The notes below the pieces were generated by a model. The model was given only the letters and a program-made list of their open reading frames with translations. It had not been told where the DNA came from and did not search any database. A DNA stretch of 64,000 bases from Gammaproteobacteria bacterium (GTDB lineage: Bacteria; Pseudomonadota; Gammaproteobacteria; Ga0077536). The first letter of the stretch is position 1. Each line of letters opens with the position of its first letter. A program made the position numbers and the translations under genes. The DNA lies in assembly GCA_041984235.1 (NCBI GenBank), contig JBHIYN010000005.1, forward strand, positions 195,083 to 259,082, read 5' to 3'. This document shows positions 1-64,000 of this stretch, in pieces.

Positions 1-176
1 CGCGCCTGTTCGCCAACAGCGACCTCAGCGCCGGCCGCATCAAGGTCGTCAGCGAGGCGGGAACGGTCTACCTGATGGGCCTGGTGAGTACCGGGCAGGG
101 GGACCTGGCGGCCGAGATCGCGAGCACCACGGCGGGCGTACAGAAAGTCGTCAAGCTGTTCGAGCCGGCGCCGTAA
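1..176 (+). CDS. dolP: C-terminal fragment of BON-domain outer-membrane lipoprotein (DolP/YraP-like); 5' end lies outside the window
   Basis: Frame 3 gives ...GRIKVVSEAGTVYLMGLVSTGQGDLAAEIASTTAGVQKVVKLFEPAP*, the characteristic BON-domain C-terminus of YraP/DolP. Stop TAA at 174-176. Confidence 0.6.
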   Translation, partial: RLFANSDLSAGRIKVVSEAGTVYLMGLVSTGQGDLAAEIASTTAGVQKVVKLFEPAP

Positions 177-188
177 CGCCGCCGCGCG

Positions 189-611
189 TTACTTGACGAC
201 GGTCAGGTGCGGCGCGCGGGCGGCGGGCGACCGGGCGCCCTCGCCTGCGCTGTCGGTGTCGTCGGCGGCTTCGGCACCCTCCGCGGCAGGCGCAGGCTCG
301 ACCTCGCTGTCGCCGAGGAAGATGCCCTGCCCGTTCTCGCGCGCGTAGACCGCCTGCACCGCTTCCAGCGGCACTACCAGGTAGTGCGGGGTGCCCGCGA
401 AGCGCGCGCTGAAGGTGACGCGCTCGTTGCCGAGGTCGAGATCGCGCACGGCACTTGGTGACACGTTGAGCACGATGACACCGTTCTCGACGTACTGCAG
501 CGGCACATCCACGCCTTCGCGCCCGGCTTCGACCAGCAGGTGCGGGGTCATGCCGTTGTCCACGATCCACTCGTAGATCGCGCGCAGCAGGTAAGGGCGG
601 GTCGAGGTCAC
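189..611 (-). CDS. sspB: ClpXP adaptor / stringent starvation protein B
   Basis: 140 aa starting MTSTRPYLLRAIYEWIVDNGMTPHLLV, the SspB N-terminal signature, with an acidic C-terminal tail. Lies immediately downstream of sspA. Confidence 0.9.
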   Translation of the reverse strand: MTSTRPYLLRAIYEWIVDNGMTPHLLVEAGREGVDVPLQYVENGVIVLNVSPSAVRDLDLGNERVTFSARFAGTPHYLVVPLEAVQAVYARENGQGIFLGDSEVEPAPAAEGAEAADDTDSAGEGARSPAARAPHLTVVK

Positions 612-644
612 GGTCTCACAGCCGGCAGTACGACGCCGTCGCGC

Positions 645-1280
645 TCAGCGAATTTCCTGCTCGAACGGCGACAGGCTGTTCTGGAAGGCGCGGCGATCGA
701 AGAGCTTGTCGCCATACTGCACCAGCGGCTTGGCCGGCGCGCCGAGCTTGAGCCCGTAGCGCGGCAGGCGCCACAGCAGCGGCGCCATCGCGAGATCAAC
801 CAGCGAGAACTCGTCGGACATGAAGAACGGGAACTGCGAGAACACCGGCGCGATGGCGAGCAGGTTGTCGCGCAGGGACTTGCGCGCATTGGCCGCGGCG
901 ATGTCATTGTCGCCCTCGATCTCCCCGGCGAGCGTATAGAGATCGCGCACGATGCGGTAGCGAAACTGGCGGTTGTTGGCGCGCGAGACCGGGTCGACGG
1001 GCATCAGCGGCGGATGCGGGTAACGCTCGTCGAGGTACTCCATCATGATCTGGGCGTCGTAGAGGACGAGGTCGCGATCGACCAGCGTCAGCAACGTCCC
1101 GTACGGGTTCAGATCGTTGAGATCCTCGGGCTTGTTGTCCTCGTCGATGAAGTTGATGTCGACGTTGATATCCTTCTCGGTCAGCACCAGGCGCACGCTA
1201 TGGCCCAGCGGATCGGTGGCGTCAGCATACAGCGTCATCACCGACCGCCGGTTAGCGAGGGCGGTCATATCAATGAACAT
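645..1280 (-). CDS. sspA: stringent starvation protein A (GST-fold RNAP-associated protein)
   Basis: 211 aa with a GST-like fold (MTLYADATDPLGHSVRLVLTEKDINVDINFID...). Conserved pet-sspA-sspB synteny. Confidence 0.9.
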   Translation of the reverse strand: MFIDMTALANRRSVMTLYADATDPLGHSVRLVLTEKDINVDINFIDEDNKPEDLNDLNPYGTLLTLVDRDLVLYDAQIMMEYLDERYPHPPLMPVDPVSRANNRQFRYRIVRDLYTLAGEIEGDNDIAAANARKSLRDNLLAIAPVFSQFPFFMSDEFSLVDLAMAPLLWRLPRYGLKLGAPAKPLVQYGDKLFDRRAFQNSLSPFEQEIR

Positions 1281-2010
1281 CCTTCCAGTATTCCCGCTTC
1301 ATCAGGTAGGTCGCACCCAGCAGTACGAACAGGAAAGCGATGACCCAGAAACCGATGCGGTAGCGCACGAGCTTGGCCGGCTCGCCCATGTAGACGAGGA
1401 ACGCGGTCAGGTCGCGGGTCGCCTTGCGGTACCCGGCCTCGCTCAGCTTGCCGGCCACGACCTGCTCGAAGTGCGGGCCGGCGTCATGGCCGTCGTGCTC
1501 GTCACCCGCCTGCTCGACCAGGCGATTCACGCCCTGCAGTTCCCACAGCACGTGCGGCATCGCCGTTTCGGCGAAGTAGAGATTGTTGACCCCGGTCGGG
1601 CGCGAGTCGTCGACGTAGAAGCCGTTCAGGAACGAGTACAGCCAGTCGGCGCCGCGCGCGCGAGCGATGACGCTGAGATCGGGCGGGGCGACACCGAACC
1701 AGGTCTCGGCGTCGCCGGCCGGCATCGCCACCGTCATGGTGTCGCCGACCTTGTCCGATGCGAACATGAGGTTGTCCTTGACCGCGTCTTCACTGAGACC
1801 GAGGTCTTCGGCCATGCGGTTGTAGCGCATGTACTTCGCCGAGTGGCAGCTCAGGCAGTAATTGACGAACAGGCGCGCGCCGCGCTGCAGGGCAACCTTG
1901 TTGCTGAGGTTGACGTCGGCGGAGAGCAACTCGGGCCCATGCCCGCCGGCCGCCGTCGCCGTGCCTGCCGCGCCGGCCAGGAAAGCCGCAAGTACGATTC
2001 GCTTGATCAT
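1270..2010 (-). CDS. petC: ubiquinol-cytochrome c reductase, cytochrome c1 subunit
   Basis: 246 aa from MIKRIVLAAF (signal peptide). CxxCH heme motif (YCLSCHSAKY) and a C-terminal TM anchor. The start overlaps the petB stop (ATGA). The 516-aa ORF in the track is an out-of-frame 5' extension. Confidence 0.9.
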   Translation of the reverse strand: MIKRIVLAAFLAGAAGTATAAGGHGPELLSADVNLSNKVALQRGARLFVNYCLSCHSAKYMRYNRMAEDLGLSEDAVKDNLMFASDKVGDTMTVAMPAGDAETWFGVAPPDLSVIARARGADWLYSFLNGFYVDDSRPTGVNNLYFAETAMPHVLWELQGVNRLVEQAGDEHDGHDAGPHFEQVVAGKLSEAGYRKATRDLTAFLVYMGEPAKLVRYRIGFWVIAFLFVLLGATYLMKREYWKDVH

Positions 2011-3260
2011 CCCGTCACCCTCTCCGGAACCGGCTTGGTCTTGTCCCACTTCGAGTAAAACGGCATCAGGAGGAAGAACGCGAAGTAGAGAATCGTGCAT
2101 ACCTGGGCCACCGCCGTACGTCCGTCGGTGGGCGGCAGCAGGCCGAGATAGCCCAGGATCAGGAACGCGATCACGAACACCGTCAGCGCGATCTTGTGCA
2201 GCGGGCCGCGGTAGCGGATCGACTTCACCGGCGAGCGGTCCAGCCACGGCAGCAGGAAGAAGATCATCGTGCCGAGACCCATGAAGATCACGCCCCACAG
2301 CTTGGCCGGTACGCCGAAGAAGTTGACCGTGTTGGCGCGAAGGATCGAGTAGAACGGCGTGAAGTACCACACCGGCGCGATGTGCTCCGGCGTCTTCAGC
2401 GGGTCGGCCGGCACGAAGTTGTTGTGCTCGAGGAAGTAGCCGCCCATCTCCGGCGCAAAGAAGACCACGCCGGCAAAGACGATCAGGAACACCACCAGGC
2501 CGAAGGAATCCTTCACGGTGTAGTAAGGATGGAACGGGATGCCGTCCAGCGGCTTGCCGTCCGGTCCCTTGACCGCCTTGATCTCGACGCCGTCGGGGTT
2601 GTTGGAGCCGACTTCGTGCAGGGCGATGATGTGCAGCGCGACCAGTCCCGCGATGGCGAACGGCAGGGCGATGACGTGGAAGGAGAAGAAGCGGTTCAGG
2701 GTGATGTCCGAGACCACGTAATCGCCGCGAATCCACAGCGAGAGCGTCTCGCCGACGAACGGTATCGCACCGAACAGCGAGATGATGACCTGCGCCCCCC
2801 AGTACGACATCTGCCCCCACGGCAGCAGGTAGCCGAAGAAGGCCTCGGCCATCAGCGAGAGGTAGATGAACATGCCCAGGATCCAGATCAGCTCGCGCGG
2901 CTTCTTGTAGGAGCCGTAGAGCAATGCCCGGAACATGTGCAGGTAGACGACGATGAAGAAGAACGAGGCGCCGGTGGAGTGCATGTAGCGGATCAGCCAG
3001 CCCCAGTCGACGTCACGCATGATGTACTCGACCGATCCGAAGGCGAGGGTGGCATCCGGCTTGTAGTTCATCACCAGCCAGATGCCGGTGATGATCTGGA
3101 TCGCCAGCACGACCAGCGAGAGCGCGCCGAAGTAGTACCAGAAGTTGAAGTTCTTGGGCGCGTAATAGGCGCCCATGTGGTCGTTCCACAGCTGCATCAG
3201 CGGGAAACGATCGTCGACCCAGTCTCGCAGGCCGGTCAGTCCTTTCACGATGGCGTTCAT
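2007..3260 (-). CDS. petB: ubiquinol-cytochrome c reductase, cytochrome b subunit
   Basis: 417 aa, multi-TM, with typical cytochrome b sequence (MNAIVKGLTGLRDWVDDRFP...YYFGALSL...). Lies between petA and petC. Confidence 0.95.
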   Translation of the reverse strand: MNAIVKGLTGLRDWVDDRFPLMQLWNDHMGAYYAPKNFNFWYYFGALSLVVLAIQIITGIWLVMNYKPDATLAFGSVEYIMRDVDWGWLIRYMHSTGASFFFIVVYLHMFRALLYGSYKKPRELIWILGMFIYLSLMAEAFFGYLLPWGQMSYWGAQVIISLFGAIPFVGETLSLWIRGDYVVSDITLNRFFSFHVIALPFAIAGLVALHIIALHEVGSNNPDGVEIKAVKGPDGKPLDGIPFHPYYTVKDSFGLVVFLIVFAGVVFFAPEMGGYFLEHNNFVPADPLKTPEHIAPVWYFTPFYSILRANTVNFFGVPAKLWGVIFMGLGTMIFFLLPWLDRSPVKSIRYRGPLHKIALTVFVIAFLILGYLGLLPPTDGRTAVAQVCTILYFAFFLLMPFYSKWDKTKPVPERVTG

Positions 3261-3856
3261 GCTGCGCCGTCCTCCAGCTCACCGATCATGATGTGCCCCT
3301 CGTCGAGGTAGCGATACGGCGGCACCTCCATGTTGGTCGGCGCGGGAACGCCGGCGTAGACCCGTCCGGAGAGGTCGAATTTCGAGCCGTGGCAGGGGCA
3401 GTAGAAGCCACCCTTCCAGTCGCTGCCCATGCCCTCGGCGTCCGCGCTGGGGAAGAAGTTGGGCGAACAGCCGAGATGGGTGCAGATGCCGACGAGAACG
3501 AGGTACTCGGGCTTGGCGGCACGAAACGGGTTCTGCGCAAACTCCGGCTGTTGCGATTCGCTCGATTCCGGGTCGCGCAGCACACCATCGGTCATGCTCT
3601 CCAGCGCGGCCAGTTGCTCCTCGGTGCGGCGCACGATCCACACCGGTTTGCCGCGCCACTTGTAGATGATGCGCTGGCCCGGCTCGATGTTGCTGATGTC
3701 GGCCTCGACCGGCGCGCCGATGGCCTTGGCGCGCGCACTGGGCTGAAAGGTCGCGACGAACGGGATCGCGGCGACTGCCGCCCCGATACCGCCAATGACG
3801 GTTGCCGTGCCGGTGAGAAAACGGCGTCGATCCGGATCGACAGCAGTCTCGCTCAT
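3257..3856 (-). CDS. petA: ubiquinol-cytochrome c reductase, Rieske iron-sulfur subunit
   Basis: 199 aa from MSETAVDPDRRRFLTGT (Tat motif). Rieske boxes CTHLGC and CPCHGS. The CAT start codon was verified at 3854-3856. Confidence 0.9.
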   Translation of the reverse strand: MSETAVDPDRRRFLTGTATVIGGIGAAVAAIPFVATFQPSARAKAIGAPVEADISNIEPGQRIIYKWRGKPVWIVRRTEEQLAALESMTDGVLRDPESSESQQPEFAQNPFRAAKPEYLVLVGICTHLGCSPNFFPSADAEGMGSDWKGGFYCPCHGSKFDLSGRVYAGVPAPTNMEVPPYRYLDEGHIMIGELEDGAA

Positions 3857-4123
3857 GCTCTGCTTGCTCCTAATCGTGATGGTGATGGCAGGCGTGGCCG
3901 GCGCGCGTCCGCGGGCGGCGCCGTGCGCACGGCTGCAATCAATCCGAGTATGCTGCACACCCCGTGCCGCCTTGACCTGCCCCGCGAGCGCTGGATGGGG
4001 CGCGGGGCCATGCGATTCGATGTCGACTTATCAGGGTGTTGCGGTAGATTATACCACCAATTATTTGCCTGCTGCGGCGCCGCTGCAGCGTCCCGGGCAG
4101 CGACTCCGCAGTGCTCGCCGCGC

Positions 4124-5227
4124 ATGAAATTCGTCCTCTTTGCGATCCAGTGGATACTCGTTGGTCTCGGCGCGGCAGTGCTGCTGCTCGCCGGCCGGGC
4201 GCTTCTGGACGGCGGCCTCGCCGCCCTGCCGGGGTCACCCTTCGGCACCAGCGCGGCGAGCGGCTATGCCGCGGCGGTGACGCGCGCGGCGCCGGCCGTG
4301 GTCAGCGTGCACGCGGTCAGCCGCACGGCAGCGGCGCACAACCGGCTGACCGACGATCCGCTGTTCCGCGAGTTCTTCGGCAACACCGATGCGGGCACCG
4401 CGACGCGCCAGGAGACCAGTCTCGGCTCCGGCGTCATCCTCGATGCTTCGGGCATCGTGCTCACCAACTACCACGTGGTGCGCGGGGCGCAGGCGATACG
4501 CGTCTCGCTGCGCGACGGGCGCTCGCACCTCGGCCACATCGTCGGCACCGATCCGGACACCGATCTCGCGGTGCTGCGCATCGACCTGCAGGGGCTGCCG
4601 AGCATTGCCCTCGGCGATTCGGACGCCCTGCGCGTCGGCGACGTGGTCCTCGCCATCGGCAACCCCCTCGGCATCGGCCAGACCGTGACCCAGGGCATCG
4701 TCAGCGCCACCGGCCGCAACCGGGTCGGCATCAATACCTTCGAGAACTTCATCCAGACCGATGCCGCGATCAACTTCGGCAATTCCGGCGGCGCGCTGGT
4801 CAACAGCCGCGGCGAGCTGGTCGGCATCAATTCGGTTCGCGTCGACTCCGAAGGCATCGGGTTCGCCATCCCGACCAGCATCGCGATCGACGTCGCGCGC
4901 CAGATCCTGGCGACCGGCGGCGTTGCCCGCGGCTGGCTCGGCATCGATGCACGCGATCTCACCGCCAGCCTGCGCGAGATGCTCGGCGTCGACAGCGGCA
5001 TCCTGGTGCTGGGCGTGCTCCCGGGCGGGCCGGCCGATCGGGCCGGCCTGCGCACCGGCGACGTCATCACGGCGCTGGGTGCGCAGCCGATCGCCGACTC
5101 GCGCATGGCGATAGAACACATCGCCGCCTTCGCTCCGGGTACACGCATTGCGCTCGAAGCCGTACGCGAGGGCACGGCGTTCTCCACCGAGGTGACCGTG
5201 TCGCGGCGTCCCGTGCCGCGCGGCTGA
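4124..5227 (+). CDS. degS: DegS/AlgW-like periplasmic serine endoprotease (trypsin domain plus one PDZ)
   Basis: 367 aa from MKFVLFAIQWILVGLGAAVLLLAG (N-terminal anchor). Catalytic motifs TNYHVV and GNSGGAL, and a single C-terminal PDZ. The in-frame ATG was verified at 4124. Confidence 0.85.
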   Translation: MKFVLFAIQWILVGLGAAVLLLAGRALLDGGLAALPGSPFGTSAASGYAAAVTRAAPAVVSVHAVSRTAAAHNRLTDDPLFREFFGNTDAGTATRQETSLGSGVILDASGIVLTNYHVVRGAQAIRVSLRDGRSHLGHIVGTDPDTDLAVLRIDLQGLPSIALGDSDALRVGDVVLAIGNPLGIGQTVTQGIVSATGRNRVGINTFENFIQTDAAINFGNSGGALVNSRGELVGINSVRVDSEGIGFAIPTSIAIDVARQILATGGVARGWLGIDARDLTASLREMLGVDSGILVLGVLPGGPADRAGLRTGDVITALGAQPIADSRMAIEHIAAFAPGTRIALEAVREGTAFSTEVTVSRRPVPRG

Positions 5228-5240
5228 ATTCGAGCGGCGC

Positions 5241-6542
5241 CTAGCCGCCGCGCGTACGGTAGGCGGCGGAGCGAGCGTGCGCGTCCAGGCCCTCGGACTC
5301 GGCCAGGGTCGCGGCGACCCGGCCCAGTGCGGCCGCGCCGCCGGCCGAGCACTCGATGATCGAGGAGCGCTTCTGGAAATCGTAGACGCCGAGCGGCGAG
5401 GAGAAGCGCGCGGTGCCCGAGGTCGGCAGCACGTGGTTGGGTCCGGCGCAGTAATCGCCCAGCGCCTCCGGCGTATAGCGGCCGAGGAAGATCGCCCCGG
5501 CATGGCGGATCTGCGGCAACAACGCGCGCGCATCGCCGACCGAAAGCTCCAGGTGCTCGGGCGCGATGCGGTTGGCGAGGGCTACCGCGGCGGCCATGTC
5601 GGGCACCTCGATGAGCGCGCCGCGCGCGGCCAGCGCGCGGCGGATGATCGCTGCGCGCGGCATTTCCGGCAGCAGGCGCTCGATGCTGGCGGCGACGGCG
5701 TCGATGAACGCACGCTCGGGCGAGACCAGGATCGCCTGGGCCTGCTCGTCGTGCTCGGCCTGCGAGAAGAGGTCCATCGCGATCCAGTCCGGATTGCTGC
5801 CACCGTCGCTGATGACGAGGATCTCCGAAGGGCCGGCGATCATGTCGATACCGACACGGCCGAACACCATCGACTTCGCCGTTGCCACGTAGACATTGCC
5901 GGGCCCGACGATCTTGTCCACCGCCGGCACCGTGGCAGTGCCGTAGGCGAGCGCCGCCACCGCCTGCGCACCGCCCACGGTGAACACGCGATCGACGCCG
6001 GCGATGGCCGCCGCGGCCAGCACCACCTCCTCGATCTCACCGTCCGGCGCCGGCACGGTCATGACGATCTCGCCGACTCCCGCGACGCGTGCCGGGATCG
6101 CGTTCATCAGCACCGAGGACGGGTAGGCGGCCTTGCCGCCGGGCACGTAGATGCCGACGCGGTCGAGCGGGGTGACCTGTTGCCCGAGCACGGTGCCGTC
6201 GTCCTCGCGGTAGTCCCAGGAGCCGCTCTTCTGCTTCTCGTGGTAGGCGCGCACGCGCGCCGCCGCCGCCTCCAGGGCTTCGCGCAGCGCGGGGGCGATG
6301 CGTGTGCGGCGATCCGCGAAGTCGCGCACTTCCAGCGCCTCGGCGCGGGTCACGTCGCGGCGGTCGAAGCGGTTGGTGAACTCGATCAGCGCGGCGTCAC
6401 CCTCGCGGCGCACGCGCGCGATGATCTCGCGCACGGCCTCGAAGACCTCCGGCTGCTCCGCCTCGTCGAAGGCCAGCAGGGCCTCGAGCTCACGCTCGAA
6501 ACCGTCGCTGCTCGCGTCCAGGCGCCGAATCGACTCAGTCAT
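5241..6542 (-). CDS. hisD: histidinol dehydrogenase
   Basis: 433 aa. HisD-like throughout (...[30 protein letters not shown]...). Confidence 0.9.
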
Positions 6543-7197
6543 CGTCGCGCCTCGTCGCGTCGCGCAGCGCGGCGACGATCTCGCTGACCTGCGCGTGCTT
6601 GGTCTTCAATGCGGCCTTGTTCACGATCAGGCGCGAGCTGATCTCGCAGATCGTCTCCAGCGCGACCAGGCCATTGGCCTTGAGGGTATTGCCGGTGTCG
6701 ACCAGGTCGACGATGCGGTCGGCCAGCCCGACCAGCGGTGCGAGCTCCATCGAGCCGTACAGCTTGATGATCTCAGCCTGCACGCCCTGGCGGGCGAAGT
6801 ACTCGCGCGCGGTGCGTTCGTACTTGGTGGCGATGCGCGGGCGGCTGCCGTAGTCGCCGGCATCGCGCAGCCCGGCGACCATCAGGCGGCAGCGCGCAAT
6901 ACCGAGGTCCAGTGGCTCGTAGTAGTCGCGGCCGGGGTACTCCATCAGCACGTCCTTGCCGGCGATGCCCAGATCGGCCGCACCGTACTCGACGTAGGTG
7001 GGCACGTCGGTGGCGCGGATAACTAGCAGGCGTACGCCCTCGCGGGTGGTGTCCAGGACCAGCTTGCGCGAGGTCTCGGGGTCGTCCGTGGGACGGATGC
7101 CGATGCGCTCGAGCAAGGGCATGGCCTGCTCGAAGATGCGCCCTTTCGACACCGCGATGACGATGCCCCCGGGGTGCCTGTTCATGTTCCCGGCCAT
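6535..7197 (-). CDS. hisG: ATP phosphoribosyltransferase (short form)
   Basis: About 220 aa (...[24 protein letters not shown]...). Overlaps the hisD start. The start is one of the internal Met codons of the 235-aa ORF, so its exact position is uncertain. Confidence 0.8.
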
Positions 7198-7213
7198 GCT
7201 CGCGCTCGCAGGC

Positions 7214-8829
<1,616 letters not shown>

Positions 8830-8864
8830 GGTGCCAGGCCGGTCAGTGGGGGAGCGTCGCCGCT

Positions 8865-9473
8865 TCAGTTGTCATACTGCGCGTTCTTGCTCGACAGCGA
8901 GGCGATCAGGCCGTCCAGGCCGCCGTCGCGGATCATCGAGCCGAACGAGGCGCGGTAGGTCTTGACCAGGCTGACGCCGTCGACCGAGACGTCGAACACC
9001 TTCCACTCGCCGCTCTTGTTGTGCAGGCGGTAGACGATGGGAATGCCGCCGCCGCCCGGCTGCGCAATGTGCTGGCGCACCATCGCCGTCCTGGCGTTGG
9101 GCTTCTGCTCGACCGGGGGATAGGTGATTTCCTGGTCCGAAAACTCGAGCAGCGCGGTGGCGTAGGTGCGCACCAGCAGGCGCCGGAACTGCTCGACGAA
9201 ATCGCCGCGCAGGGTCTCGTCGGCGTTGTTCCAGTGCTCGCCCAGCACCCACTGCGACATGATGCCGAAGTCGAAGTGCGGGAAGATCAGCTCGGAGACC
9301 AGCTTGAACATCTTCGCCGGATCGGCGCGCAGCGCGTCCTTCTCGCTCTGCACGCGCTCCAGCACCTGGTCGGTGGTGGTCTGCACGATCACGGTCGCGT
9401 CGTCGGCGGCGACGGCCGGTCCTGCCGCGAACCACAGCGCGAGCGCCATCGGCAGTGCCAGAAATCGTTTCAT
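8865..9473 (-). CDS. mlaC: phospholipid-binding periplasmic protein MlaC (Ttg2D family)
   Basis: About 202 aa with a signal peptide (MKRFLALPMALALWFAAGPAVA) and a Tgt2/MlaC-like body. There is no mlaB between it and ibaG, and no mlaFED upstream. Confidence 0.8.
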   Translation of the reverse strand: MKRFLALPMALALWFAAGPAVAADDATVIVQTTTDQVLERVQSEKDALRADPAKMFKLVSELIFPHFDFGIMSQWVLGEHWNNADETLRGDFVEQFRRLLVRTYATALLEFSDQEITYPPVEQKPNARTAMVRQHIAQPGGGGIPIVYRLHNKSGEWKVFDVSVDGVSLVKTYRASFGSMIRDGGLDGLIASLSSKNAQYDN

Positions 9474-9617
9474 TCTCGAGGTCCTCATCAGCGGGTTCCA
9501 GCGTCGGCGGAAGTGGCTGCGTACCGCGTATTATCGCGCCTCGCGCCGCCGCCCCGGCGGCGCTCGAAGCGGCGCGCGCGGGGTGGCGTAATGTAGCACA
9601 AAGTGCCCGCGCGGCGC

Positions 9618-10004
9618 TCAGTCGCGGGTCTCGACCAGCTCCACCTTGTAGCCGTCCGGATCCTCGACGAAAGCGATCACCGTGGAGCCGCCTTTCATCG
9701 GCCCGGCGTCGCGCACGACCTTGCCGCCGCGCGAGCGGATCTCCTCGCAGGCGGCGTAGACGTCACCGACCCCGAGCGCGATATGGCCATAGGCATCGCC
9801 CAGGTCGTAGCGCTCGGTGTCCCAGTTGTGGGTCAGCTCGAGCACGGTGTGGTCGGACTCGTCGCCATAGCCGACGAAGGCCAGCGTGAAGCGACCCGAG
9901 GGATAGTCCTTGCGCCGCAGCAGGCGCATGCCGAGCACCTCGGTGTAGAACGCGATGGAGGCATCCAGGTCGGTGACCCGGAGCATGGTGTGGAGCATTC
10001 GCAT
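9618..10004 (-). CDS. gloA: lactoylglutathione lyase (glyoxalase I)
   Basis: 128 aa from [26 protein letters not shown], ending ...[11 protein letters not shown]. This is the classic GloA sequence. Confidence 0.9.
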
Positions 10005-10066
10005 GGTGTTGCCCTCCCGGCCCGCAGCGGGCCTAGTCCGAGTGCCCGCCGCGCGGCGGCGCACGA

Positions 10067-11257
10067 TCAGTCGATGGTAATCGTTATCCCTGCCGCAGCG
10101 CTGCGCGCCAGGGCGCGCGCCGACTCGACGTCCCCGGCGCGCGCCAGGGTCACCGCCAGGCGGCGCTTGCCGGCGACCTCCGGCTTGCCGAACACGCGCA
10201 CCTCGACCCCCGGCGTGTTCATGGCCTCGACCACGCCGGCGTAGCGGATGTCGCGGCCGTGTCCGCTGCCGAGCACCGCGCAGCTCGCCGACGGGCCGAG
10301 CAGCTCGATCGGCGGTACCTTCACGCCAAGCAGCGCACGCACGTGCAGGGCGAATTCGGACACCGTCTGCGACACCAGGGTCACCATGCCGGTGTCGTGG
10401 GGACGCGGCGAGACCTCGCTGAACCAGACCTCGTCACCGCGCACGAACAGCTCGACGCCGAACAGGCCGTGACCGCCGAGCGCGTCGGTGATGGTGCGCG
10501 CGATGTCGCAGGCACGCCGCCGCGCGGTCTCGCTCATCGCCTGTGGCTGCCACGACTCGCGGTAGTCGCCGTCGACCTGCAGATGCCCGATCGGCGCACA
10601 GAAATCGGTGCCCCCGGCATGGCGCACGGTGAGCAGGGTGATCTCGTAGTCGAACTCGACGAAACCCTCGACGATGACCCGCGCGCGGCCGGCGCGCCCA
10701 CCGCTGACCGCAGCCTGCCAGGCGGCCGCGGCTTCCGCCGGCCCGCGCACCGTGACCTGCCCCTTGCCCGAGGAGCTCATCACCGGCTTGACGATGCACG
10801 GCACCCCGACCGTAGCGACCGCCTCGATGCATTCCGCCTCGCTGCCGGCGAAGCGGTAGGCCGACGTCGCCAATCCCAGCTCTTCGGCCGCCAGGCGCCG
10901 GATGCCCTCGCGATCCATGGTCAGGCGGGTGGCGGTCGCGGTCGGCACCACGTTGAGGCCGGCGGCCTCGAGCTCGACCAGGGTCTCGGTCGCGATCGCC
11001 TCGACCTCGGGCACCACGTAGTGTGGCCGTTCCTGCTCGATCACCGCGCGCAGCGCGGCGCCGTCGAGCATGTCGATGACGTGCGCACGGTGCGCGAACT
11101 GCATCGCCGGCGCGCCGGCGTAGCGATCGACGGCGATCACCTCCAGCCCCAGTCGCATCGCCTCCAGCGCCACCTCGCGGCCCAGCTCACCGGATCCCAG
11201 CAGCAGCAGACGGGTCGCGCCGGCAGTGAGCGGGGTTCCGATCGCAGGCGTGCTCAT
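10067..11257 (-). CDS. purT: formate-dependent phosphoribosylglycinamide formyltransferase (GAR transformylase 2)
   Basis: 396 aa from [29 protein letters not shown], with an ATP-grasp fold. The CAT start was verified at 11255-11257. The 551-aa ORF is a 5' extension. Confidence 0.9.
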
Positions 11258-11276
11258 GGAATGCAGTGTCTTCGTG

Positions 11277-12341
11277 TCATGCGGCGGCCGGCACGGTGAA
11301 TCCGAGCGCGGCGAGTTCGGCGACAGTATCGGCGGCGAGTCCGGCAGGCGCAACGGTGTAGCTCGCGAACTCGCGGCGCAGGCCGTGCCGGCGCCGGATG
11401 GCATCGAATTCGGCGCCGCGTGCGGCCTCGTCCAGGCCGGCGAGATCGCGCATGCGCGCGGTGTGGGCGGCGAGCGGGTGCACCGCGCCGAGGATCTCCG
11501 TGACACCCTGGCCGCTGCCACCCAGCACTTCCGGGTTCGGCGGCAGCAGCGCAGGCAGCACGGCGCTGACGTCCAGGTGGCGTGCCAGCGCGGCATGCAG
11601 CAGGGCACTGGCGTTGGCGCGCGCTTCGCGGCTGTGGCCGGCGATGTGCGGGCTGGCCTGCCAGGCCCGGCGCACGAGTCCGGCGTCGATCGCCGGCTCG
11701 CCGGCCCAGCAGTCGAGGGCAACCTGCAGCGCGTCGCCGTCGGCGAGACGCGCGGCCAGGGCGCGCTCGTCGACCACGCCGCCGCGCGCGGCGTTGATCA
11801 GCAGCGCCCCGGGACGCAGCCGTGCCAGGCGCGCGGCATCGATGAGTTTCAGCGTCGGCCACGCGCCTCCGGCGACCAGCGGCACGTGCAGCGATACCAC
11901 GTCGCGCTCGAGCACCTCGTCCAGCGTCGCGCTGGTCACCCCGGGCAGGTCGCCGCCCAGGGGTGGATCGTTGGCGACGCAGCGCACGCCGATGCCGTCG
12001 AGCAGGCGCGCCAGCGCGCGCCCGACGTTGCCGTAGCCGACGATGCCGACTTCCAGCGCGGACACCGGCACGCCGCGCGTCGCGGCATGCGCGTAAAGGC
12101 AGCAGGCGACGTGCTCGGCCACCGCGCGTGCGTTGCACCCTGTGGCATCCGCGAAGTGAATACCCACTTCGCGCAGCCAGGCCTGGTCGACGTGATCGGC
12201 GCCCGCCGTCGCGGTACCCACGAAGCGCACCCGGCTGCCGCCGAGCAGGCCGGCATCGACCCGCGTCACCGAGCGCACCAGCAGCACCTCGGCATGGCCG
12301 ATGTCGGCGGCGGTCAGCGCACGACCGTCGAACAGCCGCAC
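11277..12341 (-). CDS. pdxB: erythronate-4-phosphate dehydrogenase (D-2-hydroxyacid dehydrogenase family)
   Basis: 354 aa. [13 protein letters not shown]...[13 protein letters not shown] matches the PdxB signature. Confidence 0.75.
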
Positions 12342-12432
12342 CGTGCCGAACGCGCCGAACGCCTCCCGCGCGCCGCTGATCTCGCGGTCTACGAGCAGTT
12401 CCAGCGGGTCAGGCCCCGTTCCCGCGGCGAGC

Positions 12433-13359
12433 CTAGGGCCGGTCGTCGACCGTCACGCCCTCTTTCTGCACCGGCATGAGGTCGACCTTCTCGACGCCGA
12501 GACGTACCAGCATCGCGCTGGCGACGTAGATCGAGGAGTAGGTGCCGACCAGGATGCCGATGATGAGCGCCGTGGCGAAGGCATGGATCAGCTCGCCGCC
12601 GAGCACGAACAGTGCGACCACCACGATCAAGGTCGTGCCCGAGGTCACCAGGGTGCGCGACAGGGTCTGGTTGAGCGAGCGATTGATGACGACGACCGGT
12701 GAGTCCTTGCGGTAGCGGCGGAAATTCTCACGAATCCGGTCGAAGACCACGATGGTGTCGTTCAGCGAGTAGCCGACCACCGCGAGCACCGCGGCGAGCA
12801 CGGTGAGGTCGAACTCCATGCGCGAGATCGAGAAGAAGCCGAGCACCATGATGACGTCGTGCACGGTGGCGACGATGGCGCCGAGCGAGAACTTGAGCGT
12901 GAAGCGCACCATGACGTAGAGCAGGATGCCGCCGAGCGCGTATATCAGGGCCAGCAGCCCGTCCTCGGTCAGCTCCTCGCCGACCTGCGGGCCGACGAAC
13001 TCGATGCGCCGCATCTCCGCGCCCGGCAGCAGGGCGAGGATGCGGCTGCCGAGATCGGCCGCGGCGCGATCGCCGGAGGGCGGCAGGCGCACCAGGATGT
13101 CCTGCTCGGAGCCGAAGCGCTGCACGCTGGCGCCGTCGAACTCCGAGCCGCGCAGCGCCTCGCGCACCGCGCCGACGTCCGCCGCCTCGGCGTAACCGAG
13201 CTCGACCAGCGTGCCGCCGGTGAAGTCGATGCCGAAGTTGAGCCCGCGCGTCACCAGCGAGCCGATCGCGACCAGCGACAGCAGCACGGTCAGGATGACC
13301 GCGATGCGGGTCTTGCCCATGAAATCGATATTGAGTTCCTTGCGCTTCGCCTCGGCCAT
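12433..13359 (-). CDS. secF: protein translocase subunit SecF
   Basis: 308 aa, SecF-like multi-TM protein immediately downstream of secD. Confidence 0.9.
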   Translation of the reverse strand: MAEAKRKELNIDFMGKTRIAVILTVLLSLVAIGSLVTRGLNFGIDFTGGTLVELGYAEAADVGAVREALRGSEFDGASVQRFGSEQDILVRLPPSGDRAAADLGSRILALLPGAEMRRIEFVGPQVGEELTEDGLLALIYALGGILLYVMVRFTLKFSLGAIVATVHDVIMVLGFFSISRMEFDLTVLAAVLAVVGYSLNDTIVVFDRIRENFRRYRKDSPVVVINRSLNQTLSRTLVTSGTTLIVVVALFVLGGELIHAFATALIIGILVGTYSSIYVASAMLVRLGVEKVDLMPVQKEGVTVDDRP

Positions 13360-13370
13360 GTCGTCGGTCC

Positions 13371-15188
13371 CTAGATCGAGAGTTTCTTGAGGCGGCGGCC
13401 GCCGTAGATGAGATTGACCACGGCGCGGGTGCCCGCGATCGCGGTGAACATGGAGGTCGCGATGCCGAGCGAGAGCGTCACCGCGAAGCCCTTGATCGGG
13501 CCGGTGCCGAAGCTGAACAGCACGATGGCTGCGATCAGCGTGGTGATGTTGGCGTCGGCAATCGTCGAGAAAGCCTTGTCGTAACCCGAGTTGATGCTCA
13601 TCTGCGGCGAGTTGCCGTTGGCCAGCTCCTCGCGGATGCGCTGGAAGATGAGCACGTTGGCGTCGACCGCCATGCCGATGGTGAGCACGATGCCGGCGAT
13701 ACCCGGCAGGGTCAGGGTCGCCTGCAGCATCGACAGCAGCGACACGATCAGCACCAGGTTGAGCAGCAGTGCGAGATTGGCGACCAGCCCGAACACCTTG
13801 TAGTACAGCGCCATGAACAGCAGCACCGCGGCCATGCCGATGATCACCGACTTCAGGCCCTGGTCGATGTTGTCCTGGCCCAGCGAGGGGCCGACGGTAC
13901 GCTCCTCGATGATCTCGATCGGCGCGGCCAGCGCGCCGGCGCGCAGCAGCAGCGCCAGCGTGCGCGCTTCCTCGGTGCTGTCGAGCCCGGTGATCTGGAA
14001 GCGCTTGGAGAGCTCGTCGCGGATGGTGGCGACGTTGATCACCTCCTGCACCGGGCGGCCCTTGCGCTGCTCGATGTAGACCACGCCCATCGGCTTGCCG
14101 ATCTGCTCGCGCGTGGCACGGCTGAAGATGCGCGCGCCCTTGCCGTCAAGGGTGATGAACACCGCCGGGCTGCCGGTCTGCTGCTCGATACCGGAGGCGG
14201 CATCGATGATGTACTCGCCGGTCAGCATGACGCGCTTGTCGAGCAGGATGGGCGCGCCGTTGCGCTCGTAGAAAAGCTTGGCGTCGATCGGCACGCGACC
14301 CTCGACGGCGGCCTCGACGTCACCCTCGATGTCGACCATGCGGAACTCCAGCGTGGCCGTCGCGCCGAGAATCTTCTTGGCCTCGGCGGTGTCCTCGACG
14401 CCCGGCAGCTGCACCACGATGCGGCTGTCGCCCTGCTGCTGGATGACCGGCTCGGCAACGCCGAACTCGTTGACCCGGTTGCGCAGGGTGGTCAGGTTCT
14501 GCTTGAGCGCGGTGCGCCGCGTCTCCTGCATCAGCTCCTCGCTGACGGTCAGGCGCACATCGGTCGCGGAGTCGGTGTCGCTGGCCGAGAGATCGCTGAA
14601 CTCGGTGCCGATCACGACCGAGCCGCGCTCGGCCATCTCCTCGTTCAGGAAGCTGATGCGGATGCCGCCGCCGGACTCGCGCGTGATCGAGCGGTAGCGC
14701 ACCTTGGCCTCGCGCAGGGCGGCGCGCAGTTCGGAGACGAAGCGCTCGTCGGTCTGCACGCGCACGGCGTCCATGTCGACTTCCATCAGGAAGTGCACGC
14801 CGCCGCGCAGGTCCAGGCCCATGTACATCGGCTTGCCGCCGATCGCGCGCAGCCACTCGGGCGTACCGGAGGCGCGGTTGAGCGCGACCACGTAGCGCTC
14901 GTCGCCGACCGCCTCGGCCACCACCGGCCGCGCACGGCTGCGGCTGTCGTTGTCCGCGAAACGCAGCAGCAGACGGCCAGGGGCGAGCTCGATGCGCTTG
15001 GGCTCGATGCCGGCAGCGGTCAGCGCGGTGGCGACCTGCGAGCGCAGCGCCTCGTCGACCGGCGCCGCGCGCCGCGCCGAGATCTGCAGCGAGGGGTCGT
15101 CACCATAGAGATTGGGCAACGCGTAGAGCACGCCGACGGCGATCACGACGGCGATGAGCAGGTAGCGCCACAGCGGGTATTGATTCAT
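13371..15188 (-). CDS. secD: protein translocase subunit SecD
   Basis: 605 aa from MNQYPLWRYLLIAVVIAVGVLYALPNLYG. The CAT was verified at 15186-15188. The 669-aa ORF has an Arg/Ser-rich spurious extension. Confidence 0.9.
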   Translation of the reverse strand: MNQYPLWRYLLIAVVIAVGVLYALPNLYGDDPSLQISARRAAPVDEALRSQVATALTAAGIEPKRIELAPGRLLLRFADNDSRSRARPVVAEAVGDERYVVALNRASGTPEWLRAIGGKPMYMGLDLRGGVHFLMEVDMDAVRVQTDERFVSELRAALREAKVRYRSITRESGGGIRISFLNEEMAERGSVVIGTEFSDLSASDTDSATDVRLTVSEELMQETRRTALKQNLTTLRNRVNEFGVAEPVIQQQGDSRIVVQLPGVEDTAEAKKILGATATLEFRMVDIEGDVEAAVEGRVPIDAKLFYERNGAPILLDKRVMLTGEYIIDAASGIEQQTGSPAVFITLDGKGARIFSRATREQIGKPMGVVYIEQRKGRPVQEVINVATIRDELSKRFQITGLDSTEEARTLALLLRAGALAAPIEIIEERTVGPSLGQDNIDQGLKSVIIGMAAVLLFMALYYKVFGLVANLALLLNLVLIVSLLSMLQATLTLPGIAGIVLTIGMAVDANVLIFQRIREELANGNSPQMSINSGYDKAFSTIADANITTLIAAIVLFSFGTGPIKGFAVTLSLGIATSMFTAIAGTRAVVNLIYGGRRLKKLSI

Positions 15189-15246
15189 GACTGGATCCGG
15201 ATGAAACGGGTTCGGCGCGGCGCGATTGCCACGCCGGGAGACGCCA

Positions 15247-15576
15247 CTACATGGTCTTGGTCGTGCCCTTGGGCATGACCTGGGCGACGGCCTGCTTCTG
15301 CACCTTGACCTCGGTGCCCTGCGCGACTTCGAGCTTGACGAAGTTGTCGCCGACCTCGGTGATGCGCCCGAGCAGGCCACCGTTGGTGACCGCCTCGTCG
15401 CCCTTGGCCAGCTCGCGCACCATCTTCGCGTGCTCCTTCTGGCGCTTCATCTGCGGCCGGATCAGAAAGAGGTAGAACACGACGAACAGGATGACCAGCG
15501 GCAGGAACCCGGCCAGGCCCGGCTCCTGCGCCGCGGGCGCGCCCTGCGCCCAGGCATTGGAAATCAGAAGATCCAT
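15247..15576 (-). CDS. yajC: preprotein translocase subunit YajC
   Basis: 109 aa, single TM, YajC-like (...LVILFVVFYLFLIRPQMKRQKEH...). Confidence 0.9.
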   Translation of the reverse strand: MDLLISNAWAQGAPAAQEPGLAGFLPLVILFVVFYLFLIRPQMKRQKEHAKMVRELAKGDEAVTNGGLLGRITEVGDNFVKLEVAQGTEVKVQKQAVAQVMPKGTTKTM

Positions 15577-15628
15577 GGAAATCCCCGAAAAATGGCCGCG
15601 TATTATGCCACACGGGTGTGGCGCGGTG

Positions 15629-17774
<2,146 letters not shown>

Positions 17775-17870
17775 CGCGCGATCCTAGCAAACACGCGGCC
17801 CCTGCCCGCCCGGCCCGGCGGTCGCTTCCGGCCGGGGCATTCTCTATACTCCGGCGCCTTCCGAGTCCGT

Positions 17871-17957
17871 GCCGGGATGGCGGAACTGGTAGACGCGCCA
17901 GACTCAAAATCTGGTATCCGTAAGGATGTGCGGGTTCGATTCCCGCTCCCGGTACCA
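17871..17957 (+). tRNA. leuX-like: tRNA-Leu (anticodon CAA), type II with long variable arm
   Basis: The 87-nt sequence folds as a cloverleaf. Acceptor stem GCCGGGA/TCCCGGT (one G-U pair). Anticodon stem-loop CCAGA-CUCAAAA-UCUGG. T-arm GCGGG-TTCGATT-CCCGC. Discriminator A plus CCA is encoded. Confidence 0.85.
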
Positions 17958-18098
17958 AGCATAGAATGCCACTGATTCATTCAGGCCACGCTCGCCGTAG
18001 CCGCGATGAACGCCAGGAGGAACGACCGCCGCACCGGCTGGCTGTTCTTCCTTCCCGCACGCCGGCGAACCCGACGTCGGGCTAACTGTGCATCATCG

Positions 18099-19127
18099 AT
18101 GGACGCGCTCAACAGCCCTCTGAAAGTCACCGTCGTCCTCGCCTTGCTGGTCGCAGCGCTGTACGGCGTCAGCTATCAACAGTTCCGTCATTTCGACGTC
18201 GATGACCCGCGCGGCCTGAGCGATTCGTGGAGCTACCTGCGCATGGCGCGCGGCGATTACGACGTATCAGCCACTCACCGCTATCGCTTCATCGTGCCGA
18301 CCCTCGCCGGCTGGCTCGATGCGCACCTGCAGCCGCTCGTGCACGACGACGATGAACGACTCAGGCTTTCTTTCTACGTCATCAACTTCCTGTTGATTCT
18401 CGGCGCGGCCGTACTGCTGCTGCGCGTGCTGCAGCTCCTGGGATTCGACACGGCACTCAGCATCATTGGCGCCCTGCTGTTCATGTCCTCGCGAACCGTC
18501 GCCTACAGTGTCGGAACGCCTATTGTCGACGCCGCTTACTACTTTGGTATTGCCGCCGTACTGTTCTGTACCGTTGCAGCCCGTGGCCGGCTGCTCGTGC
18601 CGGCATGCGTCTTCGCCGTATTCGCCAAGGAGACCGCATTGCCGCTCATTCTCATCCCCTGGCTTGAGCCCAGGTTGCCGAAGCGCTTTGCGTTGTTCGC
18701 CTCGATCTCGGCGCTGCTCTCGATGGCAGTGGCACGCATGCTCGTCCACAGGCACTTCCTGCGCTCCGGGCAGAACGAAAGTGCGGACGGCCTGATCGAC
18801 GTCTTTGTTCGCCATGCCGCCGGATGGGCCGAAAACTACGGGGGCCTGGCGACGCCCGCTGGCCTGCATGATCTCCAGCACTCGTTCGGATTACTACTGC
18901 CGGTAGCCTTTCTCGGCGCGTACCTGCATTTCAAACACCGCGTTTTTGCGATCCCGTTCTATTTCTTCCTGTTGCTCCCCATCAGCGCCCTGTATCTCGG
19001 CTTGAGCTCGAACGCGGGTCGCATGCTGTTCACGATGTTCCCGCTCGTAGTGCCCCTCGCCCTTGTCGCGCTGGCTCACGCTCTCGGCAGGCCGGGAAGC
19101 AGGCAGGTCGAACAACCGCCTGTATGA
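18099..19127 (+). CDS. polytopic inner-membrane protein of unknown function, the only gene between the tRNA-Leu and its 3'-end repeat
   Basis: About 342 aa from MDALNSPLKVTVVLALLVAALYGV, with multiple hydrophobic helices. The upstream 31 codons of the ORF are Arg-rich and probably not translated. I recognise no family. Confidence 0.55.
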   Translation: MDALNSPLKVTVVLALLVAALYGVSYQQFRHFDVDDPRGLSDSWSYLRMARGDYDVSATHRYRFIVPTLAGWLDAHLQPLVHDDDERLRLSFYVINFLLILGAAVLLLRVLQLLGFDTALSIIGALLFMSSRTVAYSVGTPIVDAAYYFGIAAVLFCTVAARGRLLVPACVFAVFAKETALPLILIPWLEPRLPKRFALFASISALLSMAVARMLVHRHFLRSGQNESADGLIDVFVRHAAGWAENYGGLATPAGLHDLQHSFGLLLPVAFLGAYLHFKHRVFAIPFYFFLLLPISALYLGLSSNAGRMLFTMFPLVVPLALVALAHALGRPGSRQVEQPPV

Positions 19128-19263
19128 CCCGCCCATCGGGGCCGCGGCGTGGATCTGCCGTCAACGCGAGCGGGCAAGGCCGCGGGCAGGACACCCGTAA
19201 AGGGAGGGGGGAGAAAGGGAACATTCCTGATCTCGCGAACCAGAATCCAGGGTCCGTACCGAC

Positions 19264-19294
19264 GTGCGGGTTCGATTCCCGCTCGCGGTACCAA
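19264..19294 (+). repeat. direct repeat of the tRNA-Leu 3' end (T-arm plus acceptor stem and 3' flank): a probable attL/attR remnant
   Basis: gtgcgggttcgattcccgctcGcggtaccaag matches tRNA positions 17927-17959 with one mismatch. Weaker similarity extends about 25 nt further 5' into the variable arm. No 5' tRNA half is present, so this is not a functional tRNA. Confidence 0.7.
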
Positions 19295-19409
19295 GGCCTG
19301 GGTGATGCAGCCCTACCCGTCCGGTAGCGCCCGGCATGACGGCGATCACTACACGATACCGGCCGGGCGCCTCCATATCTGGTCAGCTGCTTCCTTCAGC
19401 ACGGTCGTC

Positions 19410-20342
19410 CTATGAGTGCGCTTCCGGGCACCGCTGCACCTCCACGGTCGCGTGCACGATACCGATCTCGGCTGGAATCATTGCGCGGTACTCGTCAGGG
19501 CTTCTCGGCGCATCGCTGACCACCGTCACCGTCGCGGCGCGACAACCGTGGCCGATCTGCCACACGTGCAGATCGACGATGCGATCCGCGCTGTCGCCCT
19601 CGATGGCCCGACGCACCCGCTCGAGCGTGCGCGGGTCGGCCTGGCCGTCGAGGAGCACCGCGCCAGAGTCGCGGATCAGCGTCCACGACCAGTGCGTGAC
19701 CAGCCCGGCGCCGACCAGGCCCATGACCGCGTCCAGCCACACGATGGCGAGATACTTCGCGGCCAGGAGCGCGACGATTGCCAGCACCGACGTCAGCGCG
19801 TCGGCGAGCACGTGCAGGTAAGCCGCACGCAGGTTGTGGTCCTGATGCGCTTGGCGCCCGTGGCTGCCCTCCCCGTGCACGTGCGGCGTCTCGAGCAGCA
19901 GCCATGCGCTGAGGCCGTTGACTGCAAGCCCAAGCGCCGCGACCAGCAACGCATTGTCATAAGCGATAACGACCGGATTGAACAAACGCACTCCACTTTC
20001 CACCGCCATACCGATGGCGAACCCGAGCAGCAGGACAGCACTCGCGAACCCGGCGAGGCTGTCGAGCTTCCCGGTGCCGAAGGCGAAGCGCCGATCACCG
20101 GCTAACCGGCGCGACAGGACATAGGCAATCACCGCGATACCCAGCGCCGCGGTGTGAGAGGCCATGTGCAGCCCGTCGGCGAGCAGCGCCATCGAGCCGA
20201 AGGTCAGGCCTGCAGCGATCTCGACCACCATCATCGCGGCGGTCAGGGTTACGACGAAGAGAGTTCGCCTCTCGCCCGGTCTGCGGCGATCCTGGGCGAA
20301 GACATGGTCGTGACGCCACCTGTCGAGTGAGTGTGTATGCAT
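19410..20342 (-). CDS. czcD: cation diffusion facilitator family divalent-metal (Zn/Co/Cd) efflux transporter
   Basis: 310 aa with six TM helices and CDF signature residues (...ALLADGLHMASHTAALGIAV...HVLADALTSV...), plus a His-containing loop. Confidence 0.85.
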   Translation of the reverse strand: MHTHSLDRWRHDHVFAQDRRRPGERRTLFVVTLTAAMMVVEIAAGLTFGSMALLADGLHMASHTAALGIAVIAYVLSRRLAGDRRFAFGTGKLDSLAGFASAVLLLGFAIGMAVESGVRLFNPVVIAYDNALLVAALGLAVNGLSAWLLLETPHVHGEGSHGRQAHQDHNLRAAYLHVLADALTSVLAIVALLAAKYLAIVWLDAVMGLVGAGLVTHWSWTLIRDSGAVLLDGQADPRTLERVRRAIEGDSADRIVDLHVWQIGHGCRAATVTVVSDAPRSPDEYRAMIPAEIGIVHATVEVQRCPEAHS

Positions 20343-20503
20343 GGGTTACTCCGTGGAAGCGGGCTCGGCCCGTCATGGGTTTATCGGGTTCCGGGACCAT
20401 GCCGCCCCTGATCGGTCATGCGCTGCGCTGAGCCAGCGTGAGCCCGCTACCCAGCGTAGGCGGCACACCGCAGGCCGGGCCGAATCTCACGCGAACCTGC
20501 AGT

Positions 20504-20535
20504 TGACCTGTGTGCTGGACACAGGATCTAGGATC
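20504..20535 (+). promoter_or_regulatory. MerR-type promoter: TTGACC, 19-bp spacer containing a perfect dyad CCTGTGT-N5-ACACAGG, then CTAGGAT
   Basis: The -35-like TTGACC is at 20504-20509. The dyad arms are at 20508-20514 and 20520-20526. A -10-like TAGGAT is at 20530-20535. A long spacer enclosing an operator dyad is the hallmark of MerR-family (CueR/ZntR/CadR) promoters. Confidence 0.4.
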
Positions 20536-20756
20536 GTTTGACCGACGCTGGGGCTTTGGGGTGCGGTCCGTTCACCCAAGCCGTCCGGGCCTGCGACAGA
20601 TTTTACGCCGGCGCCGAGCGGAGCCCACGCCTGCGCGAGTCGCCGACCTCGATCATGTGAAACCGTGATCGTCGACACCTCGGGCACGGTGGGCATTCAG
20701 GCCGCGGCAATGCGGCATCTATCGTCTTGTCCACGCAACATTTTGAGGATCTGCTC

Positions 20757-21077
20757 ATGAACCAGAAACCGAACACCTTCCCCGTGGTGCTGCTCGGCTT
20801 CACGTTAGGCCTCGCTGCGGATGACCTCCTCGCCAAAGCGCCCGAGCCCTCCGCCCGCCCCGAGCTCCGCGCGGAGGCGACCAGTACGCAGCACGACCAC
20901 CGCAAGCAGAAGGGTGTCGCTGTGCCGACAGACGAAGAAGGACAGGTTCCTGCACCCGCGGCGCATGCCCACGATCATCGGGACCAGAAAGGCATGGCTG
21001 GCGGGGGTGACGGCACCATGTCCCCGGACGACGACGGCGACGTAGGCGGTCACGACCATAAGAAAGCCCACAAGTAA
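20757..21077 (+). CDS. small secreted His-rich protein (putative periplasmic metal-binding protein or chaperone) preceding the cusCBA-like operon
   Basis: 106 aa from MNQKPNTFPVVLLGFTLGLAA (signal peptide-like). The mature part is low-complexity with three His-rich boxes: HDHRKQKG, HAHDHRDQKG and GHDHKKAHK. An alternative start lies 10 codons upstream at 20727. Confidence 0.5.
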   Translation: MNQKPNTFPVVLLGFTLGLAADDLLAKAPEPSARPELRAEATSTQHDHRKQKGVAVPTDEEGQVPAPAAHAHDHRDQKGMAGGGDGTMSPDDDGDVGGHDHKKAHK

Positions 21078-21127
21078 CGCCGCGGGCAATCCGTCCCACT
21101 GCTGCGGCCGGGTCGGTCCCCGGGCCA

Positions 21128-22615
21128 ATGCGGCGCATCTGCGGGCGGGTTCCGGCCATAGACAGAGAGAACCGGACGATGCGACGCGCATGTAGCACGA
21201 TCGTCATCGGGTGGTCCGTCAGGCTGATCGTTCCTCGTGAGACGGCGCGCTGGCGCATGGCGTGCTCGTCTCACGGCAGGAGCAGGTCGAGCCGCCGGTG
21301 CGGCCCCGTGAGCCTGGCACTCGTGCGGGCCGCCTGCGGCACCGTAGTGCTCGGCATGCTGTGCGTGCCGCCGGCCGACGCGAAAGATGACGAATCGGCC
21401 GGGATCCTCTCCGTAGACGACGCCGTTTCAGTGGCAGTGCGAGACAACCCGGATCTCGCGCAGACGCGCAGTCGGTACGAGGCACTGAGAGAGATCCCGT
21501 CCCAGGTCGGTACGTTACCGGACCCGACCGTCAGCTTCGGCGCAATGAACTTTCCCACGGACACGTTCCGACGCGCCCAGGAGCCGATGACGCAGCTCCA
21601 GTTCGGTGTCCGCCAGGAGATCCCGTTTCCCGGCAAGCTGGGGCTCCGGGAAGAGGCCGCCGAATTCGAGGCGATCGCCGCCGCACGAACCGTCGAGGAG
21701 GCCCGCCTGCAACTCGTCAGCAGTGTGCGTTCGGGTTGGTGGCGAACCCTGTACCTCGACCGCGCGCTGGATACGGTGGCGAGCAACCAACGCCTGCTGC
21801 GGCAGTTCGTTACCGTCGCAACCGCGAAATACGAAACGGGGATGGGCCTGCAGCAGGACGTTCTACTGGCTCAACTCGAGCTCTCCCGGCTCCTCGATCA
21901 GGAAATCCAACTCGAAGCCATGCGCGCGACGCAGGCCATCCAGCTCAACATCCTCATGGATCGTCTACCGCACGAACCGGTGCGATTGCCGTCGGGGGTA
22001 TCCACCGAGATGGGCGATTTACCGCCGCCTGCGACGCTGTACGAGAAAGCTGCGGAAGCTCGTCCCCTGCTTGCAAAGATGCACGCACGGATCGACGCGG
22101 CCCGGAGCCGGCTTCGACTGGCCGAACGCGAGTTCTACCCGGACTTCGGTGTCGCCATGACCTTTGGGGAGCGTACCGGGGACAACCCGCCGTTCATGGG
22201 AGGAGACCGGGCGGATCTCCTGTCGTTGATGGTGAGCGCGCGCGTCCCGCTGTACGCCGGCAGAAAACAGAGCAGAGGCGTCGCGCAGCGGAGCAGTGAG
22301 CTGCGAGCCGATGAATACGCACTGCAGGACGAACTGGCCCGGGTCCGGGAACAGATCGCTCAGGCAGTTACGGATTACGAGGAGGCGCGTCAGCGGCACC
22401 GCCTCTACGGTACTGGAATCATTCCGCAGGCGCGCCAGACGGTGGAGTCGATGCTTGCCGGTTACCAGGTGGGCGAAGTCGATTTCCTCAACCTGGTGCG
22501 CAGCCAGATCACGTTGCTCAACTACGAACTCGACTATTGGAAGAGCCTCGTGGAAGCCCGCGTTGCCCGCGCACGCCTGGCCGCCGGGGTGGGCGAGGAC
22601 GGGCTCTATGAGTAG
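21128..22615 (+). CDS. cusC: outer-membrane efflux protein (TolC family; CusC/CzcC-like) of the HME-RND system
   Basis: OMF sequence (...DAVSVAVRDNPDLAQTRSRYEALREIP...QLELSRLLDQEIQLEA...). The true start is probably the internal Met at about 21257 (MACSS...LALVRAACGTVVLGMLCVPPADA, signal-like). The stop TAG overlaps the cusB ATG. Confidence 0.8.
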   Translation: MRRICGRVPAIDRENRTMRRACSTIVIGWSVRLIVPRETARWRMACSSHGRSRSSRRCGPVSLALVRAACGTVVLGMLCVPPADAKDDESAGILSVDDAVSVAVRDNPDLAQTRSRYEALREIPSQVGTLPDPTVSFGAMNFPTDTFRRAQEPMTQLQFGVRQEIPFPGKLGLREEAAEFEAIAAARTVEEARLQLVSSVRSGWWRTLYLDRALDTVASNQRLLRQFVTVATAKYETGMGLQQDVLLAQLELSRLLDQEIQLEAMRATQAIQLNILMDRLPHEPVRLPSGVSTEMGDLPPPATLYEKAAEARPLLAKMHARIDAARSRLRLAEREFYPDFGVAMTFGERTGDNPPFMGGDRADLLSLMVSARVPLYAGRKQSRGVAQRSSELRADEYALQDELARVREQIAQAVTDYEEARQRHRLYGTGIIPQARQTVESMLAGYQVGEVDFLNLVRSQITLLNYELDYWKSLVEARVARARLAAGVGEDGLYE

Positions 22616-24098
22616 GACAGGTGTCGTGACGGCGATCGCCATGCTGCTCATCGGGGTTGCCGGCGGATATACCTACTCGCTGTACTTTCCCCCGACTCTC
22701 GACGGCGTGAAGCCCGAAGCACCGGCGCGCACGCCTTTGTTCTATCGCAATCCGATGGACCCGTCCGTGACGTCGCCGGTTCCGGCGAAGGATGGCATGG
22801 GCATGGACTACGTGCCCGTGTATGCAGACGCGGACAACCCGCCGGAAGAACGCAAAATCCTGTTCTATCGAAACCCGATGAATCCGGCCGTTACCTCGCC
22901 CGTGCCGGCCACGGACGCCATGGGCATGGACTATGTCCCCGTCTACGCCGACGGGGACAGGGGCGATGCACCGGCCGGCACCGTTTCGATCGATCCCGTC
23001 GTGGTACAGAACATCGGGGTACGCACCGCCGTCGCCCGACAGGATAGCCTGAGTCGTTCGGTGCGCACGGTAGGACGGATCGCCTTCGACGAGGAACGCC
23101 TGTTCCGCCTTCATCCCAAGGTCGAGGGCTGGATCGAGGAGATTCGCGTCGACAAGACGGGGCAGACCGTGCGCCAGGACGAGATACTGCTGAGCATCTA
23201 CGCGCCCAAGCTGGTGACCGCTCAGCAGGAATACCTGCTGGCGCTGAACAGTCTCGAGGTGCTGCGTGACAGTCCGTTCGAGGATATCCGGCGGGGCGCC
23301 GAGGAGCTCGCAGAAAGCTCGCGTTACCGCCTGACGCTGCTCGATGTGCCCGAGCACCAGATCAGGGAACTCGAGGCCGACCGCAGGATCAAGAAGCGCC
23401 TTCATATTCACGCGCCACAGCGGGGAACGGTCATCTCGATCGGGGCTCGGGCCGGGCAGCACGTAACCCCCGGCACCGAGCTATACACGCTGGTCGATCT
23501 CAGTCAGGTCTGGGTTTATGCCGATATCTATGACTACGAAATGCCCTGGGTGCAGGTCGGTGATGCGGTCGCAATGACCCTGGCGAGTGTTCCCGGTCGA
23601 ACGTTCGAAGGCTCAGTCTCGTATATTTACCCCTACGCGGAATCCCGGACACGCACGACGAAGGTCCGGCTGGTCTTCGATAACAACCGGCTCCTGCTGC
23701 GCCCGGACATGTTGGCCGACGTTGTCATCAAGTCCGATCGGCGAGAGAACGCCATCGTCATCCCCGCCGAAGCCATCGTCCGCTCGGGTGAGCGCACGCT
23801 GGTCTTCGTCCAGCGAGCGCCTGGCAAGTTCGAGCCGCGCGAGATCACGCCCGGCATGGAGGCGGACGGCTTGGTAGCGGTGTCGAGTGGCGTGGCCGCG
23901 GGAGAAGAGGTCGTAACCTCAGCGCAGTTCCTCCTCGATTCGGAATCGAAGTTGCGCGAAGCCACAGCAAAGATGCTGGAAACCCAGGCAGCAGGAGAGG
24001 ACTCCATCGAGGGAGAAGTGAGCATGCCCTCAAATAGTGAAACTACGACAAGCGACTCGACTTCCCCAAGCCACGACAGCACGCACGTGCATGATTGA
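22608..24098 (+). CDS. cusB: HME-RND periplasmic adaptor (membrane fusion protein; CusB/SilB-like) with a tandem, cysteine-free N-terminal metal-binding-domain-like repeat
   Basis: 496 aa from MSRTGVVTAIAMLLIGVAGG (ATG verified at 22608, overlapping ATGAGTAG). Two repeats LFYRNPM(D/N)P(S/A)VTSPVPA(K/T)D(G/A)MGMDYVPVYAD precede a typical MFP body (...HPKVEGWIEEIRV...). Confidence 0.85.
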   Translation: MSRTGVVTAIAMLLIGVAGGYTYSLYFPPTLDGVKPEAPARTPLFYRNPMDPSVTSPVPAKDGMGMDYVPVYADADNPPEERKILFYRNPMNPAVTSPVPATDAMGMDYVPVYADGDRGDAPAGTVSIDPVVVQNIGVRTAVARQDSLSRSVRTVGRIAFDEERLFRLHPKVEGWIEEIRVDKTGQTVRQDEILLSIYAPKLVTAQQEYLLALNSLEVLRDSPFEDIRRGAEELAESSRYRLTLLDVPEHQIRELEADRRIKKRLHIHAPQRGTVISIGARAGQHVTPGTELYTLVDLSQVWVYADIYDYEMPWVQVGDAVAMTLASVPGRTFEGSVSYIYPYAESRTRTTKVRLVFDNNRLLLRPDMLADVVIKSDRRENAIVIPAEAIVRSGERTLVFVQRAPGKFEPREITPGMEADGLVAVSSGVAAGEEVVTSAQFLLDSESKLREATAKMLETQAAGEDSIEGEVSMPSNSETTTSDSTSPSHDSTHVHD

Positions 24099-27000
24099 GG
24101 GCATCATCAATGCGTCCCTGCGCGATCGGCTCATGGTGCTGATCGCGGCCGGCATCATCGCAGTGGCCGGCTTCTACGCATACCAGAGCACCCCGCTCGA
24201 TGCCATTCCGGACCTGTCGGACGTGCAGGTCATCGTGTTCACCAAATACCCCGGGCAGTCGCCGCAGGTCGTCGAGGACCAGGTCACCTACCCGCTCACC
24301 ACCTCCATGCTCGCGGTGCCCCGTACCAAGGTGGTCAGGGGCTATTCGTTCTTCGGCCTGTCGTTCGTCTACGTCATCTTCGAGGACGGCACGGACATGT
24401 ACTGGGCCCGTTCGCGGGTGCTCGAGTCGCTCAACTATGTCAGCGGTCGGCTGCCCTCCGGGGTAACGCCGACGCTGGGCCCGGATGCAACGGGTGTCGG
24501 CTGGATTTACGAGTACGCGCTCGTCGATCGCAGCGGTAAACACGACCTCGCGCAGCTGCGCTCGATCCAGGACTGGTACCTGCGCTATCCGCTGCAGACG
24601 GTACAGGGAGTTGCCGAGGTCGCGTCGATCGGCGGCTACGTCAAGCAGTACCAGGTGGAGGTCGATCCGAACGCCCTGCTGCGATTCAACATCCCCCTCA
24701 GCACCGTCAGGATGGCCATCAGCATGTCCAACCAGGACGTCGGCGGGCGCCTGGTGGAGATCTCCGAGACGGAGTACATGGTGCGAGGTCTGGGGTATAT
24801 CGAGGGTCTGCAGGACCTGAGGCAGGTGCCGGTCGCAGTCGACGACGAAGGTACACCGGTGCGGCTCGAGGACGTGGCAAACGTGCAGATCGGACCGGAG
24901 CTGCGCCGCGGTCTGGCCGATCTGAACGGCGAAGGCGAGGTCGCTGGCGGCGTCGTGATCATGCGCTTCGGCGACAATGCGCTGGCAACGATCCGCGCCG
25001 TCAGAACCAAGCTGGACGAACTGCGCGACGGGCTGCCCGCCGGGGTCGAGATCGTGCCTGTCTATGACCGCGGCGATCTGATCGAGCGCGCCGTGGACAG
25101 CCTCACGACCTCGCTGATCCAGGAGCTGGTCATAGTCAGCGTCGTGGTGATCGTGTTCCTGGTGCACGTCCGATCGGCGTTGGTCGCGATTCTGACCTTG
25201 CCGCTCGGAATTCTGATGGCTTTCATCATCATGCGCCTCCAGGGCCTGAATGCCAACATCATGTCCCTCGGCGGAATTGCGATCACGATCGGGACGATGG
25301 TCGACGGTGCCATCGTCATGGTCGAGAACGGCCACAGCCGGCTGGCCGAGGCCCGAGAACGCGCAGGCCGGGACCTCGAGGGCGAGGAACGCTGGAAAGT
25401 GATCGGGTCCTCGTGCCGCGAGGTGGGCCCTGCGCTGTTTTTCTCCCTGCTCGTGATCACGATATCGTTTCTACCCATCTTCACGATGCAGGCCCAGGAA
25501 GGTCGCCTGTTCAAGCCGCTGGCCTTCACCGCTACCTACGCCATGGCGGCATCCGCGATCCTGGCGGTGAGCCTGGTTCCGGTAATGATGGGCTACTTCG
25601 TGCGCGGCCGGATCGTCTCGGAGCAGGCGAATCCGATTAATCGGCTGCTTCATCTTCTGCATCGCCCGGTCCTGAGCCTTGCGATGCGTTGGCGACTCGC
25701 CACGATCGTTCTGGCGACATTGGTCCTGGCGGGGACGTATTACCCCTATTCGAGACTCGGCAGCGAGTTCATGCCCCCGCTGGATGAGGGCGACATCCTC
25801 TACATGCCGACGACATTTCCCGGCATTTCGATTACCAAGGCCAGGGAGCTGCTGCAGCAGACGGACAGGATCCTGTCCACCTTCCCGGAGGTACACCACG
25901 TGTTCGGCAAGGTCGGGCGAGCCGAGTCCGCGACCGATGCGGCGCCGCTCGCAATGATCGAGACCACCGTGCGACTGCGTCCCAGGGAGCAATGGCCTGA
26001 CCCGGACAAGTCGACACGTGGGCTCATGAACGAGATGGACCGGGCCCTTCAGTTTCCGGGCCTGGCAAACGCCTGGACGATGCCCATCAAGACGCGCATC
26101 GACATGCTCTCGACCGGCATCAAGACACCGATCGGCATCAAGGTGTCCGGACCTGACCTGGCGGTGCTGCAGGCAGTCTCGCAGGACATCGAGCAGGCCA
26201 TGAAGACGCTGCCCGAGACCACCTCGGCATTCGGTGATCGTGCAGTCGGAGGGTACTACCTCGACTTCGACATCGATCGCGAAGCCGCGGCGCGCTATGG
26301 CCTCACGGTCGGCGCCGTGCAGGACGTCATTCAGACCGCCATCGGCGGCATGAACATCACGGAAACTGTCGAGGGCCTCGAACGCTACCCCGTGAATCTG
26401 CGCTACCCGCGCGAGCTTCGCGACAACCTGGAAGCGCTCAAGCGGGTCCTGGTCCCCACTCCGATCGGCGCCCAGATCCCGATGGCCTTGCTCGCCGATA
26501 TTCGCTACGAGCGCGGCCCACCGGTGATCAAGAGCGAAGGCGCTCGCCCGAATGCCTGGATCTACGTCGACATTTCCACTTCCGACATCGGCGGATTCGT
26601 CGCGCGAGCGAAGGAGGCAGTGGAGCGCCAGGTGACGATACCCCCAGGGTACACACTCGCCTGGTCGGGTCAGTTCGAGTACATGGAGCGCGCAGCGGCT
26701 CGGCTGAGAATCGTGGCGCCGGCCACTTTGCTGATCATCTTCCTGCTCCTGTACATCAACTTTCGTAACCTGTACGAGCCCTTGATCGTGATGCTGTCGA
26801 TTCCGTTCGCCCTGGTCGGAGGAATCTGGTTCGTGTATCTGAACGACTACAACCTGTCGGTGGCGGTAGCGGTCGGATTCATCGCCCTGGCCGGGATGGC
26901 AGCCGAGATTGGCGTGCTCGTGCTGAGCTTCATCGACGTCGAGATTGCTGCGCGCCGGTCCGATCGGAGCGCGCCGCTCAGTGTCGGAACGATTCGTGAG

Positions 27001-27282
27001 GCCGTTGTGGCAGCAACCGCCCAGCGCGTCCGGCCCGTCGCCATGACGGCCATCTCGACGATGGCGGGACTCGTTCCCATCATGGTCAGCGACGCAACCG
27101 GATCCGACGTCACCCATCGCATCGCCGCACCGATGTTGGGCGGCATGGTGACGGTCATGGTCCTCAACCTCCTCGTGCTTCCGGTCATCTACAGTTTCGT
27201 GCTGCAGGCGCGGGAACGTCCGGGCTCCTCCCGGCAGGCAGGCGAGGCGTCGGGGTCGCGCGCCGAGGATCCCATGGCCTGA
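24091..27282 (+). CDS. cusA: HME-RND heavy-metal efflux pump, inner-membrane subunit (CusA/CzcA family)
   Basis: 1063 aa from MIEGIINASLRDRLMVLIAAG, the CusA-type N-terminus. 12 TM helices and large periplasmic loops. Overlaps the cusB end by 8 nt. Confidence 0.9.
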   Translation: MIEGIINASLRDRLMVLIAAGIIAVAGFYAYQSTPLDAIPDLSDVQVIVFTKYPGQSPQVVEDQVTYPLTTSMLAVPRTKVVRGYSFFGLSFVYVIFEDGTDMYWARSRVLESLNYVSGRLPSGVTPTLGPDATGVGWIYEYALVDRSGKHDLAQLRSIQDWYLRYPLQTVQGVAEVASIGGYVKQYQVEVDPNALLRFNIPLSTVRMAISMSNQDVGGRLVEISETEYMVRGLGYIEGLQDLRQVPVAVDDEGTPVRLEDVANVQIGPELRRGLADLNGEGEVAGGVVIMRFGDNALATIRAVRTKLDELRDGLPAGVEIVPVYDRGDLIERAVDSLTTSLIQELVIVSVVVIVFLVHVRSALVAILTLPLGILMAFIIMRLQGLNANIMSLGGIAITIGTMVDGAIVMVENGHSRLAEARERAGRDLEGEERWKVIGSSCREVGPALFFSLLVITISFLPIFTMQAQEGRLFKPLAFTATYAMAASAILAVSLVPVMMGYFVRGRIVSEQANPINRLLHLLHRPVLSLAMRWRLATIVLATLVLAGTYYPYSRLGSEFMPPLDEGDILYMPTTFPGISITKARELLQQTDRILSTFPEVHHVFGKVGRAESATDAAPLAMIETTVRLRPREQWPDPDKSTRGLMNEMDRALQFPGLANAWTMPIKTRIDMLSTGIKTPIGIKVSGPDLAVLQAVSQDIEQAMKTLPETTSAFGDRAVGGYYLDFDIDREAAARYGLTVGAVQDVIQTAIGGMNITETVEGLERYPVNLRYPRELRDNLEALKRVLVPTPIGAQIPMALLADIRYERGPPVIKSEGARPNAWIYVDISTSDIGGFVARAKEAVERQVTIPPGYTLAWSGQFEYMERAAARLRIVAPATLLIIFLLLYINFRNLYEPLIVMLSIPFALVGGIWFVYLNDYNLSVAVAVGFIALAGMAAEIGVLVLSFIDVEIAARRSDRSAPLSVGTIREAVVAATAQRVRPVAMTAISTMAGLVPIMVSDATGSDVTHRIAAPMLGGMVTVMVLNLLVLPVIYSFVLQARERPGSSRQAGEASGSRAEDPMA

Positions 27283-27772
27283 TCCGCGGCCGGACCCGGC
27301 CTTGCCCGCGCACGGACTGCGCACACCGGAGGACGCTGGTTACCGCGCCCGCTTTCGCCCTGGTGAGCGATGAACACACCGATCATGGGCGAACGTTCAT
27401 GCATTCCTCGGGAAAAGCCGGGCTCGACGTCTGGTACGACTGGTATTGGAAAGGATGCGCGGGTTCGGCTACCGCTACAGGCACCGGCTTCCCGGCTCCC
27501 CGCGTCTGCTGCCGTAACCGGCGGGCTCGTCGGCAGGTGCTCGTCTTCGGGATCGCAGCGCGGGCCGACCGCAGCCGGTGCCCGGGACATTCCGCCCGCC
27601 GGAGCGATGGCAGATCTTTCTCTGGCCGTGACTTTCCTGCACATGCCAATCCGGAGCCGCCAGGCATACCTCGCGCAGACGCGTCCCGATACACCGGTAC
27701 GCATCTTGCTTGTCGAGTGACTGAACACTGAATACACGTAGCGCAGCCGAACGTGGCTGCGGAGGAGCACCA

Positions 27773-28522
27773 ATGAACGCGACCGCAATTCTGTATCGCA
27801 TGGTTACCGACGAGCACGTCTGCCCATATGGCCTCAAGGCCAGGCACCTGCTGCGCAGAAACGGATACGAGGTCGACGACAGGAAGCTGACCTCGCGCGA
27901 GGAGGCCGAGTCGTTCAAGCGCCGCGAGGGCGTCGATACCACGCCCCAGGCGTTCGTGGATGGCGAGCGTATCGGCGGCTACGAGGACGTCCGGCGATTT
28001 CTCGACCAGGGCGGCGAAGTGGCCGAGGACGACGAGACGACCTATCAGCCCGTCGTTGCCGTTTTCGCCACCACCTTCCTCATGGCCCTGGCGGCAGCCT
28101 GGGCCATGACCGGCGAGGTCTGGACGATGAAGGCGGCGGAATGGTTCGTGGCGTTCTCGATGTGCGTGCTCGCCATCCTGAAGCTCCGCGATCTCGAGAG
28201 CTTCTCCCTGCAGTTCCTGAACTATGACCTGCTCGCGCAGCGATACGTGCCTTACGCGTACTTCTATCCGTTTGCCGAGGCCGCGGCCGGCGTGCTGATG
28301 ATCGCCGGTGCCGTTATCGCGGTGGCGGCGCCGCTGGCCCTTTTCATCGGCACGGTGGGCGCCGTTTCGGTGGCGAAGGCGGTCTACGTGGACAAGCGCG
28401 AGCTGCGCTGCGCGTGCGTCGGCGGAAACTCCAACGTCCCGCTGGGCGCGATTTCGCTGACCGAGAACCTCATGATGATGGCCATGGGCACGTGGATGCT
28501 GGCCTCGCGCGTCGTTGCCTAG
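27773..28522 (+). CDS. glutaredoxin-domain / MauE-DoxX-like membrane-domain fusion protein
   Basis: 249 aa. The N-terminus has a Grx fold (CPYG active-site motif, ...TTPQAFVDGERIGGYEDV). The C-terminus has four hydrophobic helices with a CACVGG motif, as in MauE-family thiol-redox membrane proteins. An RBS-like GGAGGAG lies 9 nt upstream. Confidence 0.7.
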   Translation: MNATAILYRMVTDEHVCPYGLKARHLLRRNGYEVDDRKLTSREEAESFKRREGVDTTPQAFVDGERIGGYEDVRRFLDQGGEVAEDDETTYQPVVAVFATTFLMALAAAWAMTGEVWTMKAAEWFVAFSMCVLAILKLRDLESFSLQFLNYDLLAQRYVPYAYFYPFAEAAAGVLMIAGAVIAVAAPLALFIGTVGAVSVAKAVYVDKRELRCACVGGNSNVPLGAISLTENLMMMAMGTWMLASRVVA

Positions 28523-28532
28523 CGGCGCGCGC

Positions 28533-28560
28533 GGAGCCGGGCCCTTCCCGGCTCGGGCCC
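28533..28560. terminator. GC-rich hairpin between convergent genes (grx-mauE and pcoB)
   Basis: gagccgggcccttcccggctc forms a 7-bp stem (GAGCCGG/CCGGCTC). It sits in a 105-bp convergent intergenic gap with no U-tract, so it could act as a bidirectional intrinsic-like terminator. Confidence 0.3.
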
Positions 28561-28627
28561 GGTGCACAGCCGGGCGGAACGCCGGCCGACCGTCGGACCG
28601 GGCGCTGGCACCGCGAGGACCGGGCCG

Positions 28628-29368
28628 TCAGAACCAGAACCGCACGCCGGCGACGACGGCGGTAATCGACGCCGGCTCCCCGGCCCGGCGCGCGATGTCC
28701 CGCGTCTCGCCGTGCAGGCGCTCCCACGAAATACCGATATAAGGCGCGAACTCGCGGCGGACCTGGTAGCGCAGGCGCAGCCCGAGTTCGGTCGCGTTGA
28801 GACCGCTGCCGCGGTCCACCTGCGGGATGTCGGAGAAGGCCGCGTTGAGCTCCAGGCGCGGCTGCAGCACGAGGCGCTGGGTAATGTTGACGTTGTACTC
28901 GACCTCCAGTCGTGCCGTGACCTCGCCGTCCTCGTCGATGAACAGTGCGCTGTCGAGCTCGAACTCGTAGGGAACCACGCCCTGGATGCCGAGCACCGCG
29001 TGCGTCAGCTCGGGGTTCGGGCTGAAGTCGTGACGCAATCCCACCTGCCAGTCCCAGAACGGCGCGATCAACCGGCTGTAGAGCAGCTGCAGCTCGGCGC
29101 TCTCGGGCGTGTGCCCGAACTCGCCTTCGCCCTCCGTCTTGACCCAGGCCCGGTTGCGCCCGCTGCCATACCAGCCCTGCACGTCCCACACGTAGCCATC
29201 GACCTCGTCGGCGAAGCGCGTCTCGACCCGATCGCCGAGCAACATGCCGTAATGGGTGTGGTGCATGGGGGACGGCCAGTCGTCCGGCGTTCCGGCCGGG
29301 TCGTAGGCGGGCGCCTGAAGTGCGGCGGTCAGCGCGGCGAGCCCCGCAAGATAATGCACGGACTTCAT
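28628..29368 (-). CDS. pcoB: copper resistance protein B (outer-membrane beta-barrel)
   Basis: 246 aa from MKSVHYLAGLAALTAALQAPA (signal peptide). CopB-like body with a conserved C-terminal ...VAGVRFWF. The CAT was verified at 29366-29368. Confidence 0.85.
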   Translation of the reverse strand: MKSVHYLAGLAALTAALQAPAYDPAGTPDDWPSPMHHTHYGMLLGDRVETRFADEVDGYVWDVQGWYGSGRNRAWVKTEGEGEFGHTPESAELQLLYSRLIAPFWDWQVGLRHDFSPNPELTHAVLGIQGVVPYEFELDSALFIDEDGEVTARLEVEYNVNITQRLVLQPRLELNAAFSDIPQVDRGSGLNATELGLRLRYQVRREFAPYIGISWERLHGETRDIARRAGEPASITAVVAGVRFWF

Positions 29369-31188
29369 GCGGAGCCCTCCTGATTGACCCGCACGACCCG
29401 GAACATGCCCATCTCCATGTGGTAGAGCAGGTGGCAGTGGAACGCCCAGCGGCCTGGCGCATCGGCCGTGATCAGGGCGGATACCCGCGCCGCGGGCATC
29501 ACGTTGATGGTGTGCTTGCGCGGGATACGCCGGCCGTGTCCGTTCTCCAGCTCCATCCACATGCCGTGCAGGTGTATGGGGTGGTTCATCATCGTGTCGT
29601 TGACCAGGATGAGGCGCAGGCGCTCCTGGTGGTAGAACTCGATCGGGCCGTCGACCTCGTGGAACTGCTTGCCGTCGAACGACCACATGTAGCGCTCCAT
29701 GTGCCCGGTCAGGTGCAGCTCGATCTCCCGGCCCGGTTCGCGGTCGTCGAAGCGGTCGTCGCGGCGGACGAGGTCGCGGTACACGAGTACGCGGTGCGGC
29801 ACGCCGACGAGACCGGTGCCACGCTCGCCCAGCCGGTCGCGCTGGAGCTGCGCGACACTGATGTTGCCGGGGCCGTGGTCATCCTCGTCGTGGCGCGCGA
29901 CGACCGGCCCGAACCCGTTCATGTCAGCCATCGCCATGCCGGCATGACCGCCATGGCCGGCGTGCCCTGCGTGGGCGCCCGCACCGCCAGCGGTGCCGCC
30001 AGCCGCGTCGTGCCCGCCTTCTCCGCCGCCGTGCATCTGCATGTCCATGCCCATGTCGACCATGTCCAGCAACGGGCGCGGCCTGAGCGGGGGGATTGGC
30101 GCCGACAGGCCCGGCGCGGTGGCGAGGGTACCGGCAGCATAGCCGCTGCGATCCATGCTCTCGGCCATCACCGTGTAGGCGACCTCACCGCGCGGCTCGA
30201 CGACGACGTCGTAGGTCTCGGCAACGCCGATCTGGAATTCGTCGGTCTCGACCGGCTCGACCGGCTGGCCGTCCGCCGCGACCACCGTCATCGCCAGCCC
30301 CGGAATGCGCACGTTGAAGAACGACATCGCCGAGCCGTTGATGAAGCGCAGGCGCACGCGCTCGCCCGGGGCGAACAGGCCGGTCCAGTTACCGGCCGGG
30401 TGCAGGCCGTTCATGAGGTAGGTGTAGGTAGCACCGGTCACGTCGGCGATGTCGGTTGGCATCATGCGCATGCGATCCCACGCCAGCTTGGTCTGCCACG
30501 CTTCGCGCGCCGTCATGTCGCCGGTCGCGAACAGGGAGCTCGCCGTGAACTGCTGGAAGTTGTAGTAGTCGCTCATCTTCTTGAGCTTGGCCAGCACCCG
30601 GTACGGGTCCTCGAAAGTCCAGTCCGTCAGCATGACGACGTAATCCCGATCACAGGCGACGGGATCGGGCTCGCGCGGGTGCACGACGAGCGGGCCGTAC
30701 ACGCCGGATTGCTCCTGCAGGCCGGAGTGGCTGTGGTACCAGTAGGTGCCGCTCTGGACGACGGGGAAACGGTAGCGAAACGTCTCTCCGGGGGCGATAC
30801 CGTGGAAGGTGACGCCGGGAACGCCGTCCATCTCGAACGGCAGCAGGATGCCGTGCCAGTGGATCGAGGTGGACTCGCCGAGGTGGTTGGTCACGTCGAG
30901 GATGACTTCACGCCCTTCCTGCCACTCGAGCAGGGGCCCGGGGACTGAGTCGTTGATCGTCATCGCCTGCCCGATACCGCCTGCGATATCGAGACGCTGC
31001 CCGCGTATTGCCAGCTCGAACCGGAGCGGCCCCGACGACGCGCGAAGGCCCCCTCGTGAAACCGGTGCGCCGTGGACCCAGCCCGGCAGCATATTGCCCA
31101 CGCCGAAGGCCGCAGTGCCCGCCAGAGCCTGCCGGACGAAACGGCGCCGGCTTTCGAGTGTTGCACCGGGCTGATGAGAACGTGACAT
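29365..31188 (-). CDS. pcoA: periplasmic multicopper oxidase CopA/PcoA (Tat-exported) with a Met/His-rich segment
   Basis: 607 aa from MSRSHQPGATLESRRRFVRQ (Tat motif). Cu-binding motifs HWHG, HSH, HPIHLHG and HCHLLYHMEMGM. Methionine-rich insert MDMQMHGGGEGGH...HAGHAGHGGHAGMAMADM. Overlaps the pcoB start by 4 nt. Confidence 0.9.
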   Translation of the reverse strand: MSRSHQPGATLESRRRFVRQALAGTAAFGVGNMLPGWVHGAPVSRGGLRASSGPLRFELAIRGQRLDIAGGIGQAMTINDSVPGPLLEWQEGREVILDVTNHLGESTSIHWHGILLPFEMDGVPGVTFHGIAPGETFRYRFPVVQSGTYWYHSHSGLQEQSGVYGPLVVHPREPDPVACDRDYVVMLTDWTFEDPYRVLAKLKKMSDYYNFQQFTASSLFATGDMTAREAWQTKLAWDRMRMMPTDIADVTGATYTYLMNGLHPAGNWTGLFAPGERVRLRFINGSAMSFFNVRIPGLAMTVVAADGQPVEPVETDEFQIGVAETYDVVVEPRGEVAYTVMAESMDRSGYAAGTLATAPGLSAPIPPLRPRPLLDMVDMGMDMQMHGGGEGGHDAAGGTAGGAGAHAGHAGHGGHAGMAMADMNGFGPVVARHDEDDHGPGNISVAQLQRDRLGERGTGLVGVPHRVLVYRDLVRRDDRFDDREPGREIELHLTGHMERYMWSFDGKQFHEVDGPIEFYHQERLRLILVNDTMMNHPIHLHGMWMELENGHGRRIPRKHTINVMPAARVSALITADAPGRWAFHCHLLYHMEMGMFRVVRVNQEGSA

Positions 31189-31339
31189 GAGCGCTCCTCG
31201 TGAATTTTTCGCCGCGCGGCAGAACATTGGCGGCGGATCGATGATGTTGAACAGGTTACGCGCCGTGCGGCTCAGCGGCTTTCCTGCGACGGTCCGCGTG
31301 CTGCTGCCAGCCGAATAGCCGCGAGCGTCCTGCCGACGA

Positions 31340-31386
31340 TGAATCACGCGACGATTCGTTCTGCGATTCGTTCTGCGATGCGTTCA
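31340..31386. repeat. tandem 12-bp direct repeats (GATTCGTTCTGC x2 plus a degenerate third copy) in the pcoA upstream region
   Basis: cgattcgttctgcgattcgttctgcgatgcgttcatgg lies 150-200 bp upstream of the pcoA start codon. Confidence 0.5.
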
Positions 31387-31708
31387 TGGCGCCTTGCCCG
31401 CGCAATCCCTCCGGCACATCGCGGTCACTAAACGGGGCTGCGTTTTCGGCTCCTGGTCGAAGTCGAAGGTATCGTTGAGGAAAGTTGGCGGTGCCATCCC
31501 GGATCTGGGGGTCCGCTGGCCCCCGGCCCGGTCAGGGACGGCGGCAACCGCGTCGGCGCGCGCACGGACTCCGGCGAGACCGGGCTTCCCGCGCAAACCG
31601 CCGCGACGGCGACATCCAGCCTCAGCGCGTGCGGCGATGTGGGCGGCGATGCCGGGCCCGCCTGCACGACCGCCGCCCGCGACAGCGACCTGCGGGGCAA
31701 GCGCGCGA

Positions 31709-32161
31709 TCATTTCCAGGCAGCCCCACACGCGCCGCGATCCCGTGACTGATGCGTGGCAGGCACCCCATTGCGGATCACCGGACACTGCGCGGACTCGT
31801 CACGGCCGCACCCGGATTGGTCCCAGCCCGCGACGAGACGCTCCATGCACCGGGCCATTTCCTCGAGCGCGGTAATCTCACGGCGTATATCTGCGAGACG
31901 TGCCCGAACGCTCTGCCGCAGACGCGCGCAGCATTGCGAGGTCCCGGCACGCTGGCGGTCGAGCATGTCACGGATGTCGGTGAGCCTCAGTCCGCACGCC
32001 TGTGCATCACGGATGAAACCGATTCTTTCCACCTCACGGGATTCGAAGCGACGATAGCCGTTCGGTTCGCGTGTCACCGGGCGCACGAGCCCGATACGGG
32101 CGTAGTAGCGCACCACCTCGGGCTTCTCCCCGGCAGCGCGCGCGAGATCCTTGAGCAACAT
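31709..32161 (-). CDS. MerR-family metal-responsive transcriptional regulator (Cys-rich C-terminus)
   Basis: 150 aa. N-terminal MerR HTH (MLLKDLARAAGEKPEVVRYYARIGLVRP...NGYRRF). A dimerisation helix, then Cys residues (CC...C...CGRDESAQC) typical of metal-sensing MerR proteins. Confidence 0.8.
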   Translation of the reverse strand: MLLKDLARAAGEKPEVVRYYARIGLVRPVTREPNGYRRFESREVERIGFIRDAQACGLRLTDIRDMLDRQRAGTSQCCARLRQSVRARLADIRREITALEEMARCMERLVAGWDQSGCGRDESAQCPVIRNGVPATHQSRDRGACGAAWK

Positions 32162-32232
32162 ATGGCACCTCCACGACGAGAAAGTCCCGGCCGCGGCGGA
32201 CGCCGCGCCGGCCAGTCACGTGAGGTGTCTGC

Positions 32233-32745
32233 TTATAAGCGGAGTCGCTGGGTGAGCCGGTAGACGTCCGCTGGTCGCGTTCCGTCTGCCCATAGACGAG
32301 GCCTGGGAACGACCGGCCCCAGGCCGGCCGATATCAGATCCGCGTAGCCGATTCCGGCGCAAACGCGGTGGTCATGACCGTTGCTGCCATCGGCAGGCGG
32401 CCCGTCGGCACTGCCGAGATGTGCATCAGGCTCACAGTCGAGCGCCGAAGCCGGCCCGGACAGGTCGTCGACCTTTGCCGCGTGGCGCGAAGCGCAGTCG
32501 TGGCGAGCGGGCTCCTGCCGGGTCTCGGCGGCTTCTGCGAAAGCGATACAGCACGGCTGGAACGCGCCGAGCAGCAGACTCAGGCACCACAGCGAGAGCA
32601 ACGTCCGTGCACGGCGACGCCGCGACGCGGTGCGGCGGCCAGGGCGGCTGTGCTCGGTAAACGGTCTCATGCGGCGACCCGCTGTGTGGTGCAACGCTGT
32701 CCAGTCTAGAACGCATCCGGTGCTCTGACTACCCGTGTCCTGCAC
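32233..32745 (-). CDS. possible small secreted Cys/His-containing protein (very uncertain)
   Basis: An internal Met (MRPF...) gives an Arg-rich n-region plus a hydrophobic h-region (TLLSLWCLSLLLGAFQPCCIAFA), then a segment containing HDC and HDHRVC. It overlaps a plus-strand ORF of similar length. The call rests on composition only. Confidence 0.2.
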   Translation of the reverse strand: MQDTGSQSTGCVLDWTALHHTAGRRMRPFTEHSRPGRRTASRRRRARTLLSLWCLSLLLGAFQPCCIAFAEAAETRQEPARHDCASRHAAKVDDLSGPASALDCEPDAHLGSADGPPADGSNGHDHRVCAGIGYADLISAGLGPVVPRPRLWADGTRPADVYRLTQRLRL

Positions 32746-32852
32746 CCACGTTGCCGACCACGCTCCGAGGCCGATAATGACTCCGGGCAGGGCGGCGGCG
32801 CCCCGATCTCAGGTAGCCGCTGGCCAGATGCGGGAGACAGCCGGAGCTGACC

Positions 32853-33602
32853 ATGAGCGGATACAAGCACGAACTGCGCCGACTCCAGATTGGCCTGGTG
32901 CGCTTCCAACGCCACCTCATCGAGCACGGGCACCGCGCGCTGGTGATCCTGGAGGGCCGCGACGCGGCCGGCAAGGACGGGGTAGTCAAACGCTTCACGG
33001 CCCACCTCAGCCCGCGCGAGACGCGTACCCTCGCCCTCGGCCGCCCCTCCAGCCACGATCGCGACGCCTGGTACTTCCAGCGTTTCGTGCCACACCTGCC
33101 GGTGCGCGGCGAGACCGTGTTGTTCAACCGCAGCTGGTACAACCGCGCCGGGGTCGAACGCGTCATGGGCTTCTGCAGCGACGACGAGTACGCCGCGTTC
33201 ATGGCCCACGTGGTGACCTTCGAAACGCTGCTGGTCGACGCCGGCATCCAGATCTTCAAGTTCTACCTCGACATTTCCCGTTCGGAGCAGGCGCGGCGCC
33301 TCGCCGATCGCCGCAGGGATCCGCTCAAGCAATGGAAGTCGAGCCCGGTGGACGCCGTCGCGCTCGACCACTGGACCGACTACGGCGCCGCGCGCGACGC
33401 GATGCTGACAACGACCGACCACGAACGTGCACCCTGGATCGTGGTCTCGGCGAACGACAAGAAGCAGGCGCGCCTGAACGTGATCCGCTGGTTCCTGGCC
33501 AACGTCGAGTGCCCGGACCGCGACGAGCACGAGGCCGTTCCGGACCGTAACGTCGTCGCGCGCTTCGCCGACCCGGACCGCCGCTTCGAACTCGCGCCAT
33601 GA
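32853..33602 (+). CDS. ppk2: polyphosphate kinase 2 family protein
   Basis: 249 aa. PPK2 Walker A GRDAAGKDG, the FNRSWYNR motif and a lid region. Single-domain PPK2. Confidence 0.85.
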   Translation: MSGYKHELRRLQIGLVRFQRHLIEHGHRALVILEGRDAAGKDGVVKRFTAHLSPRETRTLALGRPSSHDRDAWYFQRFVPHLPVRGETVLFNRSWYNRAGVERVMGFCSDDEYAAFMAHVVTFETLLVDAGIQIFKFYLDISRSEQARRLADRRRDPLKQWKSSPVDAVALDHWTDYGAARDAMLTTTDHERAPWIVVSANDKKQARLNVIRWFLANVECPDRDEHEAVPDRNVVARFADPDRRFELAP

Positions 33603-33656
33603 TTCAGATGGCCAGGCCCCGCTTCGTCGCGGGCATGCACGCGGAGCGCTGAGATC

Positions 33657-34886
33657 GTGTCCACTCTGCCGGCAACAGCCGCGATCATCGGTGCCGGCCT
33701 GACCGGCCTCATGCTCGCTATGCGGAACGTGCGCACCAGCCCTGGGTGGCGCGCGACGGTGACTCCGCTGGCCTCGATCATCGGCAGCGGATTCCTGATC
33801 ATCGCGCCGATGCTGCACGCGCTGACCGGACGCTGGTCGCTGCTCGCCATAGCGGGCCTGTCCGCGCTAGCGTATGCCATTGGCAGCGTAATGCGCTTCA
33901 ACGTCGCTGTCGCCGAGCCGCGCCTGCAGGCGCGCCATGATACCATGCTGAATCGCGTTGACCGCGTCTCGCAGCTCGTGCTCGGCGCGACCTACGCCGT
34001 GTCTGTTGCGTTCTATACCAGTCTCTTCGTGGCTTTCCTGGCCCAGCGCGTACCCGCGCTCGAGCTGTCGCAGGCGGCCGTGACCAGCGTCGTGCTGATC
34101 GCGATCACGGCAGTTGCCTGGCGGCGGGGCACGCGGGGACTCGAGTCGATCGAGGTCACGGCGGTCACCGTCAAGCTCGCCATTATCGCCGGCGTCCTGG
34201 CCGGGCTCGCGCTGTACGACGCGCAGCGCGCGATGCCGTGGTTCGAACATGCACCAATCGCCGACTTCTCGGCCTGGGACACGGCGGCCGCGCTCGCCGG
34301 CATGCTGATGGTGGCGCAGGGCTTCGAGACCACCCGCTTCACCGGCCACCTCTACCCACGACAGGTGCGCGTGCGCGCCGCGCGGCGCGCGCAGCTCGTC
34401 GCCGCCGGGATCTACGTCCTGTTCGTCGGGCTGACCTGTCCGCTGTACCTCGAGTTTCCCATCGCCGTGCTGACCGAGACGACGGTAAGCGAGACCCTCG
34501 GCCACGTGGCGCTGGTATTTCCGTCGATGCTGTTCGTCGCCGCGGCGGCCAGCCAGCTCAGCGCGGCGCTTGCCGATACCATCGGCGGCGCCGGACTGAT
34601 CACGGAGGCGGCGCCGGTTCCGCTGGGTGACACCGCAGGCTGCATGCTCATGGTCACCACGGCTCTGGCGATCGTCTGGACCACGGATGTCTTCGGCATC
34701 ATCAACGTCGCCTCGAAAGGCTTCGCGCTCTACTACCTGCTACAGGTGCTGGTTACCGTTCGCGTGCTGCTGGGCGATCCGCACCGCGCCCGCCGTCGTC
34801 GCGTCGCCGGGCTCGCCGGCTGCGGCCTGCTGGCGGCGGCGTTGTTGTTCGTGGTCGTCTTCTCGCGCGCCGCGCCGCATGCATGA
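33657..34886 (+). CDS. polytopic membrane protein of unknown function (10 or more predicted TM helices)
   Basis: 409 aa, strongly hydrophobic throughout with no recognisable motif. Tightly linked to ppk2 upstream and the lycopene-cyclase-domain gene downstream. Confidence 0.5.
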   Translation: MSTLPATAAIIGAGLTGLMLAMRNVRTSPGWRATVTPLASIIGSGFLIIAPMLHALTGRWSLLAIAGLSALAYAIGSVMRFNVAVAEPRLQARHDTMLNRVDRVSQLVLGATYAVSVAFYTSLFVAFLAQRVPALELSQAAVTSVVLIAITAVAWRRGTRGLESIEVTAVTVKLAIIAGVLAGLALYDAQRAMPWFEHAPIADFSAWDTAAALAGMLMVAQGFETTRFTGHLYPRQVRVRAARRAQLVAAGIYVLFVGLTCPLYLEFPIAVLTETTVSETLGHVALVFPSMLFVAAAASQLSAALADTIGGAGLITEAAPVPLGDTAGCMLMVTTALAIVWTTDVFGIINVASKGFALYYLLQVLVTVRVLLGDPHRARRRRVAGLAGCGLLAAALLFVVVFSRAAPHA

Positions 34887-34904
34887 CACCCAGGAGAACG
34901 TGAC

Positions 34905-35621
34905 ATGAGCAGACTCCCCGTCGATCTCGTCTGGCTGTGCTGGTCGCTGGCCTTCCTGCTGGCGTGGCTGGCGCTCTACGTCCGGTTCGAGCGACACCGC
35001 GATGCGATGCTGCGGGTGAGCCTGTTCACCCTGCCTTTCGGCCTCACCGAGCCGCTGTTCGTGCCCGAGTACTGGTCGCCGCCGAGCCTGTTCGACCTCG
35101 CGCGGCGCACCGGCTTCGACATCGAGAGCCTCATCTTCTGCTTCGGCATTGGCGGCGTGGGCGCGGTGCTCTACAACCTGGTCAGCGGTACCCGCCTGGT
35201 GCCGGTATCGCCGGACTGCCGCGCACGTCCCCTGCACCGTTATCACCGTCTCGCCATCGCGTCGCCGTTCCTGGCCTTTCTGCCGCTCTACTTCCTGCCC
35301 TGGAACGTCATCTACGCCGCCATCGCGGCGATGGCGATCGGTGGCGCGGCAACCCTGCTGTGCCGGCCCGACCTGCGCGCGACGACCTGGCTCGGCGCGC
35401 TGCTGTTCACCGGCTACTACTGGATCTTCATGCAGGGGCTGGACTGGCTCCACCCGGGCTACATCGACGCGGTATGGAACCACGCGGCGCTGAGCGGCTG
35501 GCGCGTGTACGACGTGCCGGTCGAGGAGCTCCTGTTCGCCGCCGGCTTCGGCTGGTACTGGGCCGGAGTCTACGGGCACTACACCTGGCAGCGCCCCGAG
35601 CCGCTGCCGCCGCCGGGCTGA
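34905..35621 (+). CDS. lycopene cyclase domain-containing membrane protein (fused CrtYcd-like)
   Basis: 238 aa. Two half-domains, each with a PxE(E/Y) motif in a hydrophobic context (FVPEYW and VPVEELLFAAGFG), as in heterodimeric or fused lycopene cyclases. Multi-TM. Confidence 0.4.
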   Translation: MSRLPVDLVWLCWSLAFLLAWLALYVRFERHRDAMLRVSLFTLPFGLTEPLFVPEYWSPPSLFDLARRTGFDIESLIFCFGIGGVGAVLYNLVSGTRLVPVSPDCRARPLHRYHRLAIASPFLAFLPLYFLPWNVIYAAIAAMAIGGAATLLCRPDLRATTWLGALLFTGYYWIFMQGLDWLHPGYIDAVWNHAALSGWRVYDVPVEELLFAAGFGWYWAGVYGHYTWQRPEPLPPPG

Positions 35622-35646
35622 ACGGGGCGCACCGGACGGGCAACGT

Positions 35647-36513
35647 TCATGGGTCCGCAACGGGCTGGTAGTGTCCCGGATCCTCGACGAAGCGCTCGAG
35701 GCAGCGCCGCGAGCAGAAGACGTGGCGCTCACCGTCGTGGCGATAGGTGAACGGCGCACTCCACGTGTCGACGCGCATGCCGCAGACCGGGTCGCGCCGC
35801 CACGCGTGCGCCTCGCTGCGCCGGTCGTGCAGGCGGCCGTCCTCGATCCACAGGATGCGATCGGCGACCTCCTCGACCCGAGGGTCGTGAGTGACGATGA
35901 CCACCGCGCAGCCGTGATCGCGCGCGACGTCGTGCAGGATCATCATCACCTCCTGCCCGCGATGGGAATCCAGGTTACCGGTGGGCTCGTCCGCGATCAC
36001 GATTGGCGGCTCGTTGATCAGCGCGCGCGCGATCGCGACGCGCTGCTGCTCGCCGCCGGAAAGCGTACGCGGGTAGGCGCGCACCCGCGCCTCGAGCCCG
36101 AGCCGCCCGAGCAGGTCGTACGCGCGCAGCCGCGCGGCCTTCATGTCCTGGCCCGCGAGGGCAGCGGGCAGCAGCACGTTGTCGATCACGTTCAGTGGCG
36201 CGAGCAGATTGAAGGCCTGGAACACGAAGCCGATGCGGTGCGCGCGCAGGCGTGCGAGACCGGCACGACCAGAGAACGACACGGGCTCGCCGAGAACGCG
36301 CACCTCGCCCGCACTCGGCGTCAGCAGGCAGCCGAGCATTGAGACCAGGGTGGTCTTGCCCGAGCCCGACGGCCCCGTGATCATGACCAACTCACCCCCA
36401 CGTACCGCGAGCGAGACTTCGTCGACCGCGACCACCCGCGCCGGTCCGACGCCGAAGTGGCGCGACAGCCCGCGCGCCTCGAGCACGATCGCGTTCGGAC
36501 CAGGCGTACTCAC
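35647..36513 (-). CDS. ABC transporter ATP-binding protein (LolD/MacB-ATPase type) fused to a C-terminal YHS/TRASH metal-binding domain
   Basis: 288 aa from a GTG start ([16 protein letters not shown]) overlapping the upstream stop (GTGA). Walker [10 protein letters not shown], signature [15 protein letters not shown], Walker [13 protein letters not shown]. The C-terminal DPVCGMRVD...[12 protein letters not shown] is a YHS/TRASH-type Cys motif. Confidence 0.8.
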
Positions 36514-37619
36514 GCGGCAAACGCCCGCGCGGGGTCGACGGCGGCGAGACGGGCGGCGGCCAGCCCGCCCGCGACCAGCGCCCCGACCGACGCGATGACC
36601 GCCAGATCGAGCACCATGCCAGGCTCGAGCGCGAGGCTGACGGCGGGCAACACCAGGGCGCTCAGGTGTGTCAGCGCGGCGCCGGCCAGCACCGCGCCGG
36701 CGACCCCGGCGCCGCCGAGGGCGAACGCGAGTGCCAGCGCGCTCAGGGCGAGCCGGCCGGTGCCGGCCCCGAGCGCCTTGCACACCACCAGCTCGGGCAG
36801 TCGCCGCGCGATGAACGCCTGCACCGAGAAGGCGCTGAGCACGGTGGCGAGCAGCGTGCCGACGAGGGTCATGAGCCCGATCAGCTCGACCCCCATGCGC
36901 AGGGCCATCCCGCGATCGCTCGCGATGAACGCCGCCGACGGCATCGCGTGCACGCCATCGACCTCGGCTTCGATGCGATCGGCCGCCCATCCCGGGTCGA
37001 ATCCGTGCTCGAGGTCGACCAGCAGGTAGCTATAGGACGACATCGCGCCGGTGATCTCGCGTAGGGTAGCCAGGGTCACGAACACGACCGAGTTGGCCAT
37101 CGAGAAGGTGCCCCGGCTCGCGCCGACGATGGTCAGCTCGCGGTCGGACAAGCGCGCGTGCCCGCCGGTCTCGAGGCGCGTGAGATCCATGATGACGTCC
37201 GGCAGCACGACCTCATCTCGGGCCCGCGGCAGCCGCCCGGCTGAAAGCGCCCACGGGCCGGCGCGCGCGTCGTCCGGCTCCGTGCCGACCACGTAGGCGA
37301 AAAAGCGCCGGCCGCCGGCGACGACCGAGGTGTTGAGGTACAGGATCGGGGTCACCCGGGCGACCCCGTCCACGTGGGCGACCTCGTCACGCTTCGAGTC
37401 CCAGATGAGCGAGCTCGCCATGTGCATGTTCGCGATGCCCCGCTGCATGATCCACACGTCCGCCCCCATGCGCTCGGGGTAGGCGACGATGCGCGCCGCC
37501 TCGCCGGCGAACACTGCCTTGAACAGCAGCACCAGCAGCAACGCCGCGGCGATGCCGCCCGCGCCGAGCAGGAAGGCCGCGCGGTCGTCGGCGATGCTGC
37601 GCACGAGCCAGCGGCCCAC
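36510..37619 (-). CDS. ABC transporter permease, FtsX/MacB-LolC family (second subunit)
   Basis: 369 aa. N-terminal TM, a periplasmic domain, and a C-terminal three-TM FtsX module (...VVCKALGAGTGRLALSALALAFALG...). Confidence 0.8.
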   Translation of the reverse strand: MGRWLVRSIADDRAAFLLGAGGIAAALLLVLLFKAVFAGEAARIVAYPERMGADVWIMQRGIANMHMASSLIWDSKRDEVAHVDGVARVTPILYLNTSVVAGGRRFFAYVVGTEPDDARAGPWALSAGRLPRARDEVVLPDVIMDLTRLETGGHARLSDRELTIVGASRGTFSMANSVVFVTLATLREITGAMSSYSYLLVDLEHGFDPGWAADRIEAEVDGVHAMPSAAFIASDRGMALRMGVELIGLMTLVGTLLATVLSAFSVQAFIARRLPELVVCKALGAGTGRLALSALALAFALGGAGVAGAVLAGAALTHLSALVLPAVSLALEPGMVLDLAVIASVGALVAGGLAAARLAAVDPARAFAA

Positions 37620-37621
37620 CG

Positions 37622-38764
37622 TCAGCGCCTCAGTGCCGCGGCGGGATCGATGCCCCGGATCAGGCGCAGCGGCGCCAGTCCGCCGAGCACGGCGGCCGCG
37701 ATCGCCCCGGCCAGCAGGCGGGTGACCGTGGCCGGCTCGAGCGGCGCGACCCGGTAGAGCGGCGCCAGCACCTGCACGATCTCCGCCGTGGCGATCGCCA
37801 GCAGGAAGCCCGGCGGCACCGCCAGCAGCGTGCGCAGCACGCCTTCGCCGATCAGCATCGCCGTCGCGGTGCGGCGCGGGCAGCCGAGCGCGTCCAGCAC
37901 CACGTGCTCGCGCAGCCGCCCCTGGACCGTGGTGAACATGACGATGCCGACGACCAGCAGCGAGGCGGCCCAGGCCACGCCCAGCAGTACCCCCAGGATC
38001 GGATCGAGCAGGTCACGGCCTAGCGCGGCGTCGTTGGCGGCCAGCGCCGGGGCCGCGAACACGTCGACCGCGGGCACCGCCGTCTCGATACGCGCGGCGA
38101 GGGCCGCGGGCGCCTCCCCGGCGGCAGGCTCGATCAGCAGCGACGACATCAGCGGGAAGCTCGTGATGTCGGCGCCGACGTCGAGCGCCCAGAACCAGTC
38201 GATGAGGTCGCCGTAATCCATGAAGGCGAACGGAGTGAAGAACGCGGCCGCACCGCGCGCGATGCCCGAGACCTCGAACCGGTAGCCGCTCAGCGCAACG
38301 CCGTCGCCGGGCGCGATGCCGAACGCCACTGCGAGCGATTCGTCGAGCACGATCCGCCCCCCCCCGAGCCCCGGGTCACCGGCGACCAGGTGTCGTGGCC
38401 CACCGGCGCCGTCCGTCACCATCACGATGATCGGCATGGTGCCCCCGTCGCGCTCGAACACCACCGGCACCAGGGTCATAGGTGCGGCACCGGCGACGCC
38501 CGGCACGGCTTCGATCTGCAGGCGCGCCTGCTGCGGAATGCTCGAGCGCACGGCGAGGAAGTTGTCGAGACCGGCCTGCAGTGCGATCAGCGGCGCGCCG
38601 CGGTCGAGCACGGTCTCGCGCAGCTGCTGGTCGAGCCCGTTGCGGAAGCCCTCCAGCACCAGCACGACGGCGAGCACCGCGGCCAGCGCGAAGAGCATCG
38701 CCATCTCGCGCCCCGGTCGTTGTAGCAGGCGGCGGGTCAGCAGCTTCGGATAGAGATGGGCCAT
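37622..38764 (-). CDS. ABC transporter permease, FtsX/MacB-LolC family (first subunit)
   Basis: About 380 aa from the internal Met MAHLYPKLLTRRLL. This start avoids overlap with the upstream APC gene. Same FtsX architecture (...LDALGCPRRTATAMLIGEGVL...). Two permeases plus one ATPase gives a LolCDE-like layout. Confidence 0.75.
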   Translation of the reverse strand: MAHLYPKLLTRRLLQRPGREMAMLFALAAVLAVVLVLEGFRNGLDQQLRETVLDRGAPLIALQAGLDNFLAVRSSIPQQARLQIEAVPGVAGAAPMTLVPVVFERDGGTMPIIVMVTDGAGGPRHLVAGDPGLGGGRIVLDESLAVAFGIAPGDGVALSGYRFEVSGIARGAAAFFTPFAFMDYGDLIDWFWALDVGADITSFPLMSSLLIEPAAGEAPAALAARIETAVPAVDVFAAPALAANDAALGRDLLDPILGVLLGVAWAASLLVVGIVMFTTVQGRLREHVVLDALGCPRRTATAMLIGEGVLRTLLAVPPGFLLAIATAEIVQVLAPLYRVAPLEPATVTRLLAGAIAAAVLGGLAPLRLIRGIDPAAALRR

Positions 38765-38813
38765 GGCGCTAGAAGGCATGAACGCGCTAAGCCGTAGACG
38801 CCGCATGCTTCGG

Positions 38814-40139
38814 TCAGGACGCCCCATCGTGCCCGCCGGAGCCGCCTCGATGCGTGCGCAGGTACCATGCCTCGAAGACGAAGACCGCCACCATGCCCAC
38901 GAGGGCAACACCAATGACGAACGGATCGCTGCGCCACTTCACCACGACGAATGCACCGAGCGCCGCAACATCGAGAACCATCGCGGCTACCAGCACCGCC
39001 GGTTGCGCCTGCACGTCCTCGCGCAGGTGCCGCAGGACACCCCAGTGGATGGCGATGTCCATCACGAGATAGAAAACCGCACCGAGCGCGGCGATGCGCG
39101 ACAGGTCGAAGAAGACGGCCAGGACCCCCGCGACCACGACGGTGTAGACCAGCGTGTGCTGCTGGATCGTGCCCGGCATACCGAAGTGCCGATGCGGGAT
39201 GATCGACATGTCGGTCAGCATGGCCAGCATGCGCGAAACGGCGAATATGCTCGCGAGGATCCCGGATGCAGTCGCGATGATCGCGATTGCGACGGTGAAC
39301 CAGGTGCCGTAGATGCCGAGGGCGGGCCGCGAGGCCTCCGCGAGCGAGTAATCCCGGGCCGCGACGATCTCGTCGATGCTCAGCGAGGACCCAACGGCCA
39401 AACACACGGCCAGGTATACGAGCGTGCACACCGCCAGGGACAGGGTGATTGCCCGGCCTACGTTGCGGTGCGGATCCTCCACCTCGTCGCCACTGTTGGT
39501 GATGGTCGTGAAGCCCTTGTAGGCAAGGACCGCAAGTGCGGTGGCCGCCCAGAACGAGGCCAGGGTGGGCGTCTGCGCGCCACCCGCCCCGGCCGCGCCG
39601 AAGCGCCATCCTCCTGCCCACAGGGCCGCGCCCGCAAACGCGAGGATACCGAGGACCTTGAACACCGCCGTGATCTTCGAGACAACCCCGACGACGCGGT
39701 TGCCGGCCAGGTTCACCAGGAAGGCCGCGACGATCAGCCCGAGCGCGAGGAGCGGCAACGCGTAAGCCGGGGGCTCGGTATCGAATAATTGCAGGGTGTA
39801 GGTCGCGAAGGTTCGTGCCACCAGGCTCTCGTTGATGATCATCGAGAAGGCCATCAACAGAGCGCAGCCTCCGGTCATCACACCGGGACCGTATGCCTTG
39901 TTCAGAATCATCGCGATTCCGCCGCTGGACGGATACCGGCTCGTGACGCGCACGTAGGTGTAGGCGCTGAAGGCGCTGACCACCGCCGCGAGGAGAAAGG
40001 CAAGAGGAAAGAATGCACCGGCCAGCTCCGCGACCTGCCCGGTCAGGGCAAAGATCCCGGCGCCGATCATGACCCCGGTACCCATGGCAACCGTGCCCGA
40101 GAGGCTCAGGCTGCCGGCGCGATATTCAGCTTCTCGCAT
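38814..40139 (-). CDS. APC-superfamily amino acid/polyamine permease
   Basis: 441 aa with 12 TM helices. APC-like N-terminus (GTVAMGTGVMIGAGIFALTGQVAELAG). Confidence 0.8.
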   Translation of the reverse strand: MREAEYRAGSLSLSGTVAMGTGVMIGAGIFALTGQVAELAGAFFPLAFLLAAVVSAFSAYTYVRVTSRYPSSGGIAMILNKAYGPGVMTGGCALLMAFSMIINESLVARTFATYTLQLFDTEPPAYALPLLALGLIVAAFLVNLAGNRVVGVVSKITAVFKVLGILAFAGAALWAGGWRFGAAGAGGAQTPTLASFWAATALAVLAYKGFTTITNSGDEVEDPHRNVGRAITLSLAVCTLVYLAVCLAVGSSLSIDEIVAARDYSLAEASRPALGIYGTWFTVAIAIIATASGILASIFAVSRMLAMLTDMSIIPHRHFGMPGTIQQHTLVYTVVVAGVLAVFFDLSRIAALGAVFYLVMDIAIHWGVLRHLREDVQAQPAVLVAAMVLDVAALGAFVVVKWRSDPFVIGVALVGMVAVFVFEAWYLRTHRGGSGGHDGAS

Positions 40140-40180
40140 CGAATCGGAAGACGCGGCATGTACGAGCGTCCACTACCTAA

Positions 40181-40852
40181 TCACCCGGCATCAGGGCGGC
40201 CATCGCCATACAGAATACGCCTCGGGTGCGGCACGAACCGCGGCGTTCGCGCCGCGTATTGCCGCCAGGCGTCATCGAACTCGCGCTCCGCCTCGCGTTC
40301 CTCGTGCAGCGCGAGGCGCACGTACATGAATACCAGCAGTGGGTACATCGCGAGCGTGAGCAGGGTCGGCCACTGCAGCAGGAAGCCGGTCATGATGACG
40401 ACGAAGCCGACATACTGCGGATGTCTGAGATACCGATAGATGCCGCCCGTCGCGAGCCGCCGTGCGCGCTGCGCCAGGTAGAGCTCGCGCCAGCCGACCG
40501 AGATGAGCCAGAAGCCGCCGAAGATGAGCACGATGCTGAGCACGTGGAACGGCCCGAAATGCGGGTTGCCACGCCAGCCGAATATCATCTCGAGCAGGTG
40601 ACCCGAGTCATGGGCGAGCCAGTCGACCCCGGGATAGTGCGACTGCAGCCAGCCCGAGAGCAGGAAGATGGTCAGCGGGAAGCCGTACATCTCGGCGAAG
40701 AGCGCCACGACGAAGGCGCTGAAGGCGCTGAAGGAGCGCCAATCGCGGCGGGTCGCCGGCTTGAAGAAGCTGAAGGCAAAGATGATGAACACGGCGGAGT
40801 TGACCACCACCATGCCCCACAGGCCGTAGGAGGGGAGTGCCTCATGACCCAT
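40181..40852 (-). CDS. isoprenylcysteine carboxyl methyltransferase (ICMT)/phospholipid methyltransferase family membrane protein
   Basis: About 223 aa from MGHEALPSYGLWGMVVV. The C-terminal ICMT/PEMT motif region (...GIYRYLRHPQYVGFVVIMTGFLLQWPT...EEREAEREFDDAWRQY) is present. Confidence 0.75.
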   Translation of the reverse strand: MGHEALPSYGLWGMVVVNSAVFIIFAFSFFKPATRRDWRSFSAFSAFVVALFAEMYGFPLTIFLLSGWLQSHYPGVDWLAHDSGHLLEMIFGWRGNPHFGPFHVLSIVLIFGGFWLISVGWRELYLAQRARRLATGGIYRYLRHPQYVGFVVIMTGFLLQWPTLLTLAMYPLLVFMYVRLALHEEREAEREFDDAWRQYAARTPRFVPHPRRILYGDGRPDAG

Positions 40853-41102
40853 GGCGATCACCCTCGTCGCGGTCGTGGCCGTGCTCGCCGTGGTGCCCGC
40901 CGTGGCCATGGTGCAGGAGGTGCATGAGCGGGCAGGCAGCAAGAATGAGATAGGGCAGCGCACCCATGATGTGCAGCTTGTGCTCCTCCCACAGCACCGC
41001 GATTGCGAGCACGGCGAAGCCGCCAAACGCTAGCCAGAATCGCCGCGGCGAGGTCGCCTGCGGGTGCGCCGGCGCGCGTCTCGTGGTCTGGTCGTCGCCC
41101 AT
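40842..41102 (-). CDS. DUF2933-family small membrane protein with a His-rich tail
   Basis: 86 aa with one TM helix. The ILAACPLMHLLHHGHGGHHGEHGHD motif is typical of DUF2933. That family is commonly linked to ICMT-like methyltransferases and metal P-type ATPases. Confidence 0.7.
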   Translation of the reverse strand: MGDDQTTRRAPAHPQATSPRRFWLAFGGFAVLAIAVLWEEHKLHIMGALPYLILAACPLMHLLHHGHGGHHGEHGHDRDEGDRHGS

Positions 41103-41121
41103 GAGTAACCTCCTCTGCCGC

Positions 41122-43343
<2,222 letters not shown>

Positions 43344-43347
<4 letters not shown>

Positions 43348-43754
43348 TGCGGCGGTGTGACACTCTCGATGAGATAACAAATGGAATCGCCGACCGGGAT
43401 CCCGTCCGGCAGCTCGCGCCAGGCGCGCAGTGCGTGCTCGATGCGCTGCTGCAGCGCGCTGGCCTCGTCCAGCGCTTCGCGGTTCTCGCGCACCCGCCGC
43501 GCCAGGATCTCGCGCGCACGGGGGCACGGCGAGCGGCCGCGCTCGCTGGTGGCGAGCAGCTCGGCGATCTCGTCGAGGCGGTAGCCAAGCAACCGGGCCC
43601 TGCGGATGAAGGTGACGCGGACCAGATCGGCGTGGCCGAAGCGGCGGTATCCGTTGTGCGGGTCGCGCGCGGGATGCAGCATGCCCATGCGCACGTAGTA
43701 GCGCACGGCATCCGCCGTCACCCCGGCCGCGCGGGCGAGCTCGGTCACGGTCAT
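43344..43754 (-). CDS. cueR: MerR-family Cu(I)-responsive regulator (CueR/HmrR-like)
   Basis: 136 aa from [29 protein letters not shown]-terminal metal-binding loop Cys (...RSPCPRA...). Overlaps the copA start (ATGA). Confidence 0.8.
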
Positions 43755-44202
43755 GTTCGCCCGGGTTTGGCTCTGGCGCCTGTTTCGTCCATGCAAGCAG
43801 TCTAAAACATCGGTGCGGGACACAGGTCAAGCGCGAACCGTGTCGGGTATCGGGATTCGGAGCGATTCCGGAATCAGCGCGGAAACCCGGGCTCACGGTG
43901 CGACTGCGCAGCGCGTGGCGCGTCTTGGGTCGAACCAAAACCGAGACGCGGCCGGCCGGAGAAGAGGACAACATAGATGCAGCGGCAGGCCCGGCGAACG
44001 TCTGGCGCGTCCCGTCGGGCCCTCGTCCCGCAGCGTATGGATGCCCGGGAATCCGCTGGCGTGCGTCGCCCACCAGACTGGTTGTACCGCTTTCCGACAT
44101 CGCGGATGCGACCGTCAGGCCTGCGCCAACCCGGAATCGGGGTATGCTGCGGCCCCGGGCGCAAACCCTCGCCCGGTTTCTTTTAAGGGGGAGGATTCGA
44201 AG

Positions 44203-45645
44203 ATGGGGAATGCATTACCGGCCGGCGATTACGTCCAGCACGACGCCACCGAGCTCGCGGCGATGATCGCGCGCGGCGACGTCAGCGCCACCGAGGTCAT
44301 CGCCACGGCGCAGGCGCTGATGCGCGAGATGAACGGCGAGCTCAACGTCGCCGTCGAGCAGTTCGAGCAGCCGCTCGCGCATGCCGACGACGGGCCGTTC
44401 GCGGGCGTGCCGTTCGTGATCAAGGATCTCGTGTGCCACGCCGAGGGCGTGCTGAGCGAGGCCGGCAGCCGGCTGTGCAAGGGCCTGCGTGCGCCGGCCG
44501 ACACGGCGCTGATGCAGCGCTGGCGCAAGGCCGGTCTCGCGACCATCGCACGCGTCGCCACCCCGGAGTTCGGTTACTGCGCCACCACCGAGTCGCTGGC
44601 CACCGGGCGTTCGCACAATCCCTGGGATCTCACGCGCAGCCCGGGCGGCTCCAGTGGCGCCTCCGGCGCCTCGGTCGCCGCCGGTATCGTGCCAATGGCG
44701 CACGCCAACGACGGCGGCGGCTCGATTCGCATTCCCGCCGCGGTCAACGGACTGGTCGGTTTGAAGCCGACGCGCGGACGCGTCTCGCTGGGGCCGGACA
44801 TGGGCGAGGCGCTGCAGGGCATGGCCATCGAGTTCGCGGTCACGCGCACGGTACGCGATGCGGCGCGCCTGCTCGACGCGGTCGCCGGCGCTGAGACCGG
44901 CGATCCCTTCATTCTGCCGCCGCCGCCGGTGCCCTACGCCGAAGCCATCGCGCAGCCGCCCAAAGGCCTGCGCGTCGCCGTGATGACCGAGGCCTGGTCA
45001 GGCGTACCGGTCGCACCGGAGATGAAGGAAGGCGTGGAGAAGACCGCGGCGCTGCTGGAGTCGCTGGGCCATCGCGTCGAGGAGGCCATGCCGAAGCTCG
45101 ACAACGCGCAGTTCATGGCCGCCACCCACGTGCACTGGATCGCGTTCGTGTATTACTCCATCCGCCATGCCGAGAAGCTGACCGGGCGCAAGGCCGGGCC
45201 GGACACGCTGGAAGCGACCACCCTCAAGTGCTACGAGGAAGGCGGCAAGGTCAGTGCCGAGACCCTGCTCGACGCGATTAGCGTCAGTAACCACGTGACG
45301 CGCGATTTCGCCCATTTCCTCACCGGCTACGACATCCTGCTGACCCCGACCACCGCGACCCCGGCGCTGCCGCTCGGCACCATCGACGCCAGCGCGGAGA
45401 ACGTCAGCGCGCGCGAGTGGACCGAGCAGCAGTTCACCTTCGCGCCCTTCACCCCGCAGTTCAACATGACCGGGCAGCCGGCCATCTCCCTGCCCATGCA
45501 CCGCAACGACGCGGGCCTGCCGTGCGGCGTGCAGTGCGTCGCGCGGCACAACGAGGAGCACCTGCTGCTCGCCCTCGCCGCGCAACTCGAGCAGGCCGAT
45601 CCGTGGCCGCGGCTGGCGCCGATGGCGACCGCGCGGGGCGGCTGA
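44203..45645 (+). CDS. amidase-signature family amidase
   Basis: 480 aa from [32 protein letters not shown]. The RBS AAGGGGGAGG is upstream. Catalytic K ... Ser-cisSer (GGSSGAS) region present ([35 protein letters not shown]). Confidence 0.85.
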
Positions 45646-45736
45646 ATATCCGTGCCGCGGCGGCCGGCCGCCGCGGCACTGGACCGCCGGACAAGACGGC
45701 ATGAAGATGGGCGCCCGCACGACGGGAGTTCAGACC

Positions 45737-46351
45737 ATGAACAATATCGACTCGGCGCAGGCACTGCGCGAGCGCTACGGCACGCCGGGCGCCCTGGCAG
45801 TCGCCTGCATGAAGGAGGCCCTGGACGACTACCACCGGCAGTTCATCGCCCTGTCGCCGTTCATCTGCCTCGCCACCGCCAGCGCCGACGGTCAGCCCTT
45901 CGTCTCGCCCAAGGGCGACGCACCCGGGTTCGTGCACATCGTCGATGAACGCCGTCTCGCCATTCCCGATCGGCGCGGCAACAACAAGGTCGAGTCGTTC
46001 ACCAACGTGGTCGAGAATCCGAAAGCGTCGATCATCTTCTTCGTGCCGGGCCTGCCGGAGACCCTGCGCGTGCGCGGCACGGCCGCGCTGTCGACCGACG
46101 CGGCGACCCTGCAGCGTCACGCCGTCAACGGCAAGCCCGCTGAGCTCGTGTTGCTGTTCGACATCGATACCGTCTACTTCCACTGCGGCAAGGCGGTGGT
46201 GCGCTCGAAGCTGTGGGACGCCGGGCATCAGGTTGCGCGCGATGCCTTTCCACCCTTCGGGCGCGTGATCAGGGAGCAGGCGAAGCTCGCGGCGAGCGAG
46301 GACGAAGCGCAGGCGCTGGTCGACGACATGTATACGAATGGCCTGTACTGA
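45737..46351 (+). CDS. pyridoxamine 5'-phosphate oxidase-like FMN-binding family protein
   Basis: About 204 aa from MNNIDSAQALRERYG. It is the MSMEG_1061/PPOX-class split-barrel type (...FICLATASADGQPFVSPKGDAPGFVHIVDERRLAIPDRRGNNK...). Confidence 0.65.
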   Translation: MNNIDSAQALRERYGTPGALAVACMKEALDDYHRQFIALSPFICLATASADGQPFVSPKGDAPGFVHIVDERRLAIPDRRGNNKVESFTNVVENPKASIIFFVPGLPETLRVRGTAALSTDAATLQRHAVNGKPAELVLLFDIDTVYFHCGKAVVRSKLWDAGHQVARDAFPPFGRVIREQAKLAASEDEAQALVDDMYTNGLY

Positions 46352-46437
46352 CCCCCCGCATCCGCGCGACTGCCGCACGGCATGACCGCTAACGGACGGA
46401 TAGCGCCGTGATCTGCCACTGGCCCGCGCCGGGCTGG

Positions 46438-49400
46438 TCAGGACGCGCCGGGCGTCACCGGGGAGGCGGCAGCGGCGGGCGTACGCCGCTTGATGACCAG
46501 CAGGCAGGCCGCACTCAGCAGCATCCATAGCGAGGCCGGCAACGGCACCGCCGCGGCAACGAGCCGGATGTCCGTGCCGTCGTTGAGCAGCGCCAGGCTC
46601 AGCCCGCTGACCGTCGGCAGGTTGATCTCGAAGAACGAGCCGCTGATCAGCGCCGCCGAGATAAGGTGGAAGACGTCGCCCGCCTGCGGCACGAAGCCGT
46701 CATAGAGCACGACATCCATGGTGCCGCCCATGATGTCCAGTGCACCGCCCACGTCGACCGCGTCGTAGCCGTCGGGCGGCGCGCCTGCCAGTTCGCCGCG
46801 GTCGTAACCGCCGATCTCGAACAGGGAATCGAGAGCGACGCCGAACACCGCGTCGCCGGCGATGTTGACGTAACCGGGGCTGTTGCCGGGGCGCAGGTCG
46901 CCTTCGAAGTGCACCGTGCCCGACCCGGTGTAGCTGCCGCTGCCACTGGCCGCGCCGAGGATCACGGTGCGCGCGCCGGCGGAGGTGCGGATCTCGGTGC
47001 CGTTGTGCACCAGGTCGTCGAAGATCGTGGTGGTGCCGCCGCCGGAGGTGATGATGCGACCGGTACCCTGGTTGTCGATGTCGCCGAACAGGTTGGCGCC
47101 GCCGCCACTGAAGGCCATGACGCCCTGGTTGACGACGTTTGCCGCGATCAGGGTGCCGTGCCCGGCGATGAAGGCACCGGCCTCGTTGTCGAGCGCGGCG
47201 GTGAACTCGGCGACGCCGCCGAACAGGTGCAGGTCGCCCTGGTTGACGGCACCGGCCGCATTGACCTGCAGGGTCTCGCCGGCGTTCTGACGGATCTCGC
47301 CGTTGGGGCCGTTGACGAACTGGCCGGCGACGTCGATCCGGCCACTGCCGGTGACCAGGCCCTCGTGGTTGTCGAAGCTCTGCGCCTGCAGCCGCGCGCG
47401 ACCGAAGTCGCTCATCACCAGCGTACCGCCGTTGGTCACCGCGCCGGTGGTGAAGACCCCGCGCTCGACGGCAACCACCCCTCCGTTGTCGATGTCCAGC
47501 GATGCGGAACGCGCCACCCCGCCGCTGACGCTGAGATCACCGCCACCGAAGACCCGCAGGGCGTTGTCGACCTCCAGGGTGCGCGTGGCTGAGACGTCGA
47601 GCACGCTGAAGGCCGGGCTGGTACTGGCGATCGTGAGCCCGGCGGCGCCGGTCACGCGCAGCTTGCCGGCACGCCAGTCGAAAATGCCGTCCACGTCCAG
47701 GGCGCCGGTGCGCAGCACGCCCTGGTCCAGCGTCAGGATGTTGAACGGCGCAATGGTCGTCGTGGCGGCAACCTCGAGCAGCTTGAACCCATCCACGGTC
47801 AGGGCGCTGCCGAACAGGCCGGAACCGTCGAGCGCAAAACCGGTGGGCCCGGTGATCGCGAGGTGACCGCTGGTCCAGTTGAAGGTGCCATCGCCGGCCG
47901 TGCCACCGGGCGCGGTCGCGGTCTTGCCGATGGCACGGACGCTGAAGAAGCCGCTCTCGAAGTTGACCGTGCCGCCGGCGAAGACGTCGAGTTCCGCCGT
48001 CGAGTGCACTTGTGCATCGTCGAGGATGTCGAGCGTGCCACTGCCACCGTCGCGTCCCAGCGAGAGCGTGTCCACCCACAGCGTCATGCCGCTGCCGGTT
48101 CCCTCGACCGTCACCCGACCAAAGCCGCCGGCGGCGACACCGATGGCGGTTTCTCCGTCCGGGTCGAGGATGTCGCCGATCACGATGTCACCGCCGCCGT
48201 CGATACGCAGGGTGCCGGAGCCGGCGTCACCGACCGTGAGCGCGGCGGCCGACGCGAAGCTGCTGCTGCCGTGGATGCCGACGTGACCCGTAGCGCCGTC
48301 GAATGCACCGATCCTGATCAGCCCGGCGTCCTCGACGCGCGCCCACGCGCTGACGTCCACCGTCCCCGTTCCGAAGAAGCCGACATCGATAGCGCCGCCG
48401 CCGGCGCTCCAGGTCGTGCCGCCGCCACTCAGCGCGACCAGGCCGGTGGCGTCGGCGCCGGCGCCGATGCGGAACACGCCCTCCGTGGTGAGCCCGGCGC
48501 CGCCCGTGATCACGGCCTCGGCCCGGCCCAGGTGTCCCAGCAGCACGGTGTCGGTGATGCGCAGGGACGAGCCCTGGTCCACCGTGAGCGCGGCCCGGCT
48601 CGCTGCGTCGGTGTGCGCAAACCAGACCTGTCCGGACCAGGTCACGTCGCTTGCGGAGAGGATTTCGACCAGGTTGCCGCTGTCGTCGCTGCGCCCGAAT
48701 TTACTCTGCCCGGTCGCCACCCAGGTCGAGGCTTCCTCGATCCGGATGCGGCCGCTGTGCACGTTCGCCCCGCCGCTGACGACCGACGAAGCGCCGCGGA
48801 CGTAAAGATAGCCCCGGCCATCGTTCGAGGGTGTCGCGCTGCTGCGCGCCGGGCTGCCCATCGCGAGTGTGCCGCTACTCGTCCAGGTGCTGCCGTTGTC
48901 GACGATCACGGTGCTCTGAGCGGTGACGTTGGGGGCCATCGACGTCGCACCGTTGGTCAGCGTGGCACCGTGGTCGACCACCAGTTGACCGAAAGCCCGG
49001 TTGCCGATCGTCAGGTTCTGGTCGATGTCCAGCCGACTGCCGGCGCCGTCGACCCGCACTTCGCCGCTCGCGTTGGCGCTGCTGCCGTTGAGCTGGTCGC
49101 CGAGTGTCAGGTCGCTGGCGCTGACCACGCCACCGGCGAGCACGTCGAGAGTGCCCTGGCCGTTGTCGCCCACGGTGAGAGCGCCGCTCAGCGTCCACCT
49201 GCTGCCGGCGCCGCGCACCGTCGCCGCGCTCTTGTCACCGAACACGCCATCGTCGGCGATGATCCCAATGGAGCTGTCGAGCAGCGCGCCGTCGCTGACG
49301 ATGAGCGTGCCGAAGTGCCCGTCGCCGACATGTACGCGGCCGGTATCGAACACCGTGCCGTTGCCGGCAACCTCGAGACGGCCACGGGCCTGGTGGCCGA

Positions 49401-51363
49401 CGTAGACCGTGCCGGCCAGCGCATCGCTGCCGCCACCAACCGTCAGCAGCGCCTCGCCGCCGGACGCCGTCGCACCGATCCGCACGTCACCGGCGTCGAG
49501 CACCGACGCCGGCCCGGACACGCTAACGCTGCCGTTGCCGTTGATGCGCGTGCCGCCGCGCGCGACGCTGGCACCGTTGTCGATCTGGAACGCAGTGCTG
49601 CCCGACGCCGTGCCAACGATGAGATCGCGCCCGTCCAGGCCGCTCACGAATGCACCGTTGGTCAGCGTCACGGCGCCGCCCTCGAAGACGAGATCGCTGT
49701 TGTCCAGCGTTTTCACCTCGCCGCTGCCGGAGCGGCCGCCGTCGACGACGATGGCGGACGCGGCCGGCATCGACTGCGGATCGAAGTGCAAGCCGCCAAG
49801 CAGGAGATCGGTGGAGGTCATCGCGCCGAGCGGCGCCGAGCCGCGGACGATCATGTCGCCGGCCACGTCGACATCGGCGAAGGCCAGGGTTTGCAGACCA
49901 TGCGAGACGATGTAGTCACCGCCGACGTTGAGCATGCCCCTGAAGCGCAGCTCGGCGCCCTCACCGATCTCGACGTCGCCGGTGACGTCGACGACCACGC
50001 CCGTGTTGCTCGTGCTCTCGAGCAGCGCGGTGGGGCCATCGGTTCCGGAGACGTTGCCCAGCGTGATCGCGCTCGCCGACAGCGAGCCGCCCGATTCCAG
50101 CGTGATGGTGCCGTCGCCACCGCTGTTGCCGCCCGGCGCGACCGACGTGCCGCGACCGACCAGGACGTCGCCGGCGAGAACCTGCGCGCCGTCGCTGATG
50201 GTCAGCGCCGCGCTGCCGAAGCCGGCTACGGTGAGCTCACCGACGTCGAGCAGCGTCCCGGCACCCGAGACCGACACGCTGGCGCTGCTGCCGGCCTGCT
50301 CGGCCAGCATCGTGTCCCCGGCCTCGATGAGCGCGCCGGAGGACAGTGAAACAGTGGCGCTGCCCGCGCGTGCCAGGGTCAGGTTCGCATCACCCGTCGT
50401 GCCCACGGTCCAGCGCGTGCTGCTGCCGCCGAGCGCGACGGTGCCGACGCCCGAGCCCTGGTCGCCGACCACGGCCAGGCCGGTGCTCTCGATCACGCTG
50501 CCCTTGTAGGCCTGCACGTGCGCGGTGCCCGAAGTGCCGAGGTATAGGCTGCCGTCATTGCTCCAGGTACCACCGCTGCTCGCGCCGGCGCCGAAACCGA
50601 GAAAGACCCAGCCGGTACTGCCGTTGGCGAAGCCGACGCGCCCGGTCGTGTTGCTGACGCTGCCGCCGTCCTTGATCACCAGCGTGCCGTTGCTGCCGTT
50701 GTTGTGACCGACGTAGAGGAAGCTGCTGCCGGTCATGACGGCGCCGTCATCGACCTCCAGGCGCCCGCTGCCGCAGCGGCCGACGTCGACGATGCCGGTG
50801 TCGAGCCGGCTGCCAGCGCCGGTGACGACGATCTCGCCGCTGGATCCGCCGGCGTAACCGATGTTGACGCGCCCGCTGCCGTTCCTGAGCACGCGCGCGC
50901 CATTGGCGATCGTGAGCTCGCCATCGCCGTTGTAGCCGCTGTTCAGGGCGGTGAAGAAGATCTGCGACGCGCTGCCCGTGACCAGCCCGGTGCCGCTGCC
51001 GTTGCTGCCGAAGCCGAAATTGAGGTCGACGTTGGTGTTGATGGTTCCGCTGTTGATCGTGAGACCGCCGATGCCGTTGTCACCGACGTTCAGGTTGTTC
51101 TCGAATATGACCCGGGCGGTGGAACGATCGACGGTGAACGAACCGCCGTTGTCCAGCGTGACCAGCGCATAGGCCTGGATCACGTTCAGCGACAGGTCGA
51201 GGACCAGGTCGTCGCTGGCCAGCGGCACCCCGTTGGGGCTCCAGTTGGCAGCCGTGAACCAGTCGATGTCGGCGCCACCGTTGTCCCAGTGGCGGGTGAG
51301 GGCGTGGGCCGGCGCCGTCAGCAGCAAAGCCGCGGCCGCAAACCAGTTAGCGGATCTCATCAT
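46438..51363 (-). CDS. giant (about 1640 aa) secreted beta-helical repeat protein with a PEP-CTERM-like C-terminal sorting signal (autotransporter-associated beta-strand repeat type)
   Basis: Signal peptide MMRSANWFAAAALLLTAPAHA. N-terminal W/N-rich cap (HWDNGGADIDWFTAANWSPNGVP). Hundreds of G/S/T/A/V/N-rich beta-strand repeats. C-terminus ...AAAVPLPASLWMLLSAACLLVIKRRTPAAA gives a VPxP motif, a TM helix and a basic cluster. The long antisense ORF 47863-50349 is a composition artefact. Confidence 0.8.
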   Translation of the reverse strand: MMRSANWFAAAALLLTAPAHALTRHWDNGGADIDWFTAANWSPNGVPLASDDLVLDLSLNVIQAYALVTLDNGGSFTVDRSTARVIFENNLNVGDNGIGGLTINSGTINTNVDLNFGFGSNGSGTGLVTGSASQIFFTALNSGYNGDGELTIANGARVLRNGSGRVNIGYAGGSSGEIVVTGAGSRLDTGIVDVGRCGSGRLEVDDGAVMTGSSFLYVGHNNGSNGTLVIKDGGSVSNTTGRVGFANGSTGWVFLGFGAGASSGGTWSNDGSLYLGTSGTAHVQAYKGSVIESTGLAVVGDQGSGVGTVALGGSSTRWTVGTTGDANLTLARAGSATVSLSSGALIEAGDTMLAEQAGSSASVSVSGAGTLLDVGELTVAGFGSAALTISDGAQVLAGDVLVGRGTSVAPGGNSGGDGTITLESGGSLSASAITLGNVSGTDGPTALLESTSNTGVVVDVTGDVEIGEGAELRFRGMLNVGGDYIVSHGLQTLAFADVDVAGDMIVRGSAPLGAMTSTDLLLGGLHFDPQSMPAASAIVVDGGRSGSGEVKTLDNSDLVFEGGAVTLTNGAFVSGLDGRDLIVGTASGSTAFQIDNGASVARGGTRINGNGSVSVSGPASVLDAGDVRIGATASGGEALLTVGGGSDALAGTVYVGHQARGRLEVAGNGTVFDTGRVHVGDGHFGTLIVSDGALLDSSIGIIADDGVFGDKSAATVRGAGSRWTLSGALTVGDNGQGTLDVLAGGVVSASDLTLGDQLNGSSANASGEVRVDGAGSRLDIDQNLTIGNRAFGQLVVDHGATLTNGATSMAPNVTAQSTVIVDNGSTWTSSGTLAMGSPARSSATPSNDGRGYLYVRGASSVVSGGANVHSGRIRIEEASTWVATGQSKFGRSDDSGNLVEILSASDVTWSGQVWFAHTDAASRAALTVDQGSSLRITDTVLLGHLGRAEAVITGGAGLTTEGVFRIGAGADATGLVALSGGGTTWSAGGGAIDVGFFGTGTVDVSAWARVEDAGLIRIGAFDGATGHVGIHGSSSFASAAALTVGDAGSGTLRIDGGGDIVIGDILDPDGETAIGVAAGGFGRVTVEGTGSGMTLWVDTLSLGRDGGSGTLDILDDAQVHSTAELDVFAGGTVNFESGFFSVRAIGKTATAPGGTAGDGTFNWTSGHLAITGPTGFALDGSGLFGSALTVDGFKLLEVAATTTIAPFNILTLDQGVLRTGALDVDGIFDWRAGKLRVTGAAGLTIASTSPAFSVLDVSATRTLEVDNALRVFGGGDLSVSGGVARSASLDIDNGGVVAVERGVFTTGAVTNGGTLVMSDFGRARLQAQSFDNHEGLVTGSGRIDVAGQFVNGPNGEIRQNAGETLQVNAAGAVNQGDLHLFGGVAEFTAALDNEAGAFIAGHGTLIAANVVNQGVMAFSGGGANLFGDIDNQGTGRIITSGGGTTTIFDDLVHNGTEIRTSAGARTVILGAASGSGSYTGSGTVHFEGDLRPGNSPGYVNIAGDAVFGVALDSLFEIGGYDRGELAGAPPDGYDAVDVGGALDIMGGTMDVVLYDGFVPQAGDVFHLISAALISGSFFEINLPTVSGLSLALLNDGTDIRLVAAAVPLPASLWMLLSAACLLVIKRRTPAAAASPVTPGAS

Positions 51364-51364
51364 C

Positions 51365-51580
51365 TCAGGCCTCCCCGTCATCGGCCGGCGGCGGGCCCGG
51401 CTCGTCGTCACCCTGGCGACTCAGGAGCTCGAGCAGCTCGGTGACGCTGCGAAAGGCGCGCGCGGTGCCGCGCACCGGGTCCTCGACAATGCCGGCAGCG
51501 GCGGCGCCATCGCTGCCGCGCCGGTAAACGCGCACCACCATGCTGTCGCGGCATGCCGACAAGGCCGTGGATTTCGCCAT
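51365..51580 (-). CDS. small hypothetical protein (71 aa) between the STAND regulator and the PEP-CTERM gene
   Basis: MAKSTALSACRDSMVVRVYRRGSDGAAAAGIVEDPVRGTARAFRSVTELLELLSRQGDDEPGPPPADDGEA. Stop is 1 nt before the giant gene's ATG. Preceded by the 11-bp-periodic direct repeats. No family recognised. Confidence 0.35.
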   Translation of the reverse strand: MAKSTALSACRDSMVVRVYRRGSDGAAAAGIVEDPVRGTARAFRSVTELLELLSRQGDDEPGPPPADDGEA

Positions 51581-51635
51581 GTGGAACCTCCCTGCACCGC
51601 CCGCCGGTGCACCGCACCTACGCTAGGGGAGGCGT

Positions 51636-51658
51636 GTCACCGATGGGTCACCGATTGG
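51636..51658. promoter_or_regulatory. tandem direct repeats with 11-bp periodicity (GTCACCGATGG / GTCACCGATTGG): candidate SARP/OmpR-type activator binding site
   Basis: gtcaccgatgggtcaccgattgg sits 56-78 nt upstream of the 51580 start codon, in the gap just downstream of the STAND-SARP regulator gene. An overlapping short inverted repeat ccgattggcgatcgg follows. Confidence 0.4.
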
Positions 51659-51677
51659 CGATCGGGGCGGAGGCGGG

Positions 51678-54600
51678 TCAGTGGCGGCGGGACAATGCCG
51701 CGTAGATTTCGCGTGTCGGTGGCGACGGCTGCAGACCGAAGGCGGTCGCCAGGACGCGCTCGCAGGCGCGGTAGAAGCCGGCCGCCTCGCCGAACTGCTG
51801 CATCGCCACAGCGGCGCGCATCGCGCCCTGGTAGAACGACTCGGCGAGCGGGTCGAGCTCGATCCCGCGCCGGTACACCGCGAGCGCGCGGTCCGCTGCA
51901 CCGGTATCTTCGAGATGCGCGCCGTGACCATTGACCAGGCGCAGCACGCGCGAGCGCAGGCGCTCGCGCGTGCTGAGCAGCCAGGGCTCGGCGCTGTCGG
52001 CCTCGAGGAAATGCCCCTGGTACAGCGCGATCAGGACGTCCGGCGCGAACGGCTCGTCCAGGGTCGGCAGGCGGCGGGTCGCCTCGTCGAAGACCAGCGC
52101 ATCGACCCAGCACCGGCGCGGGTCCAGCGAGACGGTCTGCTCCTCGGTGACCAGGTTGGTCTCGCCCAGCAGCTTGCGCAGGCGGTACAGCGCGGTGCGG
52201 TACGCACGCTGCGCGGCATCGGCATCGGCATCGGCATCGTAATCACCCCACAGCGCCTCGACCAGCCGATGCTGGGACACGCGCGAACCGCCGAACGCGA
52301 TGATCGCCTTGAGCAGTTGCAGCGAGCGGCGTGGCGCCTTGCGCCCGAACTGGAGCGGCTGGCCGTCACGCAGGATCTCGAACCCGCCCAGCGTGCGTAC
52401 CGTGACCTCGTACGGCCATGCCAACGGGTCGACCTGTGCGTGCGGCGGCGCAAGCCCGAGCACGCGAATCGTTTGCCGGGCATAGGCCGGCTCGATGTCA
52501 TGGCGCAGGGCGCACGCCAGCACTCGCGCCAGGCCGGCCGCACTGAAGAACAGCGTGCGGCGCAGCGAGAGGCGCGCGGCAAGACCGAGCACCCCTTCCA
52601 GGACGCGCCGCGCATGAGCCTCTCTGCCCCGTCGCAGGGCGAGCTCCGCACCCAGCAACCCGGCCATCACCACGATCGGCGTGCAACCTTCACGATGCGC
52701 CGTGCGGCGCGCGCGGGCGAGCGCGCGTAGCGCTGAGGCGGCGTCGTCGCCATCGATGTCGATGCGCGCGATGCCGAGCAACGCGTACATGTGCAGCAGG
52801 CTGGTCGCGGACTCCTGCGGCAGGGCCAGCGCCGTGTCGAGTGCCGCGCGCGCGGCGAGCGGCTGCCCGCGCAACCATTCGAACCAGGCGGTCTCCAGGT
52901 GGAAGCGCGCCGTATGGTAGCCCCCGCGCGGCGGCGCGACGTCACGCAGGCGAGCGGCAGCCGCAGCGCCGGCGGCGACGTCACCCGCCGCGAAGGCGGC
53001 CAGGTTGGTCGCCGTCGCTATCAGGTGATCCAGCGTATGCAGACCGCGCTCGCGTGACTCGGACCAGCAGTCACTGACGGCGCGGTCGATCCAGTTGCTG
53101 TCGTCGCCGTAGAAGAACTCGAACTGCGCGCGCAGCATTTCCCACATGATGCGGGCGAAGGGAATGCGCGCAGTTTCCTCCAGGTCGGCGCCACGCGCAG
53201 CGATGAGTGCTCGTGCGGCGGGCGTCTCACCCCGGATCGTGTGCGCGAACAGGATCTCGGCGGCGACCATCACGCGGCGATGCCGGGAAGTTTCCGTCGT
53301 CAGCAGCGTACAAGCCTGCCCCAGCCATTCATCGAGGCGCGGGTGCCCCGGGAAACACAGCGCCATGGTGCCGAGCACCCCGGGCACCGCAATGCCACGC
53401 AGCGACGGCGCAGCCGGCCCCCCCTGCTCGTCTTGCAGGGCGAGGAGTTCTGCGAGGTCAGTGCCGATCCCCGCGAACTCGTGGGCCATGACGCGACTTT
53501 CCAGGATCGCGACCAGCGCCTGGAAGTGCCCGGGCACGTTGCCCTGCCGCGCATATGCCTCACGCGCCGCCTGCAGGCGCGCGATTCCGGTGGCCGGCTG
53601 CGTGATGACGTCGACAAGCCCGAGCCACAGGGACAGCGTCGCATCCTCGTTCACGATCGCGGGCGGGATCCGCTCCAGCCAGTTCTTCATGCGCGGGTGG
53701 CGCCCCCCGCGCAGCAGCTCCGGGCCCACCGCCGCACACAGCCGCGACACGCCCGCCCAGTCCGCGACGCGAACGCGGACATCGATGGCGGCTTCGGTGT
53801 CCCCCGCGACCTCGAGCATCGCGGCGGCCTTCTCGTGCAGGTCACGCCAGGCATCGGGCCCGAACGAGGCATCCCCTTGGCCACGCAGGAATTCACGGAA
53901 CAGCGGGTGCAGCACGTAAGTGGTCTCGCCGCGCGCTAGGTGAGCGGTGGTGAAGAAGTTGCGCCGCGCGAGATCGGGCAGGATGCGACTCGCCTGCTCC
54001 TGCTCCGCGAGGCGATCACCGAGCGCCGGCACGATGCGATCCCAGATCGCATTGGCAACGAGGTAGCGCTGCGTTGCTTGCGGCATGCGGCGATAGATTT
54101 CGCCGGCGAAGTAGTCGAACACCTCGTGCAGCGGTAATGACACGGCGCGGTCCCGCGCGTCGCCACCGAGCGCGGCCAGCTCGGTCGCCAGCACGAGGCC
54201 CGCGATCCAGCCGTCGAAACGAGCCAGCTCGGCGGGCTCGACGGCCACCTTGCGGCGGCGTGCGGCAGCGCGCAGTTCGTCCTCGCTCAGCCTCAACTGC
54301 GGCCAGCCGATGACCGCCATGCGGCCGTTGGCCAGCAGTGCGGCCATGGACTCGAACGGCTGCTCCCTGCTGACCATGAACAGGTTCGGATCCCCGGACA
54401 ATTCCCCGGCCGCGGCACCGAGCAAGGCCTCGACGCCCGGTACGTCCGCGATCGCGTCGACGTTGTCGAAGACGAGCACGAAGTCGCCGGGCAGGGCGGC
54501 GTACAACGTGCGGAAGTAGCTGCGTGCGAAGCTCGGTACCGCAGCGAGATACTCGACCGTCAGTTGTGGCAGATCGAGCCGGCGGCGCGGGAAACGCCGC

Positions 54601-54851
54601 CTGACCGCCCGGCTCAGCTGCTCGAAAAAGCGCGACGGATCGCGATCGTCCTCGTCGAACGCGTACCACACGACCCTGCGCTTGCTCACGCGCGCGTACT
54701 CCGCGACCAGCGTGGTCTTGCCGCAGCCCGCGGGCCCGCCGATCCAGACCAGCGGGCGCATGGCGGCTTCGCCGATCAGTTCGACGAGTCGTTGCGGCAC
54801 CGCCAGCCCCTGCGTGCGCGGCGGCGTGTACTTGGCGAGATTGCCGGACAT
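51678..54851 (-). CDS. STAND-class P-loop NTPase transcriptional regulator with C-terminal OmpR/PhoB-type winged-helix plus BTAD (SARP) domains
   Basis: 1057 aa. N-terminal Walker A GGPAGCGKTTL and Walker B-like VLVFDNVD. A long helical/TPR-like middle region. C-terminal wHTH (TLGGFEILRDGQPLQFGRKAPRRSLQLLKAIIAFGGSRVSQHRLVEALW) followed by BTAD-like helices (AYRTALYRLRKLL...YQGAMRAAVAMQQFGEAAGFYRACERVL). Confidence 0.8.
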   Translation of the reverse strand: MSGNLAKYTPPRTQGLAVPQRLVELIGEAAMRPLVWIGGPAGCGKTTLVAEYARVSKRRVVWYAFDEDDRDPSRFFEQLSRAVRRRFPRRRLDLPQLTVEYLAAVPSFARSYFRTLYAALPGDFVLVFDNVDAIADVPGVEALLGAAAGELSGDPNLFMVSREQPFESMAALLANGRMAVIGWPQLRLSEDELRAAARRRKVAVEPAELARFDGWIAGLVLATELAALGGDARDRAVSLPLHEVFDYFAGEIYRRMPQATQRYLVANAIWDRIVPALGDRLAEQEQASRILPDLARRNFFTTAHLARGETTYVLHPLFREFLRGQGDASFGPDAWRDLHEKAAAMLEVAGDTEAAIDVRVRVADWAGVSRLCAAVGPELLRGGRHPRMKNWLERIPPAIVNEDATLSLWLGLVDVITQPATGIARLQAAREAYARQGNVPGHFQALVAILESRVMAHEFAGIGTDLAELLALQDEQGGPAAPSLRGIAVPGVLGTMALCFPGHPRLDEWLGQACTLLTTETSRHRRVMVAAEILFAHTIRGETPAARALIAARGADLEETARIPFARIMWEMLRAQFEFFYGDDSNWIDRAVSDCWSESRERGLHTLDHLIATATNLAAFAAGDVAAGAAAAARLRDVAPPRGGYHTARFHLETAWFEWLRGQPLAARAALDTALALPQESATSLLHMYALLGIARIDIDGDDAASALRALARARRTAHREGCTPIVVMAGLLGAELALRRGREAHARRVLEGVLGLAARLSLRRTLFFSAAGLARVLACALRHDIEPAYARQTIRVLGLAPPHAQVDPLAWPYEVTVRTLGGFEILRDGQPLQFGRKAPRRSLQLLKAIIAFGGSRVSQHRLVEALWGDYDADADADAAQRAYRTALYRLRKLLGETNLVTEEQTVSLDPRRCWVDALVFDEATRRLPTLDEPFAPDVLIALYQGHFLEADSAEPWLLSTRERLRSRVLRLVNGHGAHLEDTGAADRALAVYRRGIELDPLAESFYQGAMRAAVAMQQFGEAAGFYRACERVLATAFGLQPSPPTREIYAALSRRH

Positions 54852-54949
54852 CGTCAGGTTCGCGCGGTCAGCCAGCGGAGGTCGGCAGAGACTGCTACTG
54901 CCCTGCTCTCAATCCGGACCGCTTTCTGCTGCGCGCGCCACCGGCTCCG

Positions 54950-55636
54950 TTACGGCCAGATCACCCGCGTCTCCTCGGCGAGGAACGCGGTGCAGTTGGC
55001 GGCATCGAGGAAGCGTGGCGCGTCGGCGGCGAAGATGGCCTGGATGCGTTCGCTCGACCAGTAGGCGTCGAAGGCCGCGAAATCGGCGAAGGACAGCTCG
55101 GCGACGCCGTCGTAGGCCGGCGTGCCGTCGGCATAGGTCTCCGGCGCCTGGTGGCATTGCACGTAGCGCAGGATGCCGGCGTCGCGCGGGATCTGCGGGG
55201 CATGACCGTTGATCCAGTAGTCCTGGAATTCGGCGACGGACATGTCCGCGCGCCGTTTGAGCAGGAACACCGCCTTGATCAGCGGCGTGTCTTTCTCGAT
55301 CGGCGGCCCTTCGATAAACACGTGCTCGCGGGTGGCGAGGAACACCAGCTTGCCGGTGTCGATGAAGTTCGGCTCGTCGGCCTGCGCGCCGCTGACGTAG
55401 GCGGGGTCGTTCGGCAGGTTGGCGAGGACGTCGAGATCGTCGAACCAGAGCTCGGCGACGCCGTCGTAGGGACATTCGAAGCCGGGGAACGCGTGCGCGC
55501 TGCGGTGGCTCTGCACGTAGCGCCTGAGACCCGTGATCGAGGTCGCGATCGGTCCGTGGACCTCGCGCCAGTAACGGTGAAACGCGTCGTCCGGCATGCC
55601 GGGCTTGCGGGTAACGAGCGCGATGCCCTTGATCAT
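54950..55636 (-). CDS. tandem EthD-domain protein (dimeric alpha/beta-barrel superfamily)
   Basis: 228 aa. Two repeats of the EthD pattern (MIKGIALVTRKPGMPDDAFHRYWREVHGPI... and ...FLLKRRADMSVAEFQDYWINGHAPQI...). Confidence 0.7.
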   Translation of the reverse strand: MIKGIALVTRKPGMPDDAFHRYWREVHGPIATSITGLRRYVQSHRSAHAFPGFECPYDGVAELWFDDLDVLANLPNDPAYVSGAQADEPNFIDTGKLVFLATREHVFIEGPPIEKDTPLIKAVFLLKRRADMSVAEFQDYWINGHAPQIPRDAGILRYVQCHQAPETYADGTPAYDGVAELSFADFAAFDAYWSSERIQAIFAADAPRFLDAANCTAFLAEETRVIWP

Positions 55637-55791
55637 GGTCCTGCTCCTCGCAAGTGATGGTGAGGCCGCATGTTAGCGTCACGGGCGCGCGACAGTCAGC
55701 GGCGCGGCCGCGGAGATTGTCAGGACCGCGGCGCTGCGCGCTGCTAGACTCGGGCGCTCGGCACGCCGCACGTCACCCCCAGGAGGTCCCC

Positions 55792-56454
55792 ATGTCCGCC
55801 ACGCTCTACGGCGCCAACGTCTCACCCTTCGTGCGCAAGGTGCGCGTCTACTGCGCGGAGCGCGGTATCGACTACGCCTACGAGCCGGTCAGTCCCTTCG
55901 ACCCGCCGCCCGATTACCGCAAGATCAGCCCGCTCGGCAAGATCCCGGCGTGGCAGGACGGCGATAAATCGCTGGCCGACTCTTCCGTCATCTGCCTCTA
56001 TCTCGAACGTACCCGGCCCGGCCCGGCGCTGTACCCGGCCGACGACTACGCCTGGGCGCGTGCGCTGTGGTTCGAGGAGTACATCGACTCGGGCTTCACC
56101 CCGATCGCCGGCGGCAAGGTATTCCGCCCGCTGGTACTCGGTCCGATGATGAAGCAACCGGTCACCGACGAGGTGCGCGCGGCGGTCGAGCAGACGCTCA
56201 CCGAGGAGGTCGCGCCGATGTGGGACTACCTCGAGGGCGAGATCGCGGGCCGCGAGTTCTTCGCCGGCGACGCGCTCAGCATCGGCGACATCATGGTCGC
56301 CAGCGTGCACGTCAACCTGCTGCATGCCGGCATCGACGTCGATGCCGGGCGCTATCCCGGTCTCGCCGCCTTCCTCGGACGCATGTTCGCGCGACCGTCG
56401 TTCGCCGCGCTGATCGAGGAGGAGACGCCGACCTGGAGCCGGCGCGACGCCTGA
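55792..56454 (+). CDS. glutathione S-transferase
   Basis: 220 aa from MSATLYGANVSPFVRKVRVYCAERGIDYAY (ATG verified at 55792, RBS AGGAGGT upstream). GST N- and C-domains. Confidence 0.85.
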   Translation: MSATLYGANVSPFVRKVRVYCAERGIDYAYEPVSPFDPPPDYRKISPLGKIPAWQDGDKSLADSSVICLYLERTRPGPALYPADDYAWARALWFEEYIDSGFTPIAGGKVFRPLVLGPMMKQPVTDEVRAAVEQTLTEEVAPMWDYLEGEIAGREFFAGDALSIGDIMVASVHVNLLHAGIDVDAGRYPGLAAFLGRMFARPSFAALIEEETPTWSRRDA

Positions 56455-56500
56455 ACGATGTGCAGCGGGCGCGCGCCCGCATTCCCAGGGGAGAAACACC

Positions 56501-57544
56501 ATGGCCGTCGACTGCGGTTTCCTGTTCCCGTTTCGCAATCCGGGCTTCAACCGGCGGCCGTGGCGCGAGGTCTACCGCGAAGACCTCGATCTCGCGGTGC
56601 ACTGCGAGTCACTCGGCTACGATCACGTGTGGCTGACCGAGCACCACTTCGTCGACGACGGTTACTCGCCCGCACTGCTGCCGATTGCCGGCGCCATCGC
56701 GGGGCGCACCTCGCGCATCCGCATCGGCACCTTCGTGCTGCTGCTGCCGCTGCACGACACCGTGCGCGTGGCCGAGGATGCCGCCACCGTCGACCTGATC
56801 TCCGACGGCCGCCTCGACCTGGGCCTCGGTCTCGGCTACCGCGTCGGCGAGTTCGCCGGCATGGGGCGCTCGCCGCGCGAGCGCGGCGCGCGCTTCGCCG
56901 AGCAGCTACCCCTGCTGCGCCGCCTGCTCGACGGCGAGACGGTCGATCTCGACGGCCGCTTCCACCAGCTTGCCGGCACCCGCATCATGCCGCCGGCGCT
57001 GCAGCAGCCGCTGCCGCTGTGGGTCGGCGCGCGCGGCGACAAGGCGCTGGACCGCGCCGCGCGGCTCGGCTGCCACCTCGCCGGCGTCTCCACCGAGCAC
57101 CGCAGCCGCTACCGCGAGGCGCTGGCGCGCCACGAGCGCAATCCGGACGACTACCACGTCAGCCAGATGGTGCTGGTGTACGTCGCCGACAGCCGCGAGC
57201 AGGCCTGGGCCGAGGCTGCGCAGCCGGTCCATCACATGCTGACCCTGTACCGCGACTGGGCCGCCGAGGCCGGTGACGACAACAACGACGACCAGGCCAG
57301 CCGCGCCATTCCCACGCCCGAACAGATGCAGCGCGAGCAGGCCGGCGACTTCTTCGGCGAGCCGGCCTACATCGGCACACCCGAGTTCGTCTGCGCTGGA
57401 CTCAAAGACCTGCTGCAGCGCTCGCCCTGCACCCACCTCGTGCTGATGGGCGTCCTGCCCGGCGCACCGGTGGCCGGCACGCGGCGCAGCGTCGAGCTCT
57501 TCGCGCGCGAGGTCATGCCCGAGCTGAAAGCGGCGACAGCCTGA
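56501..57544 (+). CDS. LLM-class (luciferase-like) flavin-dependent oxidoreductase 1
   Basis: 347 aa, TIM-barrel LLM family (...VWLTEHHFVDDGYSPALLPIAGAIAG...). Confidence 0.8.
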   Translation: MAVDCGFLFPFRNPGFNRRPWREVYREDLDLAVHCESLGYDHVWLTEHHFVDDGYSPALLPIAGAIAGRTSRIRIGTFVLLLPLHDTVRVAEDAATVDLISDGRLDLGLGLGYRVGEFAGMGRSPRERGARFAEQLPLLRRLLDGETVDLDGRFHQLAGTRIMPPALQQPLPLWVGARGDKALDRAARLGCHLAGVSTEHRSRYREALARHERNPDDYHVSQMVLVYVADSREQAWAEAAQPVHHMLTLYRDWAAEAGDDNNDDQASRAIPTPEQMQREQAGDFFGEPAYIGTPEFVCAGLKDLLQRSPCTHLVLMGVLPGAPVAGTRRSVELFAREVMPELKAATA

Positions 57545-57635
57545 GCGCGCCGGGGGCCAGCGCCGCGCCGGCTTGACGCCGGCGCCGGGACTGCCCACAG
57601 TCGCTGCGTCAGCCCGACACCCGGAGATCTCCCGC

Positions 57636-58550
57636 ATGCGCATCGGACTCATGCTCGGCGCCGACCGCGGCGCGGCCACGGTCGCCGGCGTCACCGCGAT
57701 GGCCGAGCGCGCCGAGGCGGCCGGACTCGACAGCCTGTGGATGGCGCACATCCGCTCGCTGGACGCGATCAGCGCGCTCACCGTCGCCGCCACCCGTACC
57801 AAACGGATCGAGCTGGGTCCGGCGGTGACGCCGGTCTACCCGCGTCACCCGGTGGCGCTCGCGCAACAGGCGCTGACGGCGAACCAGGCCGCCGGCGGCC
57901 GCTTCACGCTCGGCATCGGCGTCTCTCACAAGATCGTGGTCGAGGGCATGCTCGGGATGTCCTACGCGCGACCTGCCGCTTACATGCGTGACTACCTCGG
58001 CGCGCTGCTGCCGCTGCTGCGCGGCGAGTCGGTCGATTACGCCGGCGAGCGCTTCACCCTGAGGGGCATGCAGATCGACGTCGCGGACGCGCCGCCGGTA
58101 TCGACCGTGATTGCCGCGCTGGGCCCGGTCATGCTGAAGCTCGCCGGCACCCTGGCCGATGGCACCAACACCTGGATGGTGGGGCCGAAGACCATCGCGT
58201 CGCACATCGCGCAGCACCTCAATACGGCTGCCGACGCGGCCGGCCGGCCGGCACCGCGCATCGTCGCCGGCTTTCCGCTCGTCGTGACCGATGACGTCGC
58301 CGCCGCGCGTGCGCGCCTGGCCGAGGCGCTCGCCATCTACGGGCAGCTTCCGAGCTACCGCGCCATGCTCGACCGCGAGGGGCTGGACGGCCCGGCCGAC
58401 CTCGCGCTGATCGGCAACGAAGCGACGCTGCGCACGGAGATCGAGCGCATCGCGGCGGCCGGCGTGACCGACTTCAGCGCCGCCATCATGGCCGACGACG
58501 AGGAAGGCCACGAGCGGGCCTTCGCGTTTCTCGCCACACTGAAACGCTGA
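57636..58550 (+). CDS. LLM-class flavin/F420-dependent oxidoreductase 2
   Basis: 304 aa from MRIGLMLGADRG (ATG verified at 57636). LLM fold (...LDSLWMAHIRSLDAISALT...). Confidence 0.8.
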   Translation: MRIGLMLGADRGAATVAGVTAMAERAEAAGLDSLWMAHIRSLDAISALTVAATRTKRIELGPAVTPVYPRHPVALAQQALTANQAAGGRFTLGIGVSHKIVVEGMLGMSYARPAAYMRDYLGALLPLLRGESVDYAGERFTLRGMQIDVADAPPVSTVIAALGPVMLKLAGTLADGTNTWMVGPKTIASHIAQHLNTAADAAGRPAPRIVAGFPLVVTDDVAAARARLAEALAIYGQLPSYRAMLDREGLDGPADLALIGNEATLRTEIERIAAAGVTDFSAAIMADDEEGHERAFAFLATLKR

Positions 58551-58601
58551 GCGGGCCGGCCCGGCCCCACACGCCTGCCTGACCAGACCGGAAACTGCAT
58601 C

Positions 58602-59096
58602 ATGAAAGCTCTGCACAAAGCCGCCGCGCTGCTTCTCGCCGCTCTCGCCGCCGGCGCCGGCGCGGCCGAGACCTGCCCCGATCCCTCGGCCCCCCGCGGC
58701 GCGGTCATGGCCTACCTGCGCGCCATGCACGAGAACCGCTTCGAGGACGCCTACGATTACGTCACGGAAAACATGACCGACGGCCGCTCGCGCACGGCCT
58801 GGGCCGAACTGCAGCGCTCGCTCTACCTGCCAGGGGCGGTGGACATCTACGGGGTCGACATCCGTAACGCCTATGCGCCCGCTGACGACCCGCAGTGCAG
58901 CGCCGGCGCGACGGTCGCCAACGTGCTGTCCTCGCGCGACCGGCTGAACGAGGCGGGCAACGTCGAGTTCGAGATCTACCGCGTGGTCGCTGCTGACGCC
59001 CGGTGGCGCATCGACAGCCAGGAAACCCTGTTCGACGATACCGCCATCCGCCGCTGGTTCCCGGCCGCCGGCAGCTACGAGACCTCGCCGCAATGA
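58602..59096 (+). CDS. secreted hypothetical protein
   Basis: 164 aa with a signal peptide (MKALHKAAALLLAALAAGAGAAETCP). Sits between two LLM genes. Its stop overlaps the next ATG (ATGA). Confidence 0.6.
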   Translation: MKALHKAAALLLAALAAGAGAAETCPDPSAPRGAVMAYLRAMHENRFEDAYDYVTENMTDGRSRTAWAELQRSLYLPGAVDIYGVDIRNAYAPADDPQCSAGATVANVLSSRDRLNEAGNVEFEIYRVVAADARWRIDSQETLFDDTAIRRWFPAAGSYETSPQ

Positions 59097-60100
59097 AACT
59101 CGGCCTGATCTTCACCGGCGGCAGCGAGAGCGTGTCCGACCTCGCCGCGCTCGCCGTGCGCGCCGAGCAAGCCGGCTTCTCCACGCTCGCCATGGCCGAA
59201 GCCTGGCGCAGCGCCTGGGTGCCGCTGACCGCGATGGCGGCCGCCACCCGCCGTATCCGGCTCGCCCCCTACGTGCTCAACGCCTATGGCCACAGCGCAT
59301 TGATGAGCGGGATGGCGGCGATCGATTTCAACGGCTTCAGCGGCGGGCGCCTGACGCTCGGCGTCGGCGGCGGCAATCGCATCATCAACGAGCAGTGGCA
59401 GGGCATCGCGCATGCGCGCGTGCTGACCCGGATGCGCGAGTACGTCACCGTGCTGAAGCGCATGGCGCGCACCCGCCTCGGCGAGCGCCTGGTGTTCGAA
59501 GGCGACATTCACCGCATGGACTGGTCGCCGGCGGTCGATCCCGGTGAGGCGCCCTTCCCGGTGGTGCTGGCCGCGGTCTTTCCGCGCATGATGCGGGTCG
59601 CCGCGCAGGTCGCCGACGGCATCGGCGGCGGCGCCACGCTGTCGGTCGATTACCTGCGCGAGACGCTCAGGCCGGCGGCGGCGGAGCACGCCGCGGCCGC
59701 CGGTCGCGATGCGCGGGAACTGTCGTGGCACGCGGTCGGCGTCACCGCCGTCGATGCCGACCGCGAGCGCGCACGGCGCGCCGCGCGCGAGGCGATCTGC
59801 CATTTCTACGCGCCGCTGCCCCACCCCTACTACGAGTACACCATGCGTGAGCAGGGCTTCGGTGCGGTGGCCGATGCCCTGCTCGAGCTGGTGCCGTCCG
59901 GGCGCATGGAAGCTGCTATCGACGCCATCCCCGACGCGTGCATCGATCGCCTGGTCATCGCCGGCACCCCGCAGGAATGCCGCGCGCGCCTCGCCGCCTA
60001 CGACGGGCTGGTGGACGAAATGCTGCTGCTGAACGTGATGCCGCCGCCGGCCGGCGCTGGCGACGCCTACGCCGCGCTGCTCCAGCTGCCGCGCGGCTGA
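59093..60100 (+). CDS. LLM-class flavin-dependent oxidoreductase 3
   Basis: 335 aa from MKLGLIFTGGSESVSDLAALAVRAEQAGFSTL. LLM fold. Confidence 0.8.
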   Translation: MKLGLIFTGGSESVSDLAALAVRAEQAGFSTLAMAEAWRSAWVPLTAMAAATRRIRLAPYVLNAYGHSALMSGMAAIDFNGFSGGRLTLGVGGGNRIINEQWQGIAHARVLTRMREYVTVLKRMARTRLGERLVFEGDIHRMDWSPAVDPGEAPFPVVLAAVFPRMMRVAAQVADGIGGGATLSVDYLRETLRPAAAEHAAAAGRDARELSWHAVGVTAVDADRERARRAAREAICHFYAPLPHPYYEYTMREQGFGAVADALLELVPSGRMEAAIDAIPDACIDRLVIAGTPQECRARLAAYDGLVDEMLLLNVMPPPAGAGDAYAALLQLPRG

Positions 60101-60200
60101 GCGGCCCGCGCGGCACCGCAACGCGGTCCCGGAAATGAAACGGGGCGCCTTGGGCGCCCCGCGGTGAAGAAGGTGACGGCGGCCGTTCAGCCGCGGCGCG

Positions 60201-60488
60201 TCACGCCTGCTTCGGCTTGCCGATGACGATGTGCTTGGTGCCCTTGAGGCCACGGCGGGCATTCATCTCCTTGACCAGTGCCGAGGCGTGCTTGTGCACG
60301 TTGTCCTTGGTGCCGGTGCGAAAACCGGTGATCGGGGCATAACCCCCTTCGATGACGTAGCGGTACCCGCTGGGGCCGTTCTGGTCCAGCTTGCACTTCT
60401 CGAGCTTGGTGACGTGATAGATGGGGCGGGTGCCCGGGTTCTGCGACTCCGGGTTGAGGGAGTCCTTGGTCTTCGGTACGGCGCTCAT
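60201..60488 (-). CDS. small (95 aa) basic, Lys-rich conserved-looking hypothetical protein
   Basis: MSAVPKTKDSLNPESQNPGTRPIYHVTKLEKCKLDQNGPSGYRYVIEGGYAPITGFRTGTKDNVHKHASALVKEMNARRGLKGTKHIVIGKPKQA. The CAT was verified at 60486-60488. Lower GC and K/N/T-rich, unlike its neighbours. The 584-aa ORF on this strand is an artefactual extension. Confidence 0.55.
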   Translation of the reverse strand: MSAVPKTKDSLNPESQNPGTRPIYHVTKLEKCKLDQNGPSGYRYVIEGGYAPITGFRTGTKDNVHKHASALVKEMNARRGLKGTKHIVIGKPKQA

Positions 60489-60763
60489 TGCATTCTCTCC
60501 GGTCGATCCACGAAAGGCGTTCGGGCGCGCGGCGCACGACGCCTGGCCGGAACGGCTCCGGCTCCCGTGGCGCGTGTGCGGTGTCCACGAACGACGGCTC
60601 TGCGGCCGCGTACTGCTCAGCGAGGGGATGGCGAAATATGCGTCAAGGAGGCAAGACTCAGCCAGGTGAGTTTGGGCACTTGTTCTATTTCTGACTTCAC
60701 CCCTGTGTGGATAACTTACCACGGACGGCCTCCCGCGGCCACCCGTCAGCGGCTGGCACCGGC

Positions 60764-61213
60764 TCAGATCCCGGGCAGAAGTTGCTCCAGGCGGCGGCTG
60801 GCGGCCTCGCAGGCCGGGACTGCGCGGGGCAGCTCGAGCTTGTGGAAAAAGCCGATTTCGCGGCCTTCGAGGCGCGCCGCCACGGCCGTGTTCAGGGCCT
60901 GGCAGGCGGCGGCCATGTCGCGTTCGGCGCGCATCAGGGCGGCGTCCTCCAGCGCGGCGGGATCGGGCGAGAGACTGGTCGCGACGATGAGATCGTTGAC
61001 CACCCGGTTCTGGTAGCGGAACACCGCTTCGACGTAGCTGGCGAAGGCTTCGCGGCTGTGCCGCTCGGTGCGGCCGTCGGGGTAATGCACCTGCACCGTG
61101 GCGCAGGCGGCCAGTGCCAGCGCCAGCGCCGGGGGCAGCGCGTCGCGCACCCTGCGCCGCGGGCCGGCGGCGCCCGCGGCCGACCCGTTCGGCGACCCTG
61201 CAGCTACGCGCAT
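60764..61213 (-). CDS. hypothetical lipoprotein
   Basis: About 150 aa from MRVAAGSPNGS..., with lipobox LALAAC followed by ATVQVHYPDG. Start is uncertain. Confidence 0.45.
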   Translation of the reverse strand: MRVAAGSPNGSAAGAAGPRRRVRDALPPALALALAACATVQVHYPDGRTERHSREAFASYVEAVFRYQNRVVNDLIVATSLSPDPAALEDAALMRAERDMAAACQALNTAVAARLEGREIGFFHKLELPRAVPACEAASRRLEQLLPGI

Positions 61214-61239
61214 CGCTCCCGCTCCTGTTCCCGCGGCAA

Positions 61240-62316
61240 CTATAGCCGATGCGCCGCGGCGTCCGCGGCGGACGCCAGGCACGCCTCGGCCGCGGTGTAC
61301 TGCGCGGCCAGGCTGTGCGCGGTGGCGAGCTGGGCCCGGGTGCGGGCGAGGTTGTGCGCGCTGCGATCCGGATAACGGGTGGCATCCCAGGCGAAGTAGC
61401 GCTCCTCCAGCGCGTCGGCCAGGAAGCGCATGGCGAGTTCGAGCTGGATGAGGCGGGTCGCGGGGAGCACCGCCGCGCGCTCGGTGGCGTCGAAGGCGCT
61501 GCCCGCGGCGGCACAGTAGCCGGCCATCGCCGCCGCGAACAGGTCGAGGTCGAAGTAAGCGTCAGGCGCGTCCTCGCCGCGCGGGTTGCACCACGACCGC
61601 ATCGCGTCGCCGAGCTCCAGAGCGAGCGGCATGCGCGCCAGGGTGTCGAGATCGATGAGACAGATCGCGGCCTCGCCGGCCGGCTCGAACAGCAGGTTGG
61701 AGATCTTGGGGTCGCCGTGTACCACCCGTGGCGGTCCGGGCTCGAACGCGGGAACCGCGGCCAGCGCGCGCTCGATCGCCGCCCCCAGCTCGAGCGCCTC
61801 GGCATGTGCCGGATGCGCCCGGGTGTCCTCGAGCACCGCGGTGAGATGGGTGCGATGCCGGGCCACATCGTGCACCGGCGGCCGCTCCGCGGCGAGCGGC
61901 TCGTCGAAATCCTGCAGCGCAGCGTGAAAACGCGCCAGCAGCGCGCCGGCCGCACGCGCCTCGCCGGTCCCGCCGAGCCGGTCGACGGCGCGTCCGGGTA
62001 CGTAGGTCAGCAGGCGCCACCAGCCGTCGTCGAGGCGTACCGAGTGTGCGCCGGTGCGCGTCGGCACCAGGCGCGGGGTAAGCAGTCCGCGACGCGCCAG
62101 GTGCGCGGTCACGCGTGCGAGGTTGAGATTGACGCTGTCGGCGAACACCGGGTGCAGGCGTTGCAGCACGAACCGCTCGCCGCCGTCCGCCGTGACCAGC
62201 ACGGTGAGGTTGATCAGCCCCTGCGGAATGCGTTCCAGCCGCGTGGCCGCAAGTGCGTAATGGGCGAGCGCCGCGCTCGCCGCCACGTGCCACCGTTCTG
62301 CCTGTGCCTCACCCAT
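61240..62316 (-). CDS. aminoglycoside phosphotransferase (APH)/protein-kinase-like phosphotransferase family protein
   Basis: 358 aa. APH-family catalytic motifs VVHGDPKISNLLF and ICLIDLDT (DxD), with a Brenner-type H-G-D. Confidence 0.75.
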   Translation of the reverse strand: MGEAQAERWHVAASAALAHYALAATRLERIPQGLINLTVLVTADGGERFVLQRLHPVFADSVNLNLARVTAHLARRGLLTPRLVPTRTGAHSVRLDDGWWRLLTYVPGRAVDRLGGTGEARAAGALLARFHAALQDFDEPLAAERPPVHDVARHRTHLTAVLEDTRAHPAHAEALELGAAIERALAAVPAFEPGPPRVVHGDPKISNLLFEPAGEAAICLIDLDTLARMPLALELGDAMRSWCNPRGEDAPDAYFDLDLFAAAMAGYCAAAGSAFDATERAAVLPATRLIQLELAMRFLADALEERYFAWDATRYPDRSAHNLARTRAQLATAHSLAAQYTAAEACLASAADAAAHRL

Positions 62317-62370
62317 GGCCCGCCTCCGTCAGGGTGGCATTATAGGTTCCGCGATGTGCAGGATGCGCCG

Positions 62371-63894
62371 ATGATCGATCCCCTCACCCTGCGCCGGGCG
62401 CTGGCGCTGCTGCTGGCCGTGCTCGCGGGCTGCAGCACGGCGCCGCGCCTGCCGCTGCCCGCGGACGCAGGGTTCGAGGCCTGTCACGCCCGTTTCTCCG
62501 CCAGCGATCGTGCCATCGCCGCGGCCACGGTCCGCGATGCCGGGGCGGCGCGCATCCCGGGCGCGCCGTTCCTGCGCGTCGATCGCTTCCTCGCGGCACG
62601 CGCCGCGGAGGTGCAGGACGCGGCGCAGCGCAGCGCGTGGCTGACGCGGGCCGCGGCGCTCGACGCCACCGCCCGCGCCGGCGAGCTGGCCCGCCTCGGC
62701 GCCGCTGCCGGTGAGCGCGAGGCGCTGAACGCCTGCCGCTCACGGCTGGTCGCGGCACTTGCCGCGGACGACGCGGCCTGGGACGCGCTGCGCGCGCGGA
62801 TCGCGGTGCCGGACGCCTACGCCACCTGGCAGCGGGTGCTCGGTCTCTACCCGCTCAGCGCACGCCTCGTACTCGCCGGCGTGCGCCGCCTGCAGGCGCG
62901 GGAGACGGTCTCCGCCGTGCCACCGGACGCGGCCGCCGTCCGCAGCTACGCGCTGCCGCGCCCGGTCACGCCCGGCGTAGCGCTGCCCGCGCGCGACGCG
63001 CTGGGCATGGCCGTACCCGGAACACCGGCCCTGGCGGCGCTGTTCGCCCGGCACGCACCGCAATTCCACGTCGCCACGGCGAGTGCCGCCGATCACATTG
63101 GCCGCGTCGGCTTCGACGGCGCTGGCGCGCCAACGGTCGACCCTGCCGTGCCCACCGTCTACACCGCGCTGTCGCATACCCGCTTCGAGGGCGAGACCCT
63201 GCTGCAGCTCAGCTACTCGGTGTGGTTCCCGGCGCGCCCGCGCCGCCACCCGCTGGACCTGCTCGGCGGCGAGCTCGACGCCGTGACCTGGCGCGTCACG
63301 CTGGACCGCGACGGCGAGCCGCTGGCCTACGACACCATGCACAACTGCGGCTGTTACCACATGTTCTTCCCCGGACCGCGGCTCGCCGCGCGACCGCCCG
63401 CGGATGCGCTGGAGGAGCCGCCCTGGATCCCGTTCACCCTCGCCGTCGACGGCAGCGCGCCGCCCGCGATCCATCTCGCCGCGGGCACACACTACGTGAC
63501 GGCCGTGGTCGCCGGCGCCGACGCGCCTGCCGGGCAGGTCCTCAGGTCGGTGCCGCTATCCGAACTGCGGCAGCTGCCGCTGTCGGGCGGCACGGTCACC
63601 AGTCTCTACGACGAACGCGGGCTGGTGCCGGCCAGCCGACGCCTGGAACGTTTCGTGCTGTGGCCCATGGGCATTGCCTCGGCCGGCGCCATGCGCCAGT
63701 GGGGCCACCATGCCACGGCCTTCGTCGGTCGCCGCCATTTCGACGACCCCGACCTGCTGCAGCGTTACTTCAGGCGCCGCCCGGTAACGCCTCAGGGTCC
63801 GAGTACGCCGTCGAAGAGATCGAGCGTGAACGGCAGCACGCCGTCGGCGACCGGTGCCTCCTCCGCCGCGGCGGCCTCGATCGCGGCACCCTGA
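62371..63894 (+). CDS. large hypothetical lipoprotein
   Basis: From MIDPLTLRRALALLLAVLAGCSTAP (lipobox LAGC). Ala/Arg-rich, about 470-507 aa. The 3' end is uncertain because the last 100 nt overlap a minus-strand ORF. Confidence 0.55.
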   Translation: MIDPLTLRRALALLLAVLAGCSTAPRLPLPADAGFEACHARFSASDRAIAAATVRDAGAARIPGAPFLRVDRFLAARAAEVQDAAQRSAWLTRAAALDATARAGELARLGAAAGEREALNACRSRLVAALAADDAAWDALRARIAVPDAYATWQRVLGLYPLSARLVLAGVRRLQARETVSAVPPDAAAVRSYALPRPVTPGVALPARDALGMAVPGTPALAALFARHAPQFHVATASAADHIGRVGFDGAGAPTVDPAVPTVYTALSHTRFEGETLLQLSYSVWFPARPRRHPLDLLGGELDAVTWRVTLDRDGEPLAYDTMHNCGCYHMFFPGPRLAARPPADALEEPPWIPFTLAVDGSAPPAIHLAAGTHYVTAVVAGADAPAGQVLRSVPLSELRQLPLSGGTVTSLYDERGLVPASRRLERFVLWPMGIASAGAMRQWGHHATAFVGRRHFDDPDLLQRYFRRRPVTPQGPSTPSKRSSVNGSTPSATGASSAAAASIAAP

Positions 63895-64000
63895 CGCTCG
63901 AGCTTCGCGCGCAGGCGCGCATGCTGAGCACTCACCGAGTAGGGGTGGTAGCCCTCGCGCAGGCCACCGTCGATGCGCACACCGGACGGGGCAACGTTGC
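63792..64000 (-). CDS. 3' end of an unidentified minus-strand gene that continues beyond the window
   Basis: The open frame ...GYHPYSVSAQHARLRAKLERQGAAIEAAAAEEAPVADGVLPFTLDLFDGVLGP* ends at 63792 and is open to the window edge. Confidence 0.3.
   Translation of the reverse strand, partial: NVAPSGVRIDGGLREGYHPYSVSAQHARLRAKLERQGAAIEAAAAEEAPVADGVLPFTLDLFDGVLGP

Follow-up and report, generated by a model that had tools for sequence, protein, structure and literature searches.

A candidate metal-gated envelope pump with two type VII permeases and a YHS-tailed ABC ATPase in a merR-copA operon

Related systems and the layout of the locus

LolCDE couples two paralogous type VII permeases with asymmetric roles to one ATPase and has no membrane-fusion adaptor; in E. 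coli, the gene order is lolC-lolD-lolE. In MacAB-TolC, the nucleotide-binding domain (NBD) and the permease are fused in MacB, which forms a homodimer and requires the adaptor MacA as well as TolC. An extra ligand-binding domain after the NBD is found in MetN (C2), ModC and MalK, where it modulates NBD closure; these are importers inhibited by their cytoplasmic substrate (trans-inhibition). HrtBA of C. diphtheriae (PDB 7W78-7W7D) is a type VII system with a separate ATPase, a 4-TM permease with a small extracytoplasmic domain and no adaptor, and its substrate enters at the outer-leaflet boundary and is forced out when ATP binds (PMC9271180). YHS and TRASH-type domains have been described in several settings. 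The adenylyl cyclase of M. phlei is switched on by copper only when its YHS domain is present (PMC4626032), and LmABCB3 of Leishmania joins a TRASH-type Cys domain of unknown role to an ABC transporter (PMC4700571). In the fetMP-fetABCDEF cluster of C. jejuni, FetA combines DUF2318 with YHS, and the cluster includes the periplasmic protein FetP (P19) (PMC10783030).

The locus described here lies at 35647-38764 of the window, the whole 64,000-nt stretch of DNA from a Gammaproteobacteria bacterium that was analysed (GCA_041984235.1 JBHIYN010000005.1:195083-259082). It consists of three translationally coupled minus-strand genes encoding two MacB-fold (type VII) permeases and an ABC ATPase, confirming the position and the layout of two FtsX/MacB-type permeases plus one ATPase proposed in an initial annotation. 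The features of this triad are as follows.

37622..38764, minus strand: perm1, type VII (MacB-fold) ABC permease, 380 aa
36510..37619, minus strand: perm2, second type VII permease, 369 aa
37419..37430, minus strand: perm2 motif N64-M65-H66-M67, within a periplasmic loop of 12 residues that follows the first strand beyond TM1
35647..36513, minus strand: ABC ATPase (NBD) with C-terminal YHS domain, 288 aa, GTG start at 36513, stop at 35647
35794..35829, minus strand: linker between NBD and YHS, residues 229-240, consensus R229-D-R-K232..H236.W238, >90% conserved
35668..35793, minus strand: YHS/TRASH-type domain, D241-P-V-C244-G-M246 ... F266-C267-S-R-R-C271 ... F275 ... P279..Y282

The start of perm1 was placed at the ATG at 38764, which is backed by alignment to orthologues of ~376 aa, and the GTG start of the ATPase overlaps the perm2 stop by 4 nt (GTGA). 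The surroundings also agree with the earlier description, with PPK2 and membrane proteins on one side and APC, ICMT, DUF2933, P1B ATPase and MerR genes on the other (Pfam).

38814..40139, minus strand: APC-family permease (Pfam AA_permease_2, 5.7e-25), 49-nt gap upstream of perm1
~40181-40852, minus strand: ICMT/PEMT-like membrane methyltransferase (Pfam)
40842-41102, minus strand: His-rich DUF2933 protein (Pfam)
41122..43347, minus strand: P1B-type ATPase with two N-terminal HMBD (Pfam E1-E2_ATPase, Hydrolase, HMBD x2)
43344..43823, minus strand: MerR-family regulator (Pfam MerR_1/MerR-DNA-bind), likely start ATG 43754
32853..35621, plus strand: PPK2, a 409-aa membrane protein and a Lycopene_cyc-like membrane protein (Pfam), convergent with the triad and downstream of it
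22296-24098: CusB-like HlyD-type gene within a cusCBA-like block, the only HlyD-type gene of the window

Eight same-strand genes of the window are separated by gaps of no more than 49 nt, with one GTGA overlap and one ATGA overlap, the latter between the ATG of the P1B ATPase and the merR stop. The APC permease, which also adjoins the triad in the orthologous loci L003 and L082, probably shares a transcription unit with perm1, perm2 and the ATPase. The PPK2 and Lycopene_cyc-like genes likewise recur beside the triad (L083-L085, L006 and L012). The P1B ATPase shows CPC, YN and MSLSS motifs, a set that we take to denote the P1B-1 Cu+/Ag+ type. Upstream of merR, TTGACC-N20-TAGACT resembles, by visual match only, a long-spacer MerR-type promoter. 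ICMT and DUF2933 are a known accessory pair of copper-induced merR-copA islands in Alteromonas (PMC8478169). The window holds a three-gene version of the system inside a merR-copA-DUF2933-ICMT-APC operon.

The YHS-tailed ATPase and its metal linkage

The ATPase matches ABC_tran (6.6e-30) and YHS PF04945 in Pfam. Its NBD is nearest to those of MacB, YbbA and LolD by NCBIfam, PDB phmmer and Foldseek (MacB, PDB 5lj9, E = 2e-59, TM 0.90 to target), and its best NCBIfam matches, MacB, DevA, LolD and FtsE, place it in the MacB/LolD/FtsE/YbbA clade. Membership of LolCDE, MacB or HrtBA was unsupported by any curated model. The ATPase scored 206 bits against 307.75 for LolD (TIGR02211) and 178.6 bits against 360 for NF008639, and the MacB model matched the NBD alone, at 229 bits where 966 are required, the polypeptides being separate. 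No NCBIfam match was obtained for perm2 at E <= 0.01, and perm1 matched only the ADOP model (22 bits).

The YHS match covers residues 241-282 of the ATPase with 35.4 bits against a cut-off of 30.3, and the motif beginning DPVCGMRVD (ten further protein letters not shown) is present at 35793..35668. The predicted ligand set, D241-x2-C244-x22-C267-x3-C271, fits the YHS/TRASH pattern, defined as Asp/Cys-x2-Cys ... Cys-x3-Cys with a spacer of ~19-22 residues. Among 118 homologous sequences, C244, M246, C267 and C271 are invariant and D241 is present in 98%. In the AF2 model, the tail folds into a compact ribbon of short strands (238-240, 247-249, 255-259, 262-266) and one helix (269-277); for residues 241-280, the block means of pLDDT are 78-91. 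The YHS/TRASH identity given to the tail in the initial annotation is upheld by the Pfam match and by the conservation of the Cys motif in orthologues, but its comparison with CopZ-like modules needs correcting: YHS belongs to the TRASH-type cysteine ribbons and does not have the CopZ/HMA fold.

A regulatory parallel is the M. phlei adenylyl cyclase, in which YHS likewise sits behind a short linker at the C-terminus of a dimerising nucleotide-using enzyme and has the identical D-x2-C-x22-C-x3-C pattern, which has also been described for Cu ATPases. Its output, however, is a class III cyclase rather than an ABC NBD, and copper was given as Cu2+ in vitro. LmABCB3 is a eukaryotic mitochondrial ABCB half-transporter of another ABC fold, with an N-terminal domain and a function in heme and Fe-S clusters. 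Unlike the trans-inhibited MetN, ModC and MalK, the type VII exporter or extractor found here would be expected to be activated by the toxic metal; no type VII case of a regulatory C-terminal domain was found in solved structures or in our literature search.

TRASH/YHS ribbons can also be purely structural, as in ribosomal eL24, where the TRASH domain holds a structural metal, and in the toluene-4-hydroxylase YHS, which was crystallised without metal and has no known regulatory role. The tail of the ATPase could accordingly be a structural or docking zinc ribbon that stabilises the NBD dimer or docks a partner, for example the HMBD or YHS of the P1B ATPase, with the pump controlled by transcription only (MerR, CsoR). 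The tail weakly matches zf-FCS/MYM and eL24, and each locus has its own metal-responsive regulator, so that a second sensing layer is not strictly needed. We consider this reading unlikely, though worth weighing, because the ligand set and spacing are those of the only YHS shown to confer copper activation and the tail is ~50% identical to YHS domains on neighbouring Cu ATPases (in L081, to the N-terminal YHS of the P1B ATPase). In addition, the linker is as conserved as the YHS domain itself, which suggests coupling to the NBD. By analogy, we infer that the triad may be metal-gated, as the initial annotation suggested; candidate cargoes are a lipoprotein, a peptide, a metallophore and the metal itself.

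All of the 120 best database homologues of the ATPase (59-86% identity) carry PF04945 together with PF00005. Because these homologues keep the fusion and its Cys and Met residues are invariant, the joining of YHS to the ATPase is not due to chance and defines a family. The family is widespread, its permeases forming ~970 clusters at 50% identity, and it occurs predominantly in copper-resistance islands. In the related locus L089, an N-M-H-M permease is paired with an ATPase lacking YHS, and the tail is therefore not obligatory. Metal genes, scored as P1B ATPase, MerR or CsoR, multicopper oxidase, DUF2933 and ICMT, were found within 10 kb of 12 of 16 independent YHS-ATPase loci compared to 3 of 53 ordinary MacB-like ATPase loci (Fisher p = 8e-8), while 4 of the 16 had no metal gene within reach. 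The partners across loci are P1B ATPases, MerR, CsoR or two-component regulators, multicopper oxidases and cupredoxins, and the metal-linked hosts are Proteobacteria, one Actinomycetota plasmid and unclassified metagenome contigs with a csoR-copA operon. The fusion and the metal linkage first proposed from the window alone are thus both found in homologous operons, and the remark that such a system appeared uncharacterised is consistent with our literature search, in which no paper describing a YHS-fused type VII system of this kind was found. Co-location in islands does not by itself prove a copper cargo.

Frequent neighbours of the family also include cytochromes c, Rieske proteins, cupredoxins, multicopper oxidases, TlpA, and CcdA or DsbD. 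These would suit a motor for cuproprotein maturation or metal trafficking, whose ATP-driven periplasmic motion loads or unloads copper on multicopper oxidase, cupredoxin or cytochrome c oxidase factors, a role suggested before for NosDFY-NosL, or for FetBCD next to FetA and P19. NosFY/NosD are needed for CuZ assembly. By gene layout, C. jejuni FetBCD is similar to the triad, with two ABC permeases and an ATPase adjoining the YHS-bearing FetA and thioredoxins in a metal-handling cluster with FetP, a copper-binding protein; L089, L090 and L095 likewise have thioredoxin, CcdA or DsbD as neighbours. FetBCD, however, matters under iron limitation (PMC10783030), its YHS is on a separate membrane protein, predicted to be periplasmic, and no FTR1 or P19 Pfam family was found in any listed neighbourhood of YHS-ATPase loci. 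No single periplasmic partner is conserved across loci and the prevailing setting is one of efflux and detoxification (P1B ATPase, Cus, CopA/CopB), making such a maturation motor highly doubtful.

The permeases and the N-M-H-M loop of perm2

Both permeases match MacB_PCD and FtsX in Pfam. Both cut-offs are passed by perm1 (MacB_PCD 1.3e-11, FtsX 1.1e-8), and perm2 passes that of MacB_PCD (3.6e-9) with an FtsX match of 1.9e-4 and 21.9 bits, below the cut-off of 25.5. Hydropathy of perm1 shows TM1, a periplasmic domain of ~200 aa and then TM2-4. The type VII architecture of four TM helices with a large extracytoplasmic domain between TM1 and TM2 is seen by Pfam, hydropathy, AF2 secondary structure and Foldseek. 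In the heterodimer, perm2 is the partner of perm1. The AF2 model of perm2 (pLDDT 90.9) matched LolE, HrtB, MacB and Spr0695 in Foldseek with E-values of 1e-17 to 1e-13, and YbbP and BceB were also among the matches.

The triad resembles LolCDE in having two paralogous type VII permeases of asymmetric roles and one ATPase without an adaptor, and the best Foldseek E-value of perm2 is to LolE (1.2e-17). However, the identity is ~15%, LolD has no metal domain, and the gene order here is permease-permease-ATPase. MacAB-TolC has the most similar NBD and its permease shares the MacB_PCD and FtsX fold, but the triad is a heterodimer of separate chains, and neither the window's operon nor any of the orthologous loci examined has a neighbouring HlyD-family gene. 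HrtB is the best profile match of the perm2 family (7w78_B, E = 2.8e-16), full length and better than LolC/E, and its Foldseek TM-score to perm2 (0.64-0.67) is among the best, equalled only by Spr0695 (5xu1, 0.67). HrtB, in contrast, is a homodimer at 18-20% identity, HrtA lacks a YHS tail, and the HrtBA context is heme (HssRS) rather than copper.

Where HrtB has S-P-E-F-T-S-S, perm2 has N-M-H-M-A-S-S. The N64-M65-H66-M67 region is a loop in the AF2 model and is kept in 14 of 14 orthologues. Across 72 of 72 perm2 homologues, down to 31% identity, the form is [NT]-[ML]-H-M; H66 and M67 never vary, and a few homologues have Leu in place of M65. The permeases of the non-YHS loci L014, L015 and L019 lack this motif, and the counterpart loop of the paralogous perm1 is N-F-L-A-V-R-S-S, with conserved Arg and Ser and neither Met nor His. 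Also conserved in perm2 are D235, M242, E245 and M250, near the loop at the stalk/TM2 boundary (coordinates 37619-3x); D235 aligns with the HrtB heme ligand Glu219, located at the outer-leaflet boundary. The loop is a candidate extracytoplasmic Cu(I)/Ag(I) site. In distant family members the motif drifts (D-M-F-H-S, D-F-F-H-S and others), and given this drift the loop may be mechanistic rather than a metal site.

The same residues bear on whether the triad could be a true transmembrane Cu(I) exporter, in which YHS gathers cytoplasmic Cu(I), perhaps from a chaperone, for a path through the permease dimer parallel to CopA. The metal-binding domain is on the cytoplasmic side, like the N-terminal metal-binding domains of P1B ATPases, and M242, E245 and M250 are conserved in perm2 TM2. 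However, no substrate cavity opens to the cytoplasm in the solved type VII transporters, as stated for HrtBA (PMC9271180), and a survey of conserved residues found none that is Cys, Met or His in the cytoplasmic half of any permease TM helix and no conserved soft ligands at all in perm1. Such an exporter is the least probable of the readings considered.

Lol-like partners and the proposed mechanism

In 8 of 13 orthologous loci, the ABC genes have a LolA_like (PF17131) gene as a neighbour, and in L007 such a gene (PF17131, 192.9 bits) overlaps the ATPase stop. Six of the eight loci also show a putative outer-membrane barrel gene, whose product has a signal peptide and an aromatic or hydrophobic last residue. 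The copy on a Rhodococcus plasmid has two lgt genes and one lnt gene at its flanks; to our knowledge, Rhodococcus is not expected to have a Lol pathway. The partner is PF17131 rather than LolA proper, and the LolA-like proteins have no conserved Met/His cluster and no lipobox. Neither a LolA-like nor a barrel gene accompanies the window's own copy, and L081-L083, L086 and the window have no LolA-like, barrel, lgt or lnt gene. The Lol-like character suggested by the initial annotation is hence supported by these gene neighbourhoods, but not by the curated LolC/E and LolD models.

These partners raise the possibility of a copper-stress extractor that pulls lipoproteins or lipids, such as products of copper-blocked acylation or lipid-linked copper adducts, out of the inner membrane's outer leaflet towards the LolA-like carrier and the barrel, with YHS only signalling high copper. 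In E. coli, lipoprotein acylation and trafficking are impaired by copper (PMC6538781), lit2 and a second lgt are found on Firmicutes copper-resistance elements (PMC8689077), and the LolE giving the best Foldseek E-values for perm2 is lipoprotein-bound. Nevertheless, the lgt/lnt link comes from one locus, the window, L081-L083 and L086 lack all of these partners, and the invariant Met-His-Met loop is left unexplained. We regard a dedicated lipoprotein or lipid extractor as decidedly unlikely.

The best explanation, which we hold with about even confidence, is that the triad is a Cu(I)/Ag(I)-gated heterodimeric type VII mechanotransmission extractor at the outer face of the inner membrane and that it belongs, as an accessory, to Cu(I)/Ag(I) resistance islands. 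At elevated cytoplasmic Cu(I) or Ag(I), the YHS tail would bind the metal and, via the conserved linker, switch on or raise ATPase turnover; the C-terminal YHS of the M. phlei cyclase and the regulatory metal-binding domains of P1B ATPases are precedents for such gating. As in MacB, LolCDE and HrtBA, NBD closure by ATP would be transmitted through the TM1/TM2 stalks to the periplasmic domains, with no passage from the cytoplasm. Cargo, either Cu(I) itself or a Cu-laden hydrophobic species, would be captured on the inner membrane's outer face, probably by a perm2 site comprising M58, N64-M65-H66-M67, D235, M242, E245 and M250, and then expelled. In five-gene versions, it would pass to the periplasmic LolA-like carrier and on to the outer-membrane barrel.

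The triad may well be a new metal-gated envelope pump. A bolder view of the family, which we think quite improbable, is that it forms a dedicated, copper-triggered second Lol-like route. Here the cytoplasmic YHS sensor would start the extractor, and lipoproteins poisoned by copper, or adducts of copper with lipid, would be removed from the inner membrane's outer leaflet and disposed of by way of the LolA-like carrier and the barrel. If true, this route would represent a post-translationally metal-gated form of envelope cleaning and would tie copper toxicity mechanistically to lipoprotein maturation.

The YHS-tailed ATPase of the triad

Three minus-strand genes, together referred to as the triad, encode two MacB-fold permeases (perm1 and perm2) and an ABC ATPase with a C-terminal YHS domain (ATPase-YHS), and their coordinates match exactly those of the initial annotation:

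38764..37622, minus strand: perm1, 380 aa; Pfam MacB_PCD and FtsX
37619..36510, minus strand: perm2, 369 aa; Pfam MacB_PCD and FtsX, the latter at 21.9 bits, below the cut-off of 25.5
36513 (GTG start) to 35647 (stop), minus strand: ATPase-YHS, 288 aa; Pfam ABC_tran and YHS (PF04945)

The perm2 stop and the ATPase start overlap as GTGA (36510-36513). The perm1 start was assigned to the ATG at 38764 because orthologues of ~376 aa align from there; a longer ORF from 38914 was rejected as a high-GC artefact (GC content of the source organism, ~68%).

The C-terminus of the ATPase had been read as a YHS/TRASH motif. That reading was borne out, and the motif is conserved in orthologues. The ATPase contains the quoted sequence, DPVCGMRVD...[10 protein letters not shown], and Pfam places YHS at residues 241-282 with 35.4 bits (gathering score 30.3). 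It is the sole YHS-like sequence within the 64-kb window, where no second YHS domain and no HMA/CopZ chaperone was found. PF04945 accompanies PF00005 in every one of the 120 best homologues (59-86% identity) from a collection of 5.8 billion proteins. Aligning 118 of these revealed that C244, M246, C267 and C271 are invariant, that D241, P242, V243, G245, W251, F266, R270, R274, F275, P279 and Y282 are at least 94% conserved, and that the linker preceding the domain, with the consensus R229-D-R-K232..H236.W238, is more than 90% conserved. Collectively, these results show that a conserved Cys3/Asp(/Met) YHS domain is located on the cytoplasmic motor of the transporter. The fusion is not obligatory in the wider family, since a related triad at another database locus (L089:6882-9850) pairs an N-M-H-M permease with a 242-aa ATPase that lacks YHS. 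That triad adjoins CcmF/H cytochrome c maturation, DsbD, DsbA and thioredoxin genes and a large NRPS.

The ligand pattern of the tail, D-x2-C-x22-C-x3-C, has spacing identical to that of the YHS domain of the Mycobacterium phlei adenylyl cyclase, the one YHS domain with demonstrated copper-dependent activation of the attached enzyme (PMC4626032). The tail is also ~50% identical to the N-terminal YHS of a P1B ATPase in a related island, L081. In the AlphaFold2 model of the ATPase (mean pLDDT 87) it forms short strands and a helix, with block means of 78-91 over residues 241-280. A PDB search with the 57-residue tail alone gave marginal matches to zf-MYM, phenol hydroxylase and eL24 (E 0.07-0.2), which are consistent with the TRASH superfamily and do not prove it. 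That the tail is instead a structural zinc ribbon, with control purely transcriptional, we regard as unlikely. Our preferred reading is that the tail would bind Cu(I) or Ag(I) and gate the ATPase. Parallels for such gating are the M. phlei cyclase, the metal-binding domains that regulate P1B ATPases, and the C-terminal regulatory domains of MetN, ModC and MalK.

A type VII machine with a Met-His-Met loop

The nucleotide-binding domain (NBD) of the ATPase is closest to those of MacB, YbbA, LolD and MJ0796, by sequence and by fold. PDB sequence and Foldseek searches found no YHS-like tail on a solved ABC structure. Single-sequence PDB searches with perm1 and perm2 found no relative, and a profile of 49 perm2 homologues was needed for detection. 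The best match of this profile was HrtB of the heme pump HrtBA (7w78_B, E = 2.8e-16, full length), followed by MacB, YtrF, LolF, LolC, LolE, YbbP and FtsX. The AlphaFold2 model of perm2 (pLDDT 90.9) comprises a long TM1/stalk helix, a mixed alpha/beta periplasmic domain, a stalk/TM2 helix and TM3-4, and Foldseek matched it to LolE, HrtB, MacB, Spr0695 and YbbP at 14-20% identity. These results show that the triad is a type VII (MacB-fold) ABC machine. The description 'LolCDE-like' in the initial annotation thus holds for layout and fold class and fails for family membership: under curated NCBIfam cut-offs the ATPase scores 206 bits against the 307.75 of the LolD model, and the LolC/E models have no match. 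MacB membership was likewise rejected (229 bits against 966 for the NCBIfam model), as was DevA membership on its curated cut-off. No HlyD-type adaptor lies beside the triad, the only one in the window being in the cusCBA-like block at 21128-27282. One family representative, P0193 (753 aa), has two perm2-profile matches in a single polypeptide; this apparent perm1-perm2 fusion supports the view that perm1 and perm2 act as a heterodimer.

Perm2 contains the motif A-D-V-W-[IV]-M-Q-x-G-[IV]-x-N-M-H-M-A-x-S, invariant in 14/14 orthologues, and its loop is kept as [NT]-[ML]-H-M in 72/72 homologues down to 31% identity. In the AlphaFold2 model N-M-H-M falls in a 12-residue periplasmic loop ~20 residues past TM1. 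The equivalent position in perm1 reads N-F-[ILV]-[AG]-x-R-S. We considered whether N-M-H-M is a generic feature of MacB-type permeases and rejected this, since HrtB and MacB have unrelated sequences at the equivalent loop and the permeases of non-YHS loci have other loops there. Distant subfamilies carry variant His-containing loops, D-M-F-H-S or D-F-F-H-S, the latter in the homodimeric version from Rhodococcus, whose ATPase is still YHS-tailed. [quoted passage not shown] Clusters of the Met-His-Met type commonly serve as Cu(I)/Ag(I) sites, as in CusF, CusB, CopC and Ctr1, and by this likeness the perm2 loop may bind Cu(I)/Ag(I).

Association with copper and silver resistance genes

The triad lies in a metal island of ~19.4 to 43.9 kb, bounded by secD and an amidase gene, with the following further features:

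43754/43823..43344, minus strand: merR, first of eight packed genes
43347..41122, minus strand: P1B ATPase with two HMBD domains; ATGA overlap with merR (43344-43350)
32853-35621, plus strand: PPK2, a 409-aa membrane protein with no Pfam family and a Lycopene_cyc-like (PF18916) membrane protein, convergent with the triad
32233-32745, minus strand: Cys-rich 170-aa ORF adjoining the second MerR gene; no Pfam family
31709-32161, minus strand: second MerR regulator, with a CueR-like C-x8-C loop (CGRDESAQC)
29365-31347: CopA-type multicopper oxidase
21128-27282: cusCBA-like OEP/HlyD_D23/ACR_tran block
19410-20342: CDF transporter

The eight minus-strand genes run merR, P1B ATPase, DUF2933, ICMT/PEMT-like methyltransferase, APC permease, perm1, perm2, ATPase-YHS. 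The gaps between them, each at most 49 nt, and the ATGA and GTGA overlaps suggest one long metal-responsive transcript. The P1B ATPase carries CPC, YN and MSLSS motifs, which we take to mark the Cu+/Ag+ class. A TTGACC-N20-TAGACT element, read by eye, lies ahead of merR at ~43799-43830. No clear CueR-type dyad was found upstream of merR, a promoter scan gave no sigma-70 site with a 16-18 nt spacer in the operon, and a terminator scan found terminator-like sites solely inside its genes. A CopB-like gene would be expected between the cusCBA-like block and the multicopper oxidase; none was found in the two long ORFs there (27383-28567 and 28470-29462), which have no Pfam match. The merR-copA-(cupredoxin)-DUF2933-ICMT arrangement is known as a copper-induced genomic-island module in Alteromonas, in a paper that does not mention an ABC component (PMC8478169). 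PPK2 and the Lycopene_cyc-like gene recur beside the same copper genes at three comparison loci (L083-L085) and occur singly at L006 and L012, and a polyphosphate-copper link is possible.

The permease family comprises 971 representatives at 50% identity (E <= 1e-30), from Proteobacteria, one Actinomycetota plasmid and unclassified metagenome contigs. The embedding in a copper locus seen in the window recurs among homologous operons: metal genes were within reach in 12 of 16 YHS loci compared to 3 of 53 loci with ordinary MacB-like ATPases (odds ratio 50, Fisher p = 8e-8), the count being limited to independent loci for which 8 kb or more was available, with controls fetched by the same scan. 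Examples are listed below.

Genes accompanying the triad at other loci
L081: DUF2933, ICMT, YHS/HMBD P1B ATPase, cytochromes c, two-component system
L082: two P-type ATPases, cupredoxin, APC permease, free YHS protein
L083-L085: MerR, HMBD ATPase, DUF2933, PEMT, PPK2, Lycopene_cyc, DUF411
L086: multicopper oxidase, CopB, HMA ATPase, cupredoxin, MerC
L088 (permease identity 31-32%): triad adjoins multicopper oxidase and HMA protein
L090 (permease identity 31-32%): triad divergent from a csoR-copA pair

The triad thus accompanies Cu/Ag detoxification genes under three kinds of regulator (MerR, CsoR and two-component), showing a conserved co-location. Small neighbours at L081, L086, L088, L089 and L011 have no Pfam family, and none is common between loci. 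A plasmid search returned one true YHS orthologue, on Rhodococcus sp. WAY2 pRWAY03 (L095), the other 2068 records being ordinary MacB-like ATPases. Like L088 and L090, this plasmid locus has a permease identity of 31-32% and is linked to metal genes.

Possible cargo and the place of the family in metal resistance

A LolA_like periplasmic gene (PF17131, 192.9 bits) was found beside the triad in 8/13 orthologous loci from genomes (L007 (946-3168), L001, L002, L003, L005, L008, L009 and L013). It lies directly 3' of ATPase-YHS in seven of the eight, its start overlapping the ATPase stop in L007, and upstream of the triad in L002. Six of the eight also have a gene for a ~400-aa protein with no Pfam match, making a five-gene operon. 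The protein, a probable outer-membrane barrel, bears a signal peptide and ends in an aromatic or hydrophobic residue in all four of its full-length copies. Neither gene occurs in the window, in L081-L083 or in L086. The Rhodococcus locus (L095, NZ_CP046575.1 134825-159658) has a single permease and ATPase-YHS between two lgt genes and one lnt, near TlpA, CcdA, ResB and CcsB (thiol-reductant/cytochrome c biogenesis), M23 peptidase and DUF305 genes, with CopY-, CsoR- and ArsR-type regulators and a P-type ATPase.

The presence of LolA-like and lgt/lnt genes at some loci favours an extractor of lipoproteins or lipids under copper stress. Copper blocks lipoprotein acylation and trafficking (PMC6538781), and the extra acylation genes in the L095 metal island recall the lit2 and lgt of Firmicutes copper-resistance elements (PMC8689077). 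We nevertheless hold this reading to be distinctly unlikely. We give roughly even credence to a Cu(I)/Ag(I)-gated extractor acting at the outer face of the inner membrane. Like HrtBA, MacB and LolCDE, such a machine would take no cargo from the cytoplasm; it would pick its cargo up from that outer face and expel it when the NBDs close (PMC9271180). That it is instead a true transmembrane Cu(I) exporter appears highly improbable. The pick-up site would be the Met/His/acid cluster of perm2, and the cargo copper itself or a copper-laden hydrophobic species, which five-gene versions would pass to the LolA-like carrier and then the barrel. A motor for cuproprotein maturation, in place of this extractor, is in our judgement very unlikely. 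Gating and cargo identity are the weakest steps of the extractor picture, and the 'metal-gated extrusion' of the initial annotation may be regarded as a well-motivated hypothesis.

No characterisation of the system had been known to the initial annotation, and our search of open-access papers and bioRxiv likewise turned up no study of a type VII system whose ABC ATPase bears YHS, though subscription journals may contain one. The PF00005 and PF04945 combination is already visible in precomputed Pfam annotations, and curated NCBIfam models represent neither the permeases nor the fusion. Among the nearest published cases are Campylobacter FetA (YHS) next to FetBCD, the Leishmania mitochondrial ABCB3 with a TRASH domain, and the M. 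phlei cyclase-YHS fusion. What sets the present system apart from these cases is a metal-binding module fused to a type VII ABC transporter, together with a periplasmic Met-His-Met loop specific to the family.

Bacterial Cu/Ag resistance is currently explained by P1B ATPases, Cus-type RND pumps, multicopper oxidases and periplasmic chaperones; to our knowledge, a type VII ABC machine has no part in this picture. The ATPase-YHS family has what appears to be its own cytoplasmic metal sensor on the motor and travels with known Cu/Ag determinants. Should this sensor prove to gate the ATPase, the papers and solved structures searched would contain no earlier type VII ABC transporter with a ligand switch of its own, and no earlier ABC motor subject to 'trans-activation' by a toxic metal. 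Concrete, testable entry points to what leaves the membrane surface under copper stress are provided by the invariant Met-His-Met loop and by the LolA-like protein and barrel where they occur, and the question bears on the recent report of lipoprotein maturation as a target of copper attack (PMC6538781).

Follow-up and report, generated by a model that had tools for sequence, protein, structure and literature searches.

The window analysed here, a 64-kb stretch of gammaproteobacterial DNA, carries a three-gene locus on its minus strand, with housekeeping and metal-resistance genes in the flanks. The first gene in the direction of transcription (51678..54851) encodes a 1057-aa regulator containing the P-loop GGPAGCGKTTL. 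Two direct repeats, each reading ATCGGTGAC on the coding strand (GTCACCGAT on the forward strand), follow at 51647..51655 and 51636..51644; the first begins 22 nt past the regulator stop codon, and their spacing is exactly 11 bp. A predicted -10 hexamer, TAGCGT (51620..51625), follows the second 11-bp repeat unit at a distance of 8 nt. Next comes a 71-aa ORF of an unannotated family (51365..51580), which has a Shine-Dalgarno sequence, GGGAGG (51587..51592), 6 nt before its ATG. The last gene (46438..51363) encodes a giant secreted repeat protein of 1641 aa. Its ATG at 51363 lies 1 base past the TGA of the small ORF; the first-pass annotation had described the two genes as abutting, and the 1-nt gap gives them an operon-like layout. 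A consensus scan found neither a sigma-70 consensus promoter nor a terminator between the three genes.

Domain architecture of the regulator

The regulator was compared with Pfam and NCBIfam models, with the PDB through a profile of its family, and with known structures through an AF2 model (pLDDT 85.7). Residues about 9-410 were assigned to a MalT-type NTPase with winged helix and arm (Pfam AAA_16 and WHD_MalT), residues about 420-800 to a MalT-like helical-repeat sensor that is all-helical in the AF2 model, residues about 810-916 to an OmpR-type winged helix (profile, AF2 model and Foldseek), and residues 917-1056 to a BTAD (Pfam). In the profile comparison, positions 9-411 matched MalT 8bob (MalT 5-409; 1e-62), positions 581-790 matched MalT domain III 1hz4 (6e-10), and positions 825-1064 matched both the SARP portion of AfsR (27-264; 5e-20) and EmbR 16-256 (4e-12). 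The NCBIfam MalT model hit the N-terminal part of the protein with an E value of 2.5e-35; its score of 121.8 did not reach the equivalog cutoff of 537. The BTAD stands directly after the DNA-binding domain and scored 56.9 bits against PF03704 (cutoff 22.1; residues 942-1053), whereas Trans_reg_C stayed below threshold on the single sequence (16.7 vs 26.2). The AF2 model showed an OmpR-type topology at residues 816-916, with strands at 816-828, helices at 841-852, 860-868 and 877-895, and a wing at 900-909. Foldseek matched the model to MalT (TM 0.74), to AfsR bound in RNA polymerase complexes (TM 0.62-0.64) and to EmbR. No GerE/LuxR helix-turn-helix was matched at the C-terminus by Pfam or by the family profile against the PDB. 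Walker A K45/T46, Walker B D129 and R162 were invariant in 27 homologues.

Judged by these profiles and the predicted structure, the regulator is a MalT-type STAND protein whose C-terminal LuxR helix-turn-helix has been swapped for a complete SARP module (winged helix plus BTAD), which makes up its last ~250 residues. To our knowledge, every SARP described so far, whether small, medium or large, carries the module N-terminally; here the NTPase comes first and the SARP module last, as the first-pass annotation had proposed, and Pfam BTAD, the profile, Foldseek and the AF2 model agree on this order. That annotation had also reported the arrangement as unrecognised. A literature search for an N-terminal STAND domain combined with a C-terminal SARP returned no relevant paper within its limited coverage, but the regulator architecture belongs to a large family that databases already label as MalT/SARP or as 'BTAD domain-containing putative transcriptional regulator'. 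The closest regulator relative found was 33% identical, no close relative was found in metagenome contigs scanned with the regulator alone, and the loci compared include no close orthologue of the whole locus. Genomes were scanned for relatives with the pattern [YF]HPLFR.., where the window regulator itself reads LHPLFR.

Predicted operator repeats and promoter of the small ORF

The two repeats were placed on the promoter of the small ORF. The upstream one is a predicted SARP half-site at about -43 to -35, and the second a predicted half-site overlapping the -35 position, which reads ACCCAT and matches TTGACA at 0/6 positions. The sequence thus has the layout of a SARP operator, with direct repeats of 11-bp period that overlap the -35 position and stop short of the -10 by about 8 nt. 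AfsR repeats likewise overlap the -35 element and lie 8 nt upstream of the -10 (PMC11301090). The repeats recurred in related loci with the consensus AATCTGTAAC; across 40 operators the family consensus was ATC(T/C/G)GT(A/G)(A/G)(C/G), and the window repeats fit it. A TAnnnT hexamer recurred at a fixed offset in these loci (T 36/40, A 38/40, T 29/40), 8-9 nt from the repeats and often with TG ahead of it (TG-n-TAnnnT); the -10 positions had played no part in choosing the 40 sites. The window hexamer is 1 nt nearer the repeats than the consensus and is without the TG. Under a strict definition, operator sites occurred at 0.317 per kb in the 1.8 kb past the regulator stop and at 0.0084 per kb elsewhere in 80 loci. 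This is a 38-fold enrichment, and 37/77 loci had at least one site.

The variable operator bases covaried with the regulator sequence. Among 416 profile columns, column 888, which corresponds to R885 of the window regulator, had the highest normalised mutual information with these bases (0.74, kinship ignored), and R885 sits in helix 877-895, the predicted recognition helix. The SARP-type operator claimed earlier was therefore borne out at the sequence level by conservation, by the fixed distance to the -10 and by this covariation.

The position of the repeats also bears on the sign of regulation. Since they overlap the -35 position, the regulator could be a repressor that blocks RNA polymerase there until a ligand releases it, and Geobacter GSU1771, which has a C-terminal SARP, is genetically a negative regulator of several genes (PMC10599522). 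However, a -35 match of 0/6 together with a weak -10 is what activator-dependent promoters look like, and the BTAD and the AfsR-like geometry are typical of characterised activators. MalT, too, is an activator. We consider repression distinctly unlikely and infer that the regulator activates.

Conservation of the small ORF, the cassette and its cargo

The 71-aa ORF had been proposed as a gene, and its conservation indicates that it is real. It has a GC content of 0.85 at the third codon position (GC3) vs 0.58 at position 2, and its amino-acid homologues form a family of at least 1633 clusters, 0 of which carry a Pfam domain; neither Pfam nor NCBIfam holds a model for it. The family core reads YxVRIYRR...GxVE.P...AF.s..EL..IL, and the predicted fold is beta-beta-beta-alpha (AF2 pLDDT 67.5). 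The 5' leader of the ORF folded no better than shuffled sequence (z 0.2). Comparison of gene neighbourhoods linked the small ORF to the regulator in both directions: it was found in 31/80 regulator-anchored loci, the regulator C-terminus lay upstream on the same strand in 55/59 small-ORF-anchored loci, and reverse look-ups starting from the small ORF recovered the regulator in 4/4. The small-ORF locus scan used a 9-sequence alignment, as a 37-sequence alignment was too diverse.

These counts bear on whether the repeats and the 71-aa ORF could have arisen by chance in a GC-rich intergenic stretch. The window alone could not exclude chance, because its 64 kb contain two cases of an exact 9-bp repeat with 11-bp spacing; short ORFs, moreover, are common at 70% GC. 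Against this, over 80 loci, in genomes spanning 40-70% GC, keep the motif together with its spacing and position, and the small protein is kept at the amino-acid level over its 1633 clusters. The conservation of the repeats in related loci therefore settles the question: a chance origin is refuted by the 31/80 loci, the 38-fold enrichment and the 55/59 linkage, and its probability is virtually nil.

Over 160 related loci, regulator, operator and small ORF were conserved as a unit in Proteobacteria, Desulfobacterota and Nitrospirota, and the cassette recurs in hundreds of bacteria ahead of genes for secreted or surface proteins. The first-pass annotation had made the giant protein a member of the module, and this part fails, as a giant homologue adjoins 0/160 related cassettes. 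By these comparisons, the conserved unit is regulator, operator and small ORF, followed by some secreted protein. The identity of this cargo varies between loci, and it is nearly always a signal-peptide protein: 48/54 downstream proteins had a signal-like N-terminus, compared with 35% of control ORFs. Cargo domains in the regulator-anchored loci included fn3/BACON/PKD, RCC1/Ig/multihaem, peptidase C10 and PG-binding/CHAP, and several loci had PEP-CTERM cargo. The gap between small ORF and cargo gene, 1 nt in the window, is typically 8-16 nt in other loci, and in loci without the small ORF the operator stands directly ahead of the secreted-protein gene.

One reading of this pattern is that the small ORF is the only direct target of the regulator and acts as a pleiotropic effector, with the giant expressed separately. 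Conservation extends to the small ORF but not to the downstream gene; AfsR-afsS provides a precedent, with a small ORF immediately downstream and SARP repeats in its promoter; and one locus (L090) has its small ORF away from any large cargo gene. In the window, however, the giant ATG follows the small-ORF stop after a single nucleotide, and nothing resembling a terminator or promoter lies in between. In most loci a signal-peptide gene comes 8-16 nt after the small ORF, and where the small ORF is absent the operator fronts the secreted-protein gene directly. We therefore hold a small-ORF-only target to be unlikely and favour co-transcription of the small ORF and the giant gene, which by sequence are laid out as one operon.

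The nature of the cargo is relevant as well to whether an NTPase, a small protein and a large protein might form an anti-phage or conflict system and no surface-protein transcription unit. Avs defence proteins are STAND NTPases with TPR sensors, and Avs4 was among the distant Foldseek matches of the fold. PADLOC, in contrast, gave one weak P-loop match (mad8, E 7e-4) and none for the other two proteins, which does not amount to a defence-system match for the cassette; in the effector position stands a SARP module for DNA binding, whose operator is conserved; and the cargo consists of ordinary secreted proteins, with housekeeping and metal-resistance genes around the window cassette. A defence function is very improbable.

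The giant protein has a Sec signal peptide, MMRSANWFAAAALLLTAPAHA, at its N-terminus. It scored 213.7 bits against TIGR04393 (cutoff 23), with at least 10 stretches of the 49-residue repeat (NCBIfam), and contains 17.8% Gly and 2 Cys; it had no Pfam domain above threshold and no PDB relative. TIGR04393-type repeats occur in autotransporters and PEP-CTERM proteins. The C-terminal tail, VPLPASLWMLLSAACLLVIKRR, is tripartite (VPLP-ASLWMLLSAACLLVI-KRR), with a P-x-P motif, a transmembrane helix and a basic cluster, and is followed by 14 further residues; the cargo proteins of one related locus (L122) likewise extend beyond the basic cluster. The earlier PEP-CTERM assignment agrees with this tail and the signal peptide, but the scores lie below both curated cut-offs (19.0 bits vs 20.7 for PF07589; 17.9 vs 25.35 for TIGR03370, VPLPA-CTERM), and TIGR02595 was not among the listed matches, so that the tail is not recognised by the curated models of the PEP-CTERM sorting domain. 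The assignment gains plausibility because related cassettes drive PEP-CTERM proteins that do pass the thresholds (28.6 vs 16; 26.5 vs 25.35). The giant probably reaches the cell surface via a PEP-CTERM/VPLPA-like anchor; it would then follow the corresponding sorting pathway and may serve as an adhesin or S-layer protein. PrsK/PrsR are known regulators of PEP-CTERM genes. As the first-pass annotation had noted, no exosortase, PrsK/PrsR or EPS genes were found among the ~40 ORFs of the 64-kb window in a Pfam or NCBIfam scan. A literature search for TIGR04393 or VPLPA-CTERM yielded only an unrelated mention.

Proposed mechanism and relation to known systems

Having weighed these alternatives, we consider it likely that the locus is one instance of a widespread transcription cassette with three parts, in which the regulator activates a transcript of the small ORF and the giant gene. 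We document here the domain homology, the conserved three-part order, the operator geometry, the covariation between operator and helix, and the secreted character of the downstream products; the steps that join them are modelled as follows. By analogy with MalT and AfsR, a ligand would bind the helical-repeat sensor and ATP the NTPase domain, and together they would release the regulator into an active multimeric state; the intact motifs are consistent with such ATP- and inducer-dependent multimerisation. Two SARP winged-helix domains would then bind head to tail, on one DNA face, to the two 11-bp repeats, which may stand in for the absent -35 element and stop 8 nt short of TAGCGT. The DNA-bound activator would recruit RNA polymerase, and a single transcript would carry the 71-aa ORF and, one base past its stop, the 1641-aa gene. 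The giant would be exported by Sec and probably held at the surface through its PEP-CTERM/VPLPA-like anchor, while the cytoplasmic small protein would act on the regulator, in the place that AfsS has beside AfsR.

The most probable role for the cytoplasmic small protein is to work with the regulator as a partner or to modulate it by feedback. AP2 and MBD domains bind DNA via a sheet. More tentatively, the small protein might be an obligatory partner in a new two-protein switch spread over several phyla, binding either the regulator sensor, as feedback, or DNA through an arginine-rich sheet. If so, and combined with a readable recognition code of helix residue 885 against repeat bases 6-8, an unnamed regulator family of at least 1000 members would choose the lineage-specific surface or secreted proteins that cells display.

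We know of SARP activators studied almost only in actinomycetes, as antibiotic-synthesis switches. The present data point to a large SARP family outside that group, with the SARP on the C-terminus of a MalT-type sensor, which brings a predictable operator, an apparent code between helix residue and operator base, and a conserved small protein undescribed in databases. Its cassettes front large surface proteins, PEP-CTERM proteins, proteases and multihaem proteins in hard-to-grow environmental bacteria. If this is confirmed, the operator motif would make the targets of hundreds of uncharacterised regulators predictable from sequence alone, and STAND regulators would gain a new type of partner in the small protein. 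A literature search of limited coverage found no description of the whole cassette of regulator, repeats and small protein.

Among known systems, AfsR and afsS of Streptomyces coelicolor come nearest. Both combine an ATPase and a TPR-type sensor in a large regulator that works via a SARP module; both have two direct repeats, 22 bp in total, that overlap the -35 and lie 8 nt from the -10; and in both the promoter with these repeats serves a small ORF that directly follows the regulator gene. In contrast to AfsR, the window regulator has its SARP module last instead of first, its NTPase falls in the MalT clade and is not an NB-ARC, and cassettes of its type occur in Gram-negatives whereas AfsR is found in actinomycetes. 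The small protein is a single beta-beta-beta-alpha core without internal repeats, which sets it apart from the description of AfsS, and unlike afsS its ORF heads a putative operon for secreted proteins. MalT shares the NTPase, the winged helix and arm (WHD_MalT in Pfam), the helical-repeat sensor and a DNA-binding domain at the C-terminus, but the window regulator carries a winged helix and BTAD in place of the LuxR-type helix-turn-helix, and its operator is an 11-bp repeat pair where MalT uses MalT boxes. Compared with PEP-CTERM/exosortase substrates with TIGR04393 repeats, the giant has the same repeats, signal peptide and P-x-P/hydrophobic helix/basic tail, but this tail is under the cut-offs and the 64 kb contain no exosortase, EPS locus or PrsK/PrsR. 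SARP-LAL hybrids of the PimR type in actinomycetes also join a SARP module and a LAL-type ATPase in one polypeptide (bioRxiv 10.64898/2026.09.02.748808); theirs is an N-terminal SARP with a C-terminal LuxR domain, whereas the window regulator has a C-terminal SARP and no LuxR domain. Lastly, GSU1771 of Geobacter sulfurreducens is a proteobacterial-type regulator with a C-terminal SARP module, and was rejected as a family member because its N-terminus is a response-regulator receiver domain instead of an NTPase; no small-ORF partner has been reported for it (PMC10599522). It is linked to surface and extracellular functions, and its regulon includes PEP-motif exosortase substrates (PMC10599522).

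A MalT-type regulator carrying a SARP module

The locus comprises three minus-strand genes in head-to-tail order: a 1057-aa regulator (51678-54851; P-loop GGPAGCGKTTL), a 71-aa small ORF (ATG at 51580, TGA at 51367-51365) and a giant 1641-aa secreted repeat protein (ATG at 51363, end at 46438). The same three genes come out of a separate gene call made on public contigs of identical sequence. EthD, glutathione transferase and luciferase-like oxygenases lie upstream, and a PNPOx-family protein, an amidase, a MerR regulator and a copper-type P-type ATPase downstream; since the neighbours on both sides are functionally unrelated, the three-gene unit is bounded.

Pfam detected AAA_16, WHD_MalT and BTAD above threshold in the regulator, and NCBIfam aligned its residues 9-408 with MalT positions 1-413. 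Trans_reg_C was sub-threshold on the regulator sequence alone (16.7 bits vs a cutoff of 26.2). In a family profile built from 27 full-length homologues, the nucleotide-binding module of MalT (8bob, 1e-62) was matched by positions 9-411 and MalT domain III (1hz4, 6e-10) by positions 581-790, while positions 825-1064 matched residues 27-264 of AfsR (5e-20) and 16-256 of EmbR (4e-12), an alignment spanning the entire SARP module including the winged helix. At the level of sequence comparison, the profile thus settles the winged-helix question left by Trans_reg_C and establishes the homology of each domain. The AlphaFold model of the regulator (pLDDT 85.7, pTM 0.77) displayed an OmpR-type topology (residues 816-916) whose third helix is long, spanning 877-895; the BTAD helices come next. 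Foldseek matched this model to MalT (TM 0.74), EmbR and AfsR, the last in RNA polymerase complex structures (TM 0.62-0.64, 24-25% identity). Profile, model and Foldseek matches therefore confirm the inverted order proposed in the first-pass annotation, with STAND first and SARP last. The regulator is a MalT-type protein with a SARP module in place of the LuxR domain; it lies outside the MalT equivalog, is also not a classical SARP, and as a hybrid of both would be expected to work like MalT and like a SARP.

The MalT-SARP architecture is not rare. We scored 184 full-length relatives (about 30% identity), labelled at source as "MalT/DNA-binding SARP family" or "BTAD domain-containing putative transcriptional regulator", and more than 542 loci with this architecture were found among species-representative genomes of Desulfobacterota, Nitrospirota, Gamma- and Betaproteobacteria, Acidobacteria and Planctomycetota. 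A literature search on an N-terminal STAND combined with a C-terminal SARP found no paper; the cassette of regulator, operator and small ORF is widespread and apparently unstudied. At two related loci (L087 and L088) the regulator gene was called in pieces, which could reflect frameshifts or assembly errors.

Operator repeats and the predicted recognition helix

Two copies of the repeat ATCGGTGAC lie at 51655-51647 and 51644-51636 on the minus strand, with a period of exactly 11 bp, the first beginning 22 nt past the regulator TGA. A 9-bp repeat at this spacing occurs twice in the 64-kb window, which is not improbable from the window alone, but comparison across loci was decisive for reading the repeats as an operator, as first proposed. 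At 80 regulator-homologue loci, two and sometimes three direct repeats with an exact 11-bp period precede the first gene past the regulator, with the consensus (A/T)ATC(T/C/G)GT(A/G/T)(A/G)(C/G); the window carries the variant AATCGGTGACC CATCGGTGACA. Strictly defined sites reached a density of 0.317 per kb over the 1.8 kb past the regulator stop vs 0.0084 per kb elsewhere in the same loci, a 38-fold enrichment, and were present in 37/77 loci.

A -10 element stands at a fixed offset from the operator: T at +31 in 36/40 sites, A at +32 in 38/40 and T at +36 in 29/40, with TG frequent at +28 and +29; these and the other -10 positions were not used in selecting the 40 sites. The 11-bp units therefore stop 8-9 nt short of the -10 element and span the -35 position, in the SARP-type geometry published for AfsR and its fellow SARPs (PMC11301090). 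In the window, the predicted -10 hexamer TAGCGT (51625-51620, minus strand) lies 8 nt past the second 11-bp unit. ACCCAT, which occupies the -35 position, showed 0/6 matches to TTGACA, and a consensus scan of the operator region revealed no sigma-70 promoter, as would fit an activator-dependent promoter. Several regulator loci contain two to four operators (L024:13352 and 14229, L028:4407 and 5443, L078:5564-8510), each with its own secreted-protein gene behind it, the L024 pair being paralogues, so that a single regulator can act on more than one promoter.

The recognition helix covaries with the operator. When 66 non-redundant regulators were each paired with their own operator, profile column 888 ranked top of 416 variable columns against repeat positions 6-8 (normalised mutual information 0.74). 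This column corresponds to R885 in the window, within helix 877-895 (motif AYRTALYRLRK), and the next-ranked columns, 909 and 892, are both in the winged helix. Read by eye, the pairing follows a simple code: D at column 888 accompanies GTAAGT; A, GTAAT or GTACC; T, GTGAC or GTGAT; K or R, GTAAC or GTGACA; and E, GTAGG, GTGGG or GTGAGC. Computed without phylogenetic correction, the covariation is supportive and not conclusive, but common descent by itself would not be expected to rank the recognition helix first. The recognition code is testable. By analogy with MalT and AfsR, binding of ATP and ligand would turn the regulator into an active multimer, two SARP domains of which would bind head to tail on one DNA face, substitute for the -35 contact and recruit RNA polymerase.

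A small-protein family linked to the regulator

The small ORF has 71 codons, a Shine-Dalgarno sequence GGGAGG (51592-51587, minus strand) and a coding-type composition (GC at codon positions 1/2/3 of 0.75/0.58/0.85). One base separates its TGA from the ATG of the giant gene, a layout suggesting that the two share one transcript. Exhaustive search identified 14 small relatives, and a profile search found at least 1633 clusters, every one annotated as hypothetical and lacking a Pfam domain. The small protein represents a new family, with a core of YxVRIYRR, a loop, GxVE.P and then AF.s..EL..IL, in which Y19, G30 and F43 are invariant; the C-terminal tails are variable and often basic. The structure model consists of three strands and a helix (pLDDT 67.5 overall, about 80 in the core). 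Two members depart from the single-domain form: P0243 (L171:633-1136, 167 aa) is fused to a weak PilZ domain, which hints at a link to c-di-GMP signalling, and P0126 (137 aa) is a tandem duplication.

Linkage between regulator and small ORF is strong in both directions. A family member was found in 31/80 regulator-anchored loci, nearly always on the same strand and 100-1700 nt past the regulator stop. A second, independent sample comprised 80 metagenomic loci that were anchored on the small ORF instead: 55 of the 59 with enough upstream sequence carried a regulator C-terminus upstream on the same strand, and a strict operator lay within 300 nt in 45/75. The association was also recovered in 4/4 reverse look-ups. 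Toxin-antitoxin genes (MazE/PIN, PhdYeFM/ParE, HicB) adjoin or interrupt several cassettes (L090:2346-7000, L087:2888-3452, L089:1951-2579), and at L090 they put 4.7 kb between regulator and small ORF.

Of known systems, AfsR with afsS comes closest: it has the SARP module, the promoter geometry and a small ORF directly downstream in common with the window cassette. What sets the cassette apart is its domain order, its NTPase clade, its host phyla, the sequence of its small protein and the presence of secreted cargo. Our guess is that the small protein may modulate the regulator, in a role like that of AfsS alongside AfsR or of MalY, MalK and Aes towards MalT; another possibility is that it binds DNA itself.

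Variable secreted cargo

The conserved order is regulator, operator, small ORF and secreted cargo. No relative of the giant protein was found in any of the 160 related loci, and the giant is therefore variable cargo outside the conserved core. The first-pass annotation, which had made it part of one module with a PEP-CTERM-like tail, was otherwise largely right, and is corrected on these two points. A signal-like hydrophobic N-terminus was present in 48/54 distinct downstream proteins (lipobox in nine) vs 35% of control ORFs, so the cargo class is consistent though the giant itself has no relatives there. Cargo proteins range from about 160 to 2170 aa, typically begin 8-16 nt after the small ORF and, in regulator-anchored loci, carry among other domains fn3/BACON/PKD, RCC1/Ig/multihaem cytochrome, peptidase C10, PG-binding/CHAP, a DUF5050 match or InlB-type (Flg_new_2) repeats. 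In loci without the small ORF, the operator stands directly ahead of a signal-peptide gene.

The giant itself has a Sec signal peptide, at least 10 T5SS/PEP-CTERM-associated repeats (TIGR04393, 213.7 bits) and 17.8% glycine, with no Pfam domain and no PDB relative; its repeat family suggests a beta-helical fold. All three PEP-CTERM-type parts are in place in its tail, VPLPASLWMLLSAACLLVIKRR, but the scores fall just below the curated cut-offs (PF07589, 19.0 vs 20.7; TIGR03370, 17.9 vs 25.35), leaving the assignment unproven. Its 14 residues beyond the basic cluster looked atypical; related PEP-CTERM cargo is also extended there, by at least 5 residues (5-10 in the portions examined). PEP-CTERM proteins are the cargo of several cassettes: that of L097/L098 passes TIGR02595 (28.6 bits vs 16), and the L121/L122 tail, scanned alone, passes VPLPA-CTERM (26.5 vs 25.35). 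At L122:6998-11472, a regulator fragment, operator and small ORF are followed by five consecutive genes, all of whose products have a PEP-CTERM/VPLPA-type tail, VP(L/V)PAA(A/V)WLFGSGLLGL...RRK, at the C-terminus; one cassette thus seems to govern an entire operon of exosortase-type substrates.

As first noted, the 64-kb window contains no exosortase, PrsK/PrsR or EPS genes among some 40 ORFs compared with Pfam or NCBIfam. Two polytopic membrane proteins at 17976-19127 and 33603-34886 (both plus strand; about 8 and 11 predicted hydrophobic segments) gave no Pfam match and no exosortase score, one having as its sole NCBIfam match a weak hit to a "cell surface glycopolymer formation" family (E 7e-4). 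A metal-resistance neighbourhood occupies 19410-31383 and 41122-43754. Besides a cation-diffusion facilitator, it encodes a CusCBA-like set of outer-membrane factor, fusion protein and RND pump (21062-27282) and a multicopper oxidase (29365-31383); a gene for a P-type ATPase with heavy-metal-binding domains comes immediately after that of its MerR-type regulator (about 43344-43754, minus strand). A candidate 881-aa ORF at 61246-63894 (plus strand; high GC at codon position 1, 0.81; no Pfam or NCBIfam match) overlaps long opposite-strand ORFs, likewise candidates, at 61240-62328 and 62740-63555. The only Rfam match in the window is a single tRNA gene at 17871-17954 (plus strand, 59.6 bits), adjoining queA, tgt and secDF.
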